A DNA stretch of 64,000 nucleotides from Torpedo marmorata. Lineage: Eukaryota. A program made the position numbers and the translations under genes. This document shows, piece after piece, positions 1-64,000 of this stretch. Positions within the stretch are counted from its first letter, which is position 1. Each line of letters opens with the position of its first letter. Location: contig OZ360222.1 in NCBI GenBank assembly GCA_977017645.1, positions 208,320,001-208,384,000 on the forward strand. Reading direction: 5' to 3'. The notes under the pieces were generated by a model, which had not been told where the DNA came from, made no database searches, and saw only the letters and a list, made by a program, of their open reading frames with translations.

Positions 1-164
1 ATTGTGGTCACAGGACTTCAGTATCCTATTCCTGCTTTCTCTGTACTCCTTTTGTCTCTTTAGCCAATAGGGCCACATTCAACTCCCTTTTGAATCTATA
101 TAACGATACTAGAGTGGATGTGTAGTGGTCTTTTTTGACTGGAGACTCTTAGCACATTGAACTG

Positions 165-850
165 GGCAACACAGGAATAGGTGCTTTGGCCCACTATGTC
201 TGTGCTGACCATGATGCCAAATTAATGTAAATCTCTTCTGCCTGCACATGATGCATAATCCCTCCATTCCCTGCATTTTCATGTTTATCTAGAATCCTCT
301 TAAATGCCACGATTGCATCTGCTTCCGCCACTACCCCTGGCAGCCCATTCCAGGCACTTACCATTCTCTGTGTAAAATATAAAATCTTGGCCCACACATT
401 TCCTTTAAACTCCCCCCTCCCCCTCACCTTAAATACATGACCTCTCGTGTTTGATCATTTTATCCTGGGAAATAGATTCGGACCGTCTTCCCTTTCCATG
501 TCTCTCATAATTTTATAAACTTCTATCACATCTATCTTTCCTCAGCCTTTACGCTTCAGAGAAAACAAGCTAAATTTGTTCAACCTCTCTTTATGGCTCA
601 TACCCTCTAATCCAGGCAACATCCTGGTAAATTTCTTTTGTACCCTTTCCAAAGCCTTCCTGTAAATTGCATGCAATACCTCAAGTGCATCTTAACCAAA
701 GTTTTCTGCAGCTGCAACATGACTTCCTTACTCTTGGATGCAGTGCCCCACCCAATGAAGGCAAGCATGTCTTCTTTACAACCCTGTCTATTTGCAGGGC
801 TACTTTCCGGGAGTGATGGCTTGGACCCCAGATTCCTCTGCACATCAAAT
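165..850 (-). mobile_element. CR1 LINE 3' fragment, decayed
   Basis: ORF 194..427 contains FTQRMVSAWNGLPGVVAEADAIVAFKRILDKH, the CR1 ORF2 C-terminus. ORF 607..927 has KEVMLQLQKTLV..HLRYCMQF. Confidence 0.85.
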
Positions 851-1180
851 AGCATGTGGTAGGAGCTGGAAAACGCAATGTATGGGTTAAGTGTAAATAA
901 ACCACAACCTTTGTATGCCATGCACATACTGTGCCTTAATACATTTGTGAAGACATTGCTGTCCTTGACTTATAACATCCGGACCTCATGAAAGTGCAGT
1001 GTCAACAAACTCACATCAGATTGGTAAAGTGGCACTAAAGTGTAGGAATAAGGGAGAGTTGCCCTTGATTTCCACTTTCTGGTTAGCCTTATCTTCTCAC
1101 CTATCTTCTATCATTCTTTCCTACCATGACATCATCCTGGGCTGAAAGTTCTTATCCTCTCAATTTGGTTTCTCGATGTT

Positions 1181-2099
1181 GCAGGTGACACTAACATTGG
1201 AGGCGTTGTGGACAGCGAGGAAGGTTTTCAAAGCTTGCAGAGGGATCTGGACCAGCTGGAAAAATGGGCTGAAAAATGGCAGATGGAATTTAATGCAGAC
1301 AAGTGTGAGGTGTTGCATTTTGGAAGGACAAACCAAGAATGGATGTACAAGGTGAATGGTAGGGCACTGAGGAGTGCGGTAGAACAGAGGGACCTGGGAA
1401 TACAGATACATAATTCCCTGAAAGTAGCGTCACAGGTGGATAGGGTTGTAAAGAGAGCTTTTGGCATATTGGCCTTCATAAATGAAAGTATTGAGTATAG
1501 GAGCTGGGATGCTATGGTAAAGTTGTATAAGACATTGGTGAGGCCAAATTTGGAGTATTGTGTGCAGTTTTGGTCACCTAACTACAGGAAAGATATCAAT
1601 AAGATAGAAAGAGTGCAGAGAAGATTTACTAGGATGTTGCCCGGACTTCAGGAACTGAGTTACAGGGAAAGGTTAAACAGGTTAGGACTTTATTCCCTGG
1701 AGCATAGAAGAATGAGGGGACATTTGATAGAGGCATTTAAAATTATGAGGGGGATAGACAGAGTAAATGTAGATAGGCTTTTTCCACTGAGGGTAGGTGA
1801 GATACAAACCAGAGGACATGGGTTAAGAGTGAAAGGGGAAAGGTTTAGGGGGAAAGTGAGGGGAAACTTCTTCACACAGAGAATAGTGGGAGTGTGGAAC
1901 AAGCTGCCAGCTGAGGTGGTGAATGCAGGCTCAATTTTAACATTTAAGAAGAATTTGGACAGGTACATGGATGGGAGGGGTATGGAGGGCTATGGACTGG
2001 GTGCGGGTCAATGGGACTAGGCAAAAAAAAATGGTTCGGCACAGACTAGAAGGGCCGAAGGGGCCTGTTGCTGTGCTGTAGTGTTCTATGGTTCTATGA
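1181..2099 (+). mobile_element. 5'-truncated young CR1 LINE; open ORF2 C-terminal part (RT thumb/C-terminus, 1208..2020)
   Basis: Uninterrupted 270-aa ORF with [43 protein letters not shown] and NFFTQRIVGVWNKLP. Ends in a (GTTCTATG)n-type CR1 tail at about 2082-2099. Confidence 0.95.
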
Positions 2100-2838
2100 T
2101 TAAAACCCCTTGAATTTTCCATCACCCACTTCTTAAATGTCTGTGAAAATTCATGGAGTGAAAGTTGCTTGTTTGGCCCTTGTGCTTTTTGGCTTTAGTT
2201 TCACAAGAATTCAGGTTCTTCCAATGCTAATCATATCAAAAAGGGGCACAGCCTCAGTGTCTGCAGGGTGAACAAATATACACATTGTAATTATTGTTTC
2301 AAATGTACTTGACTCTTCTCCTTGGGCCTGAATGGTCTGATGCAACTTCATCTAAAACACCATGTGGCGTGGCAAATAGTTTGCTGTCTGTAAGATTCTG
2401 GTAATCCTGAACAATCACAGCCAAGAACATTCAGTATAGGAAGCAGTGTTAATAAATAAAAATATATACATCAAGATAATGTTGACCACAGAGTGAGGAT
2501 AATGCTGTAACAGGAGATTAGAGAAGGGCTGGAAGGAAGGACTCATTACTCCCCAGCTGTCATTGAGACTGCCTGTGTAATTCTCTGCCAGAACAAAAAG
2601 GAGAATGCAGACGAGAAGGAAATAGAACACTATGGTAACTTATTAATCCGGTTTATGTTAGGGAGTCCCTCAGGATCTTGTATTTAGTTAATGTCAAGGC
2701 ATAATGTGTCATGCTATAGGCTAGCCTCTACTTTACCATGATCTATTTGTGAGTTTAAATAGTCCTGTGTTATTAAATTATTTGGGGGAAGGTGACAGAA
2801 CCAATACTGGTCCCACTTGCACCTGTAATTCTCACTAG

Positions 2839-3085
2839 TAAAAGGTAAAAGTTCCATTATTGTCACGCAATACTACATTTAGAATGTAACATACATGAAA
2901 TTCTTTCATTTTTGTCTACTGTAAGGCAGACAAAGAGTCGCTTCTTTGTCCAGGGCCCCTCTCAGAAACCTACAGCACCTGGTGTTCCTTGGCAGTCTCC
3001 CCTCCAAGTACTGACCAGTCCTGTGCCTGCTTAGCTTCGGAGATCAGACAATCCCAGTCATATTCAGGCTATTGGTGCTGTTAGG
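2839..3085 (-). mobile_element. 5S rRNA-derived SINE (5S head 2966..3085, LINE-like tail 2839..2965)
   Basis: The reverse complement of 2966..3085 aligns by eye to vertebrate 5S rRNA (TCTGATCTCCGAAGCTAAGCAGG...AGTACTTGGAGGGGAGACTGCC...CAGGTGCTGTAGGTTT). It is followed by a tail ending GTGACAATAATGGAACTTTTACCTTTT that is homologous to 50020-50074/51185-51258. Confidence 0.8.
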
Positions 3086-3739
3086 TTTGAGGGATTGCAG
3101 ATTTTAGTTCACTGGTTAAAATATATTAAAGGCATGTCAATGTGTGAAATAAACAGGCAGAGGATTTCAATATAGCAGCAGACACAGTTTTACAGGAGTA
3201 TGTTAAATAGCGAACACACTGGCACTTATCTGAACTAAAGGCAACAAGAGATGGAGGCAGCATTCTCTCCTGCTGAACCAGAAATCTATTCTAAATTATA
3301 ACAGCTCAACCATGGCATAACGTGGGATCAATGGCTCAACAGTGAGGACGAGTTGGACCTGAGAGCTTTGGAGTTGTTCTACAACAGTGAAACAAACCTT
3401 CTGTTGCACCCTCTCTCCCACGACCATTCCTTCAGAATCTTTCCCCTCTCATTCCCTCTAGTTTTAGACTCACCGACCCTGGGAAAAATACCATAACTGT
3501 TTACCTTATCTATTGCCCTCATGATTTTATAAACCACTGACAGTGCTTCATTTAGTCTCCAACGCTCCAGAGAGATAGATATAGGAGTGCAAAGTTGTTT
3601 CTGATCTTGGATCGTGTGGCTGATTCTGCCTTATCCCTGCATCAAATACACACGGTTACCCACTTTAGGAATGGCAAGGGGCTAGCATTGCCCTCGGGCT
3701 GAGGTGAGTGGCTCTGGGCTGCTCTGGAACAAGAGCAGC

Positions 3740-4690
3740 GCACAAAATGCTGGAGGAACTCAACGGGCCAGGCAGCATCCTGGAAGGTAATAGACAGTCG
3801 AAGTTTCAATAGAACATAGAAATCTACAGCACATTACAGGCACTTCGACCCACAATGTTGTACTGACCTAATAACCTACTTTCAACAACTGCCTAGACTT
3901 TCCTGACTGCATACGCTTCAATTTTTCTCAGCTCCGTGTACCTATCTAATAGGCTCTTAAAAGATCCCTTTGTACCTGCCTCTACCGCTGTTACTGGCAG
4001 CACATCCCATGCACCCATCACTCTCTGTATGAAAAACACCTCTTACATCCCCCTGTACTTTCTCCCAAGCACCTTAAAACTATGCCCCCTGGTGTCAGCC
4101 ATTTCAGCCCTGGGAAAAAGCCTCTGCCCAGTTATACATCAATGCCTCTCAACATCTTATACACCTCTATCAGGTCACCCCTCCATCCTCTGTCGCTGCA
4201 AGGAGAAAAGATCAAGTTCACTCAACCTGTCCTAATAAGGCATGCTCTCCAATCCAAGTAGTGTCCCAGTAAATCTTCTCTGTACCCTCTTTATAGCAAC
4301 AGGCCAAAACCCTTCATTAGGAGTAGCAAGGCAGAACCCAGAATAAAAGGAAGGGTGATGGGAGGAGGAAGAGTACGAGCTGGTAAGTGATAGGTGAATA
4401 CAGGTTGGGAGGGGGTGTGAAGCTGGATGGGGAGGGGCAGAAGAGATGGTGAAAAGGTAAGGAGCTTAGAGGTGATGAGAGGAAGCAGCAGGGGATTGGG
4501 GAAGATGCAATCTGATAGGAGAGGACAGTAGATCATAGAATGAAGTTGGGGCACTAGAGGAAGGAAGGTGTGGGTGACAGGTGGGTGGGGGAGGGAAAAG
4601 AAAAGGAGGAATGGAGCCAGAGCAACCATGAAAAGCAAGGGAGCTGGATAGAAAACAACGATCAAGAGGCTGGCTCAACCTTAGTGTTTT
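3740..4690 (-). mobile_element. Penelope-like pLTR/3' region, split by a CR1 insertion
   Basis: ACAAAATGCTGGAGGAACTCAACGGGCCAGGCAGCATC...GTTTC at 3742-3808 resumes at about 4300 (GGCCAAAACCCTTCATTAGG) and runs into a purine-rich tract, as in the copy at 7070-7834. Confidence 0.6.
3809..4291 (-). mobile_element. CR1 LINE 3' fragment
   Basis: Starts with the ATAGAACATAGA tail complement. The body is antisense to the CR1 C-terminus (CCTTAAAACTATGCCCCCT...TCTATCAGGTCACCCCTC...AATCTTCTCTGTACCCT). Confidence 0.85.
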
Positions 4691-5321
4691 GATGAGTAGG
4701 CCCCAAATAATAGCAAGGTCAGGTATGTAAGAAAAGACCATGACCCAATACCTGGTTGAGTGGTTGTATTGCATAGATTGGCACTGAGACATCACCAACT
4801 GTGGATGTTCGAGGTTCTTAAGCTAATTGGGGCAGCAGTTAAGGACTGACAACTTGCCTGGATGTCAGTGGATGAGAAAGGATTGCCATCCTATGGTGGC
4901 ACCACTCTGATGAACTTTGGGTGTGAGTAATATTGGGCTTGGGTGTGCAGTTGGCCCCCAGTTAAGTTGTCCTCTGGCAATAGTTGAGAAAGATGAATGT
5001 GCCAAGGTCCACCGCAGAGGCAGTATGGAGGTGGAAAAGAATGCAAGAAGTCAATCATTGAATGTTTTAATAATTGGCTGATGTGGAGTCTGAGGGAGGG
5101 CTTAAAAAAAGTAAAGGGAACAAGTGAAGGAATTAAAGAGTTTGGAAAATAGGAATATGGACAGATTGAATTAATGAAAGTACTCTGATGTGTCTAGGAA
5201 CAAAGCGGAAAGGGAGAGAGCCCAGAATGCTTCCTGTGAAATTGGACTGGACAAAAGATAAATGTTTAATGTACAACGGCCTTTATAAATAGTGACAACA
5301 GGATTATTGCAAGTTGGATGA

Positions 5322-5345
5322 AGAGAGAGAGAGAGAGAGAGAGAG
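5322..5345. repeat. (GA)n microsatellite
   Basis: Direct reading. Confidence 0.95.
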
Positions 5346-5529
5346 TGGTTGACGGCTGGAGATGAGAGAAAGATCGGAGCCTTCAGGAGAGCAGGGGAAT
5401 TTCAAATAGCCACAGATAAGATTGAAAATAACTACCGGTAGATCCCTCATCCCAACCCCTATTTATCCAGCTTGGTATTTTTTTCAATCATTTCTTTGCT
5501 TTTTATTATCTTTCTTATTTACTAATTAT

Positions 5530-5850
5530 ACTATAGGAAGCAGTTTGGCCCATTTGGTCCATGTTAGCTTCCAGCAGAGCAACACTAATCCACTTCTTCA
5601 TTCACTGAAGGCTGTTCTTTCACATATCCCCATCAATTTCTCTTTAATTATTTTTGCCTCTTTCCTACACCAGATAATTTGCAGTGGCCAATTAACCTAC
5701 GAGCTGTCTTTGGGATGTGGGAGGAAACTGAAGCCCCCAGAGGAAACCGATGCAGACGCAAAGTGTGCACACTCCACACAGACAACACCCGAGGTCAGGA
5801 TTGAACCCAGGTCCTTGGAGCTGTGAGACAGCAGGATTAACTGCAGTATC
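5530..5850 (-). mobile_element. tRNA-derived V-domain SINE, diverged
   Basis: GTGGGAGGAAACTGAAGCCCCCAGAGGAAACC (antisense V-domain) and GGATTGAACCC (antisense B-box). Confidence 0.75.
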
Positions 5851-6002
5851 ACCTTTCTAACCTTCCTGTTGGAAAGGTTTTCAACAAGTCTAAACAATTA
5901 TGCTTACCCTCAAAGAAAATCTGTTAAAACAATTTGATTTTTTAAAGGCTTCACCTTTCCACATTCAAGATATTTCTTCCAGAATTGCAGTCAAAAAACA
6001 AA

Positions 6003-6066
6003 ACAATAGTTAAATCTAAAAAGATGTGGATTGTACAATAGTTAAATCTAAAAAGATGTGGATTGT
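6003..6066. repeat. Perfect 32-bp tandem duplication
   Basis: ACAATAGTTAAATCTAAAAAGATGTGGATTGT occurs at 6003-6034 and 6035-6066. Confidence 0.95.
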
Positions 6067-6764
6067 CTCACTCACAGTTCACTCCAGTAATTTGTTGATG
6101 TACATATAAACCATTTAAAATAAAATAGATGGTAACATGATCTGATGCATCAAATTGGCATTGTGCCTTGTGAGGATATGGTTAGATTTTGAAAAGAATT
6201 TGCAAAAGAATTGTTATCATGTGTGTTTTTTTAACTACGCATTTGAATCACTGGATTCCTCAAGCATTACCTCGATGATCTGCACTGATTCATCACCTTA
6301 ATAAAAGTCAGTGTGGAATTTCAGCTGTTTGGAGATGGAAGACCTGCCTGCCCTGTAACACCTGCATAACACAACATGCCTCCCATCCAACAATCTGCTT
6401 CTTGCTTCCTCTTCAACTGTGATGCCAATAATTGTAGAGGTATGGCCCTGCTTGGCCCATTGCTGGAGGCCTTCCTTCAGGAACAGGTCAGGCAGAAGGA
6501 AACGTGCTTTGACATTTAGGGCTGTGAAGCATGTTTGGATTTCACTCACTGTCACTTAGGGTTGAGTCTTGTCAAGGGTTTTCTTCAATCAACAGCAGAC
6601 AAGGAATGTGGTGTCAATGAGTCAGAGAGTAATATCTTGTACAATATTTTGGTGGGTTTGGTTTGTTTGGTGTAGTTTTGGACCATCTGTCTGTGATCGG
6701 TTGTTTTGGAATATAATAGCTGGTAGGTCTGGGTGTGATGCTTTGGTTCATCTGAGTTTGATTA

Positions 6765-7069
6765 GAGTTGCAGTACACAGAAACAGGCTCTTTGGCCCAT
6801 CATATATCCCTGCCAACTATCAAATATCTATCCATAATAATTCCGTTAACTGTCATTTTGTCCGCAGCCTTCCAAGCCTTGGCAATTCAATTGCTTGCCT
6901 AGATACTTCTCAAATGTTTTGAGAATACCTGCCTCCATCACCCACGCTGGCAGTGTGTTCCAGATTCTAACCACTCTTGAGGTGAAAAGGTTCTTCCTCA
7001 AATCCTCTCTAAACCTCTCACCCCTTATCCTAAACTCATGCCCTCTAGTATTACATACCTCTGCTGACA
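6765..7069 (-). mobile_element. CR1 LINE 3' fragment
   Basis: ORF 6846..7079: NTRGHEFRIRGERFREDLRKNLFTSRVVRIWNTLP. Confidence 0.88.
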
Positions 7070-7834
7070 GTAAAAACACAAAGCTGGAGAAACTCAGCAG
7101 GACAAGCAGGGTCCTTTATATAGCAAAGGTAAAAATACATAACCGACGTTTCGGGCTAGAGCCCTTCATCTAGGTATGGAAAAATGTCGGCAGGCATCCG
7201 AACAAAAGAGTAAGGGGGGAGGTGTGGTCACAAAGGCTGGAAGTGATAGGTGGAGAAGGGAGGGAGGGGACAGCAGCGATCAAAGGGAGGAGGGATGGCT
7301 AGGTGAATAGAGAGAGAAGGGAGGGAGGAGAACTGGAAAGGGAAGGGGGGGAGGGGGAAGAGGAGAGCAGGTTAGCAGAAACCGGAAAAGTCTATGTTAA
7401 TGCCAACTGTCTGGAAAGTGCCCAGACGGAAAATCAGTTGTTGTTCCTCCAATTTGTGGGTGGTCTTGGTGGGACAGTACATAAGGCCATAGACAGACAG
7501 GTGAGTATGGGAGTGTGACACAGAACTGAAATGGTTGGCTACTGGGAGGTCTCTGTCACTGTAGTGGACGGAGCGAAGGTGCTCAGCGAAGCGATCTCCC
7601 AATCTGCGCCCAGTCTCTCCGATGAAGAGAAAGCCACAAAGGGAGCACCAGATGCAGTAAATCAGTCCTGCGGATACACAAGTGAAGTGTTGCTTCACTT
7701 GAAAGGCCTGTTAGGGGCCCCGGACCATGGTGAGGGAGGAGGTGTGGGCGCAAGTGTGGCACCTCCTGCGGTCACAGGGGAAGGTGCCGGGGGGGTGGAT
7801 TGGTGGGGAGGGATGAGTGCACGTGTTTTACTTT
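7070..7834 (-). mobile_element. Penelope-like element, 5'-truncated: GIY-YIG endonuclease ORF (7372..7698) plus pLTR with hammerhead-like motif
   Basis: GLIYCIWCSLCGFLFIGETGRRLGDRFAEH...VANHF...EQQLIFRLGT..GINIDF is the PLE GIY-YIG domain. 14-bp TSD TACCTCTGCTGACA at 7056-7069 and 7835-7848. Hammerhead-like motif at 7141-7177 (minus strand). Confidence 0.92.
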
Positions 7835-7924
7835 TACCTCTGCTGACATCTACCTTTTCGATGACTCTGGTCCATCTGAGCGTTGTGTTTGAGGTGTCTT
7901 GGTATGATATTTAGTGAGTGTCAG

Positions 7925-8280
7925 TGTTGTAGCGCGTCGCTACGGTTATAGCTTTGCGCGTCGAGTTGGTCGTCGCTCTAGTTCTGGAGCTCAAGAGGGA
8001 GATACACACCCTCTGAGCGTCAAGACAGAACTGCCTATTCTGCCGTCGGCTCTGCCTTTTAAAGGCAGGGCCGAGCCTGACTGCTGCGTCACTGATGGGG
8101 CGTGGCGCGACGCCCAGGATTGGTCGGGCCACGATCCATCCTTAGGGATTGGCCCGTTCCCTCCTTGCCGTTGTGGCCTATGGGAACGGGCCGTCCAAAT
8201 CACGTGCCGCCTGCGCGTTCGTCGTGTTCGACCACGGCTCCCTGAGTCGGCCTGCGGAGTAGGTCGCGGGCTGCTACAGT
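7925..8280 (-). promoter_or_regulatory. CpG-rich promoter-like island
   Basis: Dense CpG in a CpG-depleted window. Motifs: CACGTG 8201-8206, two CCAAT boxes (ATTGG 8148-8152 and 8119-8123), GC box GGGGCGTGGC 8097-8106, CRE-like TGCGTCA 8085-8091, TTTTAAA 8057-8063. The order suits minus-strand initiation near 8030. Confidence 0.55.
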
Positions 8281-8309
8281 GTCATGATAAAATTGTTGTG
8301 CTTTCCCAA

Positions 8310-9150
8310 TAAATTGAAGTATTGAATATAAGGACAGGGAGGTTAGATAAGTTCACACAATTTTCTTGGAGCAGAAGCATATAATTGAGGCATATAAAAT
8401 GATGAGTGGAGAAGACAGAATTAATAAAAAGGATCTATTTCCTTTAACAGAGAGGTCTGAAACTAGGAGGCATCTATTAAAAGCAATTAGTAGAAGGACG
8501 AGGGGAAAGATTAAGGTTTTCTTTGTACCAAGATGATGTTAGGGGTCTGAAACACATTGTCAAAAATTATGGGAGAAGCAGAAACCCTCCTCATATTGAG
8601 AAAGTATCAGTGGTGTCACTCGAGTTGGTGTCACCCCCCCCCCCCCACCATGGACCGAGTGTACAAGTGTACCGAGCGTAGAAGAAACAGGTGTGTGTTC
8701 CTTGTATGTCCCGGGTGGTGGCGGTGGCGCTGAGCAGAGGGGGGGGCTCTGACCGGAGTGCATTAGAAGGTTCAAAAAGTAAATTAGCAAAGAGTTTTAG
8801 CCTTGTAGGTATATTGATACATGTAAGCTGGGCTTACGAAAAATGTTTTTGTTGTTATAACTAACTACAGGGATATTTTTATTTAAAAAAATTAATTTCT
8901 GCTGAAACACTGCACAAAAATTTTATAGACAGTCATTTTGGTGTCACCCCTCTGATGGTGTCACCCGGTGCGGTCCGCACCCCCAGCACCCCCCTAGTGA
9001 CGCCAGTGGAAAGTATGTGGACATGCACTTGAAGAGCTTTGACCTGCATGACCACAGATCTGATGCTGGAAGATGGGTTCGTACGGACAATCTCATTCTT
9101 GACTAGCACAGACATGTTGAATGAATGGCCTCCTCCAGTGTCATAAACTT
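8310..9150 (+). mobile_element. Old CR1 3' fragment interrupted by a hAT MITE
   Basis: ATAATTGAGGCATATAAAATGATGAG...AAACTAGGAGGCATC...GGGGTCTGAAACACATTG resembles the CR1 C-terminus and continues after 9016. Confidence 0.6.
8608..9008. mobile_element. Non-autonomous hAT (Tip100-like) MITE, 401 bp
   Basis: TIRs CAGTGGTGTCACT / AGTGACGCCAGTG, 8-bp TSD GAAAGTAT (8600-8607, 9009-9016), and repeated subterminal GGTGTCACCC motifs. Confidence 0.88.
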
Positions 9151-9164
9151 TCAGTGGTTCCATG

Positions 9165-9890
9165 TTTGTTGTGTCTAGGTGTGAGTGTGTTAATGGTCTG
9201 GGTGCGAGTGTGTGAATGGGATGGATATGAGTGTGTGAATGGGATGGGTATGTGTATGTGAATGGTCTGCACCTGAGTGTTTGAATGGTATAGGTGTGAG
9301 TGTATGAATGGGATGGATGTGAGTGTGTGAGTGCTGCTGTCGGAGAGCAGCAATCATCAAGGATCCACACCACCCAGGACATGCTCTGTTTTCGCTACTG
9401 CCATCAGGAAAGAGGTATAGGTGCCACAAGACTCGTACCACCAGGTTCAGGAACAGTTTCTACCACTCCACCATACGACTCCTAAACAACAGACACTAGT
9501 AGAGACTCATTTAAGGACTCTTACTTTGCATATTATTTATTACTAGTTTTTTTTCTGTATTTGCACAGTCAGTTTGTTTACATTTCTTTCTTGGTTTACA
9601 TTTCTCTATTTTGTATACATTTATTTTTCTTGAGTACAGTTTACACTAACAATAAGGAGAAATACAGCCTGGTCCACAGGAAAAAGAATCTCAGGGTTAT
9701 ATGTGATGTCAACTATGTACTCTTGACAATAAATTTGAATTTGAAATTGAACTTGAATGGTGTGGGTGTGTGGATGGTCTGAGTTTATGAATGGTTTGAG
9801 TTTGAGCATGTGAATGGTGTGACTGTGTGTGTGCATGTGCGCTCGTGTGTGTGTGCGTGCGTGTCCGTGCGTGTGTGTGTGTGTGTGTGT
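9165..9890. repeat. Degenerate GT-rich (GTGTGAATGG-type) simple repeat, interrupted by a Rex1/Babar fragment
   Basis: Recurrent GTGTGAATGG/GTGTGT units at 9165-9332 and 9755-9890. Confidence 0.75.
9333..9757 (+). mobile_element. Rex1/Babar LINE 3' end
   Basis: Near-copy of 10565-10994 (GCAGCAATCATCAAGGATCCACACCACCCAG...GGAAAGAGGTATAGGTGCC). Ends GACAATAAA followed by TTGAA-type repeats. Confidence 0.85.
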
Positions 9891-10253
9891 ATTAGAGTTC
9901 CTGGTGGAATCAGGCTGAGAAAGGGTGACTGATTGTGATACTGATGAGAAACGGAAAAAGACAGAGGATCAGATGAAAAAGACTGAAATGCAGAAGAAAG
10001 AAAAGAAAGAGGGGCAGAGTAGGGACGCATTTTGAGGTGGAGAGCTTGTGCATTGTCCGCTGTTTGTCAAGGGAGTATGTGTCACATAGCTGCGTTTCTC
10101 TCTTTCAGTCCCTTGCACTAATCTAAATGCCAGAACACAGACTTTAGCAATGTGGTGATGTTATTGAGACTGCTTTGAGTAATTCCATATGACGTGAAGA
10201 TATTCCCAGGTAGAATTTAACAAACAATCTGGGTCCACTCAAAACCTGGAGCC

Positions 10254-10994
10254 GATGAGGAAATTTAGGTTCTTGGGAGTCACCATCTCGGAGGATCTTT
10301 CCTGGACCCAACACACCAATGGCATCGTGAAGAAAGCACGTCAGCGCCTCTACTTCCTCAGGAGTTTGCGGAGGTTTGGTATGACATCTGAAACCCTGGC
10401 AAATTTCTACAGAGGTGTGATGAAAAGTGTGCTGACCAGCTGCATCACGGTCTGGTATGGTAACACCAATACCCCTGAGCGTAAAGCCCTCCAAAAGGTA
10501 GTGGGCACAGCCCAGGACATTACAGGTAAAACCCTCCCCACTATTGAGTACATCTACAGGGAACGCTGCCGTCGGAGGCCAGCAGCAATCATCAAAGACC
10601 CACACCACCCAGCACACGCTCTGTTCTCGCTGCTGACATCAGGAAAGAGGTATATAGGTGCCACAAGACTCGCACCACCAGGTTCAGGAACAGCTGCTAC
10701 CCCTCTACCATCAGAATCCTCAACGACAAAGTCAATCAGAATTCATTTAAGGACTCTTATGTGCACTTCATTGATTTTCTTTGCTCTCCCTGTATTGCAC
10801 AGTCAGTTTGTTTACATTTGTTATCTATTTACAGTTCTTTTGATTGTTTACATGTTTACGCTGTGTACAGTTTATTTATTTTTTTGCACTACCAATAAGT
10901 GGTAATTCTGCCGCGCCAGCAGGAAAAAGGAATCTCAGGGTTGTATGTGATGTCATGTATGTACTCTGACAATAAATCTGAAATCTGAATCTGA
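10254..10994 (+). mobile_element. Rex1/Babar LINE, 5'-truncated
   Basis: KFRFLGVTISEDLSWTQHTNGIVKKARQRLYFLRSLRRFGM...IIKDPHHPAHALFSLL. Tail GACAATAAATCTGAAATCTGAATCTGA. Confidence 0.9.
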
Positions 10995-12009
10995 TGGAAT
11001 AGTGCACACTGCAGGGCAGGTTCACCGCATCGCTGGGAAACAGTGCCATGAGCAAATTAATTCTGCAAACGTGAGGCTGAAAGTGGTGTTGTGTTAAATG
11101 AGGTGGAAAGCACCTTAGAAAACATTGATGAAGCAGTAAAAGAGTTAAACATTGATGAAGTACTGACACAAGCAATGCAACACACAAATGCACTATCTAT
11201 TAAACGACAGACTGTGGGTATTGCTTGCAAGACTAACCTTTATTGCCCATCTTGGTAAGTGACTTGCCCTAACATGCAGAGATCAAGAAAGCGAAATCCT
11301 CACAAACAAGAGACCAACAGAAACATACCCAAACACACATGGATCCAGAATAAAGGCTGCCTACTTCATCTAAGCCTGGTAGTACAGGTTGGATTTGTGT
11401 CAGGTTTATGTTCTACTAAAACTATTGAGTTTGAGTAGCATCTTGCAATGTGGGGCCACTCAGTGCTTTATCCAGGTCAGCATGATGTGTTTAATTTTAC
11501 CTGATGTGTCTTCTGTACACGGTGCCCTGAATGTACAGCACAACTCATCAATTATTTCTCTTCCTTTGGGTCGGGTCATATATGGACCAAATTACAATCT
11601 CACTGCTAAGGTCTGGTGTGTATTGACCATGATTGGGTCAACTGATAATTTTTAACACAGGTAAACATCCAATCGAGGGACAAACCCTGACAGTCAGATC
11701 GATATAGGTGCAGCCAATCCTACAGAGATCTCTAGTAACTTTTATACAAGCAGTGAACTCAAGAGTCACACCATGATACACATAGAGATATACAGAGAAC
11801 CACTCTGATATACAAAGATATCGAGACACACAGAGAGCTGGAGAGACAAGAGCCTAACACTGGGGATCTCCAATGACTCACATTGACATAGAGAGATTTT
11901 AAGAGATGCACTCTGACCCACGGAGATCTATAAGGACATACCTCAACACACTGCGATCTTCACAAACTCAGTCTGACAGGCAAGGATCCAGGGAGACATA
12001 CCTTGATCC

Positions 12010-12470
12010 AAAGACAGGGTGTGTTAATGGTGTGTCAACAATGTTAGGTAATTTATTTTCTCTGTATCAGTCTGGTCAGTACTGTTGCAAGGTTATCAGA
12101 TTTTTGAAATTTCTAGATGGTGGCTGGAGATCTGATGATCATTTTCAATATTTCCCTGTGGTTTTACTTCTCTGGAACAGCTCTGATTATATTTCACTGC
12201 CGTTACATGTCTCCTTGATTGTCTTCCTCTTATTAATCTCATTAATCTCTCAACCAGATGGATTCAATGACATGGCAACCTGACCTCTCCATGTCAGAGA
12301 TCTTCCCTTTGTCCTGACCATTCCTTCCTCACTCTACCCACAACTTAAAACCAGCTTGTATATTTCACTTTTCCAGTTCAGCTGAAGGATCTTTGACATG
12401 AAACATTAACTCTCTTTCCCTATCTACTGATGCTGCCTGACCTGCTGATTCTTTCTGACATTTTTGTTTT
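12010..12470 (+). mobile_element. Decayed Penelope-like 3' region/pLTR
   Basis: CAACCAGATGGATTCAAT (end of the GIY-YIG ORF), then CTGAAGGATCTTTGACATGAAAC and GATGCTGCCTGACCTGCTGA. Confidence 0.5.
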
Positions 12471-13840
12471 CATGTTGTTACATTTGCAGATGTATGGAGA
12501 TGGGTGCTGGCATATTCAAATATGCAGAGACTTGTCTTAACCTCCTACCTAACAACAGAGGCTGTGCAGATATAGGGAGACACACACCCAAAAACGAATT
12601 ATTGAAAATGTTCCAAGAATTGTTTCCCAGTAATTGTGTTTTGCTCTTAGTTGCTTGCTGTTCCTTTCCCTCAAAACACAACTCGTCTGTGAAAGATCAC
12701 ATTCGTATTGAATAATACTTTTGATTTAGGCTAGATTACTGGGCTGTGGTACAAATATTTCACATTGCTGTGTTTTATACAAACAAACTGTACAGATCTG
12801 GATCCAAGCAGAATAATTCTTGGCAAACCAGCTATTGTTTATCAAAATCTCACCAAAGCTTCAAAAATACATTCCTTCTTTTTCTGGAAAGCTAATGGCG
12901 TGGCATGCTTAATTTTGTAAATGTTTGGGTCGGGATGGAGAGTGGATATGGACGAAGAAAATTCCCAAAGTCCCTCACAGGAGAAGGTGAGATAGAAGAT
13001 ATATTAATTCAAGAATATTTAAACTTAGAGAGTGAAAGCAGCTGTAAGATTGGGTTTTCTCGCACCATCTTTCTCAGGGCATTGGCTTGTATTCAATTTT
13101 GTGTGAGTTGTGAGCATCCATTTTTAAAATGAGTTGTTTGTCCAAGGGATCAGACGGCATGGTAACTTGTGTGTCACTCATTGCCATCGCAAGTATGCAG
13201 AGAGAACAGATTGTGATGTCAATTATCATGTGACATTGATTTGATGGCTCCACTGCCAAGCTACCGCACGATGATCCATTGAGCAGTCCTGTCTGGAGAA
13301 TCCAGAGTGAAACATCAGGTGCATGCACTCTACCACTGTCAAACAACAAGGCCCTTGTTGGTGATTGATTGGAAGGAGAGTTTGGTTTATTCACACAGTC
13401 AGATATTGCTTTGGAAGTCACGAGGGAATACCATAGCTTTTGACAGTGTTTTGCTTGAGCCTCCATCAATTCCACCTTTACCTGCAGTTTTAGTTCTTCC
13501 AGGTATTCAACACAAGGAGGAGGTGGATGAGAAGGGGCCTGCAGAGAAGTGTGACTTGTCACAAGAAGGAAGTGGAGGAAGAGAGGCCGGGAGAAAAGAG
13601 TTCTTGGCAGAAGATCCTAGAAACATAGTTTGAGCACATCCACCATTTAGGTCCAAGTCCTGATTGGTGGATACTGTTAGTTGATGATGATGGGGATGTG
13701 TTGCACATCCTTGTGTCAGATATGTAGGTTTTTCCTGGGCTTGATTGCGTCTGTTTGGTCGTTAATTTTTTGCACCATGAGACAATGTCTGTGGGACAAT
13801 CTCCTCACTGTATGGAGATCTTCCTGCCTTTCTGTATGAA

Positions 13841-14022
13841 AGGGCAGCATTGTTAGCATAGTGCTTAGCACAACACTATTACAGTGCCAGTGTCCCGGGT
13901 TTGAATCTGGCACTGTCTGTAAGGAGTTAGTACATTCTCCCCATGTCTGCGTGGGTTTTCCCCAGGTGCTCCGGTTTCCTCCCACCCTCCAAAACGTAAG
14001 GGGTTGTAAGTTAATTTGGGTG
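13841..14022 (+). mobile_element. tRNA-derived V-domain SINE, 3' part replaced by a Tx1 fragment
   Basis: A-box-like TAGCATAGTG, B-box GGTTTGAATCT, V-domain TTCTCCCCATGTCTGCGTGGGTTTTCCCCAGGTGCTCCGGTTTCCTCCCAC. Confidence 0.88.
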
Positions 14023-14417
14023 AAATCTGGTCTGCACGAATCCTGTTGGTTTTTCAGCACATGGAGATGTCAGTGAGGGAATGCTGCCACCTGGCACATT
14101 CCAGGCTGCAGGAGTACGTGCTGAGGGACGCACTGAGGCTTGGTGCAGCCAATACATGGGCGCTGTGGGGAAGGACCACAGTCTAGGGTTCTCCCATTAT
14201 CAGGCATTGAGGGGCTGAGACCGAGGGGAAGTCCCTCAAATAACAGAGGGGAGAAGCAACAAGGTGCCACAGTGGTGGAAATGGTGGAAATGGAATCGAA
14301 TGTAACAAGGCACCGTGACTGGAATGTATAGATATGAAAGTAAGGGTGGTAACAGACTCTGAACGGTTTTCCTTTTGTAAATAATTGATTGTGAATAAAG
14401 TCTATTTTTGGAAAAAT
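14023..14417 (+). mobile_element. Tx1/L1-clade LINE 3' end
   Basis: Translates as WSARILLVFQHMEMSVRECCHLAHSRLQEYVLRDALRLGAANTWALWGRTTV*. The 3' UTR ends AATAAAGTCTATTTTTGGAAAAA. Confidence 0.65.
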
Positions 14418-15037
14418 AATGGCTGGAATTGGCTTCTACCATGCAGTAAATAAAAGGTAAATTTAATTTTTTTTAAATTAATAAAAAAGACCTTTCACCT
14501 TTCCCTCAGTTTTTGAACCAGGGCCTCCAGCTGATTGAATAAAAATTGGTGAAGTTGCTTTCAAGTACAGTCACGCATGGTTTCCAATGTTCATTAAAAG
14601 CATAAGTATTTCCCCTTTAAGAAGTGCAGGTTGACTTCAATCAGGATTAACTTGTGTTGACCATTATTGGGCCCAGTGGATACCCACTACTCCAGAAACA
14701 GTATAATGAGTGCATCTTGGGCACTGAAATCATGTTAAGGAGCACAGAGCATAAATTGTGTGTGCAGTCTTCTATAGATCAGACAGGCATCGGTTTAATT
14801 TCAATCCCAGTACATTCTATCCCAATTTAATAACCTCTACCTTCCATATTTGACTCCAGGAAGACATCTAATTATTTCTAGAATAGGTGCTGCCTTTTCC
14901 AAGACCTTCCCTGCAGAACTATAACATTGATATATGGGGGAAAATCATGACTTCCTGACTCCTAATCCGAACATTAATAGCATTTCTTGTTCTTTAGCCC
15001 CATTGCAAATGGATATATGATATGGTCTGGAGCTTAA

Positions 15038-15728
15038 AGAATCAGAATCAGAATTTATTGTCATGAACAAGTCATGAAATTCGGTGTTTTGCGGCAGCAT
15101 CATAGTGCAATTAACATTCATATTAACCATCTAACAACATTACTATACAAAATTATAAACAATAGTGCACGAAAAGTAAGGTAGTGTCTTTGGTTCATTG
15201 GTTATTCAGGAATCTGATGGCAGCGGGGAAGAAGCTGTCCTTGTGCCGTTGAGTGCTCGTCTTTAGGCTCCTGTACCTTTTCCCCGATGGAAGCAGAGTG
15301 AAGAGGGCATGGCCTGGGTGGTGGGGGTCCTTGAGGATAGAGGCTGCTTTTTTAAGACACCGCCTCATGTAGATGTCCTCGATGGAGTGAAGTTTGGTGC
15401 CTGTGATGTCACAGGCCGAGTTAACAACCTTCTGGAGTTTACTCTTGTCCTGGGAGTTGGCGCCGCCATACCAGGCAGTGATGCAACCAGCCAGAATGCT
15501 CTCCACGGTACACCTGTAGAAGTTTACAAGAGTCTTTGGTGACATACCGAATCTCCGCAAACACCTCACAAAGTATAGCCGCTGACGAGCCTTCTTTGTG
15601 ATTGCATCCACGTGGATGCTCCAGGACAGATCCTCGGAGATGTTGACACCCAGGAATTTGAAGTTCTTGACCCTCTCCACTACTGAGCCCTCGATGAGGA
15701 CTGGGTCGTGTTCCCCTGACTTCCTCCG
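15038..15728 (-). mobile_element. Rex1/Babar LINE, young subfamily copy 1
   Basis: ORF 15195..15752: [20 protein letters not shown]...RQRLYFVRCLRRFG...SFFPAAIRFLN. The (TTCTGA)n tail appears as AGAATCAGAATCAGAA. Near-identical to 53150-54277 and 63340-64000. Confidence 0.92.
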
Positions 15729-16239
15729 GAGAGGGATGAAGGTTTGTGACAATTTTCATATCCGCTTTCTCTGCATGGACCATCCGAATATCGCCTAAAC
15801 TTCACCCAAAAAGAATAAATCACAATCTGAGGAAGAGTGAATGAACTCCAACTCTCTCTATCTCCTTAGATTTTCTCATATCACCACATTATGAAATATT
15901 TCACCAGGACTGAAACCCAATGCCTGTGTATTGCATTTTTAATACTTTCGTCTTCCTTGCAATGTAGTGCAATCTGCAAATTTCTTTGGGATTTGGTGTA
16001 CAGACCCCCTCTGGGGTGCAGTATGAAGAAAGAATGTGCTGAAAGAGCAAAGGCTATGAAGGGAATATTTTAAAGACATCTTCTATTGGACAAGTATGAT
16101 ACAATGACGTTGGCACCGTGATGAAAAAAATACACTTCAAGGTCAGAGGAAGGACCAATGGAGATACAAAATAATGGCAATAACCAACGTGGGGGTTAAC
16201 TCCATGCTCTTTGTTCTGCTCACACTCTATTCTTTAGCG

Positions 16240-16900
16240 CTCTATGACACATCACACACTATTAATTGTAATACTCACTGATGTACCCATAACCTTCACT
16301 GTAGCACTCCTAGAAATACCTTCATTCCTCCCTGTAGCAATTCCAATTGTATCCTTCACACCCCTCTAACTTTCTCTGATTACTTGTAACTTTCTTTGTA
16401 AACGTCTCTGAAATATTCATAACTCATGCTGTGACCCTCTGATGTACCCATGTCCTTCACTGAAGCCCTCTCTATAAACCTCACAATATACCTTTCGCTG
16501 TATCACTCTGAATTACCATCAGTGCTCATGGTAATTCACTGAGATGCAGCACATCTACTTCACTGTAACTGGTACCAATAAGATGAAGGGCTCAAGCCCG
16601 AAACGTCGGTTATGTATTTCTACCTTTGCTACATAAAAGACACTGTTTGACCTGCTGAGTTTCTCCAGCTTTTGTGTTTTTTACCAATAAGCCCTACATT
16701 GGCTACTTTAAAAATATTTGAGATAATTCACTTTTTTCTTGGTATATTCCACCTTACAGATACACTTCATGTAACACTATTGTATACCTCACCTTTCTCA
16801 CTGTTAAAGTTATTGATTTATTCCACGTGCTTTAGTGTAACACTCTCTGATGTGCCCCATTCAGTCTATGACCTTCTGATAATCCCTACCTCTCTGCAAG
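16240..16900. repeat. Ancient degenerate minisatellite, unit about 32 bp
   Basis: Recurring CCTTCACTGTAACACTCTCTGATGTACCCAT-like units, e.g. near 16275, 16435 and 16835. Confidence 0.55.
16583..16681 (+). mobile_element. About 100-bp Penelope-derived mini-element starting in the hammerhead-like core
   Basis: 10-bp TSD TACCAATAAG (16573-16582, 16682-16691). Sequence (G)ATGAAGGGCTCAAGCCCGAAACGTCGGTT...TGACCTGCTGAGTTTCTCCAGCTTTTGTGTTTT. Confidence 0.85.
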
Positions 16901-17324
16901 TCTCTGTTATACCCATTAGACTCAATGATTTAAGGACACAATAGGCCCAGGAAGGAAGCAAATGATGTCCCATAAATTCAGTTTTTGAAAATGTTTTATT
17001 TTATTACAGCTTCACGTTAAATCTGCTACCTCCCCTTCACTAATGAGCTGCCAGACTTGAATACAATGACAAATGACATCTCTTTGAGTTACTTTTCTCT
17101 CTACCCTCTGCCCTCTCAGGGAACACTATTCTCCTTTGCAAGCTCTTCATCTGGGAAAATCCAGCCCAGATCATTAGTTGAGAGAGTTTCACCTAAACCC
17201 ACAATGTAGTAGCAGCTGTGCATTGTACATTACTTTTGGAGGTGAAATACCAGGCACGCCTATCATTGTATAGCAAGTGACATGACAAAATCCAGCCAGA
17301 GATAAACATTGATTTTCAAATCTA

Positions 17325-17880
17325 ACTCTTAGCTATACAAGACCTTAGTTAGACCCCACTTGGAATACTGTGTTCAGTTCTGGTCACATCACTACAAGAA
17401 GGATGTGGATGCTATGGAAAGGGTGTAGAGGAGATTTAAAAGGATGCTGTCTGGATTGGAGAGCATGTCTTATGAGGATAGGTTAAGTGAACTTGGTCTT
17501 TTCTTCTTGTAGCGATGGAGGATGAGGGGTGACCTGCTAGAGGAAGTTTTAATTAAGATGATGACAAGCATTGACCATGTGGATGGCCAGAGGCTTTTTT
17601 TCCCAGGGCTGAAAATGCCCCGAGGGGGCATAGTTTGTAAGAGGTAAATTTTTCACACAGAGAGTGGCGGGTGCATGGAACGCGCTGCCAGCAATGGTGG
17701 TGGAGGCAGGTACAGTAGGATCTTTTAAGAGACTATTAGATAGGTAGGTGGAACTGAGAACAATGGAGGGTTATGCAGCAGGGATAGTCTATCTGGGCAA
17801 TTGTTGGAGTAGGTTATTAGGTCGAAAAAACATTGTGGGCCAAAGGCCTGTACTGTGCTGCAGATTTATATGTTATTTTC
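17325..17880 (+). mobile_element. CR1 LINE 3' fragment
   Basis: CTATACAAGACCTTAGTTAGACCCCACTTGGAATACTGTGTTCAGTTCTGGTCA encodes [18 protein letters not shown]; also TTTTCACACAGAGAGTGG. Confidence 0.88.
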
Positions 17881-18667
17881 ACTTGTAAACAATGGTAATC
17901 AGTTCCTTCCTAAAGTGGTAATTGGAGTTATGCTTGTGATATGGGCTGTAGGATTCCTGGCATTCAGCCCCTGGAGTCTCCAGCACTGTCAAGTGTGAAC
18001 AGTCTTCCCAACCTCATTTGGAGGCTATTGCCATATTGCTCACACCAGATGAGGGAATTGGAAATTGACCCTAAAGTGTGCAGATGCCGGAAAGTTTTTG
18101 TGTCAGTATAGGTCTTGCAAAGCTGGAGTAATCAACCGTAGACAATCCCATCCTGATCAGCTGTGGCGAGGAAGGGAGGCATGGTGTATGGCTGACGGTA
18201 TTCACAGAAAAGGCTGAGAGTTTTCTCTTTTTTTTCTCAGTGGTTTTGTGCAATCCCATTTTGATTTCACAAGGCATTGTTTTCTTAGTTACTGATGAAT
18301 CACATTGCAGTGCGCTGCTCTCTGACGCACTCCCATCCAGGGGCCCTGTGATTACAAGAGCTTCAGATATGTTATACTGGGAGACAAAAAGGAAAAGGCG
18401 TTGAGTCTGAGTGTGAATTTGAATTTGTTATCGTTAAAAATCAGTTTCAGACATCTGGACACTTGCCCAAATTGTGGTTAAAAGGAATAGTTTTTCTAAG
18501 GCTACAAGTAAACCATGCAGAAATTGCTGCTTTTGCTGGAGCATCTTTTGTGAAGTTTTAATTTTCAGCAGTTTCAAAGAAATGCAATGAAAGATGGGAA
18601 ATAAATTTAACTTAATTCACCCATTGGTGATACTGATGAGATTGGTTTGAATTTCAATTTTACTAAT

Positions 18668-18897
18668 GGAGATACAACAGACTGCAGATATTGGAATCTG
18701 GAACAAAAACAAACTGCTGGAAGAACTCAAGGGGTCAAGCAGCATCTGTGGAGGCAAAGGGATAGTCGATATTTCAGGTCGATACACATGGTCTGATGCA
18801 TGGTAATGACCTGAAATTTTGAATATCTCTTTGCCTCCATGGTTGCGGCTTGACCTGCTAAGTTCCACCAGCAGTTTGTAGTCCGCTCCAATTCCAC
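18668..18897. mobile_element. Fold-back element made of two inverted Penelope pLTR arms
   Basis: CAAACTGCTGGAAGAACTCAAGGGGTCAAGC...ATTTCAGGTC pairs with GACCTGAAAT...GCTTGACCTGCTAAGTTCCACCAGCAGTTTG. Confidence 0.75.
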
Positions 18898-18948
18898 TAA
18901 TTTTACTTTCCATTTTAAATTGTTACAACAGGGCAAAAAAAAAAGTGA

Positions 18949-19045
18949 AAAACACAAAAGCTGGAGAACTCAGCAGGTCAAACAGTGTCTTTTATGTAGC
19001 AAAGGTAGAAATACATAACCGACGTTTCAGGCTTGAGCCCTTCAT
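18949..19045 (-). mobile_element. About 100-bp Penelope-derived mini-element, copy 2
   Basis: 15-bp TSD CAAAAAAAAAAGTGA (18934-18948, 19046-19060). The reverse complement differs from 16583-16681 by about one substitution and one indel. Confidence 0.85.
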
Positions 19046-22000
19046 CAAAAAAAAAAGTGAGGTCAGTGAACTTCCACCAATACTTTGGTCAAAAGTTATG
19101 TCACAGGTTGGGAGTCATCCAGGACACAGCCTCTGACCACTTGACCTTCTGGCCAGCTGCAGCATTAATCAGAGGATCAATCTAACCAATACTGAAACGT
19201 CAGGGATTGTAACACCTAGTCCTATATATCAGCCCTTCCAGGAACGTTTGAAATGTAAATTCTATGTGGCTAACCTGAGGCAAAAGCCTCTGAAAGTCAC
19301 TTTTCCCCTTAGATATAGTACTATTCAGTTCATATTTAACACAGATTGATTTTCCCCTTTTAACATTGTAAAATATTTCCACTTAAGGTTAATGGGCTAC
19401 TGCAACTTCCCCCAGGTGAGCAGTAGAACCTGGAACAAGTTGATGGAAATGTGGGCAGAATAAAATAAGATGAGTGTAAGTGGGTGCATTATCACATGTT
19501 CCATTAATCCATCTATAACAGAGTATACATTACAGATATATATCAATTTTTTTCTTTACAATTTAGTATTATAAAAAGAACCAAGCCACAAAAAAATATA
19601 TAGTAATTTTATCATAATAATTTTTTTAATAAAAGCTAAAGCAATCTAAACTAGTCTACCACCTACCCCACCCCAGAATTGCCCTGACCTACAGAAATAA
19701 TATAACTTCAAATCATGAGGAATCATAAACTCTGATAAGCTGATTCTTTCTTAAGCCAAATAGCTTCTGAAGTGCTGAAACAAAAAGAGAATAGCAGTGG
19801 CATTTACAATAACATTTTCTTCAGTGTTGAATAATGCGTGCTACTTAGTTATAGTGTGCTATGCTTGTGCATGAGTTAGACTCGTGAACCTTCTCCCTCT
19901 CTGCCAAACCATGCATCTTTGTCACAATTGTATTGCCTGCTTCACTTTAAGCCAAGCTTCTTCGCTGGCAACGCTGCTTTCTCAAAATTTGGCAGCTTGT
20001 TAGATACTTGCAACAGAGGTTCAGGCACACTTTGACCCAGACAGAGTTTAACCTGTGGCGACCTTTCCATCTTATAGAAGGCTGTTAAGAGATCAGGGGT
20101 AGAATGTTGGTGCCGGAAACCCTGTAATTTTTTTGCCGTCTAGCATTGTTTGGCCTCACAACAAATTTTTGATTAATGTTCCTGTGCACAGCTGATTTGT
20201 TTTATTCTGTCACCTTAACCCCTCTGAAGAGTAACTGACATTTACACAGACATGCAGCACAATGGGGCAACAGCAGTAACCAGTGGGAATGGTCAGTTTA
20301 TTGCAACACCTGAGGATTCATGGTAAAAAGAAGCGGTTTTGTAATTCCACAGTCTCGCCCTGTTATCACCTCACTGAGTAGCTCTAATGCCCAGTCTTGA
20401 TTTTGACAGCAGTTTGAATCGATATTGGCTGTGGGTGGGAAGCAGATAGAGGAAGGGGAAGAGCACAATCAGGTACTGTGCAAGCATGGGCTCACCATGG
20501 AAAGGGAGGGAAGAACCAATGGAGAAAGTTGTGGGTAGGAGAGAACCCAACATGATTAAACTACATTCAAGTAGAAGATGGAGAGTATTGCTACAGAAGT
20601 AATAAAAGGCTCCTTATATCCAACAGTACAAGCAATAATAGTCTTGCTTTTGAGATGGGCACAGAGCAAAAACTCAGCAATCAAAGTTCAGTGCATGAGT
20701 TACATCAACCACTGATTTAAATTCTCATAGAATAGGATCATTAACACTCCACAGATTGGGATCGTGTTACACTAGTCTTCAGACAGAATTGGCTGAGCTG
20801 CTGGAATCTACTCCTCTTGTGTTTGGCAGATGGTGTTGTTGCTTGTTAAATGGTTATTCAGCCGGGAAAGAGTTACTGAATAAATGCTTGAAGTTTCTCT
20901 TGATTTGGCTGGGTGACAATTATTTGTGGTGGAACTGTGGAGTATCTGTTTATACTGTAGGATAAGAGTTATCCAGCTTGTTCATTGCAGAGTGTGTGAA
21001 GAAGTGTGTTGAAGGATGCATGTGCATGGTGTGCCTCTGTAAAACTTACAAATCTCCAACAAAATTAGTAAACGAGAGACTCAGTACTTACAACTGCTGT
21101 AAATAATGCGAGGCTCTGGGGCTGCGAGGGTTGTTTAGACGTAACCAAATGTTCTGGTGATACTTTTATCTGGAGGAGCAAATGAGAATGAAACAAAAAT
21201 TGCAAATGAAGTTTGCCGAGCCAGTGGGCCTGGTTCTATTGCTTCTGGTAACTGTTCTGTGCTCATTAGATATGAAGTATCTTCATCCAGCTCCTTTGGG
21301 AATTTAGCCTTCATTTCATTAGGTGTCAAATTCCCAACGGATTCTCTGTTAGTCCCATGATTTACTGTATTGCCCTTGGCTAGAGAGTGCTGCAGATGCT
21401 TAAATGTGATGAAATCTTACTGGGAGTTGGGCTATTCCCTAATTTATTGGGAAGAACTCAAGTTTTTGACAAAAATCAAATGTTTTCTCCATTGAGTGAG
21501 AAAAGGTTATAATTTAAAAGTGAGGAGCGTTAATGATGCTAGTTTATTGCATGCAGTTGGCTCGTTTGAAAGTACCTTTTTACGAGCATTTTGGTCAGCA
21601 ATCTCACGCTGTTACTTATTGCTCAAGTAGCAATGTGAGGCACTGCCGTTGTTTGAATTATTATGCCTTGGGTGCCTCCTGGATAAAAGCACTGCTTGCA
21701 TAAGGTGCTCAAATGCAATAAACAGAACTGTCCTGCATGGCTTGCAAAATCAAGAAATCAGGCAGAGAGCCTTATGATGGGATCCTCATACTGCTTGTCA
21801 TGTTGCAGTTTTTAAGTGGTTTATCGAAGTATTATAATTTATACTAATGTAAGTAAAATGAGTGTGAGTGGAAACCTCATTTGATCTCAGCTGATAATAC
21901 TGAAATGGTCAATGAGGATTAAACCTTTTGAGGCCAATAGACGTACTTTAAGGGCGGACTGGCTGATGTGATCCATGGCTTCTTCATGCAGTGGATTACT

Positions 22001-22330
22001 GAAAGCTGTACTGAGATTTTTGAACAAAACTCAATAAAGACTGTTCAGCAAACATTGAGCTTCTCAAAGAGAAATGGAACATCATTCTTGCAGTTGTAAT
22101 TCACTAAACTCTGCTCCCCCTCGTGATAACCTGTTTGATTGGCTTGATGAAGCATTGGAAGCTTTCTTGCGTGAATTCAGAGGAGCAAACTGGAAAATGA
22201 AGGAGCACACATGGATTGCTCACACTCATCCTCATATACTGTAAGTACTTGCCGCACTTGACACAGAACATCGTATGCTGATGACTATGCACAACACCAA
22301 GGGGTTCAGGCAATTCTGCATGACTGAAAG

Positions 22331-22577
22331 TTGGCGTAGCGGTTAGCGCAACGCCTTTACAGCACCAGCAATCGGGACCAGGGTTCGAATCCCACGCTGT
22401 CTGTAAGGAGTTTGTATGTTCTCCCTGTGTCTCCGTGGGTTTTCCCTGGGGGCTCCAGTTTCCTCCTACCGTTCAAAACGTACCGAGGGTGTAGGTTAAT
22501 TGGGTGTAAATTGGGTGGCATGGACTCATGGGCCGAAATGGCCTGTTACCGTGCTGTATGTCTAAATTTAAAATTCT
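22331..22577 (+). mobile_element. tRNA-derived V-domain SINE, near full length
   Basis: TGGCGTAGCGG A-box, GGTTCGAATCC B-box, V-domain, and a CR1-like 3' end GGGCCGAAATGGCCTGTTACCGTGCTGTATGTCTAAATTTAAA. Confidence 0.9.
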
Positions 22578-22744
22578 AAAATTATTGTCATACACACGAG
22601 TACAATATACAGAGGCAATGACAGTCGTTCTTGCAGCAGCCACACAAGTACATGATAGTGAGTTTATTATCTTAAACATTGTACAATGTACATTATTGAG
22701 GGACACCTCCCGATATCTCCTGATCTTCAGTGCAAGTTTACATC

Positions 22745-23545
22745 AAACATTTCGCTGATACGTAGGCTCTGCCAGTGTTTTCATTACCTTTCCATTACGT
22801 TATCTTACCTTTCTCTCTGAGATTCCCTGGTGCATTCTTCACTCCCAACCCACCCTTCCACCCATTTAGGCACTTCTCGCTATAATCGCAAAAGTGCAAA
22901 ACCTGTCCCTACATCTCCTCCCTCACCTCCACCCAGGGCCACAAACAGACCTTCTGGGTGATGCAGATCTTTACATGCACGTTTTTCAACCTAATCTAAT
23001 GCATTCGGTGTACTTTGCTCTGCTTGTAGGTCTAAACTTAAACTTCCTGCAGCCAACTATTTTAACACCCCCAACCATTCCTACAATGACATTTCTGTTC
23101 TTGGCCTTATCCATTGTCAGGAGGGACCAAATGTAAACTTGAAGAACAGCCTGGTCAGTCTGAAACCTACTGGGATGAAAGTTGATCTTTCAAATTTTAC
23201 GTAACCTGCACCCCCCATCTGATTTTACTGTTTCCATTTCTTCTTTACCTACTCTTGTACATTTATTTCCCCTCTCCTAACTTCTTTTCCCCCTTCGTTC
23301 CTTGTGGTCTCTCCCTCTAACTGCCTCTCCACCTCACACCTTCTGTCCTATCACCTCTGTGCCCCTCCCTGAGCTTCTTTCCCCCTACATATACGTAATA
23401 TCTCCCCAGTCTCACTAGTCTTGATAAAGGGTCCAGACCCGAAACTGTGACTGACCATTTCTACCCATGGATGCTGTCAGATCTGCTGAGCTCCTCCATC
23501 AACTGTTTGTCTGCTCAAGATTCCAGTGTTGGCAGCTTTTGTGCT
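22745..23545 (+). mobile_element. Decayed Penelope-like element (GIY-YIG remnant plus pLTR)
   Basis: Similar to the 7372-7800 copy (CAGGGCCACAAACAGACCTTC...TTTACATGCAC...AAACTTGAAGAACAGC). Hammerhead-like CTTGATAAAGGGTCCAGACCCGAAAC at about 23420-23445. Confidence 0.75.
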
Positions 23546-23721
23546 TCTCTTACTTGCATCATGTTCAGTCAAGTTTTGAAGTTTGTCCATTGCTATTATT
23601 ATGGACAAGTCAAGAGCAGCTCAGGTGTTTTATTTCCTTCCATCTGATGATTTCAGCTCACCCACAACATCCAGAATCCTCCTCACATTTGTCCCTAGTT
23701 TCTGTCAGGACATCCAAGCAT

Positions 23722-24165
23722 GTGAAACATGAAAGTCTGCAGACCCTGTGATTGGAGTAAAAACACAAAATTGCTGGAGGAACTCAGCAGGTCTTGCAGC
23801 GTCCATGAGAGGTATAGATGTATAACCAATGTTTCGGGCCTGAGCCCTTCTTCAAGGTATGAGCAAAAAGTAAGCAGGCGCCTGAATAAAAAGGCCGAGG
23901 GAGGAGGGAAGAAAGGGTAGGGGAAGGAACACAGCCCAACAGCCAAAAGGTGATAATTGTATATGGCTCGTAGGACTGGAGAGGAAAGGTGGGAAATGAT
24001 TGAGGGAGGGGATGGCTTTGTGAATGCCGAGGGAAAGAGAGAGAGACAGAGCTAGAAGAAAGGAGATAGGGACAGAGAGACGGGGGGGGGGGGGGCGGGG
24101 GGCGGTGGGGGGAAGATGGAGACTGGAGAAATCAATGTTAATGACACCTGGAAGCTGGTTTGAGA
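23722..24165 (-). mobile_element. Penelope-like 3' end/pLTR
   Basis: GTINID-like end of the GIY-YIG ORF (PGVINIDFSS in ORF 23852..24217). Motif GTTTCGGGCCTGAGCCCTTCTTCAAGG at about 23831-23857. Confidence 0.8.
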
Positions 24166-24414
24166 CCTGACGTATTTTCTTGTGGTGGGACTTGTGCTGG
24201 TGAAAGCCCAACTTCAAAAGCTAACTCCAGATTACTACACTTCTATTTATGTCATCAGAACATGTCCTAATTTTACTCCAAGCTCTAATTTTAACAGCAC
24301 CATTTTGTTCTGGATTTCCATCCTGAAGAAACAGTATGCAACCGAACAAAACCACTTCTCATTTTAAACTGCTCAGTTAGAGAGCCCATAAATTTTCTTA
24401 GCTTAATGGAATAC

Positions 24415-24635
24415 AATGACTGTTTCCGGCTTGGGCCCTTCGTCAGGCATAAGCATAAACAGGCAAGTGCCTGAATAAAAAGGTGAGGGGAAGGGGGAAG
24501 GAGGAGAGTAGGGAGTGCTCCTGACTTTTTTTGCTTATACCTGACGAAGGGCTCAGGCATGAAAGGATGGTTACCCTTTGCTTCCTATGGATGGTACGTA
24601 GCCTGCTGAGTTTCTCCAGCATGTTTGTGTATTAC
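24415..24635. mobile_element. Inverted pair of Penelope pLTR segments, each with a CTGACGA hammerhead-like core
   Basis: GGGCCCTTCGTCAGGCATAAGCA (24434-24456) is the inverse of TGCTTATACCTGACGAAGGGCTC (24532-24554). Confidence 0.7.
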
Positions 24636-25504
24636 TCAAGCCCAATGCCAATTCGTCCTCACTCAGTGACTAGACCTGCATGCCTTACTCCAGTAGCTAT
24701 GACCAATACTTTGTACAAATGAAGCAGCATCTCCTTGATTTCCCACTGCAGTCCTGTTCAGATAAAGAAACACCTTCAACTTGACCTTTTGCTTTTATTT
24801 ATTGATGCTTTTACACAACCATATATCAGGTCACACAAATCCCTCTCTTCTTCCATGGTTCCTAGCCTCTCAACATTAATAAAGTATTCCAATTTTATTT
24901 CTTGGATCACTTACCCACATTGTACTCCCATCTCCTACAGGATCTGTGTAATGCTACATTGAAGCTTGCAGCTCCCATCCGTCTAATTTACTGTGAGCTC
25001 TTTCTTACCATCAATTACAAAGGAAATCTTAAAGAGAACATTATGCCATAACACTCCCTTCTGCACCACTCCCTTCTATTGTGAATTGAATATTATAAGG
25101 AGTACTGTGCTGCAAACACTATCACTCCATTACACACCTGTCTTTTGTCACAGAAACACAACATTCCTCTCTATAACAGACCTTTCCATCACACTCCTTC
25201 CCCAATAACATTTCAAATTCCTTCTGTATCACTAGTTTCCTTTTCCATCACTCTTGTCAATTGCATTTTCTTGCGTATAATGCTCCGCTCTCCATAACAT
25301 CGCCCTATTTATTATTTGGCTGTCAATAGTACACAAAATTCACAGAAATTATGAAATAAAGAAATGTCATGGGAGAGAGCAAGTTTACAGGGAGACCAGT
25401 GCATAAAAAAAGGAAAAGCTACTGAGCTATCAATACTGCAGAGAGTGCTTGCATACAAGTGGTATAGAACTGTACAAACTGAAGAACAACAGTGCTACAG
25501 GCCA

Positions 25505-25752
25505 AAGTCACACTGCCGAAAGAACTCAATGGGTTTGAGCAGCATCTGTGGTGGGAAATGAGTCAATGTTTCGGGTCAAAACCCTACATCAAGACTGGTC
25601 TTGACATCTTGACATCATTAGTCTTGATGAAGGGTTTGGACCCAAAATGTCGTCTCTCCATTTCTCTCCCCAGATCCTGCTTGACCCGTTGAATTCCTCC
25701 AGTAGTTTGTTTTTTACTCCAGATTCCAGCATTTGCAGTCTTTTGTGTTTTC
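25505..25752. mobile_element. Fold-back element of two inverted Penelope pLTR arms
   Basis: ATGTTTCGGGTCAAAACCCTACATCAAGACT pairs with AGTCTTGATGAAGGGTTTGGACCCAAAATG; the outer arms are also complementary. Confidence 0.78.
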
Positions 25753-26009
25753 GGTGCTACAGGCAAGATATTACCAGAAAGGCGACAGTGCAATTATTCT
25801 GTTAAGTCAATTCCTTACAAATTAAGTCTGATATGTAGAATCCTAGCTCTCTGAATGAGATGATTTGCAGAGTCTGTACCAGGTCATACCAGGTAACCTC
25901 TTACATAACAAGATACTGTACCCTTGCTATTCCTAATACTTTCATTGACATCTGTGCACCACTCTCCTGTCTAATGTATATCTCACACCCTACAATTAAT
26001 ATTCTTCAT

Positions 26010-26300
26010 AGAATAATAGAAATTCATGGCACATAAGGTGGGTGTTTACCCATTTATGTCCATGTTAGCCAAAAATGGACCTTATACTATTCCCACTTTA
26101 GGGATCTTGATTTCTACCCATACTACATCCGGCTTGTCAGGTGGTCATTGGGTAGTTTTTAAATTTGGCAAGGGTGCTTGTCTCTGCTATTTTTTCAGGC
26201 AGTGAGTTCAGAGAGCGAAAATAAAATAGTAATTGTAAGTCACAAATCACAAAGATAACACTTTGACATAAAACTTAAATTTATGCTCCCTGGTTCTTTA
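26010..26300 (-). mobile_element. Old CR1 3' fragment
   Basis: ATAGAATAATAGAAATTCATGGCACA tail complement; TCAGGCAGTGAGTTC; AAACTTAAATTTATGCTCCCTGGTTCTT. Confidence 0.55.
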
Positions 26301-26908
26301 TGTTGTTCAGATACGTGTCAATGGCCTGGAGATTGGATGAGCTCCTGGAAGTGTTTACCCAATGCTATTGTTTTGCAAATTGCTTTTTATTGTCACTATC
26401 CAATGTCTCACTTGGCCCCAGTTTATAAATTATGAATGACGTTCAATTTTATTAATCTACTAGAATCGAGTGGAGCTACAATTAAAGGTGATTTCAATTA
26501 ATCACTGGGAAATATCATTTACCAATACTTCATGCTAATTTTTTGCAATGTTCCTGCCATCATTTGACAATGGCTCCAATCATCAGGATTTCCCTCTATT
26601 TGCACAACTTAGGAGAAATGGAGGGGAACGAGGAGTCAGAATGCAAATCACTATAACCAGCTTCAGGCTTGCATGAACCTACATCTGCAGAGATGCCACA
26701 TTGGAAGTCTGCCCCTTTCAGCATTTGCAGCTTGGTGAGAGCTACAGCAATGCTGATTTCACAAGTGTCCTCAGCTGCGAACTCTCAACATAAACCATAA
26801 TCGTATGGAATGCTGTCATGGACACAAAAATTACTCAAACTAAAGAAAGGAGGGCAGGGCAAAAGTGGGGTCACAGTCTAAACCTTGCTCTGTCATATTA
26901 CTCGTAGC

Positions 26909-29433
26909 AAAAACACAATGCTGGAGAAGCTCAGCAGGTCAAACAGTGTACGTCATATACACTTTTTCATTTTGTTCGGGCGCCTGCTCACATTTTGCTC
27001 ATACCTTTTTTTTTTCTTTTTTTTTTTTATAATTTTATTTAACTTTTAAAATCACAAAATACATAAATCAAAAATAGTATATCATTCAAAATACATGTGA
27101 TATATTACCTCCCCCCCTCCCACCCTCCCCTCCCCAACCCTCCCACACTATTCTAATAAAAAAAAGGAAAGAGAAAAAAAAAAGAGGTATTAGTTAAAAA
27201 GAAGAAAAAAAAAGAATAGAATTGAATATTAAAGATTTAAGAGTTAGAATGAGGAGAAAACAATTACAAGCTAACTCTACTTATATATTGGAGGTTACAT
27301 TTGTCAGCGGTACCAACTTTTAGAGAATTAATTCATACCCATAATTCTCATATATGGGCTCCAAATTTTCAAAAAGAAATGATATTTATCTCGTAAATTA
27401 TATGTAATTTTTTCCAATGGTATACAAGAACGTAATTCTGCATGTAGTCTATCTAAATTCAAATCTAAATCTGATTTCCAAGTAATAGCAATACATTTTT
27501 TTGAAATCGCTAACACAATTCGTAAAAATTCTATTTGATACATATTCAATCTATTTCTAATACTAATTTTTTTAATATCTCCAAATAAAAATACCATAGG
27601 ATCCATTGGAATCGTAATATTAAAAATTCTATCTAAAAAATCCTTAACTTTAGACCAAAAATTTTGAATTTTTAAACATGACCATGTACAGTGTACAAAA
27701 GAACCTATTTCATCTTTACACCTAAAACACATATCTGATAATGCCGGATTAAATTTCTTTAATTTTTTAGGTGTTATATATAATTGATGAAAAAAATTAT
27801 ATTGTACTAATCTATATCTAACATTAATAATTTTAGTCATACTCAATTTACATAATTCTTTCCAATGTTGTTCATCTATACTAATATTTAAATCTGACTC
27901 CCAATTTAATCTAGATTTATGTAATCCTACTTTAGGCATCTTTCTCTGAAGTAGTTTATACATTTGTGATATAAATTTATTAAAATTTCCATTAGTAATT
28001 AGTAACTCTAATCCATCTTGTCTAGGAGATATTAATTGATTCCCCAATTTCTCAACTAAAAATCCTTTAACCTGATAATAAGCCAAAATCGTATTATCCA
28101 TTATTCCAAATTTTTCTTTCAACCTAGAAAAAGTAACAAATCTTCCCACCTCAAAGCAATCTTTGATCTTCTTAATTCCTTTTTGATACCATAATTTTAA
28201 AAATTGGTTATCAATAGAAAAAGGTAACAATAAATTCTGATATAATGGCATATTTAAAGATATTGATCCTTTTCGTCCTATCTCATTATCTATCTGAGTC
28301 CAAATTTCCAATAAATGTTTAATAATCGGTGATTTTTTCTTTTTAATTAATAATAATTTAGAATTCCATTTATAAATAATATCTTCCTTATATCTTTCCC
28401 CTATATTACTCAATTCTATATTAATCCAAGCAGTATTTTTAGTTGTCAAAAAATTCATTAATAAATTTTAATTGTGCTGCCTTATAGTAATATTGAAAAT
28501 TGGGAAGCTGTAATCCACCCATTTCGTATTCCCAAGTTAATTTATCTATACTTACCCTTGCTAATTTTCCTTTCCATAAAAACTTTCTAACAATGATTTT
28601 TAAATCTTTGAAAAATTTTTGAGGAATACCAAAAGGTATAGATTGAAAAAGATATTGAACTCTTGGAAAAATATTCATTTTAATACAATTCACTCTTCCC
28701 ATTAGAGTTATAGGTAAATCTTTCCAATTTTCCAAATCTTTCTTTATTTTCTGAAATAAAGGTATATAATTTAATTTATATAAATTTTCCAATTTTGTAT
28801 CTACTTTAACTCCCAAATATTTAATTGCTTCTTTAGCCCATTTAAATTTTGTAACTTCTTTACATTTAGTATAGTCTCCTTGAGATAAAGCCATTATCTC
28901 ACTCTTATCCGAGTTTATTTTATATCCAGATATCTCACCATACTCCCTCAATATCTTATCTAATTGTTGAAGCGATTCAATAGATTTCGTCATATATATT
29001 AATACATCATCTGCAAACAAACTAATTTTATGTTCTTCTGTACCTACTTTAATCCCATTTATATTAGTATCTTTCCTAATCATTTCAGCCAACGGTTCTA
29101 TTGCCAATACAAACAAAGCAGGTGACAAAGGACATCCTTGTCTTGTTGATCGTGTCAAGGAAAATTTAGATGATATTTGACCATTTGTAATTACTCTAGC
29201 TGTAGGTTCCTTATATATAGTCTTAATCCAATTTATAAAAATATTTCCAAATCCATATTTCTCTAAAACCTTAATTTTTTTGCTCATACCTTGATGAAGG
29301 GTTCAAGCCTGAAACGTTGGTTATGTATCTTTATCTTTACTATATAAAGTACACTGTTTGACCTGCTGAGTTTCCCCAGCATTGTGTTTTTGCTTCAATC
29401 ACGGGGTCTGCAGACTTTCGGTTTTACTTTATG
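26909..29433 (+). mobile_element. Short Penelope pLTR insertion (inverted 5' piece plus forward pLTR) hosting an L1
   Basis: Outer TSD TTACTCGTAGC (26898-26908, 29434-29444). 26909-26950 is the inverse of about 29349-29392. Hammerhead-like TTGATGAAGGGTTCAAGCCTGAAACGTTGGTT at 29291-29322. Confidence 0.8.
27008..29277 (-). mobile_element. 5'-truncated L1-clade LINE (ORF2 RT C-half and Cys-rich domain, one frameshift near 28450)
   Basis: TRQGCPLSPALF...ISLFADDVLIY...IKYLGV in 28439..29287 and CFRCKDEIGSFVHCTWSC in 27328..28458. Poly(A) and AATAAA at the left end. 15-bp TSD TTTTGCTCATACCTT (26993-27007, 29278-29292). Confidence 0.95.
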
Positions 29434-29610
29434 TTACTCGTAGCCACTGGTTTTCTTCAAATCTATCATGCACATGAATGGGAATCTTGGTTAGAGGTGC
29501 TCCAAGACAGCACCAGTAGTGGGTTTGGTTTTTCATCTCATCCAAATGGCTATCTTTGGAGTTTAGAAGAGAGAGGGGTGATCTTATTGAACCACTTGAG
29601 ATCCCAGGTA

Positions 29611-30469
29611 CCGTATATACATGTGTAGTAGTCGATACCGTGTAAAAGTCAATCCCCTATTTTTGGCCCTGGCTGCCCGCCCATCCGAGCTCCCGACGCC
29701 CCTATCGCCCACCCATCCAAGTTCCTGATGCCCCGACCGTCCACCCATCCAAGTTCCTGATGCCCCGACCGTCCACCCATCCAAGTTCCTGATGCCCCGA
29801 CCGTCCACCCATCCAAGTTCCTGATGCCCCGACCGTCCACCCATCCGAGTTCCCGATGCCCCGACCGTCCACCCATCCAAGTTCCCGATGCCCCGACCGT
29901 CCACCCATCTGAGTTCCTGATGCCCCGACCGTCCACCCATCCAAGTTCCTGATGCCCCAACCGTCCACCCATCCAAGTTCCCGATGCCCCGACCGTCCAC
30001 CCATCCAAGTTCCCGATGCCCCGACCGTCCACCCATCCAAGTTCCCGATGCCCCGACCGTCCACCCATCCAAGTTCCCGATGCCCCGACCGTCCACCCAT
30101 CCAAGTTCCCGATGCCCCGACCGTCCACCCATCCGAGTTCCCGATGCCCCGACCGTCCACCCATCCAAGTTCCCGATGCCCCGACCGTCCACCCATCCAA
30201 GCTCCTGACGCCCCGACAGTGGACTCTTGCCTAGGCCCCGGCCGCCCGCCCATTCAAGCTCCCGAAGCCCCAGCTTCCCACCCATCCAAACTCCCGACGC
30301 CCCGACCGCAGACTCTCACCCCGGCCACCTGCCCATCCATGCACCCGACGCCCCAAACGACGCAAGTACCTACTGCGGTCAATAGTAGTATGCATGTAAT
30401 AGTCAACCCCCCTAAACTTTACCCTAAAAATTGGTCCACAAAATTAGACTATTACACGCATATAGACGG
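29611..30469. mobile_element. Non-autonomous Tc1/mariner (pogo/Tigger-like) element carrying a minisatellite
   Basis: TIRs CCGTATATACATGTGTAGTAGTC / GACTATTACACGCATATAGACGG, with a TA TSD at 29609-29610 and 30470-30471. Confidence 0.88.
29675..30360. repeat. 32-bp minisatellite (about 16 homogeneous units plus degenerate flanking units)
   Basis: Unit CCGTCCACCCATCCAAGTTCC(C/T)GATGCCCCGA runs head-to-tail over about 29706-30215 and decays outward. Confidence 0.95.
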
Positions 30470-31846
30470 TAGATGTTGTAATGTTTCCACTGGTGGGAGA
30501 GTCTTGAACTAAGGGGATTTAGTTAAAAGATAGGTGTGGAGCAGTAACATAGAACTAAGGTGCATAGGAAATGTCTTCTTGCAGAGTGTGGTGAATCTCT
30601 GGAATTCTCTGCCACAGTGGGTTGTAGAGACCTGATCACTGGAGGCAGTTAAAGAGGAGGGAGATGCATTTTTGATAGATCTGAAGATTGAGGGAAAATT
30701 AGAATAATTGAGGACCTGACATAGAAAAGATTGAGGTCTAGGGCAGGTCAGTCATGTCTACATTAAATGGCAGGACAGGCTTGAGGGGCCAAGTGGCCTT
30801 GTCCTGCTCCTATTTTATTCTGTTCTTAACTATGGGTAGTAATTTACTCAAGTGTTGGACTGTACATATGAATTTTATAAACAGGGCATGAACCAACAAC
30901 CCTTCGAATCTGAGGCAGGAAAGCCAATTTCACTTAAGCCCTTTTCACAATCCAGGAGAAGTTTCAAGCTGAATGAATTACTGCCCTGACGTCCCCACAT
31001 AGTTGAATTCCTCACCACCTCAGTGTGAGAGTGGGGAAAAAAAATCCTTCAGCAGGACATCTTGTTCTGTTAGGTAATGCTGCTTCAAAGGACGGAGCCA
31101 AGAACAGTTTGTGCTGAAAGAAAGCAAAGAGAAAATGACTCTCATTCCTTTTCAATGCTAAAATATTTTTCTGACTCATAACAGTGCCTTTTTTGGGGAA
31201 AACATAAATTATTCTTTCTATCTAATGACAGGCTGATGAGTGCTTGGGGTGAGCATCCATAGGACAATAAATTACTTGTGTTCTGGTGAGTGGAAAGTGG
31301 CAACAGTGGTGCCAGTTGGTTTTGCTGTTAGTTGCTTCTTCCACTTTCTCTCATCTTTTCTAAATGATGCTGATCCTTCCTGAGGTAGGGTTCAACGGGT
31401 ACAGCCAGCACATCAACATGTCAAACCATCTGTCCATTCAGCCTTAAAATATGTTACTCAAGGGGTAGAAATTAAACTCTGCAGCACCCACCATTGAGAT
31501 GGTGGTACTGTGTACAGGGTTGAAATTAGCTCTGAGTGCACCATGGGTTGAGTGAGTATGTGTGGATTGAATGCCTGCCTGAAGTATACAGATTAGGCAT
31601 GATCATGATGTCAACCAAGGTGGAAGGAATGGCATGGAGTCACGGCAATCATTGCTGTTGCCTCTAAGCTCCAGGAACCCAGGTTCAATTCTCATTTCAC
31701 TATTATGAAGGATTGTGCTATTCAATAAGATCACCAGTTATTTAGAGATATTTTTGGTTGATTTCTATCTGGGTTATCACATTTCTACAGTGATTGGTAG
31801 TTTCTGTAGCAGTTTTACATTGCAGAGGTCAATGTGGCGGATTTTT

Positions 31847-32646
31847 TTTAATTTTTTTAAATATTTTATTTAAAATTTTTAAATCACACAATACACAGTT
31901 TAAAATGCAAATTCCTCAAATTACATGTGATACATTTTCACCCCCCCCTCCCCCCCACCCTCCCCTCCCTAACCCTCCCGAAAAGAAAGAAAGAAGAAGA
32001 GAAGGATAGAGTAAGGAGAATGTCAATCTAAAAAGAACAACTATAAACTGATCTTATTGTGGAGGATAGGCTCGCCAGCCAGACCCGATGTCCAGAGATC
32101 TTCAAATCCTTAAACCCACAATTTTTATATATGGGCTCCATACTTCCAAAAAGAAATGATACTTATCACGTAAATTATATGTAATTTTTTCGAGTGGTAT
32201 GCAAGAACGCAATTCTGCGTGCCATCTTTCCAACCCCAAATCTACATCCGACTTCCATGTAGTGGCAATACATTTCTTAGAAACGGCCAAAGCAACACGC
32301 AAAAACTCCGTCTGGTACATATTCAATTTCACTCCAACACTGGTTCCTTCAATATCTCCAAACAAAAATATCATAGGATCCATTGGAAGTGTAGTTCCTA
32401 ATACTTTATCTAAAAAGTTTTTAACTTTCAACCAAAAATCATAAACTTTTGGACAAAACCATGTAGAATGTACAAAAGAACCTTCCTCTTTATTACATCT
32501 AAAACATAAACCAGATAATGTCGGATTAAATTTCTTTAGTCTTTTAGGTGTTAAATATAGTTGATGAAAAAAATTATATTGCACCAATCTATATCTAACA
32601 TTAATAATCTTCGTCATACTTTGTTTACATAATTTTTTCCAGTGTT
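31847..32646 (-). mobile_element. L1-clade LINE 3' fragment (sister subfamily of 27008-29277)
   Basis: ORF 32102..32617 is homologous to the C-terminus of 27328..28458. 16-bp TSD AATGTGGCGGATTTTT (31831-31846, 32647-32662) at a TT/AAAA site. Confidence 0.93.
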
Positions 32647-33054
32647 AATGTGGCGGATTTTTAATTAATTCTTGCCGTCCTTAGCCTTATTTACAAAGCA
32701 CCTGCCGCTAGACATGAATGCATTAGTAGGCATTCTCTTTGCACGCAGAATTGCAGTTAACATAGGCAGAGGCATGTAGAGCAGAACATAGCCCAGAAAG
32801 GTTCAGGAAAGGAGGGCAGTGAAGTTCCCAGCAGGAGATTCCATCCAATCGTGGTGCTGAGGAAACATTTCTCCTTGCTGAATCTCATGAAAAGTATTGT
32901 GATGCCTGCACTTCACGTAGGATGTCGTTAATGAAACCCACCACCTGCAGTAACCACAGGTACAACCTTGGGGAAGGACAAGAACCGCATTGGCAATTGC
33001 TGGTCAAAGTAATGAATGATGTTTCCTCATTATTCCAGGACAACAAGTAATTTG

Positions 33055-33250
33055 GAGCACATGACTGATCCTGACCATTGTGAGGGCACTGCACTTCTTG
33101 CACCATCATCACCCTCAGGGCCTGAGTGGCTACCATCTCCTCTGAACCTGTTTTAGTGCCTTCATAGCTGCTTGGAGATGCAGGACATCTCTACAGCTAT
33201 GTGCTTCCTCTACCAAGGTCTCTGATGCTACGTCCAAAAGCATTAGCGTT
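33055..33250 (-). pseudogene. Decayed Myb/SANT-like DNA-binding domain sequence, probably from a PIF/Harbinger transposon
   Basis: DVASETLVEEAHSCRDVLHLQ...RRW* followed by a shifted-frame WCKKCSALT resembles the Myb/SANT pattern D..LE.LVEEV..RRDVL...W....QCRKKFNDL. Judged by eye; contains stops. Confidence 0.4.
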
Positions 33251-33284
33251 TTCTTCCAATATTTTGGCATTCCCCATTGCAAAA

Positions 33285-33670
33285 GATTCACCATTGAACA
33301 GTACAGCACAGTAAAGGCCCTTTGGCCCATGTTATTATGCTGACCTATGTAAACTTACTGTACTTTAATCTAACCCTCCACCACCCCCCTCCCTTCCACA
33401 GCCCACGACCCTCCATTTTCCTTACACCCATGTGCTGATCCAAGAGTCTTTTAAATGTCCCTATTGTGTAAAATCCCTCCTGGTGACGTCTCCCTAAACT
33501 TTCCTCTGCTCACCTTAAACAGATGTCCTTTGGAATTGGCCATTGTTGCCCTGGGAAAAAAGGTGCTGGCTGACCACCCCCCCCCACCCTATTTAAGCCT
33601 CTCAAAATCATATACACCTCTATTAAGTCATCTTACATCCTCTGTCACTCTAAAGAGAAAAACAGCCGAC
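33285..33670 (-). mobile_element. CR1 LINE 3' fragment
   Basis: ACCATTGAACAGTACAGCACAGTAAAGGCCCTTTGGCCC tail complement; CACCTTAAACAGATGTCC; ATATACACCTCTATTAAGTCA. Confidence 0.8.
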
Positions 33671-34250
33671 AGTATCTGATTGAACCAAAGTACACCTCTG
33701 TACTAATAGGTGTACAGCTTTCAACATTGTGGGTTATCTTTAATTAGAATCAGCCACCCACAAATTTGGACTCCTGTTGGTGCAATAGCTTGGGTAAAAG
33801 TAGATGGAAGCTGAAAACATTACAATGAATAGGGAAAATAAAACCACTGTACGCCTGAGTTGTAGTCAACAGTTGGGGGAGTTAGCCACGCATTATGATT
33901 AAAATAAGCATTTTCCAGGATGATCGAATTTAGCCCCCAGTGTCAGCAGGTAGCAGATCGGAGAAGACATCACAGTGAAACTCAATCCTATCGTCACAGA
34001 AATTTGTACTGCAGAACAAATACTGGCTGCAATCTCTCCTTCCTAGCCCAGGGATAGTCAAGGTCTGCGTATCCAGTTTTCCTGTTTATCCAACTTTACA
34101 TCTGCCAATCTGTCAGTCTGCATTAGATGTTTGCACTGTTTCATGCCTGGCCAGACAATGCAGCTATATTTCTCAAATAGCAGAAGCAGTTCATCATTGA
34201 TATTGCAGAACTCAAATGAATATTTATTCAATTAAGGTAGATAATAATAA

Positions 34251-34410
34251 AGTGGTTCTCAACCTTTTTTTTCCATTCACATACTGCCTTAAGTAACCCC
34301 TTACTAACCACAGAGCACCTATAGCGTCCTATCCCAAAGGTGCTCTGTGGTTAGTAAGGGATTACTTAAGGTGGTATGTGAGTGGAAAAAAAAAGATCGA
34401 TAACAACTGG
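34251..34410. mobile_element. Palindromic hAT (Charlie-like) MITE, solo module
   Basis: AGTGGTTCTCAACCTTTTTTTTCCATTCACATACTGCCTTAAGTAACCCCTTACTAACCACAGAGCACCT is mirrored by the right half. Homologous to the modules at 58200-58573. Confidence 0.8.
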
Positions 34411-34897
34411 TAGTATATGTTGAAATCCCGATATATTTATGAGGTAAGCAGAGAAAGTGCCAGACCAGTTGAGGATCGCTCTGTACATTGCTGGGCCATA
34501 AGGCTCGGACTTTGAGCAACCTGTCACCAAATGATGGATTGATAAAGCTACAGGGATCCAGTGCTGGCTACTCTGTGCTTTTGACCTGCTTTTATGCAAG
34601 TGCCGTTTGATGCAAGAGGTTCGAAGGCTGCTGGTGGAGAATAGGTCATGTTAAAACAAAAGGTGGATGACATGTTGTCAAGGCTGGAACAGCTATACAA
34701 ACTTTCTCAATTGTTTCCATGGAAATGGCTCTAAGCTCTATTTTCATAAATTACTTTCTTTCCCCTCAGTTTCTAGGAATTGCTCACTGACTAATCTTCC
34801 AAGTAATGTCGCTGAATGACGTCACAAGGGACCCCCTGACTGACAGCAGTGTTAACACTGTGATTTCCTCCCCTTCCATGTGCAGCAGTTCACAATC

Positions 34898-35118
34898 CTT
34901 CTGACCATTCTCACTGGGGGCCATATGCCCCCCTCTTGAGGGCCACAACATATTTAAGGGGGGGCATGGACCAAAATCATAAAATATTTTTTATGTAGTT
35001 GGTAGGAGAGAAGCACAGAAGAAACCAACTAAACGTGACTGCTTTACAGGGAAGGGGGCCATAAATTTTGATGAGAGTCCTAAGGGGGCCACAGCCAAAA
35101 ATAGGTTGGGAATGGCTG
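34898..35118. mobile_element. hAT/Charlie-like MITE
   Basis: GACCATTCTCA...GGGGGCCA subterminal motifs and a right end AGGTTGGGAATGGCTG. Confidence 0.55.
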
Positions 35119-35137
35119 TTTTAGGCAATGCATTCCT

Positions 35138-36768
35138 TTTTCCTTTTTAAAATAGTTTTATTGAGTTCAACATATAAACAAGTATACTGGAAAAAAAAGA
35201 ACATATCATCGTACAAATTCAAAGGAAAAACAAACAAATGGAACTACATTAGCCAGTTCCTAAATTTTAATATAAAACAAGTTATGAATATGTTATAAAT
35301 TCATGTTAAAACTCATATTCCAAATTATTGACTAAAATGAAAAATATTTTTAAAAATTCAAAAATAAAATCCTAAAAACTAATTCTAATCTAACCCCTCC
35401 CTCTATTCAAGGTTACCTTTATAACAAAAAGAAAAGAGAAAATGGATCAGATAGCGACCTCCAGACCTCGGACAGAGAATCCTCAGAACATTCACGTTTA
35501 TTAATTCTTCCAATCATGAAAGTATTCTATAAATGGGCCCCATATCTTTAGAAATTGAAACTTTCTATCTTTAATATTATATCTAATTTTCTCTAAGCTC
35601 AGATAAGACATTACATCCTGTAACCACTGTCTATGTATCGGTGATGAATCGTCTTTCCATTTCAATAAAATTGCTCGTCTGGCTATCAATGTGGAAAAGG
35701 CTAGAACTTTCTCCTGAGATATTCTTCGTATATATGGCAGGGAAAACAATCACGCATAAATAAAACCCATCTTCAAAAGATTAAAAGGAATGGAGGGTTA
35801 TCACTTCCAGAGTTTAGATTTTATTATTGGGCGATTAATATTCATAATTTGCTTTTATTATTGTATTTTGATAAGTTAGAGATTCGCCCCTTATGGGTGG
35901 AAATGGAACTGAAGTTAGCAAAAAAGACATCTATGTCAGCAATTTTGGGATCCTCTTTACCATTATCCTTTTCCAAATTAACTCATAATCCTTTATTGAG
36001 ATATAGGTTGAGAATATGGGTTCAGTTTAGAAAATTTTTTGGTTTTAATAGTTTTTCTCTGGCTAGTCCTATTATAGATAATCATCTTTTCCAGCCATCC
36101 GTGTTGGACGCAGGATTTAAGGAATGGTATAGAAAGGGAATTCATAGTTTTCATGATCTTTTTATTTGAGATAACTTCGCCTCTTTTGAACAACTGGTAG
36201 ATAAATTTAATTTTACTAATAGACATTTTTTTAGATATTTACAAATTAGTCATTTTGTTCAGTCTAAATTATCAGATTTTCCTTGAATTTCAAATACTAA
36301 TTTTCTCGATTCATTATTTAATTTACAGTTCTTTTTTCAGCGTGGATTAACGTCATGCATATATAACGATTTATTGGATATAAGATCAGTCCCTATGGCA
36401 GGGATTAAGAATGATTGGGAACGTGATTTAAATATAACATTTTCAGACGAAGACTGGTATCATACTCTTAGCTTGATTAACACCTCTTCTTTCTGTGCAA
36501 GACATTGTTTATTACAATTTAAGGTGGTACATAGAATCCATATGTCTAAACTTAAATTATCTCGTTTTTATGCAGATATTGATCCACTATGTGAGAAGTG
36601 TAAAATTTTTGAAGCCTCACTGATTCATATGTATTGGGAATGCCCAAATTTAGAGAGATTTTGGAAAGATATTTTTCAAACTTTATCGACGATTTTTAAG
36701 ATTAAAATAGAACCATGTCCGATAATTGCTTTGTTTGGTTTTTCACGTGAACCAAATATACTTTTGTC
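35138..36768. mobile_element. L1-clade LINE with 5' inversion (3' part on minus strand about 35138-35725, upstream ORF2 part on plus strand about 35726-36768)
   Basis: 16-bp TSD TAGGCAATGCATTCCT (35122-35137, 36769-36784). The plus part runs WQGKQSRI...LLQFKVVHR..CEKC..SLIHMYWECP..NILLS. The minus part continues SQEKVLAFSTLIARRAILLKWK..LEKIRY..F.KIWGPF to AATAAA/poly(A). Confidence 0.9.
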
Positions 36769-37539
36769 TAGGCAATGCATTCCTAACCTGTAACTTTGTT
36801 GCTTTGTTTTAAAGCGATCTCTAGAGTTGCTTAGCATTTAAATTTGGAAGAATGCATAATTGTTTTTCAGGAGGTCATTTGCACTTTATAAAACATGAAC
36901 ATTATTTATTTAATGAATTTAATGTTTTGGTCACAGCTTCTGTGTTTAGTCCTACAGCAATGTGTTTCTTCTGCTGGGAGAGTGGTACAGCTTGTATTAG
37001 AGGTGTCAACATGGATCCATCAATGCTTTTCTTGTATTGACTGATGAGAGCGTTTCAGTGTGGGCATTCCTGAGTTACTTTCCCCATCGAGTTACTTTCC
37101 CCATCCTTTACCTCTGTACAGGAGCCATGTACTTTCAAATTATAAGCTACATACTTATGAATCACTGACTGGTCTCCTACTTATTCAGAGAAGGGGAAGG
37201 CAAGTTTGAAGATCAGTCACGGTCCAGGATCCAGATATTTGTTACGTGCCGCAGCACTGAAACATTCAATGGTTACGGCGTTTAATTGACCACCTAATGG
37301 TTGGAAGTGGTGGCAAATTCCTTCTGTGAATGGGTTGGGTTTCATTTCCACAGCATGAGTTAATTATTCCACTCTGCTGGACAAGAACATTTCTGCTTTT
37401 CTGCAACGTGACATGAGTTTAAGGATGCTATGATGTCATAGAATGGCACAGCACAGAAACAGGCCCTTCAATCCATCGAGTCAGTGCCAACCATTAGCCA
37501 CCCTATTAGACTAATCCGAGGTTGATCTCTTTTTTTAAT

Positions 37540-38045
37540 TAGAACATAGAACATTACAGCACAGTACAGGCCCTTCGGCGAACGATGTTGTGCCAACCTG
37601 TATAAACCTACACAACAAACTAAATCTTCCCTACCTCACACCCATAATCCTCTATTTTTCCTGCATCCAAGTGTCTGACTGAGTTTTTTGAATAACCCTC
37701 TTGTACCAGCCTCCACCACCACTCCTGGCAATGCAATCCAGGCTCCCACTACTCTGTGCGTAAAAAAACAAACTTATCCCTGATTTCTCCCCTAAACCTT
37801 CCTCCCCTCACCTTGTACAGATGTCCTCTGGCTGCACTCGCCCCAGGAAAAAGATGCTGGCTGTCCACCCTATCTAAGCCTCTCATAATACTGTAGACCT
37901 ATATTAAGTCCCCTTTCATCCTTATTTGCTCCAAAGAGAAAAGCCCTAGCTCTGTTAACTCTCATAAAACATGTTCTCTAATCCAGGCAACATCCTGGTA
38001 AATCTCCTGTGCTCCCTCTCCATAGCTTCCGCATCCTTCCTGTAA
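37540..38045 (-). mobile_element. CR1 LINE 3' fragment
   Basis: AGAACATAGAACATTACAGCACAGTACAGGCCCTTCGG tail complement; AATCCAGGCAACATCCTGGTAAATCTCCT. Confidence 0.88.
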
Positions 38046-38084
38046 TGAGCGTCATGTATTCTTCCCACATTTTCATCGCCAACC

Positions 38085-38290
38085 CCACATTCTAACAATA
38101 CATACACACAAGGGATAAGTAACAGCGTCCAATTAACCTACCAATCTATACGTGTGTGGGAGGTAACCAGAGCTCTTGGAGGAAACCCATGCAGCCATGG
38201 GGAGAACTTATATATATCACACATCAGCACCCAAGGTCAGGATGTAACCTGGGTCTTTAACACTGTGAGGCAATGTGCACCACTGTGTCC
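38085..38290 (-). mobile_element. V-domain SINE, diverged (its 3' part probably at 37435-37535)
   Basis: GTGGGAGGTAACCAGAGCTCTTGGAGGAAACCCATGCAGCCATGGGGAGAAC is an antisense V-domain. Confidence 0.7.
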
Positions 38291-38708
38291 TCTCATTGCC
38301 ATTTCATTGACTCAAAAACCTGGCAATCTTTGCCCATTGGCAATCCCCCTCAGAGGGATCATGTAGCATGATGAGTGGCAGAATATGAAGGCATGTAGTT
38401 GTAAGTTTGGGGCCAGACACCTTGTTGGAGTAGAATAGAAGGAGCTTCTTCTCCATTTAACTTGTTTAATATCTCAGCTGTAAGTGCTTACTGCCACAAT
38501 TTGCAAAGAGTTTTACTTTGGATCCATCCCCTGCTGCACTTTCCTGGGAGATCTAGATGAAGGGAGCATTGCCTTCCATTCAGCTGATCCTGGTATGACC
38601 TGGGAGTGTCTCATAACCATTGCGAAAGCTAACAACCTGAGCTCAAAAAGCAATGTGATGAAAATAAAATTTTGTGTATCTGTGCTTTGTGTGTTTATGA
38701 GAGTCTAT

Positions 38709-38710
<2 letters not shown>

Positions 38711-38754
<44 letters not shown>
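38711..38754. repeat. (GT)n microsatellite
   Basis: Direct reading. Confidence 0.97.
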
Positions 38755-38756
<2 letters not shown>

Positions 38757-39507
38757 AGTGTGTCACCTTGCTAACTATGTTTATTGATTTGTTACAGCCC
38801 AGGACAACTCCCAAAGCAAGTCATTGATGGGCCCAGTCGGGAGCCATTCTCAGCATCTTTCAGTCCACAGTACTGACCTCATTGACTCTAAACCACAGAG
38901 CCCTGTGCAGTCGTGGATGGCATCACATTCGGACATCACTTACAGAGCTGGGACCTTCGCAGCTGCCTTGACATGTATATAAGTGGGTGATCAAGGAGGA
39001 GAGGAAGAGAAAGAGACTTCATTTTGTTAGGCAGACCGGAAAGAGTTACTGAAACCATGGAACAAGACTTTTATATTAACATCTATTGAGTATTATGGGG
39101 TACATTTCTGTGCCTGGTCATAATGTTGTGTGGTGTGATGCTTCTAAATTGGTTTGGAGAAGTCAGAGATTATGAGTTGCAATATTCCTTCCATTTGGCC
39201 TCAGTGGTTTGCAATAGCATGGCTCCAATTTAATCTCACCATTCCCAATCAAAATCCTTCCTGAATCCAGTGTGAGAAATAATCATTCGTGGTTGAAGAA
39301 ATTTTCCAATCGTTCCATATTGGTCCTACCTTGATTAGTATTGTGGATTCCTTGTCCTTACTCAACTGTAACCTGGAGTGCAAGAAGAATTGTGAAGTTA
39401 GACCTGTAACAAAGGAACTGTTTTGAAGTTGAGCACAGAAAAATGTCACTTCACTGATGACGAGCAGTGGAGTCAAACATTTCCTAGCCATTATCCACTT
39501 GTTCAAG

Positions 39508-39682
39508 TAGAATACAAACTGTTGGAGGAACTCAGCAGGTCAGGCAGCATCTGTGGAGGGCAGAGGATGATTAAAATTGCAGGATGAGACATCAGGACTG
39601 CCTGAGCTGCAGAATTCCTCCAGATGCCTGTTTTTTTTTTATTTGTGGCAGATTACAGCATCTGCAGTCTCTTGTGTCTCTG
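39508..39682. mobile_element. Fold-back Penelope pLTR derivative
   Basis: TGGAGGAACTCAGCAGGTCAGGCAG pairs with CTGCCTGAGCTGCAGAATTCCTCCA; ends CAGCATCTGCAGTCTCTTGTGTCTC. Confidence 0.7.
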
Positions 39683-40227
39683 CAGAAGAGTGAAAGTTTG
39701 ACTTGATTGTCTTTAATGACACTGGAACACTCTAGTGCTCTCATTGGTGGGACTCCAGTAATTGTGACAGAGCACAGTGCTCCAAAACAGCACAGATTGC
39801 AACCACAATTGTAGGTAATCCTGTTGGGGATTTTTCCACTTCACTTCTTAACTTTGTTGGAAGTTCAGTGAAACCAGTAAAGTTCTGTTACCTCTCCCAC
39901 AGCTTTAAAGCAGCAGATGAAATCAACTCTGCAGGAACACAGGCAAGATGTCATTGCTGAATATTCTAGTATTTTTTCCTCTTGCCCATAATTTGCTGAA
40001 CAATCACATACAATTATACAAATGAAAAGATAACACGATGTAGTTATTAAATGAACAACCTAGCCTTGCGGAATAAAGGAAAGCCACAGAATTATCCAAT
40101 ACCTGCTGTTTATTTCTTAAAGTTCATCTTCCTCTTCTGGTCTCCACAAATAAGGTTAGTTCCTACTTTGTACATATGATCCCACACTAAGAATTTCCTT
40201 TGGCTGGAATTATGAAGTTGAGATGAT

Positions 40228-40462
40228 GCCCATAGTTAGCATAGTGCCAGCAACCTGGGTTCGAATCCGGCACTGTTGGTAAGGAGCTTATACGTACTCC
40301 CCGTGTCTGTGTGGGATTCCTCCGGGTGCTCCGGTTTCCTCCCACCCTTCAAAACATAAAGGGGGTTGTAGGTTAATTGGGTATATTTGGGTGGCACGGG
40401 CTTGTTGGCCAGAAGGGCCTGTTACCATGCTGTACGTCTAAATTTAAATTTTTAAAATTTAA
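40228..40462 (+). mobile_element. tRNA-derived V-domain SINE
   Basis: GGGTTCGAATCC B-box, V-domain, and TCTAAATTTAAATTT tail. Confidence 0.88.
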
Positions 40463-41485
40463 ACATGATAACCAAATAGCCGGTAGGCATATTTGGTTCT
40501 CCGCTTGTTCCATTATTTTGAGCCATGTACAGCTATCTGGCACTGTTTCTAAAGTATAAAAGCTTCCTCCATGTCTATTCATATGTGGGATACCCAAGTT
40601 TATTTAACCCTTCCACTCTGTTTCCCCCTCTCCCCGCCTTGAGTTCCTGCACTTGCATAGCAAACACAAATGTCTCATTCTTTCTTCCTCATCGCCATTA
40701 ATCACTGACCATATTTCATCGGCTCGATTCTTTAACAGCAAATATCCCTTCTAACTGTTTTCCTTCTAGAATACCTAAGAATCTATCATCCTGCAGAATG
40801 GCCAACCATGGCTGCATATCTACAGTTTTGTTGTGGATGAAATCAGAGAGGCTCAAAGGTAATAGAAACTTCTTTTGTGGACAATTGGGCTAAATTTGAC
40901 CATGCCAGTAGCACAAAACAATAGTGTACTGGTAGCTCATTTTACAGCAGGCATATTGGTTTGCTTCATACAATCCACTTCTAGTTGTCACAATGTGGTC
41001 AGAGCATTTCTAGTCGTGGCTGTCTTCCAATCTTTGCTCAATTAACTCACCTTGTTAGCTAAAGGTGGCCCCTGGAGATGTTTTCTGCAGATGTGAGGCA
41101 GACCCAGCCATACCCACCTGTCCTCTGTATCTTATGCCTTGACCTACGAGCCTTGTCTGTTAGCAGACTGCCTGTGGATTAGGTTGCTTGGATCAACATT
41201 GTTCCTCCAATTCTGAGCTCCTTTTGCCCTTGCACTGAAGGCAAAGGCTTTAAGCCCATCGACCCCAGAGTCTGAAGTTCATAAACTCTTCACCCCATCC
41301 GTTCTCTTCAGCTTTCAAACCCAACTATTTCATCAAGTTTTCACTCCCTTCAACTCTTGGAACAGGACCCCCCATTTTCTTTCACTGTTCAACAATGTGG
41401 CAATTTTGAATTACTAAATGCACTTGTAATTGCTTTTCATTGTTAAGTAATCCTTGCATTTAAACAGTACTTCTTAACTAAAATT

Positions 41486-41650
41486 AGAAATGCTGGAAAT
41501 ACACAGTCGGCCAGGTTGCAAAACAGAATTAACCTTTCAGGTCATTGACCTTTTGTCGCACCTTTTTAATAAAAAGCCACTGATCTGAAACCTTAACAGT
41601 TTTTCTCTTTGTAGATCCTGCTCAGTATTTCCAACATTTTCTAGTTTATT
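41486..41650. mobile_element. Old fold-back Penelope pLTR derivative
   Basis: GAAATGCTGGAAATAC pairs with GTATTTCCAACATTTTC; TTTCAGGTCA pairs with TGATCTGAAA. Confidence 0.55.
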
Positions 41651-42306
41651 TCCGACTCCGAGCAAACAATTTATTTTTTCTGTAAATAATAATTCTGCAC
41701 TGTTAAAGAGTGAACCATTGTCACCCTGCCCAATAAACACCAAGTCCTCATTGTGCTACCATCAGTGACCATTAACCTAATAAATAAATAGCACCTCCAT
41801 TTATTATATGGTTTTTACAGTGACCCACTCTTACCATGCTGAACAAATAACAACTCAATTGTAATACAGTAAGTGACCTTTATGATTTGGAGTGAATAGA
41901 ACCCATAATACATTCCAACACTTTCTTTAATCGATGATCATTTTTAAACAAAGCTAGTTGTGTAACAAACACATACCAGAATAACAAACTAATTGAAATG
42001 GAAAGCTATCCAAAACATTTCAAATGGCTACTTCCATATTGCACGTCAGCCAGGTACTCTTCAGGGTGCCATATACAAAATTGAACACTCATTAAAGTTA
42101 AATGAAAATCATAAATATGTGTTAACGATTTCCCTAGCCTGTTAAAAGAAGTACTTTAGCAAGGCCAGCACATAAGGCACTTTTAGTGAGTGGAAATCTG
42201 AAACAGATCATGGTAACCAGGGTGATATTAACAGGTCTCCTCAGTGCAACAGTTCCCTGTTTTTTGTTAGCAGGCCAATCTTCTCATACATACACACACA
42301 CACGTA

Positions 42307-42531
42307 NNNNNNNNNNNNNNNNNNNNNNNNNNNNNNNNNNNNNNNNNNNNNNNNNNNNNNNNNNNNNNNNNNNNNNNNNNNNNNNNNNNNNNNNNNNNNN
42401 NNNNNNNNNNNNNNNNNNNNNNNNNNNNNNNNNNNNNNNNNNNNNNNNNNNNNNNNNNNNNNNNNNNNNNNNNNNNNNNNNNNNNNNNNNNNNNNNNNNN
42501 NNNNNNNNNNNNNNNNNNNNNNNNNNNNNNN
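42307..42531. other. Assembly gap (225 N)
   Basis: Run of n preceded by a (CA)n-like repeat. Confidence 1.
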
Positions 42532-42599
42532 CATTCAGCCCACTATAGCAGCTCTCAGAGAAATTTCATTCTCCTACTTATTTCCCTGAAACTATTCTT

Positions 42600-42870
42600 T
42601 TTCAAAAGCCTCTCAACTCCCCACTGATTCTTCTACCTTTAAAGGGAACTAACAGTGGCCAATTAATTCAATAGTGTGTCTTTGGATTATAGAAGGAAAC
42701 TGGAGCAGCCTGAGAAACTGTGGTGGGTGGGGGGGGGGGGGGGTTAAGAAGTGGTGGAAGGAATCACAGACAGAACAGACAAAGTGCACATGGACAACAC
42801 TAGAGATCAGACTCCAACCTGAGAGTCCGGAGCTGTGAGGTGGCTTCTTTACCTGCAGCACCACTGCTCC
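42600..42870 (-). mobile_element. Diverged V-domain SINE
   Basis: GGCCAATTAATT...AGGAAACTGGAGCAGCCTGAGAAAC...GAGCTGTGAGG, similar to 5530-5850. Confidence 0.6.
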
Positions 42871-43179
42871 CCTGTATGAACTGAGTTAAGGGTAATACAT
42901 TTCTCAGGGACACCAATGAATGATGACGTTAATCTCTGGGTTAAAGCATGCTCACATTTCAATAGAGTTCAATTTTACAAATTAACATCATACTTTAAAA
43001 ATACTCTGTAGAACTAACAATTTCTTCAAGCCTTTCTCCTACATTTATGCCAGGACAATGTTAAACTAATTTTCTGACATTGACTGTTGGCTGTATTTTA
43101 CATAAGGAATGTTCAGGTGTGAACATAGGCTTGGAGTTCAGCCCTGACAACAAAATTCACCCTCAGGAAATGTCTGAAA

Positions 43180-43945
43180 GATGCTTGAAGTGTGAGATGT
43201 AGGCAGGAAGTGACACTAATTTATTGTGACTTTTTCTGTGCAATAACACACATGGGCAGATTTTACATCACCCTCTCCTGACAGGCCTGGAATTTCCACT
43301 CCCTTTCATAAGAATTGTTGCTCAGCTAATTGTGAATCTTGTTTTTTTTACTGTGAGGTGGATAAAGTGACTCCTAATTATCTACTTTTGTAGCTCCAGG
43401 TCACAGCGACGCCCATTTTCACCCATCGTCTAAGCCAGTTCTCTGAGAAATCCTATTCTTCCTGATACTATTTTCTTTCACATGCCTTTTAAGACCCCAA
43501 TGATGCTTGAAGAGTGGGGAGTAGGCAGGAAATGAATCTAGTTTATTGTGACTTTTTCTGTGACATCACACTCATGGACAGATTCCAGACTAACCCTCTC
43601 CCGACAGAGCTGGAATTTCCACTCATTTTCATTGGAAATTTTGCACATCTAACTGCGAAACTTGTTTTTCACCGTGAAATGGGACAGAGCAGTTAGTGCC
43701 AGCAACCTGGGTTTGTATCCGCCACTGTCTGTAAGGAGTTTGTACATTCCCCCCGTGAACTGCGTGGGTTTTGTCTGGGTGCTCCGGTTTCCTCCCACCC
43801 ACCAAATACATACGTGGTGTAATTGGACAGCATGGGTTTCATGGGCTGGAAGAGCTGTCGATTATGCTGTAGCATTAAAATTAAAATAAAAAATGTGGAA
43901 AAAGTGACATTTAATTATCTGCCTTTACAGCTTCAGGACACAATA
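43180..43945 (+). repeat. Diverged tandem duplication of a unique module of about 230 bp (43180-43405; 43502-43679 plus 43893-43942), second copy split by a SINE
   Basis: Shared blocks GATGCTTGAAG, TAGGCAGGAA, TTTATTGTGACTTTTTCTGTG, ACCCTCTCC, CTGGAATTTCCACTC, AAAGTGAC and TAATTATCT. Confidence 0.85.
43680..43892 (+). mobile_element. tRNA-derived V-domain SINE
   Basis: CTGTCTGTAAGGAGTTTGTACATTCCCCCGTGAACTGCGTGGGTT...GCTCCGGTTTCCTCCCAC, with an A/T-rich tail. Confidence 0.85.
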
Positions 43946-43954
43946 TTGAGTTCA

Positions 43955-44047
43955 ATGCACAAAAGTGCTGGAGAAATCCAGCAGGTCATGCAACATCTCT
44001 TGGAATTAAAGGGTAACCAAAGTTTCGGGGATGAATCTTTCATCAAG
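43955..44047 (-). mobile_element. Diverged Penelope-derived mini-element (about 95 bp)
   Basis: CACAAAAGTGCTGGAGAAATCCAGCAGGTCA...GTTTCGGGGATGAATCTTTCATCAAG has the same extent as 18949-19045. Confidence 0.65.
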
Positions 44048-44361
44048 TAACTTTCTTGTTTAACCGCAATATTGAATTGACTGCTGTTCAGCATCTGGGG
44101 AGGTTGGCCTGGAAAGGAATATTGTAGCTCAATTTCATAGTCAAAAGTCAATAATCTGTGGTCTGTATTCAGCCTAACCACGCCATGCCTAACCAAACCA
44201 AGCCTAACCAAATTGGGCCAAAGGGAACAATAGGTCCTAATCTGGATCTAATTAATCCAGGCCCATTCAGATTGGGCCCAAACAAATATGGAGTGGGCCA
44301 GCCACACCAGAAAAGGCAGGTGAAAATAAATCTAAGCAAGGCGGACCCATGCAGGGGTGGC

Positions 44362-44805
44362 TAAAGGAAAGCCCTGATAATCCAGCATGCTTGGGACACT
44401 GGTGAGGCCGAACCTGCAGATTTTCTGGATTATTCCCATTAATATCCCAACATCTTTAAAAAAAAAAAAATCACTTTTTTAGACGATACACAGGATTATA
44501 ATACCTTTTTACAGTGAACCTGCTTAGTTTAAAGAGGTTGGGGGAACAGACCCCAGAGAGTTAAATGGGTAGGTCAGGGACAGTGTGTAGAAAGGAGTGT
44601 GAGAGCATTGGCTCTGGCCAGTGGAACCGGGGCCCCGGTGAGTCAGAAGGGAGCATGGGAAGCTGGGCCTTAGCAAGTGAGAGAGGAGTGTGGAAATTGG
44701 GGTCCCAGTGGGTTGGAAGAGAGCGCAGCATATCTTACCTGTTGAGCCGGATGTTGAACCATCAGGATTTCCAAATGATTGGATGCTGATTATTGAGGAT
44801 TACTG
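44362..44805. mobile_element. Tigger/pogo-like non-autonomous element, decayed
   Basis: The left end AAAGCCCTGATAATCCAGCA and right end TGCTGATTATTGAGGATTACTG form imperfect TIRs. Confidence 0.5.
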
Positions 44806-45723
44806 ATTTTAAAATGAACACTCTTAGCAGGTTGTATGCATGATTAAAACTATGGGATCCCTTTTTGTACCAAACTTATTTTTCTTGTAGGAATCACACC
44901 AGTTATACGTAATGTCATAAAACGATGAACTAATTCTGTTAAGGTACATTCTTTGGAGTTCGTCACAATTGAAATGCATTTTAAATTCTGGCCATAATCC
45001 CCCTTCAGGTAACGAAACAGAGGTTATGAAACAGTCTCACACAACTTAAATTTCAGGAGAAACAGCATGATTCAGCTTGGTTTGGTATCGTGGTTTAGGT
45101 CTGCCTTCTGCGAGTGATTTATTTTAACTAAAAGTTATTTTATATGTAAATCTCATTCATTCAAAATCCTTTTTTTTATTGGTTCAAATTGTATATATGA
45201 GTATTTCATCACAAATGCCACGAACAGCAAAGCCATTGGCTGCTTGAATTCCCTATAGATGTGAAAATTGGGCCTGGTTAAATGAAAATTAAAAAAAATA
45301 CAATTGAACTTTACTTGTATTGTGACAATATAATCGTCATTTGGAATCTGATATCAACAGGAGATGTTTCTGGAGATGTGGAAGAATCCCACAATGGCCT
45401 GAGGTAAATTGCAATGTCTCTGCTCTTTGGATACTCATCGTCCATACTAGGATCCAGTTTTGTTTTGTACACTAATAATTGCTTTCCTGCCAAGATTGTA
45501 CAAAAATTAATATTCTGTTGCTGTTCTGAGTCTGTCATTGGAAATCACCCAAAGAGGACTAAGAAATTCTTCTGAAAGCGCAAAGGTTCATTTCGGTGAA
45601 GACTTTGGAAAATGTTGGCCTTTGTTTTTGTTTACTCTCTGTCCAGTTCCAATTGTTTCTCCCCGAATGAGATAAATCCTGAAGGTTCAGAATATAATCA
45701 GTTTCGGAAACACTCAGCTGGTC

Positions 45724-45972
45724 AAATTTTAAATTTAAATTTAGACATACAGCACGGTAACAGGCCCTTTTGGCCCTCGAGCCCGTGCCACCCAATTCCA
45801 CACAATTGACCTACAGCCCTGGTACATTTTGAATGGTGGGAGGAAACTGGAGCACCTGGAGGAAACCCACGGGGAGAACGTACAAACCCCTTACAGACAG
45901 CACCGGATTTGAATCTCGGTCGCTGGCGCTGTAACAGTGTGCACAAAATGCTATGCTAACTGTGCCACCCCA
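45724..45972 (-). mobile_element. tRNA-derived V-domain SINE
   Basis: Reverse complement of the family at 22331-22577 (AAATTTAAATTTAGACATACAGCACGGTAACAGGCC...). Confidence 0.9.
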
Positions 45973-47449
45973 CAGTCAGGCAGCTGGGAACAGGAAGTGT
46001 TGACATTTCAGGCAGACGCGAACTGAAAAAGAGCAGAGATATGAAAAGTCAGAAAAGGGAAAGCTCTTGCATTCATTTGCCATATCATCTTTCAAGCATC
46101 TTTTTAAAAAAAATGATTGGCTTAGAAATTCTTAAACCTCTCAGAAAAGGTGAGTCAAATTGGATCTGGAAGAATCATCAACACCTACAGTCAAATTTTA
46201 ACATGCTGAGGGCCAGGGTCTAATGCACAATTCTTTCACACATAAGCATGCACCTAGACCTTTCCTCTGTTAGCCCTGCCTCTGCACAGTGAGGCCACAG
46301 ATTGGAGGGTGGTCTGAGAATATAGCAAGAGGAATGACAGAGGTCAGCAGGGAGGATTGGGTTTGAGGCATGGTACACTGATGTTGAGGAAAGGAGAACC
46401 AGGAATCCGGAGCTGCGAGTGGAACATGCCATCAGTTGTGATAATGTGGTGATGATCGGCGTGGTCAAGCTGCATTCTTGGATTTAGGTCTTGGAGAAAG
46501 GAGTTCCAGTATGTGAGTGGGGCCCATAAGATCTACCAGCAGTGGAGGGGTTAAGAAAAGCTGGGTGCCAACACCAACCAAAACACCTAAAGAAGGCATA
46601 CAGGCAAAATTATTTGGATCACCCTCACTGTGGATCACGAATAATTGAAACCATTTCACTAATGCAGTCATCAATTGTTTCAGCATGCTTCAGCCCAATG
46701 AAGAACTTTGTATAAGTGACAACAAGATATATGTTGCTATTCCCAGCAATGGCCATTGTCTCCACGGTCGAGTATTGTTTTCACTGAGGGCCTGGGTCAA
46801 ATTTCTGGGAGTGCCTGAACTCCTAAAATCTTGCACTGAAGCCCTGAATTGGGCAAAACACATACTGAGACCCTGAGTTTTGATGTGTGACATCGACATC
46901 TGTTCAAAACCCACTTGTTCTAAGACAAAAGGACCTTGGTGTTTTAACTCTCTGGCCTCATTGGAATGCCAGCAGTTCACTTCACATCTGAATGGTGGAG
47001 GCACAATCCATGATGCCCAGTTCTCTCAAGATCAACGGGATCAGCTGACAGTTTAATCGGTATGGAGAACAACAGGTATCTCTTGTTCCCTGAGACTTTG
47101 GTGAGCCCATTTGACAACAAAATACAAACTTTCCTTTATGGCCTCTTCTGACCTTGACCCCAGGCTTGAATGGCGCTGTCAGTCAGTCCCTGACAGAATC
47201 ACTAGCACCCAACGTGGACAAGCTGTAAAAGAACCAACTAGTCGATAGGTAGCTGACATCCCTCTCTGCCTGCGGAGAAAAGTGAAAATACTGCAGCAAC
47301 TTGAGTGGCCATTGAGGGGTTTAATTGCTGATCCAAGGGGAAAACTACATTTAAAATTACAATTGATACTTTCACATACTTCTCCTTTCCCACATGGAAG
47401 ACAAAGCCACAATTTCCAAGGGCCTTGCTGAATGAACATGCATTGAGTC

Positions 47450-47645
47450 ATGAGTAACAGGCTCCAGGATTAGTGGTGGAAGCAAACACAATAGGAGCAT
47501 TTAGGAGGCTTCTAGAAAGAGACATGGCGGGAACAATATTAATCAAGTGCAAGGTGCAGAGTATTAGCTTGATTTGGACATCATATTTGGCATAGACATA
47601 TGGGATGATGGCCTGTTCCTGTGCTGTACTGTTCTATCTTCTAAT
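47450..47645 (+). mobile_element. CR1 3' terminal fragment
   Basis: GTGGTGGAAGCAAACACAATAGGAGCATTTAGGAGGCTTCTAGA...GGCCTGTTCCTGTGCTGTACTGTTCTAT. Confidence 0.75.
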
Positions 47646-49519
47646 GATTGGCCTAAGGAAACTAATAGGCCTAAGGAAATTAGGCATTTATAATAGGCCT
47701 AAGGAAAATAAAATACTAGGGCCTAGAAGTTCTATTGTACACTACTACAAGCAGACTTCCATGCCTTTGACATGCTTCTGTAATAATGCTGCAATCTCTA
47801 CACAAATGCCCAATTGCAAAATGTCTCACCCAGCGCTCAAGAGTAAATCTGACCCATTAATAGAAGCTGCTGTTCACATCAGGAAATGTCTGTCACCTTA
47901 AGATCTCCTACCATAGTGACAGTTAGCCCTACTCAAGTGACTTTGTGACCAACACTGATCTCATGGCTGATTTTGTGCATGAGGCTTTGGATTTGTGATG
48001 TGCAACCAGTTGCACATCATGGATGTTAAAACATCTCCCCCCCCCCCACCACTGTCTCATCCACAGCACTCCTTTAAACTGAGGAATTTCTTGGACCAGC
48101 TGGAAAAATTAGTAACTTGGAATCTGAATTGTTAATAGTTGGGCTAAAATCAGCAGTGCTCTATCATATGTTTATGTGCTTGCATGAAATTCCTCTGGAC
48201 ATGGTAATAACAAAGATATTAACGATCATTATAAAATTGTCATATTTGTATACTAAAATCAATGTGTAATTCCACACCAAGTCTCTTTTTTTTTAAATGG
48301 GTCAGTATATTTACTTTGAGAAGCTACTAGGAAGATTTAAGCATATCGTCAGAGTAAAGTGTGGATCAGTCTCAGCCCCATCTCCAGACCTAACTTGATT
48401 TTAGGTTTTCCAAACCATGCATGCAAAATACAATTCATTACAAAAAAAGTTCTACGAAGTCTTTAAAGATACTGCACTGCAAAGCATCAGAAAAATTAAG
48501 ACCAGAGAAATTAGCAGCCATTTTATTTTCTAAGTATTGTCAAAAAAGTACTTTGATGGAACTTTCAGTTTTTATAATACCTTGTAAATATTTCATGAGG
48601 ACTCAAGCTTGTGTAAAGAGATGTAAATTTATTTGATGATTTTTAAAAAAAAACAGAAATTGAAATAAACTGTGTCAGCCAATGGAGAGAGTTGCAGCTT
48701 TGATTAACATTGACAACAAGTCATAACCAACCGAATAATTCCCAACCATCAAGCCCATTCTGAGGAAGCAACCAACAATACATAACAATTAATTATCTAA
48801 ACATGATAAACCCAGTGAAATACATAACTGTTCATCCAGAGTCAAACTGGGTGAAGATGGTAGATTTCCTTCCCAAAGGACATGAGTGATCCAGGTAAGT
48901 CTTTGCAACAATTCTTTCGTTTCCTGATCAGTGTTTGAGCTTTGTTTTTAGATCCTAGATGTTTTATAGTTGCTCAAATTTAACAGCTGCTGTGATTGGT
49001 TTGGAACGCCGTTAATTTAGCGGCACATCTCTCGGCAGTAACTTATTCCTTAAAGCTTTAGAGAAACACAGAGCTGCAGATGCTGGAGTCATGAGCAAAC
49101 AAAGTGGGTCAGCGAGCTCCCATTGGGTAGAAATGGTCAGTCAATGTTTCAGCTTGGGACTCCTTATCAAGGCTAAGATAAAAAAGGTAAAATTACATGT
49201 ATAAAGGGGGGAAGGTGGTGAAACAGGGGTCCAGAGGTTGATAAGGTATAGGACAGAAGGTGTGAGAGGTGGGGAAATAGGTAGAGGGAGAAACCATTGG
49301 GGGTGGGGGAAGTTAGAGAGGGAAAAAAAAAAGTGTCGAAGTAGTAAAGAAGAGATTGAAACAGTGGAATCAGAGTAGGATGGGGGAATACCTGAAATAA
49401 GAAAAATCACAGTTCTTGCTATTTAGGCTTGAGGCTGCCAAGGAGGAATATGAAGTGTTGTTCCTCAAGTTTATGTTTGACCTCATCCTGACAATGGCCA
49501 AGGCCAAGAACAGAAATAT

Positions 49520-49729
49520 GAGGTTTGCATCTGGAGCTCAGGTTGCTGATGGTTTAGACTGAAGGCTGTGGGAGCACTGGAGGCGAATACATGGACACTC
49601 AGTGACTCAGGGGACACTCTCTTTTGCTTCTCTTTCTCTGACTGTGAGGGGCGCCGGACAATTTCTCCCTTTTCTGCCTTTCGGTAGACTAAAGGAAATT
49701 TTGTGTAATATTACCTTTTCTGTTTTATT
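49520..49729 (+). mobile_element. SINE/LINE-tail element sharing its 3' end with the 5S SINE
   Basis: CTCTCTTTTGCTTCTCTTTCTC...GAGGGGCGCCGGACAA...TGCCTTTCGGTAGAC, homologous to 49996-50074. Confidence 0.6.
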
Positions 49730-49867
49730 ACAGAAATTAGTTCATCATTTTATGACATTACGTATAACTGGTGTGATTCCTACAAGAAAAATAAGTTTGG
49801 TACAAAAAGGGATCCCATAGTTTTAATCATGCATACAACCTGCTAAGAGTGTTCATTTTAAAATCAG
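49730..49867 (-). repeat. Inverted near-perfect copy of 44803-44939
   Basis: The reverse complement matches 44803-44939 with one substitution and one 1-nt indel. Confidence 0.95.
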
Positions 49868-49995
49868 AAATTTGAAACATCATTGTAGGAATGGTTGTGG
49901 GAGTTAAAATAGTTGGCGACAGGAAGTTCATATCTGGAGTTGCAAACAGGGTGTTCGGTGAAGCGGTCACACAATCTGCATTTGTTCTTACCCAT

Positions 49996-51258
49996 GCTCT
50001 CTTTTGCTTCTCTTTCTCCTAACGTTAGGGGTGCCAGGAAATGCTCATGGGTGACTCTTTGTTTGCCTTACGGCCAGTGCCGGATTAACGTAGTAGCAAA
50101 AGTAGCATATGTTATGGGCCCCGCATTTTCAAGGGCCCCGCGCTAAATACTTGCTCTATTACTATAGTACTATAGTACTGCACTTGCTCTATTACTATAG
50201 TACTATACTGCCTTCAACTTTTATGAATGACTGGGTGTTTAAGGTTAGTGATTTTAGCCAATTATCACCTTTAATCGGGGTTATTAACAAAGTAATTAAT
50301 GGGAGTGTGGTATCTATGTGATACATATACGATGCATAAATACGAAGGTATTTGAAACTAAAAGTCATAGCCGCTGCACAAAGTTGAAAATGAAAATGGA
50401 AACACGCCTTAGCTGAACAGTGAAAACACGCCTCAGGCCTTCAGTCAGCTGGCTGGTTTGTTAACATGTCGGGGAGCTACATGCTGCAGATAGCAATGAG
50501 CAGTAGAGCCGGAGATATTGGATGTCATTATGCTTCTGGAAGTGCAAAACGTAAAGCGAAGGAAGAAAAAGAAAGAAGAGACCAACTTGTGATATCAAAA
50601 ACACGCAAGTTGACAGAATATTTTGATGTTCATGGTTATGGTGCTATAACGGCTGAAGATGGAAATATAGGAACAACTAGTACTAGTGCGTAAGAAGGCA
50701 TACAACAACAGCCAGCATCCATTGTTTCGAAGCAGCTAAAAATTACGCAATCCCCTAAGGGAAAACAATTTATCCGCCTGCTGCCTGATAAACTTAAAGC
50801 GCAGCGCACCTCCTCACTCCGCCATTCTGAAAAAAAAAAATAATAGCATGCGGTTTGTTACGCTGCAGTGTTTAGAATAGACCACGGCAGACCTTCTCCG
50901 AGTCGCCAGAAAACCGGAGGACCTATGTCCTCAAGTCACCCACGTAAGTTTTTTTATCCATTCATAAAATGTGCGAGGCTGCATTTGCAATGATTTATCA
51001 CTTTGAGTTCATCTCTCTCCTCTTAATTTAGCTTCCTCTGGCATTTGGTGTCCTACTTGCCCCTTTCGTTCTCTCTTTTAAACTACTAGATGTTTTAATA
51101 TTTATGTGTATTTTTAAAATTTAGGGCCCCTTTATAACATAGGCTACAGGCCCCGCACTAGCTTAATCCGACCCTTCTTACGGCAGACAAAAGTTAAAGT
51201 GTATCATGTATGTTACATTTTTAACGTGACAATAAAAGGAACCTTGGACCTTGAACCA
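49996..51258 (+). mobile_element. SINE/LINE-tail element split by a hAT transposon (49996-50074 plus 51185-51258)
   Basis: Removing the hAT gives GTGACTCTTTGTTTGCCTTACGGCAGACAAAAG...CATGTATGTTACATT...GTGACAATAAAAGGAACCTTGGACCTTGAACC. Confidence 0.75.
50075..51176 (+). mobile_element. hAT (Tip100-like) internal-deletion derivative, 1102 bp, with a transposase N-terminal remnant (50466..50693)
   Basis: 8-bp TSD CTTACGGC (50067-50074, 51177-51184). TIRs CAGTGCCGGATTAA / TTAATCCGACCCTT (11 of 14). Subterminal GGGCCCC motifs. ORF SGSAKRKAKEEKE...KLTEYF is typical of Tip100-type transposase N-termini. Confidence 0.88.
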
Positions 51259-51899
51259 TGCAGAGGAGGCCACTCTGAGCTGAAAGCTTCAGTCTTTTGG
51301 TCTAAATTAAAGATATTGGAGGTGATTGAAATGCTGTTTGGCCCACTGATGCTTTTTAATGGTTGTGGTTCGTGCTTGTCCCAACCTTTTATGGGAATGG
51401 TCAACGAGAACTTTGAATTGAGGTTATTTATTCTATTCCCCAGATTACCCATGGCTGGGTAAAATGATCACGGTTCTACAGACTCTGTTTTACCTGATAA
51501 TAACAGACTGTTTCCATATCACCCCATTCCAAATTCCCTTTAAGACATTGGATTTGAAGGCATCTTGAAATTAAAAACAGGCGATGCTGGAAATACTTGG
51601 AAGGTCAGGCAACATCTATGGAGACAGAATGAATGTATCAGCTCATTGACCTATCGTTGAACTGGGAAAAGTTAGAAACGAAAGAGGTTTACAGTTGCAG
51701 ATAAAAATGGGAGAGTCAGAAATACCAAAAACAATGGGAGACCTGCGGAGAGTGAGTGTCACGAACAGTGCTGGCTGAAAAAGGGTGAAAAGAGTAGAAG
51801 ATATCAAAAGATGCATATGGGAGGGGCTCTAAATAATTGTGCATGAATCTGAAATTTGAGCCATTGAATTTCAGCTGAGATTCATGTGGAATAAATTAG

Positions 51900-54510
51900 A
51901 GCAAGGTACAATTCACAAAAGAAAGAGATGTGCTGCATGGATGTCAGTTCTCCTCAAAAACATTAAAAGCAGGAAGGGAAACAGAAAGCAATGAAGGTGA
52001 TCAAAGTAAAAGGAATAAATGAAATCCCATCAGAGAGAGAAGCAGAACTTCAGATTTGTGAGCGTTATTGGAAGAAAGATGACAATGAATTCAATGATAA
52101 TCCAAAAGGAAAAAAAAAACAGCCTTGATATGATACATTCCCATGAGGAAGAAGGGTTGGGAAATTAAAGCCAAAGTTTGCCTGATGTCGGAAACAATAC
52201 AGAGTAAGATGGAGAAGGAAAAGAGAGCCTGTGGCAAATGCCAAATTGTTAACTTCAGTGAGAACCAGGCTGATTGTACAAAGTCCAAGGTGGATGTAAA
52301 CTGGATGGAGGCAATGACTGAGAAAAGGCTGGCAGCAAATGTAAAAGCAGGTCCAATATTGTTCCACATGCATGTAAACAGGAAAGGTTGGACCAATCAA
52401 AGGCCATAAAGGAAATTTGCTCCTGGAATCAGTAGACATTCTTGCGGTAGTCAATGATGACTTTACATCAGTTTTCATCAAGGAAGAAGATATCTTCTCA
52501 GCAAAGGAAGATGCAGTTGAGATTTCGGATGAGCTAAATATTCTGATGAAGAGGACAGAGAAAGGCTAATTGCACTTAAAGCAGATAAATCATCTGGTCC
52601 AGATAAGATGCATCTTGGGTTGCCCAAGGAAATAAGGGAGGAAATTGCACGAACTATTAATAATTGTCTAGCAATTTATGGATTCAGGGGTGGTGCCTGA
52701 GCATTGGAAAATTGCAATTGTTTCACGCTTGTTAAAGGAACAGGTGCAGAGCAGTAAGTTTAACCTGGTGTTGGAAAACCAATAATCAGGAACAGAATTA
52801 TCATTTGGTCAAGTGTGGATAGATTGAAGAAAACCAGTTCAAGGCAAATTGTTCAGCTAACGAATTTTTGAATAAAGTAACATAGTTAACGTGATGCAAA
52901 ATGAGTTAAAAGCAGAGGAGGTGCCACAAAGAATTACAAGAATGATTCTGAAGATGAGGAACTTGGATTATCTGCAGAAATGGGGACGAAGAGGTGGCTA
53001 GAGGATATGCTACAGATATGTAAAGTCCTGAAGGTTATAGACCAACTAGATAGAGAAACTCATCCCATTATTGGTAAGGTCTCAATGTAGAGGATGTGGG
53101 ATGAAGGTGATTTGGTGGAAGAACCAAATTTAGCACAAAAAGCAATTCATACATACGGCTGCTCTTCATTGACTACAGCTCGGCCTTCAATACCATTATT
53201 CCCTCAGTGCTGGTCAAGAAGCTACAAACTCTAGGCCTCTGTACCCAACTCTGCAACTGGATCCTTGACTTTCTCATCAGAAGACCACAGTCAGTACGAA
53301 TTGGAAACAACATCTCCTCCTCACTGATTATCAACACAAGCGCACCCCAAGGATGCGTGCTTAGCCCACTGCTCTACTCGTTATACACCCATGAATGTGT
53401 GGCCAGGTACAATTCCAATACCATCTACAAGTTTGCCGATGACACCACAGTTGTCGGCAGAATCACAAACAGCAATGAGGAAGCGTACAGGAGGGAGATA
53501 GATCAGCTCATTGAATGGTGTAATGACAACAAACTTGCGCTCACACGTCAGCAAAACCAAGGAGATGATTGTGGACTTCAGGAGGAAGTCAGGGGAACAC
53601 GACCCAGTCCTCATCGAGGGCTCAGTAGTGGAGAGGGTCAAGAACTTCAAATTCCTGGGTGTCAACATCTCCGAGGATCTGTCTTGGAGCCTCCACGTTG
53701 ATGAAATCGCAAAGAAGTATCACCAGCGGCTATACTTTGTGAGGTGTCTGAGGAGAGTCGATATGTCACCAAAGACTCTCGTAAACTTCTACAGGTGTAC
53801 CGTGGAGAGCATTCTGGCTGGTTGCATCACTGCCTGGTATGGAGGCGCCAACTCTCAGGACAAGAGTAAACTCCAGAGGGTTGTTCACTCGGCCTGTGAC
53901 ATCACAGGCACCAGACTTCACTCCATCGAGGACATCTCCATGAGGCGGTGTCTTAAAAAAGCAGCCTCTATCCTCAAAGACCCCCACCACCCAGGCCATG
54001 CCCTCTTCACACAGCTACCATCGGGAAAAAGGTACAGGAGCCTAAAGACGAGCACTCAACGGCACAAGGACAGCTTCTTCCCCGCTGCCATCAGATTCCT
54101 GAATAATCAATGAACCAAAGACACTGCCTTACTTTTCGTGCACTATTATTTATATATATATATTTTTATAGTAACGTCGTAAGATGGTTATAATATGAAT
54201 GTTTGCACTATGATGCTGCCGCAAAATACAGAATTTCATGACTTGTTCATGACAATAAATTATGATTCTGATTCTGAAAAAAATTCTGCAGTATTTTGGG
54301 GTCTGGAATTCTCTGCTGGGGAAGTGGAGGCTTCTTAAATTATTATGATTAAAGGGTTTTGGTTGTGTCTGAAAGGCAAGTATTTGTAGTGCTCTGAGAA
54401 GAGGACAAAAGAGTGCTCCTGGGTGGATTGCTCTTGCACAAAGACAGTTGAAGCTTGATGGGCCAAATGATCCCATCCCACATTGTAACCATTCTGTGAT
54501 CCTATGTTTC
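51900..54510 (+). mobile_element. Heavily decayed CR1 ORF2, interrupted by a Rex1/Babar copy
   Basis: EKRLAANVK..P..F..HVNRK; GATAAATCATCTGGTCCAGATAAGATGCATC (DKSSGPDKMH); WKIAIVSRL; 3' end at about 54280-54510. Confidence 0.75.
53150..54277 (+). mobile_element. Rex1/Babar LINE, young subfamily copy 2 (RT domain; frameshift near 53542)
   Basis: [40 protein letters not shown], then [12 protein letters not shown]...SFFPAAIRFLN. Tail GACAATAAATTATGATTCTGATTCTGA. Confidence 0.93.
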
Positions 54511-54999
54511 AGTCACTGGAAGTCTGAGATAAAACAAAAAAATGCCAGATATATCCAAAATGTTGAGTCTAAAACGTTGGTAATTTTGCACAGTTCAGTG
54601 AAAGTATCATCACATTGAAAATTATTAATTTGTTTTTTATATTTAAACAATAAATGGAAATTTATTCATAAGTGTGTGTTTAGTCCTGAAATCTTTTCTT
54701 GCCCGAAATATAAAAGTACTAAAAAAAACTTGCTTGCTCGTTTGGAAATAGCTGTGTTACAACATGGGTTCAAAGTTTAGTTCTTGTTAGCAAGGTTGAT
54801 TAATTTATATTTTAAATATAACTTCAGTGCAGAAAAGTTTCCCCAAGTGTGTTACCAGAAGAATACTCCAGCTAAGGAAAGAAATATTAGGAGGCAACAC
54901 ATCCTGAGCTGAGGTGGAGTTTGAAGTTATGGGGAGAAGAAGATGAACGGACAGAAGGATGCAGTGTTGGAGGCCCGTGTCGCTGAAGGTGTCCCTGTG

Positions 55000-55490
55000 T
55001 GTAAAAACACAGAAATGCTGGAGGAACTCAGCCAGTTCTACAGTGTCCATAGGAGGTAATGATATATTACCAATATTTCAGGCCTGAGTCCTTCTTCAAG
55101 GTGTAAGCAAAAAGCAGGCAGGCATCTGAATTAAAGACTGGGGAGAGAATGGGGAAGAATGGTAAGGGGAGCATCCAGACCAACAGACAAAAAATGTTAA
55201 TTGGATATGGTGAGGAAAGGTTAGAATTTATTTTTGCTCTGTGAAAGGAGACAGGGAGAAAGGGGAAGAGAGAGAGAGAACTAGAGGAAAGGAGACAGGG
55301 GGAAGAAGATGGGTGGGGGGAGGTTATAACCAAACTGGAGAAGTCATCCAGTTGGAGGGTGCCCAGACGGAAAATGAGGTGATGTTCCTTCAATTTACAG
55401 GTGGTCTCCGTCTGGCAGTGTATGAGAACATGGACAGACATGTTGGCAAGGAAATGGGGTGTGGAATTGAAATGGGTGGCCATTGGTGGC
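55000..55490 (-). mobile_element. Penelope-like 3' end/pLTR
   Basis: ORF 55067..55483: ATHFNS..H....MSVHVL..C.....KLKEHHLIFRLGTLQ. Motif TTTCAGGCCTGAGTCCTTCTTCAAGG at about 55076-55101. Confidence 0.85.
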
Positions 55491-57004
55491 AGGGCAAACG
55501 GAAGGAAGGATGTGTGAGGTCAAATAGAGGGAATCATGAAGTATCCAGGAGGTCAGGTAATAGATGATTGGTGAATAAACGGGCAGATACTTGGGAATTG
55601 GGAGTTTAGGACTATTGAGAGCTGAGCTTGCGGAGCTGAGCTTAGGACTATTGAGAGCTGAGCTTGGGGATTCAACAAATTCTTAGAAGGAATGCATAAT
55701 TTTAGTGGCAGATATGAAGAAGGGCAATGTGGTGGAATGACAGGAAGAAGTCTCTTTGATGGGAATGAGGTGGTTCAGCTGAGAGATGGCAGTAGTGGGG
55801 GTGGGAGGTTGGGAAAGGTGGAGAGGGTGATGGAGCTCGTCTCATCAGCGAGTAAGTGGAGGCTGACCCTGAGAACCTGGATGATGCTGACAAGTGCCAG
55901 CGCATGCTCATGATAAGACAGCCGAGGAGGAGTCTTTGCTGGTGAATGAGGTGTGGCAGAGGGTCCCGAGGTAGCGGTGAAGGAAGAAAAGCCACAATAC
56001 ATTGTCTCAGAAACAGTGGAGATTTGATGGGAGTGATTTGAGCAGAGGTTGCCTGCCAACCCCTTCTCTTCAAATGAATAACTCCATTTAAACTGGCATT
56101 TATATGACACTATTAAATGTCCCCCTAATGATAGGAACTGAGCAGATCTGCTGCAGAATCCAGCTCAATTCAGCCTTGATGCTCATTACTCCTGAAGTCC
56201 TGGTTAAGCATCATTTGCTCACCTTCTATTTCCTCTCTACTGAGTTCCCAGCTCCACACTTTCAGTCCAATGCTGTAAGGGAAGGTGCTGTAGATTTCCC
56301 TTCACATAATCTACGCAACACGCTGCCAGAGAAGACAATCCACTCAAGCGATGATTTTTTTTCTTTTCTGTTTTTCTCATATCTGTCATGAGTAGGCAGT
56401 GTTCTCAGCAATCATCCTGGTCAAAAGATTCCCAGCAGATTCAGGTACTGACAGCTTCCAGCCTTCAGCAATGTTTCCTCTTTGCAGAGTTCTTCGGGAC
56501 AGTTTAACACTCGTAGAACCAGGCATGAGCCTTTCGATGGACCTATTGACATACTGTGCCGAAAGCAGTGAAACGAGGTGTCTTCACACCCTACAGCTTA
56601 ATGTGGCCTTGACTTTAGAGATAAGTTAATTATTTTAATTCTCTGTTGGTTATAGAATAGTTTCCCTTGACTTGAGTCCACCAATCGCCCAACTTCTCCA
56701 CAGCCAACAGCTGCTTTCAGTCTGTATGTATGAACACAACAGTGGGTGTGAGCAATGATTTGACGTGAAGTGTACCTTAGGTCTTCAACATTAAGCATCC
56801 ACACATGCACCATCCAGCAGTTGTCAGTGGATAGTGATCAAGAGCAAGAACACTGGCCACTTCCCTTCCTCACCTCTAATGATAATTGAGACCTGGTATC
56901 CATACTGCTGATTGGTTAGCAAGAATAATTAGTTGAAGGAAGAATACATTTTCGATGAATTGTGAGCTGTGGTGGTGAGAGAGCAAGGTAATTTTGGAAT
57001 GTGA

Positions 57005-57225
57005 TTTATTTTTATTTTAACGACACAGCATGATAGAAGGCCCCTCCGGCCCATGAAACATATTTCACCCAATTACACCCAATTAACCTAACAATCTCGT
57101 AGGTTTTGGAGAGTGGGGGGAAACCGGAGCACCTGGAGAAAACCCACTCAGAACACGGGGAGAACATACAAACTCGTTACAGACAGCGGTGGATTCGAAC
57201 CCGATCGCTGGCGCTGTAATAGTGT
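57005..57225 (-). mobile_element. tRNA-derived V-domain SINE
   Basis: GGAAACCGGAGCACCTGGAGAAAACCCAC...GGGGAGAACATACAAACTC...GGATTCGAACCC. Confidence 0.85.
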
Positions 57226-58199
57226 GTGCCAAGGTTTGCAGAGAAGGGGTTGTGGTCTTGATGAGTGTGAAGGAAGTAAAAGACTGAATGGTTTTCTAAA
57301 GATTGGAAATGAACCAGCATTTACCTTGCTGCACTCAGAACTATTTCATCTGCTTGATTGCTTCAGCATGACTTACAAGCCTCATGTGATTTTTACAGAG
57401 GGATTTTTTCCTAATTCCATTGGGTATCACAACCATAAAGTATGAAATAAAAATAAAGTAGAATGTTAGCTGTTAAATTTTAAAGAGCATCATAAATTTA
57501 TATCTGGTTCAATGAACAATGTTTAATCATGAAGAAAAATGAGAGAAGTCTAACTGTTTGGACCTTATTAGGCTGAGGTTGTTAATATTAATTTACGTAC
57601 ATCACTGGCCTTTCAAAGAAGCATTGTACCAAAAGTAATACGCAATAGTAAAAGCCTACCAGTTGGAAGATATTTCTGTTATTGGAGGAAATGGTCATTA
57701 TCCATATAGTGCTCTCCATTTGCAGGATGATGATTGGTAAAACAGTTTTAAATTAAATGTTTGAATTTTGTATTTATTTCTGCTATATATTGTCAATTCC
57801 AAAGAGTTCCTACGGCATCACCCAGCATTCTGTGAACATTCCACTTCAGACTCTTGTTAAAAGTCAGACAGATATCTCATTGCTTTATGATCGAAACTTG
57901 CCATTCATGTAACCCTTGCTCACACCTATATATTGTGCAGAATTAAATGGAAACTGAAGCAAACGAACAGGTTATTCAGCCCATTTGGTTTTGGTTAGTG
58001 TTTAAACTTGATTGGTCTTGCTCCCTTGTATTTACGTCTTCTCATCCTGCCCCATTCTGTGCATTTTCACCATTATGGTTATGGGGAGAGGCCTGGCAGT
58101 GGGGCTGAGTGGGAAAATAGATCCGCTCATGATTAAATGGTGGGGTAGACTCGATGGGCTGAATGGCCTATTTCTGCTACTCTGTCTTATGGTCTAATA

Positions 58200-58573
58200 C
58201 AGTGGTTTTCAAACTGCCCCCTAAACTCACATTCCACCTTAAGCAATCCCTATGCCATAAGTGCTCTGTGATTGGTAAGGGATTGCTTAAGGTGGTATGT
58301 GAGTGGGAAGGGAAGGTTGAGAACCACTGCTCTTGACCCAATTGTTACTGAAATATTTTGCTTGAGAAAAATTGTCATTGGCCCATTTCCTTTGGAGTTA
58401 TGAAACCGTGCACATAACGAGTCAATTAGGTACGATTAAAACAGTGGTTTTCAAACTTTTTCTTTCCACTCACATACCACCTTAAGCAATCCCTTACTAA
58501 TCACAGAGCATTTATAGCATAGGGATTGCTTAAGGTGGAATGTGAGTTTAGGAGGGCAGTTTGAAAACCACTG
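58200..58573. mobile_element. Composite hAT (Charlie-like) MITE: two inverted hairpin modules (58200-58329, 58442-58573) around a 112-bp spacer
   Basis: Outer TIR CAGTGGTTTTCAAACTGCCC / GGGCAGTTTGAAAACCACTG, one 8-bp TSD GTCTAATA (58192-58199, 58574-58581), and inner ends GAGAACCACTG and CAGTGGTTTTC. Confidence 0.92.
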
Positions 58574-59844
58574 GTCTAATACTATAATGGATATTAAACA
58601 CAGACCTGACATTTAGGCAGAGTAAGGCATGTATATATCAGAGGGACATACTCTGACATGTAACTCCACTTAGTGAATGTCTGGTGGTGCTAATGAATAT
58701 GACCAGAAGGATGTGTGGAAATGAGGTGAATGGTCCAATAGGATGTGCCTGGCTGGTAAATAGATTACTGGATAGATGGTTGCACTTAGCCATCCTTGGG
58801 CAGCCCAAAGTAAGCCAATACACATCCAATCATCCATGCTACCTAATGATTAGTCACCCATGTATAGTGTGTGGGAATCACAGAATCATCCATCCATATT
58901 CAGTGCTCAGTAATAATAATTCACATTCAGTTCATGACTTGCCATCAATGTCCGTTTCATTTTTGGCTCGCCACATGCAGCATGCAGGACTGATCTATTG
59001 CTATTTCACAGCCAGTTACTCATGACCAATGTACAACAAGCCGTCCATGTCTGGCGCACAACTATCCATCCAGAGCTGTGCAACGAGAAGCCAGTGCTGT
59101 GCGTTTTCAACATCTTAGGAGCTGTTCAGCGCAGATGATAATCAGAGCTCAGGGCTGCTTCTGGTCATTGCATCTGGAAGTGAACCAGAAACCCTACACA
59201 TGAATTTGTTGCACAATGTGTTATAAAAATCTCTCGCTCTCTGTGTTCTCAGGCAGAAATATTACAGGATATATGATGAAACATCACAAAGAACAAGTTG
59301 CTCAGTTTGAAAACCTTTTAGAATCAAAATACTTGGCTGTATATGGCAGTAATATATTCCAAATCCTAGATTACTAGAAGAATGTAATCATTGCTTTATA
59401 GATCTCTTACCACATTTAAGAGGTATCTCGATGAGCACTTGAATCACCAAGGCATGGACCAATTGCTGGACCAGGTGCTGGTAAATGGATAAGTATAGAT
59501 GGGTACTTAATAGTCAGCATGGACAAGGTGGGCGAAGGGTTTGGTTCTGTGCTGCATTACTCTGGACTGTATGACACCTGTTTTTAGTGGTGTTGGTGTT
59601 GCCATCAAAGTGAGTATTTAGTGCCTTGATTGAGTTGCATAAACAAGGTGGATGCTTTGGTACAGGCTCATTAAACGTGGGTTGATATGAACCAACTGTA
59701 TTGAGCTGGGTTGGGAGTTGCAGGAAGCCAAGAGTGCACAGGATAGCAGCTTTCCTTTCTAGAAAATCAGGTTGAAGAACCATTTGGGTTTTCACAAGCG
59801 GCTAGCCTGATCGATGCTTTTACTGATTAACCATATAAAAATTC

Positions 59845-60228
59845 AGGTGGCATGGTAGCATCATGCTTAAATTAATGGTCTAACACCCAGAACTCTTGAT
59901 TAATAATATTGGGTCATAGCTTCATATATCACTACGGCAGTTGGGCAATGTAAATTTGCCATTAAATAAATTTGCAATTTGGAATCAGTATTGGCGATAG
60001 TGAACTAACTGAATTATTGCGGGAAAAAATCACCTTGTCCATAAATGTCCTTCACGGAACAAAATCTGTCAATTTGATCTGCTCCATCTGACTCCGGACA
60101 CAACAATTGCACCAGCTCTTAACATTCCTTTACAATGAGCTGGTAGGCTGGTCAGCTCAAGGGACTTGTAGGGATGGAAAATAAATGGTGGCCTTTCCAG
60201 TTGATCTCCAAATCCCAATAAAATATTG
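59845..60228 (+). mobile_element. Ancient SINE-like repeat
   Basis: Degenerate tRNA-like head (GGTGGCATGGTAGC) and AATGTCCTTCACGGAACAAAATCTG...GGGATGGAAAATAAATGGTGGCCTT. Antisense relatives at about 48835-48915 and 11225-11260. Confidence 0.45.
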
Positions 60229-60421
60229 TGTAAAGAAACCATTTGTTTAGAAAGCAGCAAATTCAAATTTGTGACCCTGGATGTACATCAACAGATTTTC
60301 TGGTTAGCATTTTGTTGAAAAATGAATTCAATTTCCAGGATTTTCTTGGTGGTGTAAACTTGATTTGAATGTTCATTAATCGAACAAACCTTATTCAAGG
60401 ACACATTCCCAAGGATCTTTG

Positions 60422-60816
60422 GTTTTTTTTAAAATAATTTTATTTAACTTTTAAAATCACAAAATACATGAATCAAAAATAGTATATCATTCAAAATACA
60501 TGTGATATATTACCTCCCCCCTCCCACCCTTCCCTCCCCAACCCTCCCACACTATTCTAATAAAAAAAAAGGAAAGAGAAAAAAAAAAAAAGAGGTATTA
60601 GTTAAAAAGAAAAAAGAAGAATAGAATTGAATAATAAAGATTTAAGAGTTAGAATGAGGAGAAAACAATTACAAGCTAACTCTACTTATATATTGGAGGT
60701 TACATTTGTCAGCGGTACCAACTTTTAGAGAATTAATTCATACCCATAATTCTCATATATGGGCTCCAAATTTTCAAAAAGAAATGATATTTATCTCGTA
60801 AATTATATGTAATTTT
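60422..60816 (-). mobile_element. L1 3'-end fragment nearly identical to 27028-27414
   Basis: 16-bp TSD TTCCCAAGGATCTTTG (60406-60421, 60817-60832). The 3' UTR and last codons match the 27-kb copy apart from homopolymer lengths and a few substitutions. Confidence 0.93.
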
Positions 60817-62144
60817 TTCCCAAGGATCTTTGTAAAGCCCATTCCCACCACTGTATTCCACTACACCCCTTCCACCAAAAAAACATAAACTGTTGAAGAT
60901 TTAAAAATGCCAAAAACAAAATTTATGTAATACCTTTTTGGTGTGAGCAGCATTTTTTTTTAACTTGAGACAAGAACATCGTGAAATATATTGGTGCTTT
61001 TTCCCATTTTCTATCTGTAGTCAATAGTCTTTCATATGTTAGACGACCTTGTAAAAGCACAATTTATGAAACCTCAAACTATATAAATGTATTATTTTGA
61101 TGTTACTATTTCTCAGCAGGTTTGAGCACATTTTTACTGGTGAGGAAGCCCTCTCACATCCTGAAGAAGATCCGGAAGAGTTTGAGGAGGTGGAAGGCCA
61201 TCCATCTGTAGCGAGCAAATTGGTGCCAGGTTGGTCAAGGTAGAGAGCTCAGTTGGATGATCTCTGGAATGTGTGGGAGACTGGCCTCTCACACTTTGCA
61301 ATAAATGAGAAGGCAGCCTTGGTAAACTGCATAGATTAATGCCTCTGCCTCAATAGGTCATGAAGTATTCAGCTATCTTTGAGTTTGGGACAGGTGAACT
61401 GAGCATCGAACAACAGCATCATCACAAAACTAGCTTTTCATGATCACATTGTAGTCAGTTTGTTCCATACTTCATTTGGAAACCAGGAACTATCCCATAT
61501 GCTGTCTTGGGACGTCACAGGGCAAAATACTGTGATTTTATTTGACATGGGTTAATCAGGTGGAATTAAGGTGACTTTTGATGGCTATGGTGAATGATGG
61601 GCTCCACTGCTCTGAGACGGGTCATATTAAATGCTGACACAATATCCATCATACGCATTGTGCCTTATAAATTAGCTTGTCGGTCAAATAATACAGTTGT
61701 AAAGTTTTGACTTTACACGTTTTATAGAATGAAGCTCATTTTTCCACTTTCATCTGAAGGCATAAAGCATGCAGCCACACCTTTGTGTCTGTTTGCCATT
61801 CCACTGCATCTTGTTAAAAGCAGTCAATTTTCATTTTCCGATTAACATGACTGACTACAGATCACACATTGGAAAGTTCCCTTGTCTTGAAGGACCTACT
61901 GCTGCTCGCCAATGTTACTTGGTACACCACAACTCCTCTGGCTACTGATTTCCCCAGATTAGATGTTTCAGTGCAGCTACATGATGTGAAAGGATAGATA
62001 TAACTGAAATAATTATCAGTGAGAGAAGCTGGAGAATACATTACTTAATTGATTTAATTGTCTAAACTGTTGCTCTAGTTGCCTGTATAATAGCAGTCCC
62101 TACCCTTCATGATAATTAGTTGAAGATACAGTCAAGGTACATCA

Positions 62145-62226
62145 GTCATGGTGTCAGAGTGATTAAGGCTTTGGTCTCAAAATCCAATTGGGAATCCCTG
62201 CACAGGTTCGAATCCTCTTCACAATG
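62145..62226 (+). pseudogene. tRNA-Ser(CGA) pseudogene; anticodon now reads CAA
   Basis: 82 nt, collinear by eye with vertebrate tRNA-Ser-CGA (GTCACGGTGGCCGAGTGGTTAAGGCGTTGGACTCGAAATCCAATGGGG..CCCCGCACAGGTTCGAATCC). Long variable arm and intact B-box, but a broken acceptor stem. TTTT at about 62236-62239. Confidence 0.8.
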
Positions 62227-62239
62227 ATGCATTCTTTTG

Positions 62240-62462
62240 GGCGGCATGGTTAGCGTAGCGGTTAGCGCAACACCATTACAGCACCAGCGACCTGGGTTCG
62301 AATCTGGCACTGTCTGTAAAGAGTTTGTACATTCTGCCCATGTCTGCATTGGTTTCCTCCCACCCTTCAAAACGTATGGGGGTTGTAGGTTAATTGGTGT
62401 ATTTGGAGGATACGGGTTCATGGGTCCTGAAGGCAAAGTTACCGTGCTGTAGGTCTAAAAAA
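62240..62462 (+). mobile_element. tRNA-derived V-domain SINE
   Basis: GGGCGGCATGGTTAGCGTAGCGGTTAGCGCAAC...GGGTTCGAATC, V-domain, A-rich tail. Confidence 0.88.
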
Positions 62463-62809
62463 ACAAAACAACAGCCCAGTGACCAGGTGAGTAGTCTGGT
62501 TAGTTGTGACATTAATAGAGTGGTAAGTTATGAAATTGGATGACTAGTAATCTGTGTGGTACCAGTCAGAGAATTAAACTAGACGCACCTGTTGGGTTGG
62601 GGACTGCTGACCCTGGAATCTGGAGTAAAACACAATCTGCTGGAGGAACTCAGTGGGAGAAAGAGAATGGTCAATGTTTCAGGGTGGCATCCTCATCAAA
62701 TCCTTACTTCCAGTTGGAAGCTGGTGGACTGACAGAAAGGCTTACTGATCACTGACTCGGCTTGTTGACAAAACTGACCCTTTGCTCTGCTGCTGGGAGT
62801 TTGATTTAT

Positions 62810-63335
62810 CAGATGACACCAAAAATGGTGATGTTGTAGGTAGCAAGGAAGATTGCCTTAGGTTGCAGCACGACATTGATCAGCTGGAAATTTGGGTGGA
62901 GCAATGGCAGACAGAATTTAATCCTGACAAATGTGATGTGATGTACTTTGGAAGTTCAGACAAGGGTAGGACTTACACTGTAAATCATAGGGCATAGAGA
63001 TTGTTGATGACCGAGAGACTTTAGTTCCCTGAAAGTGACAGGTCAATAGGGTGGTGAAGAAGGCATAAGGGATATATGGCTTCATCTGCTATCGCATCGA
63101 AAGTAAGAGCAAGACTGTCAATTTAACAAACAACTCCAGCTAAAATGTTGTGTGTAGTTCTGGTCACCACACTAAAGGAAGGATGTAATTCTGCTTAGAA
63201 AGTGCAGAGGAAATTTAGCAGGCAGTTTCTTTGGTTGGAACATTTCAGTTATAGGGAGAGATTAGATTTGTTGGGTTTGTTATCCTTGAAGCATTAGAAG
63301 TTATGAAGATGACAGATAATCTTCCTGTGGTGAAG
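62810..63335 (+). mobile_element. Decayed CR1 RT fragment
   Basis: DDTKNGDVVGSKEDCLRLQHDIDQLEIWVEQWQTEFNPDKCDVMYFG. Confidence 0.85.
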
Positions 63336-63339
63336 ATGT

Positions 63340-64000
63340 CCATATACAAGTTTGCCGATGACACCACAGTTGTCAGCAGAATAACAAACGGCAATGAGGA
63401 AGCGTACAGGAGGGAGATAGATCAGCTCGTTGAATGGTGTAATGGCAACAACCTTGAGCTCAACGTCAGCAAAACCAAGGAGATGATTGTGGACTTCAGG
63501 AGGAAGTCAGGGGAACACGACCCAGTCCTCATCAAAGGCTCAGTCGTGGAGAGGGTCAAGAACTTCAAATTCCTGGGTGTCAACATCTCCGAGGATCTGT
63601 CCTGGAGCATCCACGTAGATGCAATCACAAAGAAGGCTTGTCAGCGGCTATACTTTGTAAGGTGTTTGCGGAGATTCGGTATGTCACCAAAGACTCTCGT
63701 AAACTTCTACAGGTGTACCGTGGAGAGCATTCTGGCTGGTTGCATCACTGCCTAGTATGGAGGCGCCAACTCCCAGGACAAGAGTAAACTCCAGAGGGTT
63801 GTTAACTCGGCCTGTGACATCACAGGCACCAAACTTCACTCCATCGAGGACATCTACATGAGGCGGTGTCTTGAAAAAGCAGCCTCTATCCTCAAGGACC
63901 CCCACCACCCAGGCCATGCCCTCTTCACTCTGCTTCCATCGGGAAAAAGGTACAGGAGCCTAAAGACGAGCACTCAGCGGCACAAGGACAGCTTCTTCCC
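63340..64000 (+). mobile_element. Rex1/Babar LINE, young subfamily copy 3 (runs off the window; TGG>TAG stop at 63753-63755)
   Basis: [26 protein letters not shown]...[13 protein letters not shown]; near-identical to 53420-54080. Confidence 0.92.

Follow-up and report, generated by a model that had tools for sequence, protein, structure and literature searches.

We found that a repeat on the minus strand of the 64-kb stretch of DNA analyzed here (the window) joins a 5S rRNA-derived head to a LINE-type 3′ end, a fusion that is supported by the evidence below. Membership in a SINE family, whichever LINE drove it, is in our judgment probable; on the narrower reading, in which the repeat is an old, dead copy of a ~250-nt bodiless 5S SINE (SINE3 type) moved by a Rex1/Babar-type LINE, we are evenly divided. 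The initial annotation had proposed a 5S SINE at this site: the fusion of 5S to a LINE end stood, with a SINE as its likeliest reading, but the 5S-tail junction occurred once in the 64 kb. The features are located in Table 1.

Table 1. Positions in the window of the 5S-headed element, its flanks, the related tail-family copies, and the LINE ends used for comparison
Feature	Position	Strand	Remarks
5S rRNA-derived head	2966..3086	-	Full length (+1 to +120), one inserted base, decayed; ~76% identity to elasmobranch 5S
Box A, type 1 Pol III promoter	3022..3036 (+50-64)	-	1/15 changed; 3′ half elasmobranch-type; by eye
Intermediate element (IE)	3014..3019	-	1/6 changed; by eye
Box C	2989..3006 (+80-97)	-	4/18 changed; by eye
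5′ arm	3074..3088	-	Reverse complement of the same element's 3′ arm (2966-2979); 14/14 plus one extra base
LINE 3′ UTR-like tail	2856..2965	-	Starts at the base after 5S +120; two stem-loops, then GACAATAAT
Tail stem-loop 1	~2933-2912	-	Predicted fold
Tail stem-loop 2	~2898-2863	-	Predicted fold
Terminal 7-nt repeats	2838..2855	-	Hold the element's first TTTT runs (2850, 2843)
Possible decayed target-site duplication, 5′ copy (weak)	3095..3120	-	Score 20 against 2817-2843
Possible decayed target-site duplication, 3′ copy (weak)	2817..2843	-	Pairs with 3095-3120
Tail-family copy without 5S	49518..49729	+	~125 nt extra upstream, 3′ end lost; sits inside an older repeat
Tail-family copy, left piece, 5′-truncated	49998..50074	+	Behind 6-bp duplication 49992-49997
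Tail-family copy, right piece	51177..51255	+	GACAATAAA, 7-nt repeats, second 6-bp duplication 51256-51261
Nested hAT-like DNA transposon fragment	50075..51176	.	~1.1 kb, 8-bp duplication, 11/14 terminal inverted repeat; outside the tail family
RT-type LINE 3′ fragment (PF09004)	15038..15755	-	Comparison end: hairpin, GACAATAAA, 6-nt repeats
RT-type LINE fragment (RVT_1 + PF09004)	53111..54275	+	Comparison end
Second LINE family 3′ fragment (PF09004)	10198..10993	+	Comparison end; related shorter copy ends near 9755

A full-length, diverged 5S head had been described for the element, and the Rfam search confirmed it: model RF00001 matched 2967-3085 on the minus strand over model positions 1-120 (40.3 bits, E value = 7.1e-05), only 2 bits above the gathering score of 38, and the alignment carried 16 non-standard marks, equal to 8 broken pairs. 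There was no second 5S match in the 64-kb window at either the Rfam gathering or a permissive threshold, and no tRNA gene was found in the window. Differences were counted by eye against the sequences and primers of PMC3123226, with stingray class II 5S (supplement 1) as the reference for +44..+120 and two primers designed on dogfish and Taeniura 5S as the reference for +1..+43. From +44 to +120 the head differed at 11 of 77 positions (14%) without any indel, and from +1 to +43 it differed at 17 of 41 positions and had one inserted base, which makes 28 differences over 118 positions; all 7 reference CpG sites were changed, again by eye. Divergence was thus higher 5′ of the promoter (17/41 versus 11/77, Fisher test, P value = 0.0014). 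This excess is attributable to CpG decay and two block events, since leaving out the CpG sites, the rewritten 5′ arm, and one 4-nt block reduced the comparison to 3/17 versus 8/71 (P value = 0.44).

The promoter boxes, with box A taken as +50-64 and box C as +80-97, were kept no better than their surroundings (6/39 versus 5/38 positions changed, P value = 1.0). Box A had been called intact and box C near-intact; the former has 1 of 15 positions changed, and the latter, with 4 of 18 changed, is less intact than claimed. The box A end is of elasmobranch type. Heads more diverged upstream of the promoter are reported for SINE3 families (PMC10886601), and the 5′-weighted divergence of this head matches that pattern until the CpG sites and blocks are removed, when the match is gone. 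We conclude that the head is a dead 5S copy and no working gene.

The 5′ end of the head carries a further feature, absent from the earlier description, in that its 5′ arm repeats the 3′ arm of the same element in inverted orientation. Relative to the elasmobranch primer, each of the six substitutions in +1..+12 yields a base complementary to the 3′ arm; with a one-in-three chance for each, six out of six has a probability of ~0.0014, although a primer served as the reference here and may not represent the host 5S exactly. Three of the six fall outside the natural helix I. The fold of the whole element beat 200 of 200 shuffles (z = -3.05), partly because the 5′ arm is an inverted copy of the 3′ arm. 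There is a weak possible extension of the arm pairing to 3093, into the start of the tail and across a 4-nt gap, of which the non-5S part was not significant (170/2000). A second block, a 4-nt change at +32..+35, reads by eye as a local inversion. This block and the 5′ arm are candidates for head changes that the copies of a family would have in common and the cellular gene would lack. Such block changes could derive from cDNA fold-back at insertion, from conversion in the source gene, or from later quasi-palindrome repair.

Downstream, the tail is joined to the 5S without a spacer and measures ~128 nt overall, for a whole element of ~250 nt. The initial annotation had described a tail of ~125 nt in common with repeats at 49520-49729 and 49996-51258, and the alignments bore this out. 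The tail (2965-2842) matched 51177-51252 in 62 of 74 aligned columns (local score = 76), 49642-49717 in 57 of 75 columns (local score = 55), and 50021-50071 in 31 of 45 columns (local score = 34), and in each case 0 of 1,000 dinucleotide shuffles reached the score. A tail profile detected no further copies in the window beyond its 4 source pieces. Of the 49996-51258 element, the tail homology held but its continuity did not: it is a repeat of ~155 nt (49998-51255 once the nested insert is removed), which begins ~25 nt above the junction point and is interrupted by a 1.1-kb insert (50075-51176). Its 6-bp duplication and its truncation at the 5′ end are what LINE copies typically show. All three tail-family copies form stem-loop 1 despite differing letters. 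The insert, labeled hAT-like from the length of its duplication, lies within the loop of the first tail hairpin and has an internal palindromic repeat at 50157-50207.

That the sequence upstream of the partner copies is not 5S was also correct, as no Rfam 5S match lay there; neither 5S nor tRNA was found upstream of them, and the upstream part of 49518-49729 gave no small-RNA match and no coding remnant. In both partners a TTTT run lies immediately upstream of the junction point (49622 and 50002), and TTTT recurs inside the shared part of the tail. On the sense strand of the 5S element there is no TTTT before the terminal repeats, which is consistent with read-through and no proof of it, because 26% of random 237-nt stretches lack TTTT by chance. 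Given their 5′ truncation, the lack of a small-RNA match, and the TTTT above the junction, the partners look like 5′-truncated LINE 3′ UTR pieces and not like SINEs with other heads. The swap of heads with another family that had been put forward is not supported, as the partner copies show no small-RNA head; it is simpler to suppose that a LINE end captured a 5S head.

The surroundings of the partner at 49518-49729 are themselves layered. An older repeat (49124-49517 and 49874-49928, homologous to 23041-23467) is split by the tail-family copy and a 142-bp insert, which gives a nested order of insertions. The 142 bp (49730-49871) stand where the partner loses its 3′ end and are an inverted copy (97.9%) of 44799-44939, 5 kb upstream; the join shares ACAGAA, and the segment looks like a recent templated repair insertion.

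We then compared the tail with the 3′ ends of four LINE fragments from two PF09004-bearing families, with a direct domain match at three of the four ends. The young family of the window (15038-15730, 53421-54275, and 63340-64000; copies 93-97% identical, with RVT_1 and PF09004 matches) we take to be of Rex1/Babar type; no literature linking PF09004 to Rex1 was found. The protein at 53502-54110 had its top identities, over partial lengths, with proteins of named batoids (76% in Narcine bancroftii, 70% in Pristis pectinata, and 62% in Rhinoraja longicauda), and the best E values belonged to teleost proteins at 53-57% identity. Together with the elasmobranch-type box A end of the 5S head, these identities suggest a ray host. 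All four LINE ends finish in a hairpin, GACAATAAA, and 6-nt repeats, and the 5S element has the same design with a 7-nt repeat. The word GACAATAA occurs 9 times in the window against 3.4 expected, and 7 of the 9 occurrences appear to mark retroelement ends, each followed by a 6-7-nt repeat. A hairpin closing at TGA before CAATAA was the minimum-energy fold at the 5S element and at 4/4 RT-LINE ends. No single site was significant when this hairpin was tested (5S element, 13/200; LINE ends, 11-27/200); the partner at 51228 gave 121/200, and an unrelated site at 26394 did as well, with 17/200, as the 5S element and the LINE ends.

Linear alignment told less. The scores of the tail against the four LINE 3′ ends were reached by 646, 37, 43, and 22 of 1,000 shuffles, none of them significant after allowing for four comparisons, and the clearly non-significant one (646/1000) was with the copy at 15038, which bears the word GAATTTCATG quoted in the initial annotation. 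Because the two LINE families were only about as alike to each other at their ends (11/1000 shuffles), the tail could reasonably stem from a third family in their clade. The window yielded no autonomous LINE that carries this tail, and the LINE families present there are not its direct source; as judged from sequence, the tail's likeness to LINEs is architectural only. Hence the claim that the 3′ end resembles those of the window's Rex1/Babar LINEs holds for the terminal motif, the hairpin, and the short repeats and is weak in linear alignment (22-646/1000). Mobilization by Rex1/Babar likewise has the shared terminal motif and hairpin in its favor, and the missing alignment to an identified partner LINE against it. 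A stem-loop is described as the usual mark of stringent LINE and SINE 3′ ends (PMC3472496), and the hairpin and 6-7-nt repeat ends fit the description of Rex1 as having a conserved 3′ UTR and oligonucleotide repeats (PMC6274825). Rex-Babar has been reported in the whale shark (PMC8455134). Another hairpin-GACAATAA-short-repeat end, of different sequence, lies at 22572-22650 on the minus strand, tail to tail with a member of the commonest SINE-like family (22330-22583).

The window as a whole is 41% GC and rich in repeats, with fragments of several non-LTR retrotransposon types. One short repeat family has eight copies of 70-83% identity (13842-14026, 22330-22583, 38129-38210, 40242-40460, 43694-43890, 45724-45970, 57005-57233, and 62239-62459) and is presumably HE1/V-SINE-like. 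Palindromic MITE-like repeats at 34228-34409 and 58195-58577 also gave sub-threshold miRNA-precursor matches. A tandem array with a 64-nt period (29665-30308) adjoins an L1/Tx1-like ORF2 fragment (27328-29302), and a 225-nt run of N (42307-42531), an assembly gap, is preceded by a CA-repeat.

We also asked whether head and tail had arrived together. The search for target-site duplications gave a weak candidate of ~27 bp (3095-3120 and 2817-2843) that encloses both and ends where the extension of the inverted arm begins; its score of 20, picked after inspection, was equaled in 123/5000, 184/5000, and 247/4966 control pairs, so that 2.5-5% of controls were as good. No duplication was seen flanking the tail alone, and target duplications sought at the RT-LINE copies were not resolved there. 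The exactness of the junction and the lack of a duplication around the tail alone make it likely that head and tail arrived in a single insertion.

Set beside the SINEBase definition (PMC3531059), which describes short (<1 kb), interspersed, non-tandem repeats, the element is ~250 nt long and is the single 5S match in 64 kb. Where the definition asks for at least 60% identity to 5S rRNA over at least 60 nt, the head has 66/77 at +44..+120 and ~90/118 overall; as the body or tail required beyond the RNA gene, it has a 128-nt tail homologous to other repeats. Translations of two junction-spanning frames were compared with protein sets, and one search returned 0 candidates and another 7 candidates, 0 of them significant. 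A third returned 23 hits, of which 19 had their best stretch beginning at residues 19-27 (5S part only), 1 at residue 15, and 3 at residues 8-9, reaching into the tail part; we give these hits no weight. A scan of GTDB for the junction motif gave 9 loci, all rejected (9/9) as chance matches of 12-20 nt in GC-rich bacterial DNA. Among the papers listed by our literature searches, which covered articles and not the repeat databases (Dfam, Repbase, and the SINEBase table), none describes a 5S SINE from a shark or a ray.

Other accounts of the element have to be weighed against a SINE moved by a Rex1/Babar-type LINE. It might be a one-off or very low-copy chimeric retrocopy, made when a LINE enzyme switched once to cellular 5S rRNA and gave a product that never spread. 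The single junction in the window fits this account, as does the head, which at +44..+120 is only 14% off stingray 5S, evenly over boxes and spacers, and so compatible with neutral decay. An inverted 5′ arm can arise in one insertion, and 5S/LINE chimeras are documented, making up 10.5% of 253 human candidates (10.1101/2025.02.02.635956). Such events would, however, be rare per window: in an assumed 3-Gb genome, 30 one-off copies amount to 0.0006 per 64-kb window, against 0.06 for 3000 copies, and we infer that a large family is favored over a one-off because a random window is likelier to hold a member of a large family. The human chimeras also tend to be truncated and antisense (10.1101/2025.02.02.635956), whereas the head is here full length and sense; a weaker point is that the captured tail is just the stem-loop region, free of TTTT as a Pol III read-through unit needs. 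We consider a one-off chimera unlikely. A multicopy 5S SINE whose tail came from another LINE clade (e.g., RTE) or a non-autonomous derivative, and which was moved by it, seems to us improbable as well. In its favor are that the tail has no significant alignment to the LINE families of the window (four comparisons allowed for), that the partner's upstream part has no coding remnant, and that known 5S heads are often found on RTE-derived parts (PMC5786205), but the hairpin-GACAATAA-short-repeat end is common to two distinct PF09004-bearing LINE families of the window.

Two further accounts do without a fused element. Head and tail could be chance neighbors, a 5′-truncated LINE end having inserted later into the 3′ T run of a dispersed 5S pseudogene; a lone truncated tail-family copy of similar length does exist (49998-51255), and the duplication around the whole element is weak. 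Against this, the tail begins exactly at the base after +120, no duplication surrounds the tail by itself, and the 5′ inverted arm may reach into tail sequence (not significant alone), and we rate such a coincidence very unlikely. We find it barely credible that the head is a solitary 5S rRNA gene that still functions and has a repeat next to its 3′ end: it is full length and above the Rfam gathering score, but only by 2 bits and with 8 model pairs broken, it has 28/118 changes including all 7 reference CpG sites, and it is followed by no TTTT terminator after +120 and has no tandem neighbor.

If the element is a SINE moved by a Rex1/Babar-type LINE, it would have originated by a template switch, in which a LINE reverse transcriptase at work on the 3′ end of the LINE RNA moved to a 5S rRNA, thereby joining 5S (+1..+120) to the last ~128 nt of the LINE 3′ UTR. 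Box A, IE, and box C form a type 1 internal promoter, which is TFIIIA dependent and used by Pol III; in the proposed life cycle it would drive a Pol III transcript that continues past the 5S end, where only three T are left, as far as the distal T runs. The ORF2 protein of a Rex1/Babar-type LINE would bind both stem-loops of the tail together with the short repeats and would insert the copy by target-primed reverse transcription. As for the 5′ arm, its sequence was probably templated by the 3′ arm, either through fold-back of the cDNA during insertion or at an earlier stage in the source gene. The exact junction, the full-length sense 5S, the tail cut to the stem-loop region, and the read-through-compatible sequence are features of the letters that are consistent with a SINE.

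Unless it is already in a repeat database, the element is probably a further example of an established general type. A bolder proposal, which we advance tentatively and with some doubt, is that it represents an undescribed batoid SINE family made of a whole 5S and a Rex1/Babar 3′ UTR with no body, of independent origin from ray 5S, in which Rex1/Babar moves a 5S SINE in trans; the rewritten 5′ arm would then either mark the family, lengthening helix I, or be the trace of a fold-back that recurs with that enzyme. SINEs derived from 5S account for 2.3% of the first SINEBase release (PMC10946416), and a ray 5S SINE, if true, would add an independent origin in a group whose SINEs, as far as PMC3747384 and PMC5499810 describe them, are tRNA-headed. 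Were the driver Rex1/Babar, it would be one of few SINE partners for that clade, and a recognition signal of ~128 nt with two hairpins would be defined and testable by retrotransposition assay. Such a SINE would also inflate the number of 5S genes annotated in rays, since this copy scores above the Rfam threshold. The general model would be unchanged, since it is already accepted that template switching has given rise to SINE3 elements repeatedly (PMC5786205, PMC7245038, PMC4824008); 5S heads have come to lie on LINE ends more than once (PMC5786205, PMC7245038).

As far as its sequence indicates, the element works like SINE3-type elements. SINE3-1 of zebrafish and AmnSINE1 likewise have a 5S-derived head with a Pol III type 1 promoter. 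RSg-1 is presumably a Rex1-like LINE; our literature search returned nothing on it. The salmonid DeuSINE OS-SINE1 resembles the element in combining, in fish, a 5S promoter head with a LINE-derived tail, in its case from RSg-1 (PMC3747384, PMC3472496); it differs in having a central Deu domain, whereas our element passes from 5S +120 directly into the tail, and the elasmobranch-type 5S of the head makes an origin independent of OS-SINE1 likely. SINE3-1 and AmnSINE1 differ in having a Deu domain and a tail of the CR1-4_DR type (PMC3747384), and the tail gave no match to CR1-like fragments in the window. Because tail homology starts at 2965, next to 5S +120, there is no central body; with no room for a Deu domain, a DeuSINE (SINE3-1, AmnSINE1, or OS-SINE1; PMC3747384, PMC3472496, PMC4824008) is excluded.

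Ped-1, CoeSINE5, and HaSE3 also place a 5S head on a LINE-derived 3′ part (PMC5786205), but they are RTE-based and often bipartite, while the end described here resembles those of PF09004-bearing LINEs. In CoeSINE4/5 and HaSE1/3, one tail is described under both tRNA and 5S heads (PMC5786205); no tRNA-headed sister of our element was found in the window, and the supplement of PMC5786205 has no occurrence of Rex1, SINE3, or RSg. A SINE-Rex1 pairing has likewise been proposed for SINE2-5_NV and Rex1-24_NV of the sea anemone (PMC3747384, PMC3472496), in which the SINE differs by its tRNA head and shares ~23 nt with Rex1-24_NV in the published alignment (PMC3472496). The human 5S/LINE-1 chimeras similarly carry 5S 5′ of a LINE 3′ end from one insertion (10.1101/2025.02.02.635956), though typically as a truncated antisense 5S on L1, in contrast to the full-length sense 5S on a non-L1 end seen here. 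The chondrichthyan SINEs HE1, SacSINE1, and SINE2-1_CM come from the same host group as the element and differ from it in their tRNA heads and in their HER1/CR1 or L2 tails (PMC3747384, PMC5499810).

Follow-up and report, generated by a model that had tools for sequence, protein, structure and literature searches.

The 64,000-nucleotide stretch of Torpedo marmorata DNA analysed here (the window) contains two short inserts, A and B, together with longer and older relatives on both strands (Table 1). The inserts are 98% identical, with one substitution and one gap across 99 columns, and the first-pass annotation had read them as two independent insertions with both boundaries in common. This reading is upheld by the perfect TSDs of 10 and 15 bp and by the unrelated flanks, as a comparison of 300 bp around each insert recovered no common match better than E 0.25. 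Their proposed beginning at GATGA stands insofar as the start point is the same in both, but the first G of this motif is also the last base of both TSDs. We number junctions with hammerhead A6 as +1, the product of the predicted ribozyme cut starting at +26. The 5' junction of insert A thus has a 1-nt microhomology, the TSD-final G doubling as hammerhead G5, and that of insert B a 3-nt microhomology (TTG) with the parental core. A new open reading frame from the ATG at +1 was considered and rejected, since it reads into a stop after 17 codons.

Table 1. Positions of the two inserts, their duplications and related copies within the window.
Feature	Positions	Strand	Description
Insert A	16583-16681	+	99 bp; tail-less 3' end, very probably a Penelope-like solo pLTR; starts at hammerhead A6 (+1)
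Left TSD copy, insert A	16573-16582	+	10 bp, exact, TACCAATAAG
Right TSD copy, insert A	16682-16691	+	Exact repeat of TACCAATAAG
Hammerhead remnant in insert A	16583-16614	+	A6-U7-G8-A9, extra A, stem II GGGC/GCCC (16588-16599), GAAA, CG, UC
Target across right junction of insert A	16690-16699	+	9/10 bases complementary to first 10 bases of insert
Insert B	18949-19045	-	97 bp; start and end as insert A
5'-side TSD copy, insert B	19046-19060	-	Exact 15 bp; final bases TTG
3'-side TSD copy, insert B	18934-18948	-	Exact 15 bp; then CCCT (feature 18930-18948)
Copy C	7070-7834	-	765 bp, longer 5'-truncated relative; full helix I; tail-less 3' end as A and B
Locus D	26909-29430		Fold-back pair, same family as A and B; minus arm tail-less from about +50, plus arm tailed from about -60; 14-bp TSD, one mismatch; pair split by L1/Tx1-like insertion
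Copy E1	23720-24150	-	Long tailed relative; full core and about 39-nt tail visible
Locus F	25503-25751		Second-family fold-back pair; arm starts about -9 and -11; 13-bp TSD, one mismatch
Locus G	18664-18906		Older fold-back pair adjoining insert B; arm starts about -7 and +11
Locus I	43955-44066	-	Older copy, start about -3; 12-bp TSD, one mismatch
Locus J	62602-62699	-	Older tailed copy, start about -2

Copy C is 92% identical to insert A over the last 99 bp, has a 14-bp TSD (7835-7848 and 7056-7069) and opens with a short inverted tail piece matching the tail of locus D at 10 of 10 positions. It carries a frame (7375-7710) upstream of the same 3' end, in which GIY-YIG-like and Cys/His residues are visible and which gives the parent element a C-terminal GIY-YIG with CCHH residues. 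The Pfam GIY-YIG match of this frame (E 0.006, 17.2 bits) lies below the cut-off of 22.6. In a scan of seven frames, six had no Pfam match. The frame has 22 longer homologous proteins at E<=1e-10, the best at 66% identity; the five best are 53-66% identical, and four of these are named ray or shark proteins. One of the 22 (904 aa, 46% identity) combines RT and GIY-YIG domains, and in three (P0001, P0003 and P0014) the nuclease is preceded by RT motifs, copy C itself being truncated before the RT. An RT of the inserts' family was looked for in the window and none was found. The element further displays the pLTR, tail, inverted-arm and TSD configuration of Penelope-like elements, with tails in D and E1, five fold-back loci and 10-15-bp TSDs at seven loci. 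Hence, the Penelope-related origin proposed in the first-pass annotation is supported by the nuclease frame, and the inserts are very probably solo pLTRs, tail-less fragments from the end of a Penelope-like retrotransposon with an endonuclease. A CX4CX2C motif directly precedes the nuclease frame and is comparable to the CX2-5CxxC linker between RT and nuclease described for the Neptune clade in PMC8557442, which gives a similar motif for Nematis. On this sequence feature the parent element is likely to be Neptune-type.

The tail-less 3' end, TGTGTTTTT, is common to A, B, C, another copy (L) and the minus arm of D, and the plus arm of D and E1 run past it into a tail of about 39 nt. In contigs from four runs of related animals (X1-X4), loose ends pile at 7068-7071 in all four, with the tail as the consensus continuation, among the 24 rows listed of 2718. 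PMC11167929 describes two internal RT start sites bracketing the tail in the anole Poseidon element PAc, and by analogy the tail-less and tailed ends fit this two-start-site signature. As the shared 3' boundary fits this published internal priming site, no new mechanism is needed for it.

Among the other copies, the two that had been noted as stopping near the same 5' endpoint (43955-44047 and about 62602-62699) do start 2-3 nt upstream of the A/B start. The former is preceded by an inverted tail piece matching the tail of E1 at 13 of 15 positions; for the latter a TSD was looked for and none was found. The earlier inventory did not include longer copies of the same end (at 7169, 23852, 29294, 55096 and others) or the five fold-back pairs. 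Rfam microRNA-family matches at loci F and G are below the gathering score and reflect the fold-backs. Pattern scans of metagenome contigs, viral contigs and prokaryote genomes yielded 0 loci in each.

Across eight copies, helices I and II of the parental hammerhead with a cut after GUC are paired in 86% of cells, and seven cells have changes on both sides, a number reached by 2 of 500 shuffles. As the eight copies are related and few, this pairing is support rather than proof. Helix I is paired in 83% of cells for GUC against 25% for GUU, which favours predicted cleavage after GUC and speaks against GUU, the site first put forward. A minimal type I hammerhead is supported in that both helices are paired, but the parental core is mostly UUGAUGA rather than CUGANGA. 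U3 stands with G8 in 9 of the 11 copies other than A and B, so that the parental motif mostly has neither C3-G8 nor U3-A8, the working core pairs named in the literature consulted; at 7171 the majority letter of the runs restores TTG. The suggested search with Rfam hammerhead models gave no hit, either over the whole window at the gathering score or over 6900-30000 at E<=10. Insert A, with a predicted cut between 16607 and 16608, retains the 3' strand of helix I and lacks its 5' strand, U3 and U4; insert B also lacks the 5' strand, its U3 and U4 coming from the flank only. Neither insert alone holds a complete helix I and core in one molecule, and, as the first-pass annotation had anticipated from the missing core bases, the inserts should not self-cleave alone.

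To place the common start of A and B in context, 21 element arms were counted, leaving out a weak match at 51562-51690. A first count gave 9 of 21 starts in a 20-nt window, and after alignments 7-8 of 21 fell in a 14-nt window. Seven arms start at -12 to +1, or eight with a generous reading of one degraded arm, giving scan-corrected P values of 0.006 and 0.0007 respectively for the 14 short arms. Arms belonging to one fold-back are, however, not independent of each other, and the true length of old copies may be underestimated. When the four copies behind the original observation are set aside, 3 of 17 arms remain in the zone (P 0.047), or 4 of 17 (P 0.008), and a short-mean exponential null, applied to the first, looser junction calls, gave a scan P of 0.24. 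No arm of the 21 starts at +22 to +28, or one if the same degraded arm is read at +28. These counts agree with the earlier claim of a non-random 5' endpoint, and we regard a real hot zone near the hammerhead core as probable. The arms starting within 12 nt of the core come from at least two families, and the 5' end of A and B is part of this hot zone rather than a family boundary. Two candidate junctions were rejected: an inversion junction at the core (27007) is the TSD of the L1/Tx1-like insertion into locus D, and a start at +18 (3807) reflects a CR1-like fragment splitting another copy (K) at that point.

Contigs of the related animals give mixed support for the hot zone. The runs contain no more than 35% of the words in the query and possibly represent other species, and X2 and X3 are one sample. 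Among the 15 contig joints listed of 466, all three non-deletion joints have one side at 7167-7170 (+3 to 0). A pile of loose ends at 7165-7175 was not seen among the 24 rows listed of 2718, private reference changes (7158, 7171) lowering the sensitivity there. Depth over 7169/7170 drops 3.8-fold in X1, 6.7-fold in X2 and 2.4-fold in X3 and rises slightly in X4; we do not use the drop as evidence, because contig depth is not copy number and there are reference changes near this point.

Based on these observations we propose, with moderate confidence, that the inserts are solo pLTRs made by target-primed reverse transcription (TPRT), which would have set out from an internal start and terminated close to where the template RNA begins, a short way upstream of the uncleaved core. 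The nuclease of the element would nick both target strands 10-15 nt apart, and, by analogy with anole Poseidon, priming by the nicked strand would take place at the tail-less site, which lies 74 nt 3' of the predicted cut. If the priming were on the site in the 5' pLTR, the cDNA would be only about 100-110 nt long, because the RNA would begin near helix I. The other target strand would then join the cDNA end at a short match, with the loss of up to about 10 nt, in keeping with the 1- and 3-nt microhomologies and the observed clustering at -11 to +1. Priming of the other strand on the RNA as well would yield either a fold-back pair or an inverted tail piece. We are more tentative about an RNA start as the cause of the hot zone, a nearly balanced call in which the start position is itself conjectural. 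An initiator-like motif lies at -7 in all four family-1 copies that retain the region and at -6 in one of two family-2 copies, a weak pointer since the motif doubles as a helix I strand and has a frequency of 1.2% of positions. In Drosophila Penelope, transcription starts 46 nt before a 75-nt intron whose far end lies at helix I, which puts the transcription start about 120 nt upstream of the ribozyme rather than at it and counts against this step. An origin of the start by splicing was rejected, as the only AG directly before +1 is a private change in copy C; three older copies do have an AG some 33 nt upstream, but C and D read GG there, which also counts against a splice acceptor.

It is rather unlikely that the hot zone is instead a structural pause or template-switch site of the uncleaved ribozyme region, where the polymerase would stall, or the cDNA end snap back, on a template extending further upstream. 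Folded together with the G before it, the insert is predicted to form a hairpin that opens with the pair G5-C17, exactly at the insert boundary, and with the U3 core CCUU-GAUG-AAGG may form a small hairpin around the junction (in copy D); inversion joints also fall at position 0 twice among the 15 joints listed of 466. However, the predicted folds are no more stable than shuffles (z -0.36 to -1.55), and seven copies read through the site for 130-800 nt. Furthermore, a polymerase that travels 3' to 5' would run into a hairpin first at the 3' base, here about +25, rather than at the 5' base, yet no more than one of the 21 arms begins in that area.

A discrete mini-element, non-autonomous and mobilised in trans from a 100-nt source gene of its own, whether SINE-like or a retrozyme monomer, appears improbable. 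A and B do coincide at both ends, and at three positions they agree with each other against copy C, but the majority letter of the listed runs is the A/B letter at 7102, 7106, 7110 and 7158, and thus most A-versus-C differences are private to C. One X2 contig steps back head-to-tail by 97 nt, from the 3' end to about +3 inside the core, and non-autonomous pLTR derivatives are reported (bioRxiv 10.64898/2026.07.22.740005; MRC1 in PMC8557442). Against this, the window has no tandem array of the unit and no two or more tandem units with a complete hammerhead (0 of 19 tandem rows), the unit has no complete ribozyme, and no tRNA, 5S or 7SL family of Rfam matches the inserts as a Pol III head would. 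A mini-family, one of the two options first considered, is also countered by starts that vary over about 12 nt and across at least two families and fold-back arms, and by the collinearity of the inserts with the 3' end of long copies: no insert sequence is absent from those copies, and A and B align end to end with the last 99 nt of the parent.

A further feature of the two insertions concerns their targets. Both empty sites (n=2) continue as G/CCCT (the slash following the TSD-final G), and the register in which this sequence complements stem II is identical at the two; in insert B this comprises five complementary bases. The motif is rare, at 0.07% of positions, and was not found at the junctions of the five other TSD-bearing loci (C, D, F, G and I). 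Within the TPRT account, the use of +1 by both inserts would probably stem from the GCCCT match to stem II that their two target sites have in common. A stronger version, in which the uncleaved hammerhead is a 5' landmark of transposition, the cDNA ending at the core and stem II pairing with the target past the second nick to set the second-strand start, is a long shot; if true, it would be a non-catalytic, target-capturing role of the ribozyme yielding a whole class of 100-bp inserts. We give still less credence to G/CCCT being a nuclease preference of a young subfamily, with the shared start a by-product of one burst or of local homogenisation: the motif is at both sites, and A and B are inverted, 2.3 kb apart and 98% alike, but its absence from the other five loci is against such a preference, the one-register complementarity to the insert's own first bases would be unexplained, and conversion does not create duplications. 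That the inserts are copies of the ribozyme cleavage product is highly improbable even though paired changes between families keep the hammerhead fold, as a cleaved template would start at +26, A and B include 25 nt upstream of the cut, at most one of 21 arms starts near +26, and the anole element inserted in vitro without cleavage, no reads beginning at the cut (PMC11167929).

The inserts resemble the solo and inverted pLTRs of EN+ Penelope elements, as the available portions of PMC3846280 and PMC8557442 describe them, in the C-terminal GIY-YIG, heavy 5' truncation, inverted neighbouring arm, optional 30-40-nt tail at one end and microhomology 5' joining. TSD lengths are similar (8-10 bp in Adineta, 10-15 here), but the Adineta solo pLTRs mentioned either lack a TSD or enclose captured DNA, unlike the clean TSD of the solo piece here; no description of 5' junction clustering at the core was found there. 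In its accessible part, PMC11167929 shows PAc to share the paired RT starts, lying 85-92 nt downstream of the hammerhead cut (by subtraction) against 74 nt here, and the in vitro extension of both target strands, matching our fold-backs. The clade differs, PAc being Poseidon and the element here having a Neptune-type linker; PAc also prefers ATT sites and starts in an AC-rich stem-loop, whereas the end here is UG-rich, and no 5' junction peak at the core was found reported for it. As in the type I hammerheads of metazoan PLEs (PMC4209133), helix I is short, an extra base lies between 9 and 10.1, G10.1-C11.1 is present, loop 3 is lacking, 15.2-16.2 is palindromic, and the motifs are mostly single and dispersed with some opposite-strand pairs; the U3 opposite G8 in 9 of 11 other copies and the missing 5' strand of helix I in the inserts are unlike them. 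The non-LTR retrozymes (PMC7229834; bioRxiv 10.64898/2026.07.22.740005), in the parts available, are likewise short, non-coding, pLTR-related dispersed monomers with a type I hammerhead, but they form tandem units, each with a whole ribozyme, and circular RNAs, whereas the inserts occur singly, are incomplete and run collinear with the end of the parent. A literature search, in which subscription papers were outside coverage, found no description of 5' junctions clustering at the core, and we regard the inserts as belonging to a known element class, with one junction bias that is possibly unreported.

The role of the hammerhead, the 5' junction and second-strand formation in Penelope-like elements are stated as open in the portions of PMC8557442 and PMC11167929 available. 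If neither the junction peak nor the stem II target match holds, A and B would be truncated copies of the usual sort, of use chiefly as presence/absence markers and as a caution against annotating stubs of this kind as SINEs or microRNA hairpins. The target match, if it held across hundreds of copies, would indicate a pairing step for which our searches found no description. Both questions would become testable from an assembly alone if, in a lineage with a very abundant family, 5' junctions peaked at the core rather than at the cut site.

The 64-kb window is vertebrate DNA that holds many fragments resembling CR1, L2/Rex and L1/Tx1 elements, the families being judged from the look of their translations. 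The ~100-bp tail-less solo pLTRs A and B proved to be real insertions with exact duplications, and their independence, claimed in the first-pass annotation, was borne out by their flanks, which are unrelated (best E 0.25); the inserts themselves are 98% identical. They belong to a known element class, for which truncated copies, solo and inverted pLTRs, tails and dispersed minimal hammerheads have been described (PMC3846280, PMC8557442, PMC4209133, PMC8969392; papers are cited here and below for their accessible sections). Non-LTR retrozymes are tandem units with a complete ribozyme, and A and B differ from them on both counts (PMC7229834; bioRxiv 10.64898/2026.07.22.740005); neither insert carries a SINE head.

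Features of the window, with junction positions counted from hammerhead A6 (+1, base 16583 in insert A; G5 is 0)
Feature	Position	Strand	Details
5S rRNA match	2967-3085	-	40.3 bits (gathering 38); either 5S pseudogene or head of a 5S-derived SINE
CR1-like fragment	3808-4300	-	splits Penelope-like copy K near +17, within the ribozyme
Copy C	7070-7834	-	92% identical to A across last 99 bp; 14-bp duplication
GC-rich stretch	about 7910-8280	-	TGT...ACA ends; adjoins copy C; resembles solo LTR
Insert A	16583-16681	+	10-bp duplication
Insert B	19045-18949	-	15-bp duplication
Fold-back arm	24413-24516	-	3' end at ~+25 to +32
Junction at ~+48 to +52	26909-26959	-	
L1/Tx1-like insertion	26993-29291		splits Penelope-like locus D; its 15-bp duplication stops at CCTT right before the core
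Minisatellite	29680-30217		32-bp unit, 16.8 copies, 95% matches
Junction at ~+48 to +52	39592-39680	+	

The 3' end of the inserts is also found on far longer copies in the window. One of these, copy C, codes for a CX4CX2C linker and a GIY-YIG-like domain (Pfam E 0.006, under the curated cut-off). A search of longer proteins with this nuclease gave 22 matches among 57 candidates, the best five being 53-66% identical, and one 904-aa match has both RT and GIY-YIG; among named proteins, those of rays and sharks stand nearest to the window's Penelope-like nuclease. The linker is of a type ascribed to Neptune elements (PMC8557442), and by this motif the parent of A and B is likely of the Neptune type. 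A common 3' end, TGTGTTTTT, is found in A, B, C, the Penelope-like copy L and one arm of D; the other arm of D and copy E1 run past it into ~39 nt. This extension is the tail that Penelope-like elements optionally carry, a trait accounted for in the anole element by two internal reverse-transcription starts (PMC11167929). In contigs of four public runs, from three coded organisms that are possibly of other species than the window, loose ends pile up at this common 3' end in every run, and their consensus is the tail. In P0003, a named shark protein, the gene model passes from the RT and GIY-YIG frame into residues resembling a translated pLTR hammerhead, which suggests that elements of that shark share this end structure.

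Across eight copies belonging to two families, the stretch right before the core pairs as helix I with the stretch right after GUC. The GUU cut proposed earlier gives way to this arrangement, with 25% of helix I cells paired under GUU against 83% under GUC, and the predicted cut lies between +25 and +26. Seven cells overall vary on both sides in these copies, a number reached in 2 of 500 shuffles. By this pairing and these paired changes the motif is indeed the minimal hammerhead of PMC4209133, as had been noted from the sequence; Rfam hammerhead models found no match here. Its predicted activity is uncertain, because position 3 is a U facing G8 in 9 of the 11 copies other than A and B, and the working pair is named as C3-G8 or U3-A8 (PMC3088659); a natural U3-G8 core carrying an added insertion is mentioned in PMC7151607. 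Inserts A and B, being without the 5' strand of helix I, should not cleave alone.

Our curated junction set comprises 21 arms at 16 loci, with one weak match and two false junctions from later L1-like and CR1-like insertions left out. Seven arms (A, B, both arms of fold-back F, the plus arm of fold-back G, and the older copies I and J) start at -12 to +1. Counting the degraded minus arm of locus H by its 11-nt core match brings the number to eight. A further seven arms reach 130-800 nt upstream. Against an exponential null the clustering has P 4e-5; restricting the test to the 14 short arms gives a scan-corrected P of 0.006, or 0.0007 when H is counted. Dropping A, B, I and J leaves 3/17 (P 0.047), or 4/17 with H (P 0.008); a short-mean exponential null on the first, looser junction calls gave a scan P of 0.24. 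Copies I and J do stop close to where A and B begin, as first described, although near -3 and -2 rather than at the same base. Among the 15 joints listed of 466 in the run contigs, three are not deletions (two inversions and one 97-nt head-to-tail step, each in one contig), and one side of each falls at +3 to 0. Counting against a bias, none of the 24 rows listed of 2718 loose ends lies at the core, although two private reference changes reduce sensitivity there. The junction bias is moderately supported, and the core is thus likely a hot zone common to several families and not the fixed edge of one. Junctions at ~+48 to +52, two in the window and one a run-contig joint (7122-7170), possibly mark a second, weaker hot zone.

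We propose that target-primed reverse transcription would start within the 5' pLTR, at its tail-less internal site, and proceed until the cDNA runs off near helix I, where the RNA would begin; short homology would then join the cDNA end to the target. Inserts A and B have 1 and 3 nt, respectively, of microhomology to the parental CCTTG, and the G preceding ATG is part of the target duplication in both. The RNA start is a tentative step, to which we give slightly less than an even chance; an initiator-like motif at -7 is weak support, because such motifs occur often and this one also serves as a helix I strand. Transcription of Drosophila Penelope starts ~120 nt upstream of helix I (PMC2377424 with PMC4209133), so that a start at helix I would not hold for these elements in general. 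Chief among the rivals is that the polymerase pauses, or the cDNA snaps back, at the uncleaved fold, whose predicted structure pairs G5 with C17, although the fold is no better than shuffles. The discrete non-autonomous family, which the first-pass annotation had offered beside a structure-defined stop, is unlikely. That the inserts are a ribozyme cleavage product is contradicted; of the 21 arms, H alone would start there, and then only by a reading that places it at +28.

Five loci are head-to-head fold-backs, and two further loci begin with a short piece of inverted tail, in keeping with the inverted pLTRs reported in PMC3846280. These arrangements also fit priming of both target strands, which the anole protein performs in vitro (PMC11167929). 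A single old fold-back arm, whose 3' end lies at or just past the predicted cut, might stem from priming on a cleaved RNA end or from a deletion.

Past the duplication, the empty sites of A and B both go on G|CCCT, which is complementary to AGGGC of the element; the register is the same at the two sites, and the match covers 9 of 10 bases at A and 5 at B. In a post hoc test on these two sites, made after the match was noticed, A's score was equalled, whatever the register, by 0.35% of 20,000 random sites on that strand and by 0.6% when both strands were allowed; for B's score, taken in the register of A, the share was 0.4%. The motif is absent at the five remaining loci that have a duplication, and plain nuclease preference is therefore disfavoured. 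In the accessible sections of open papers we found no description of junction clustering at the core or of stem II-target pairing. The stem II match is a striking coincidence seen in two cases, and may be the reason that A and B, unlike the other copies, share their exact start base.
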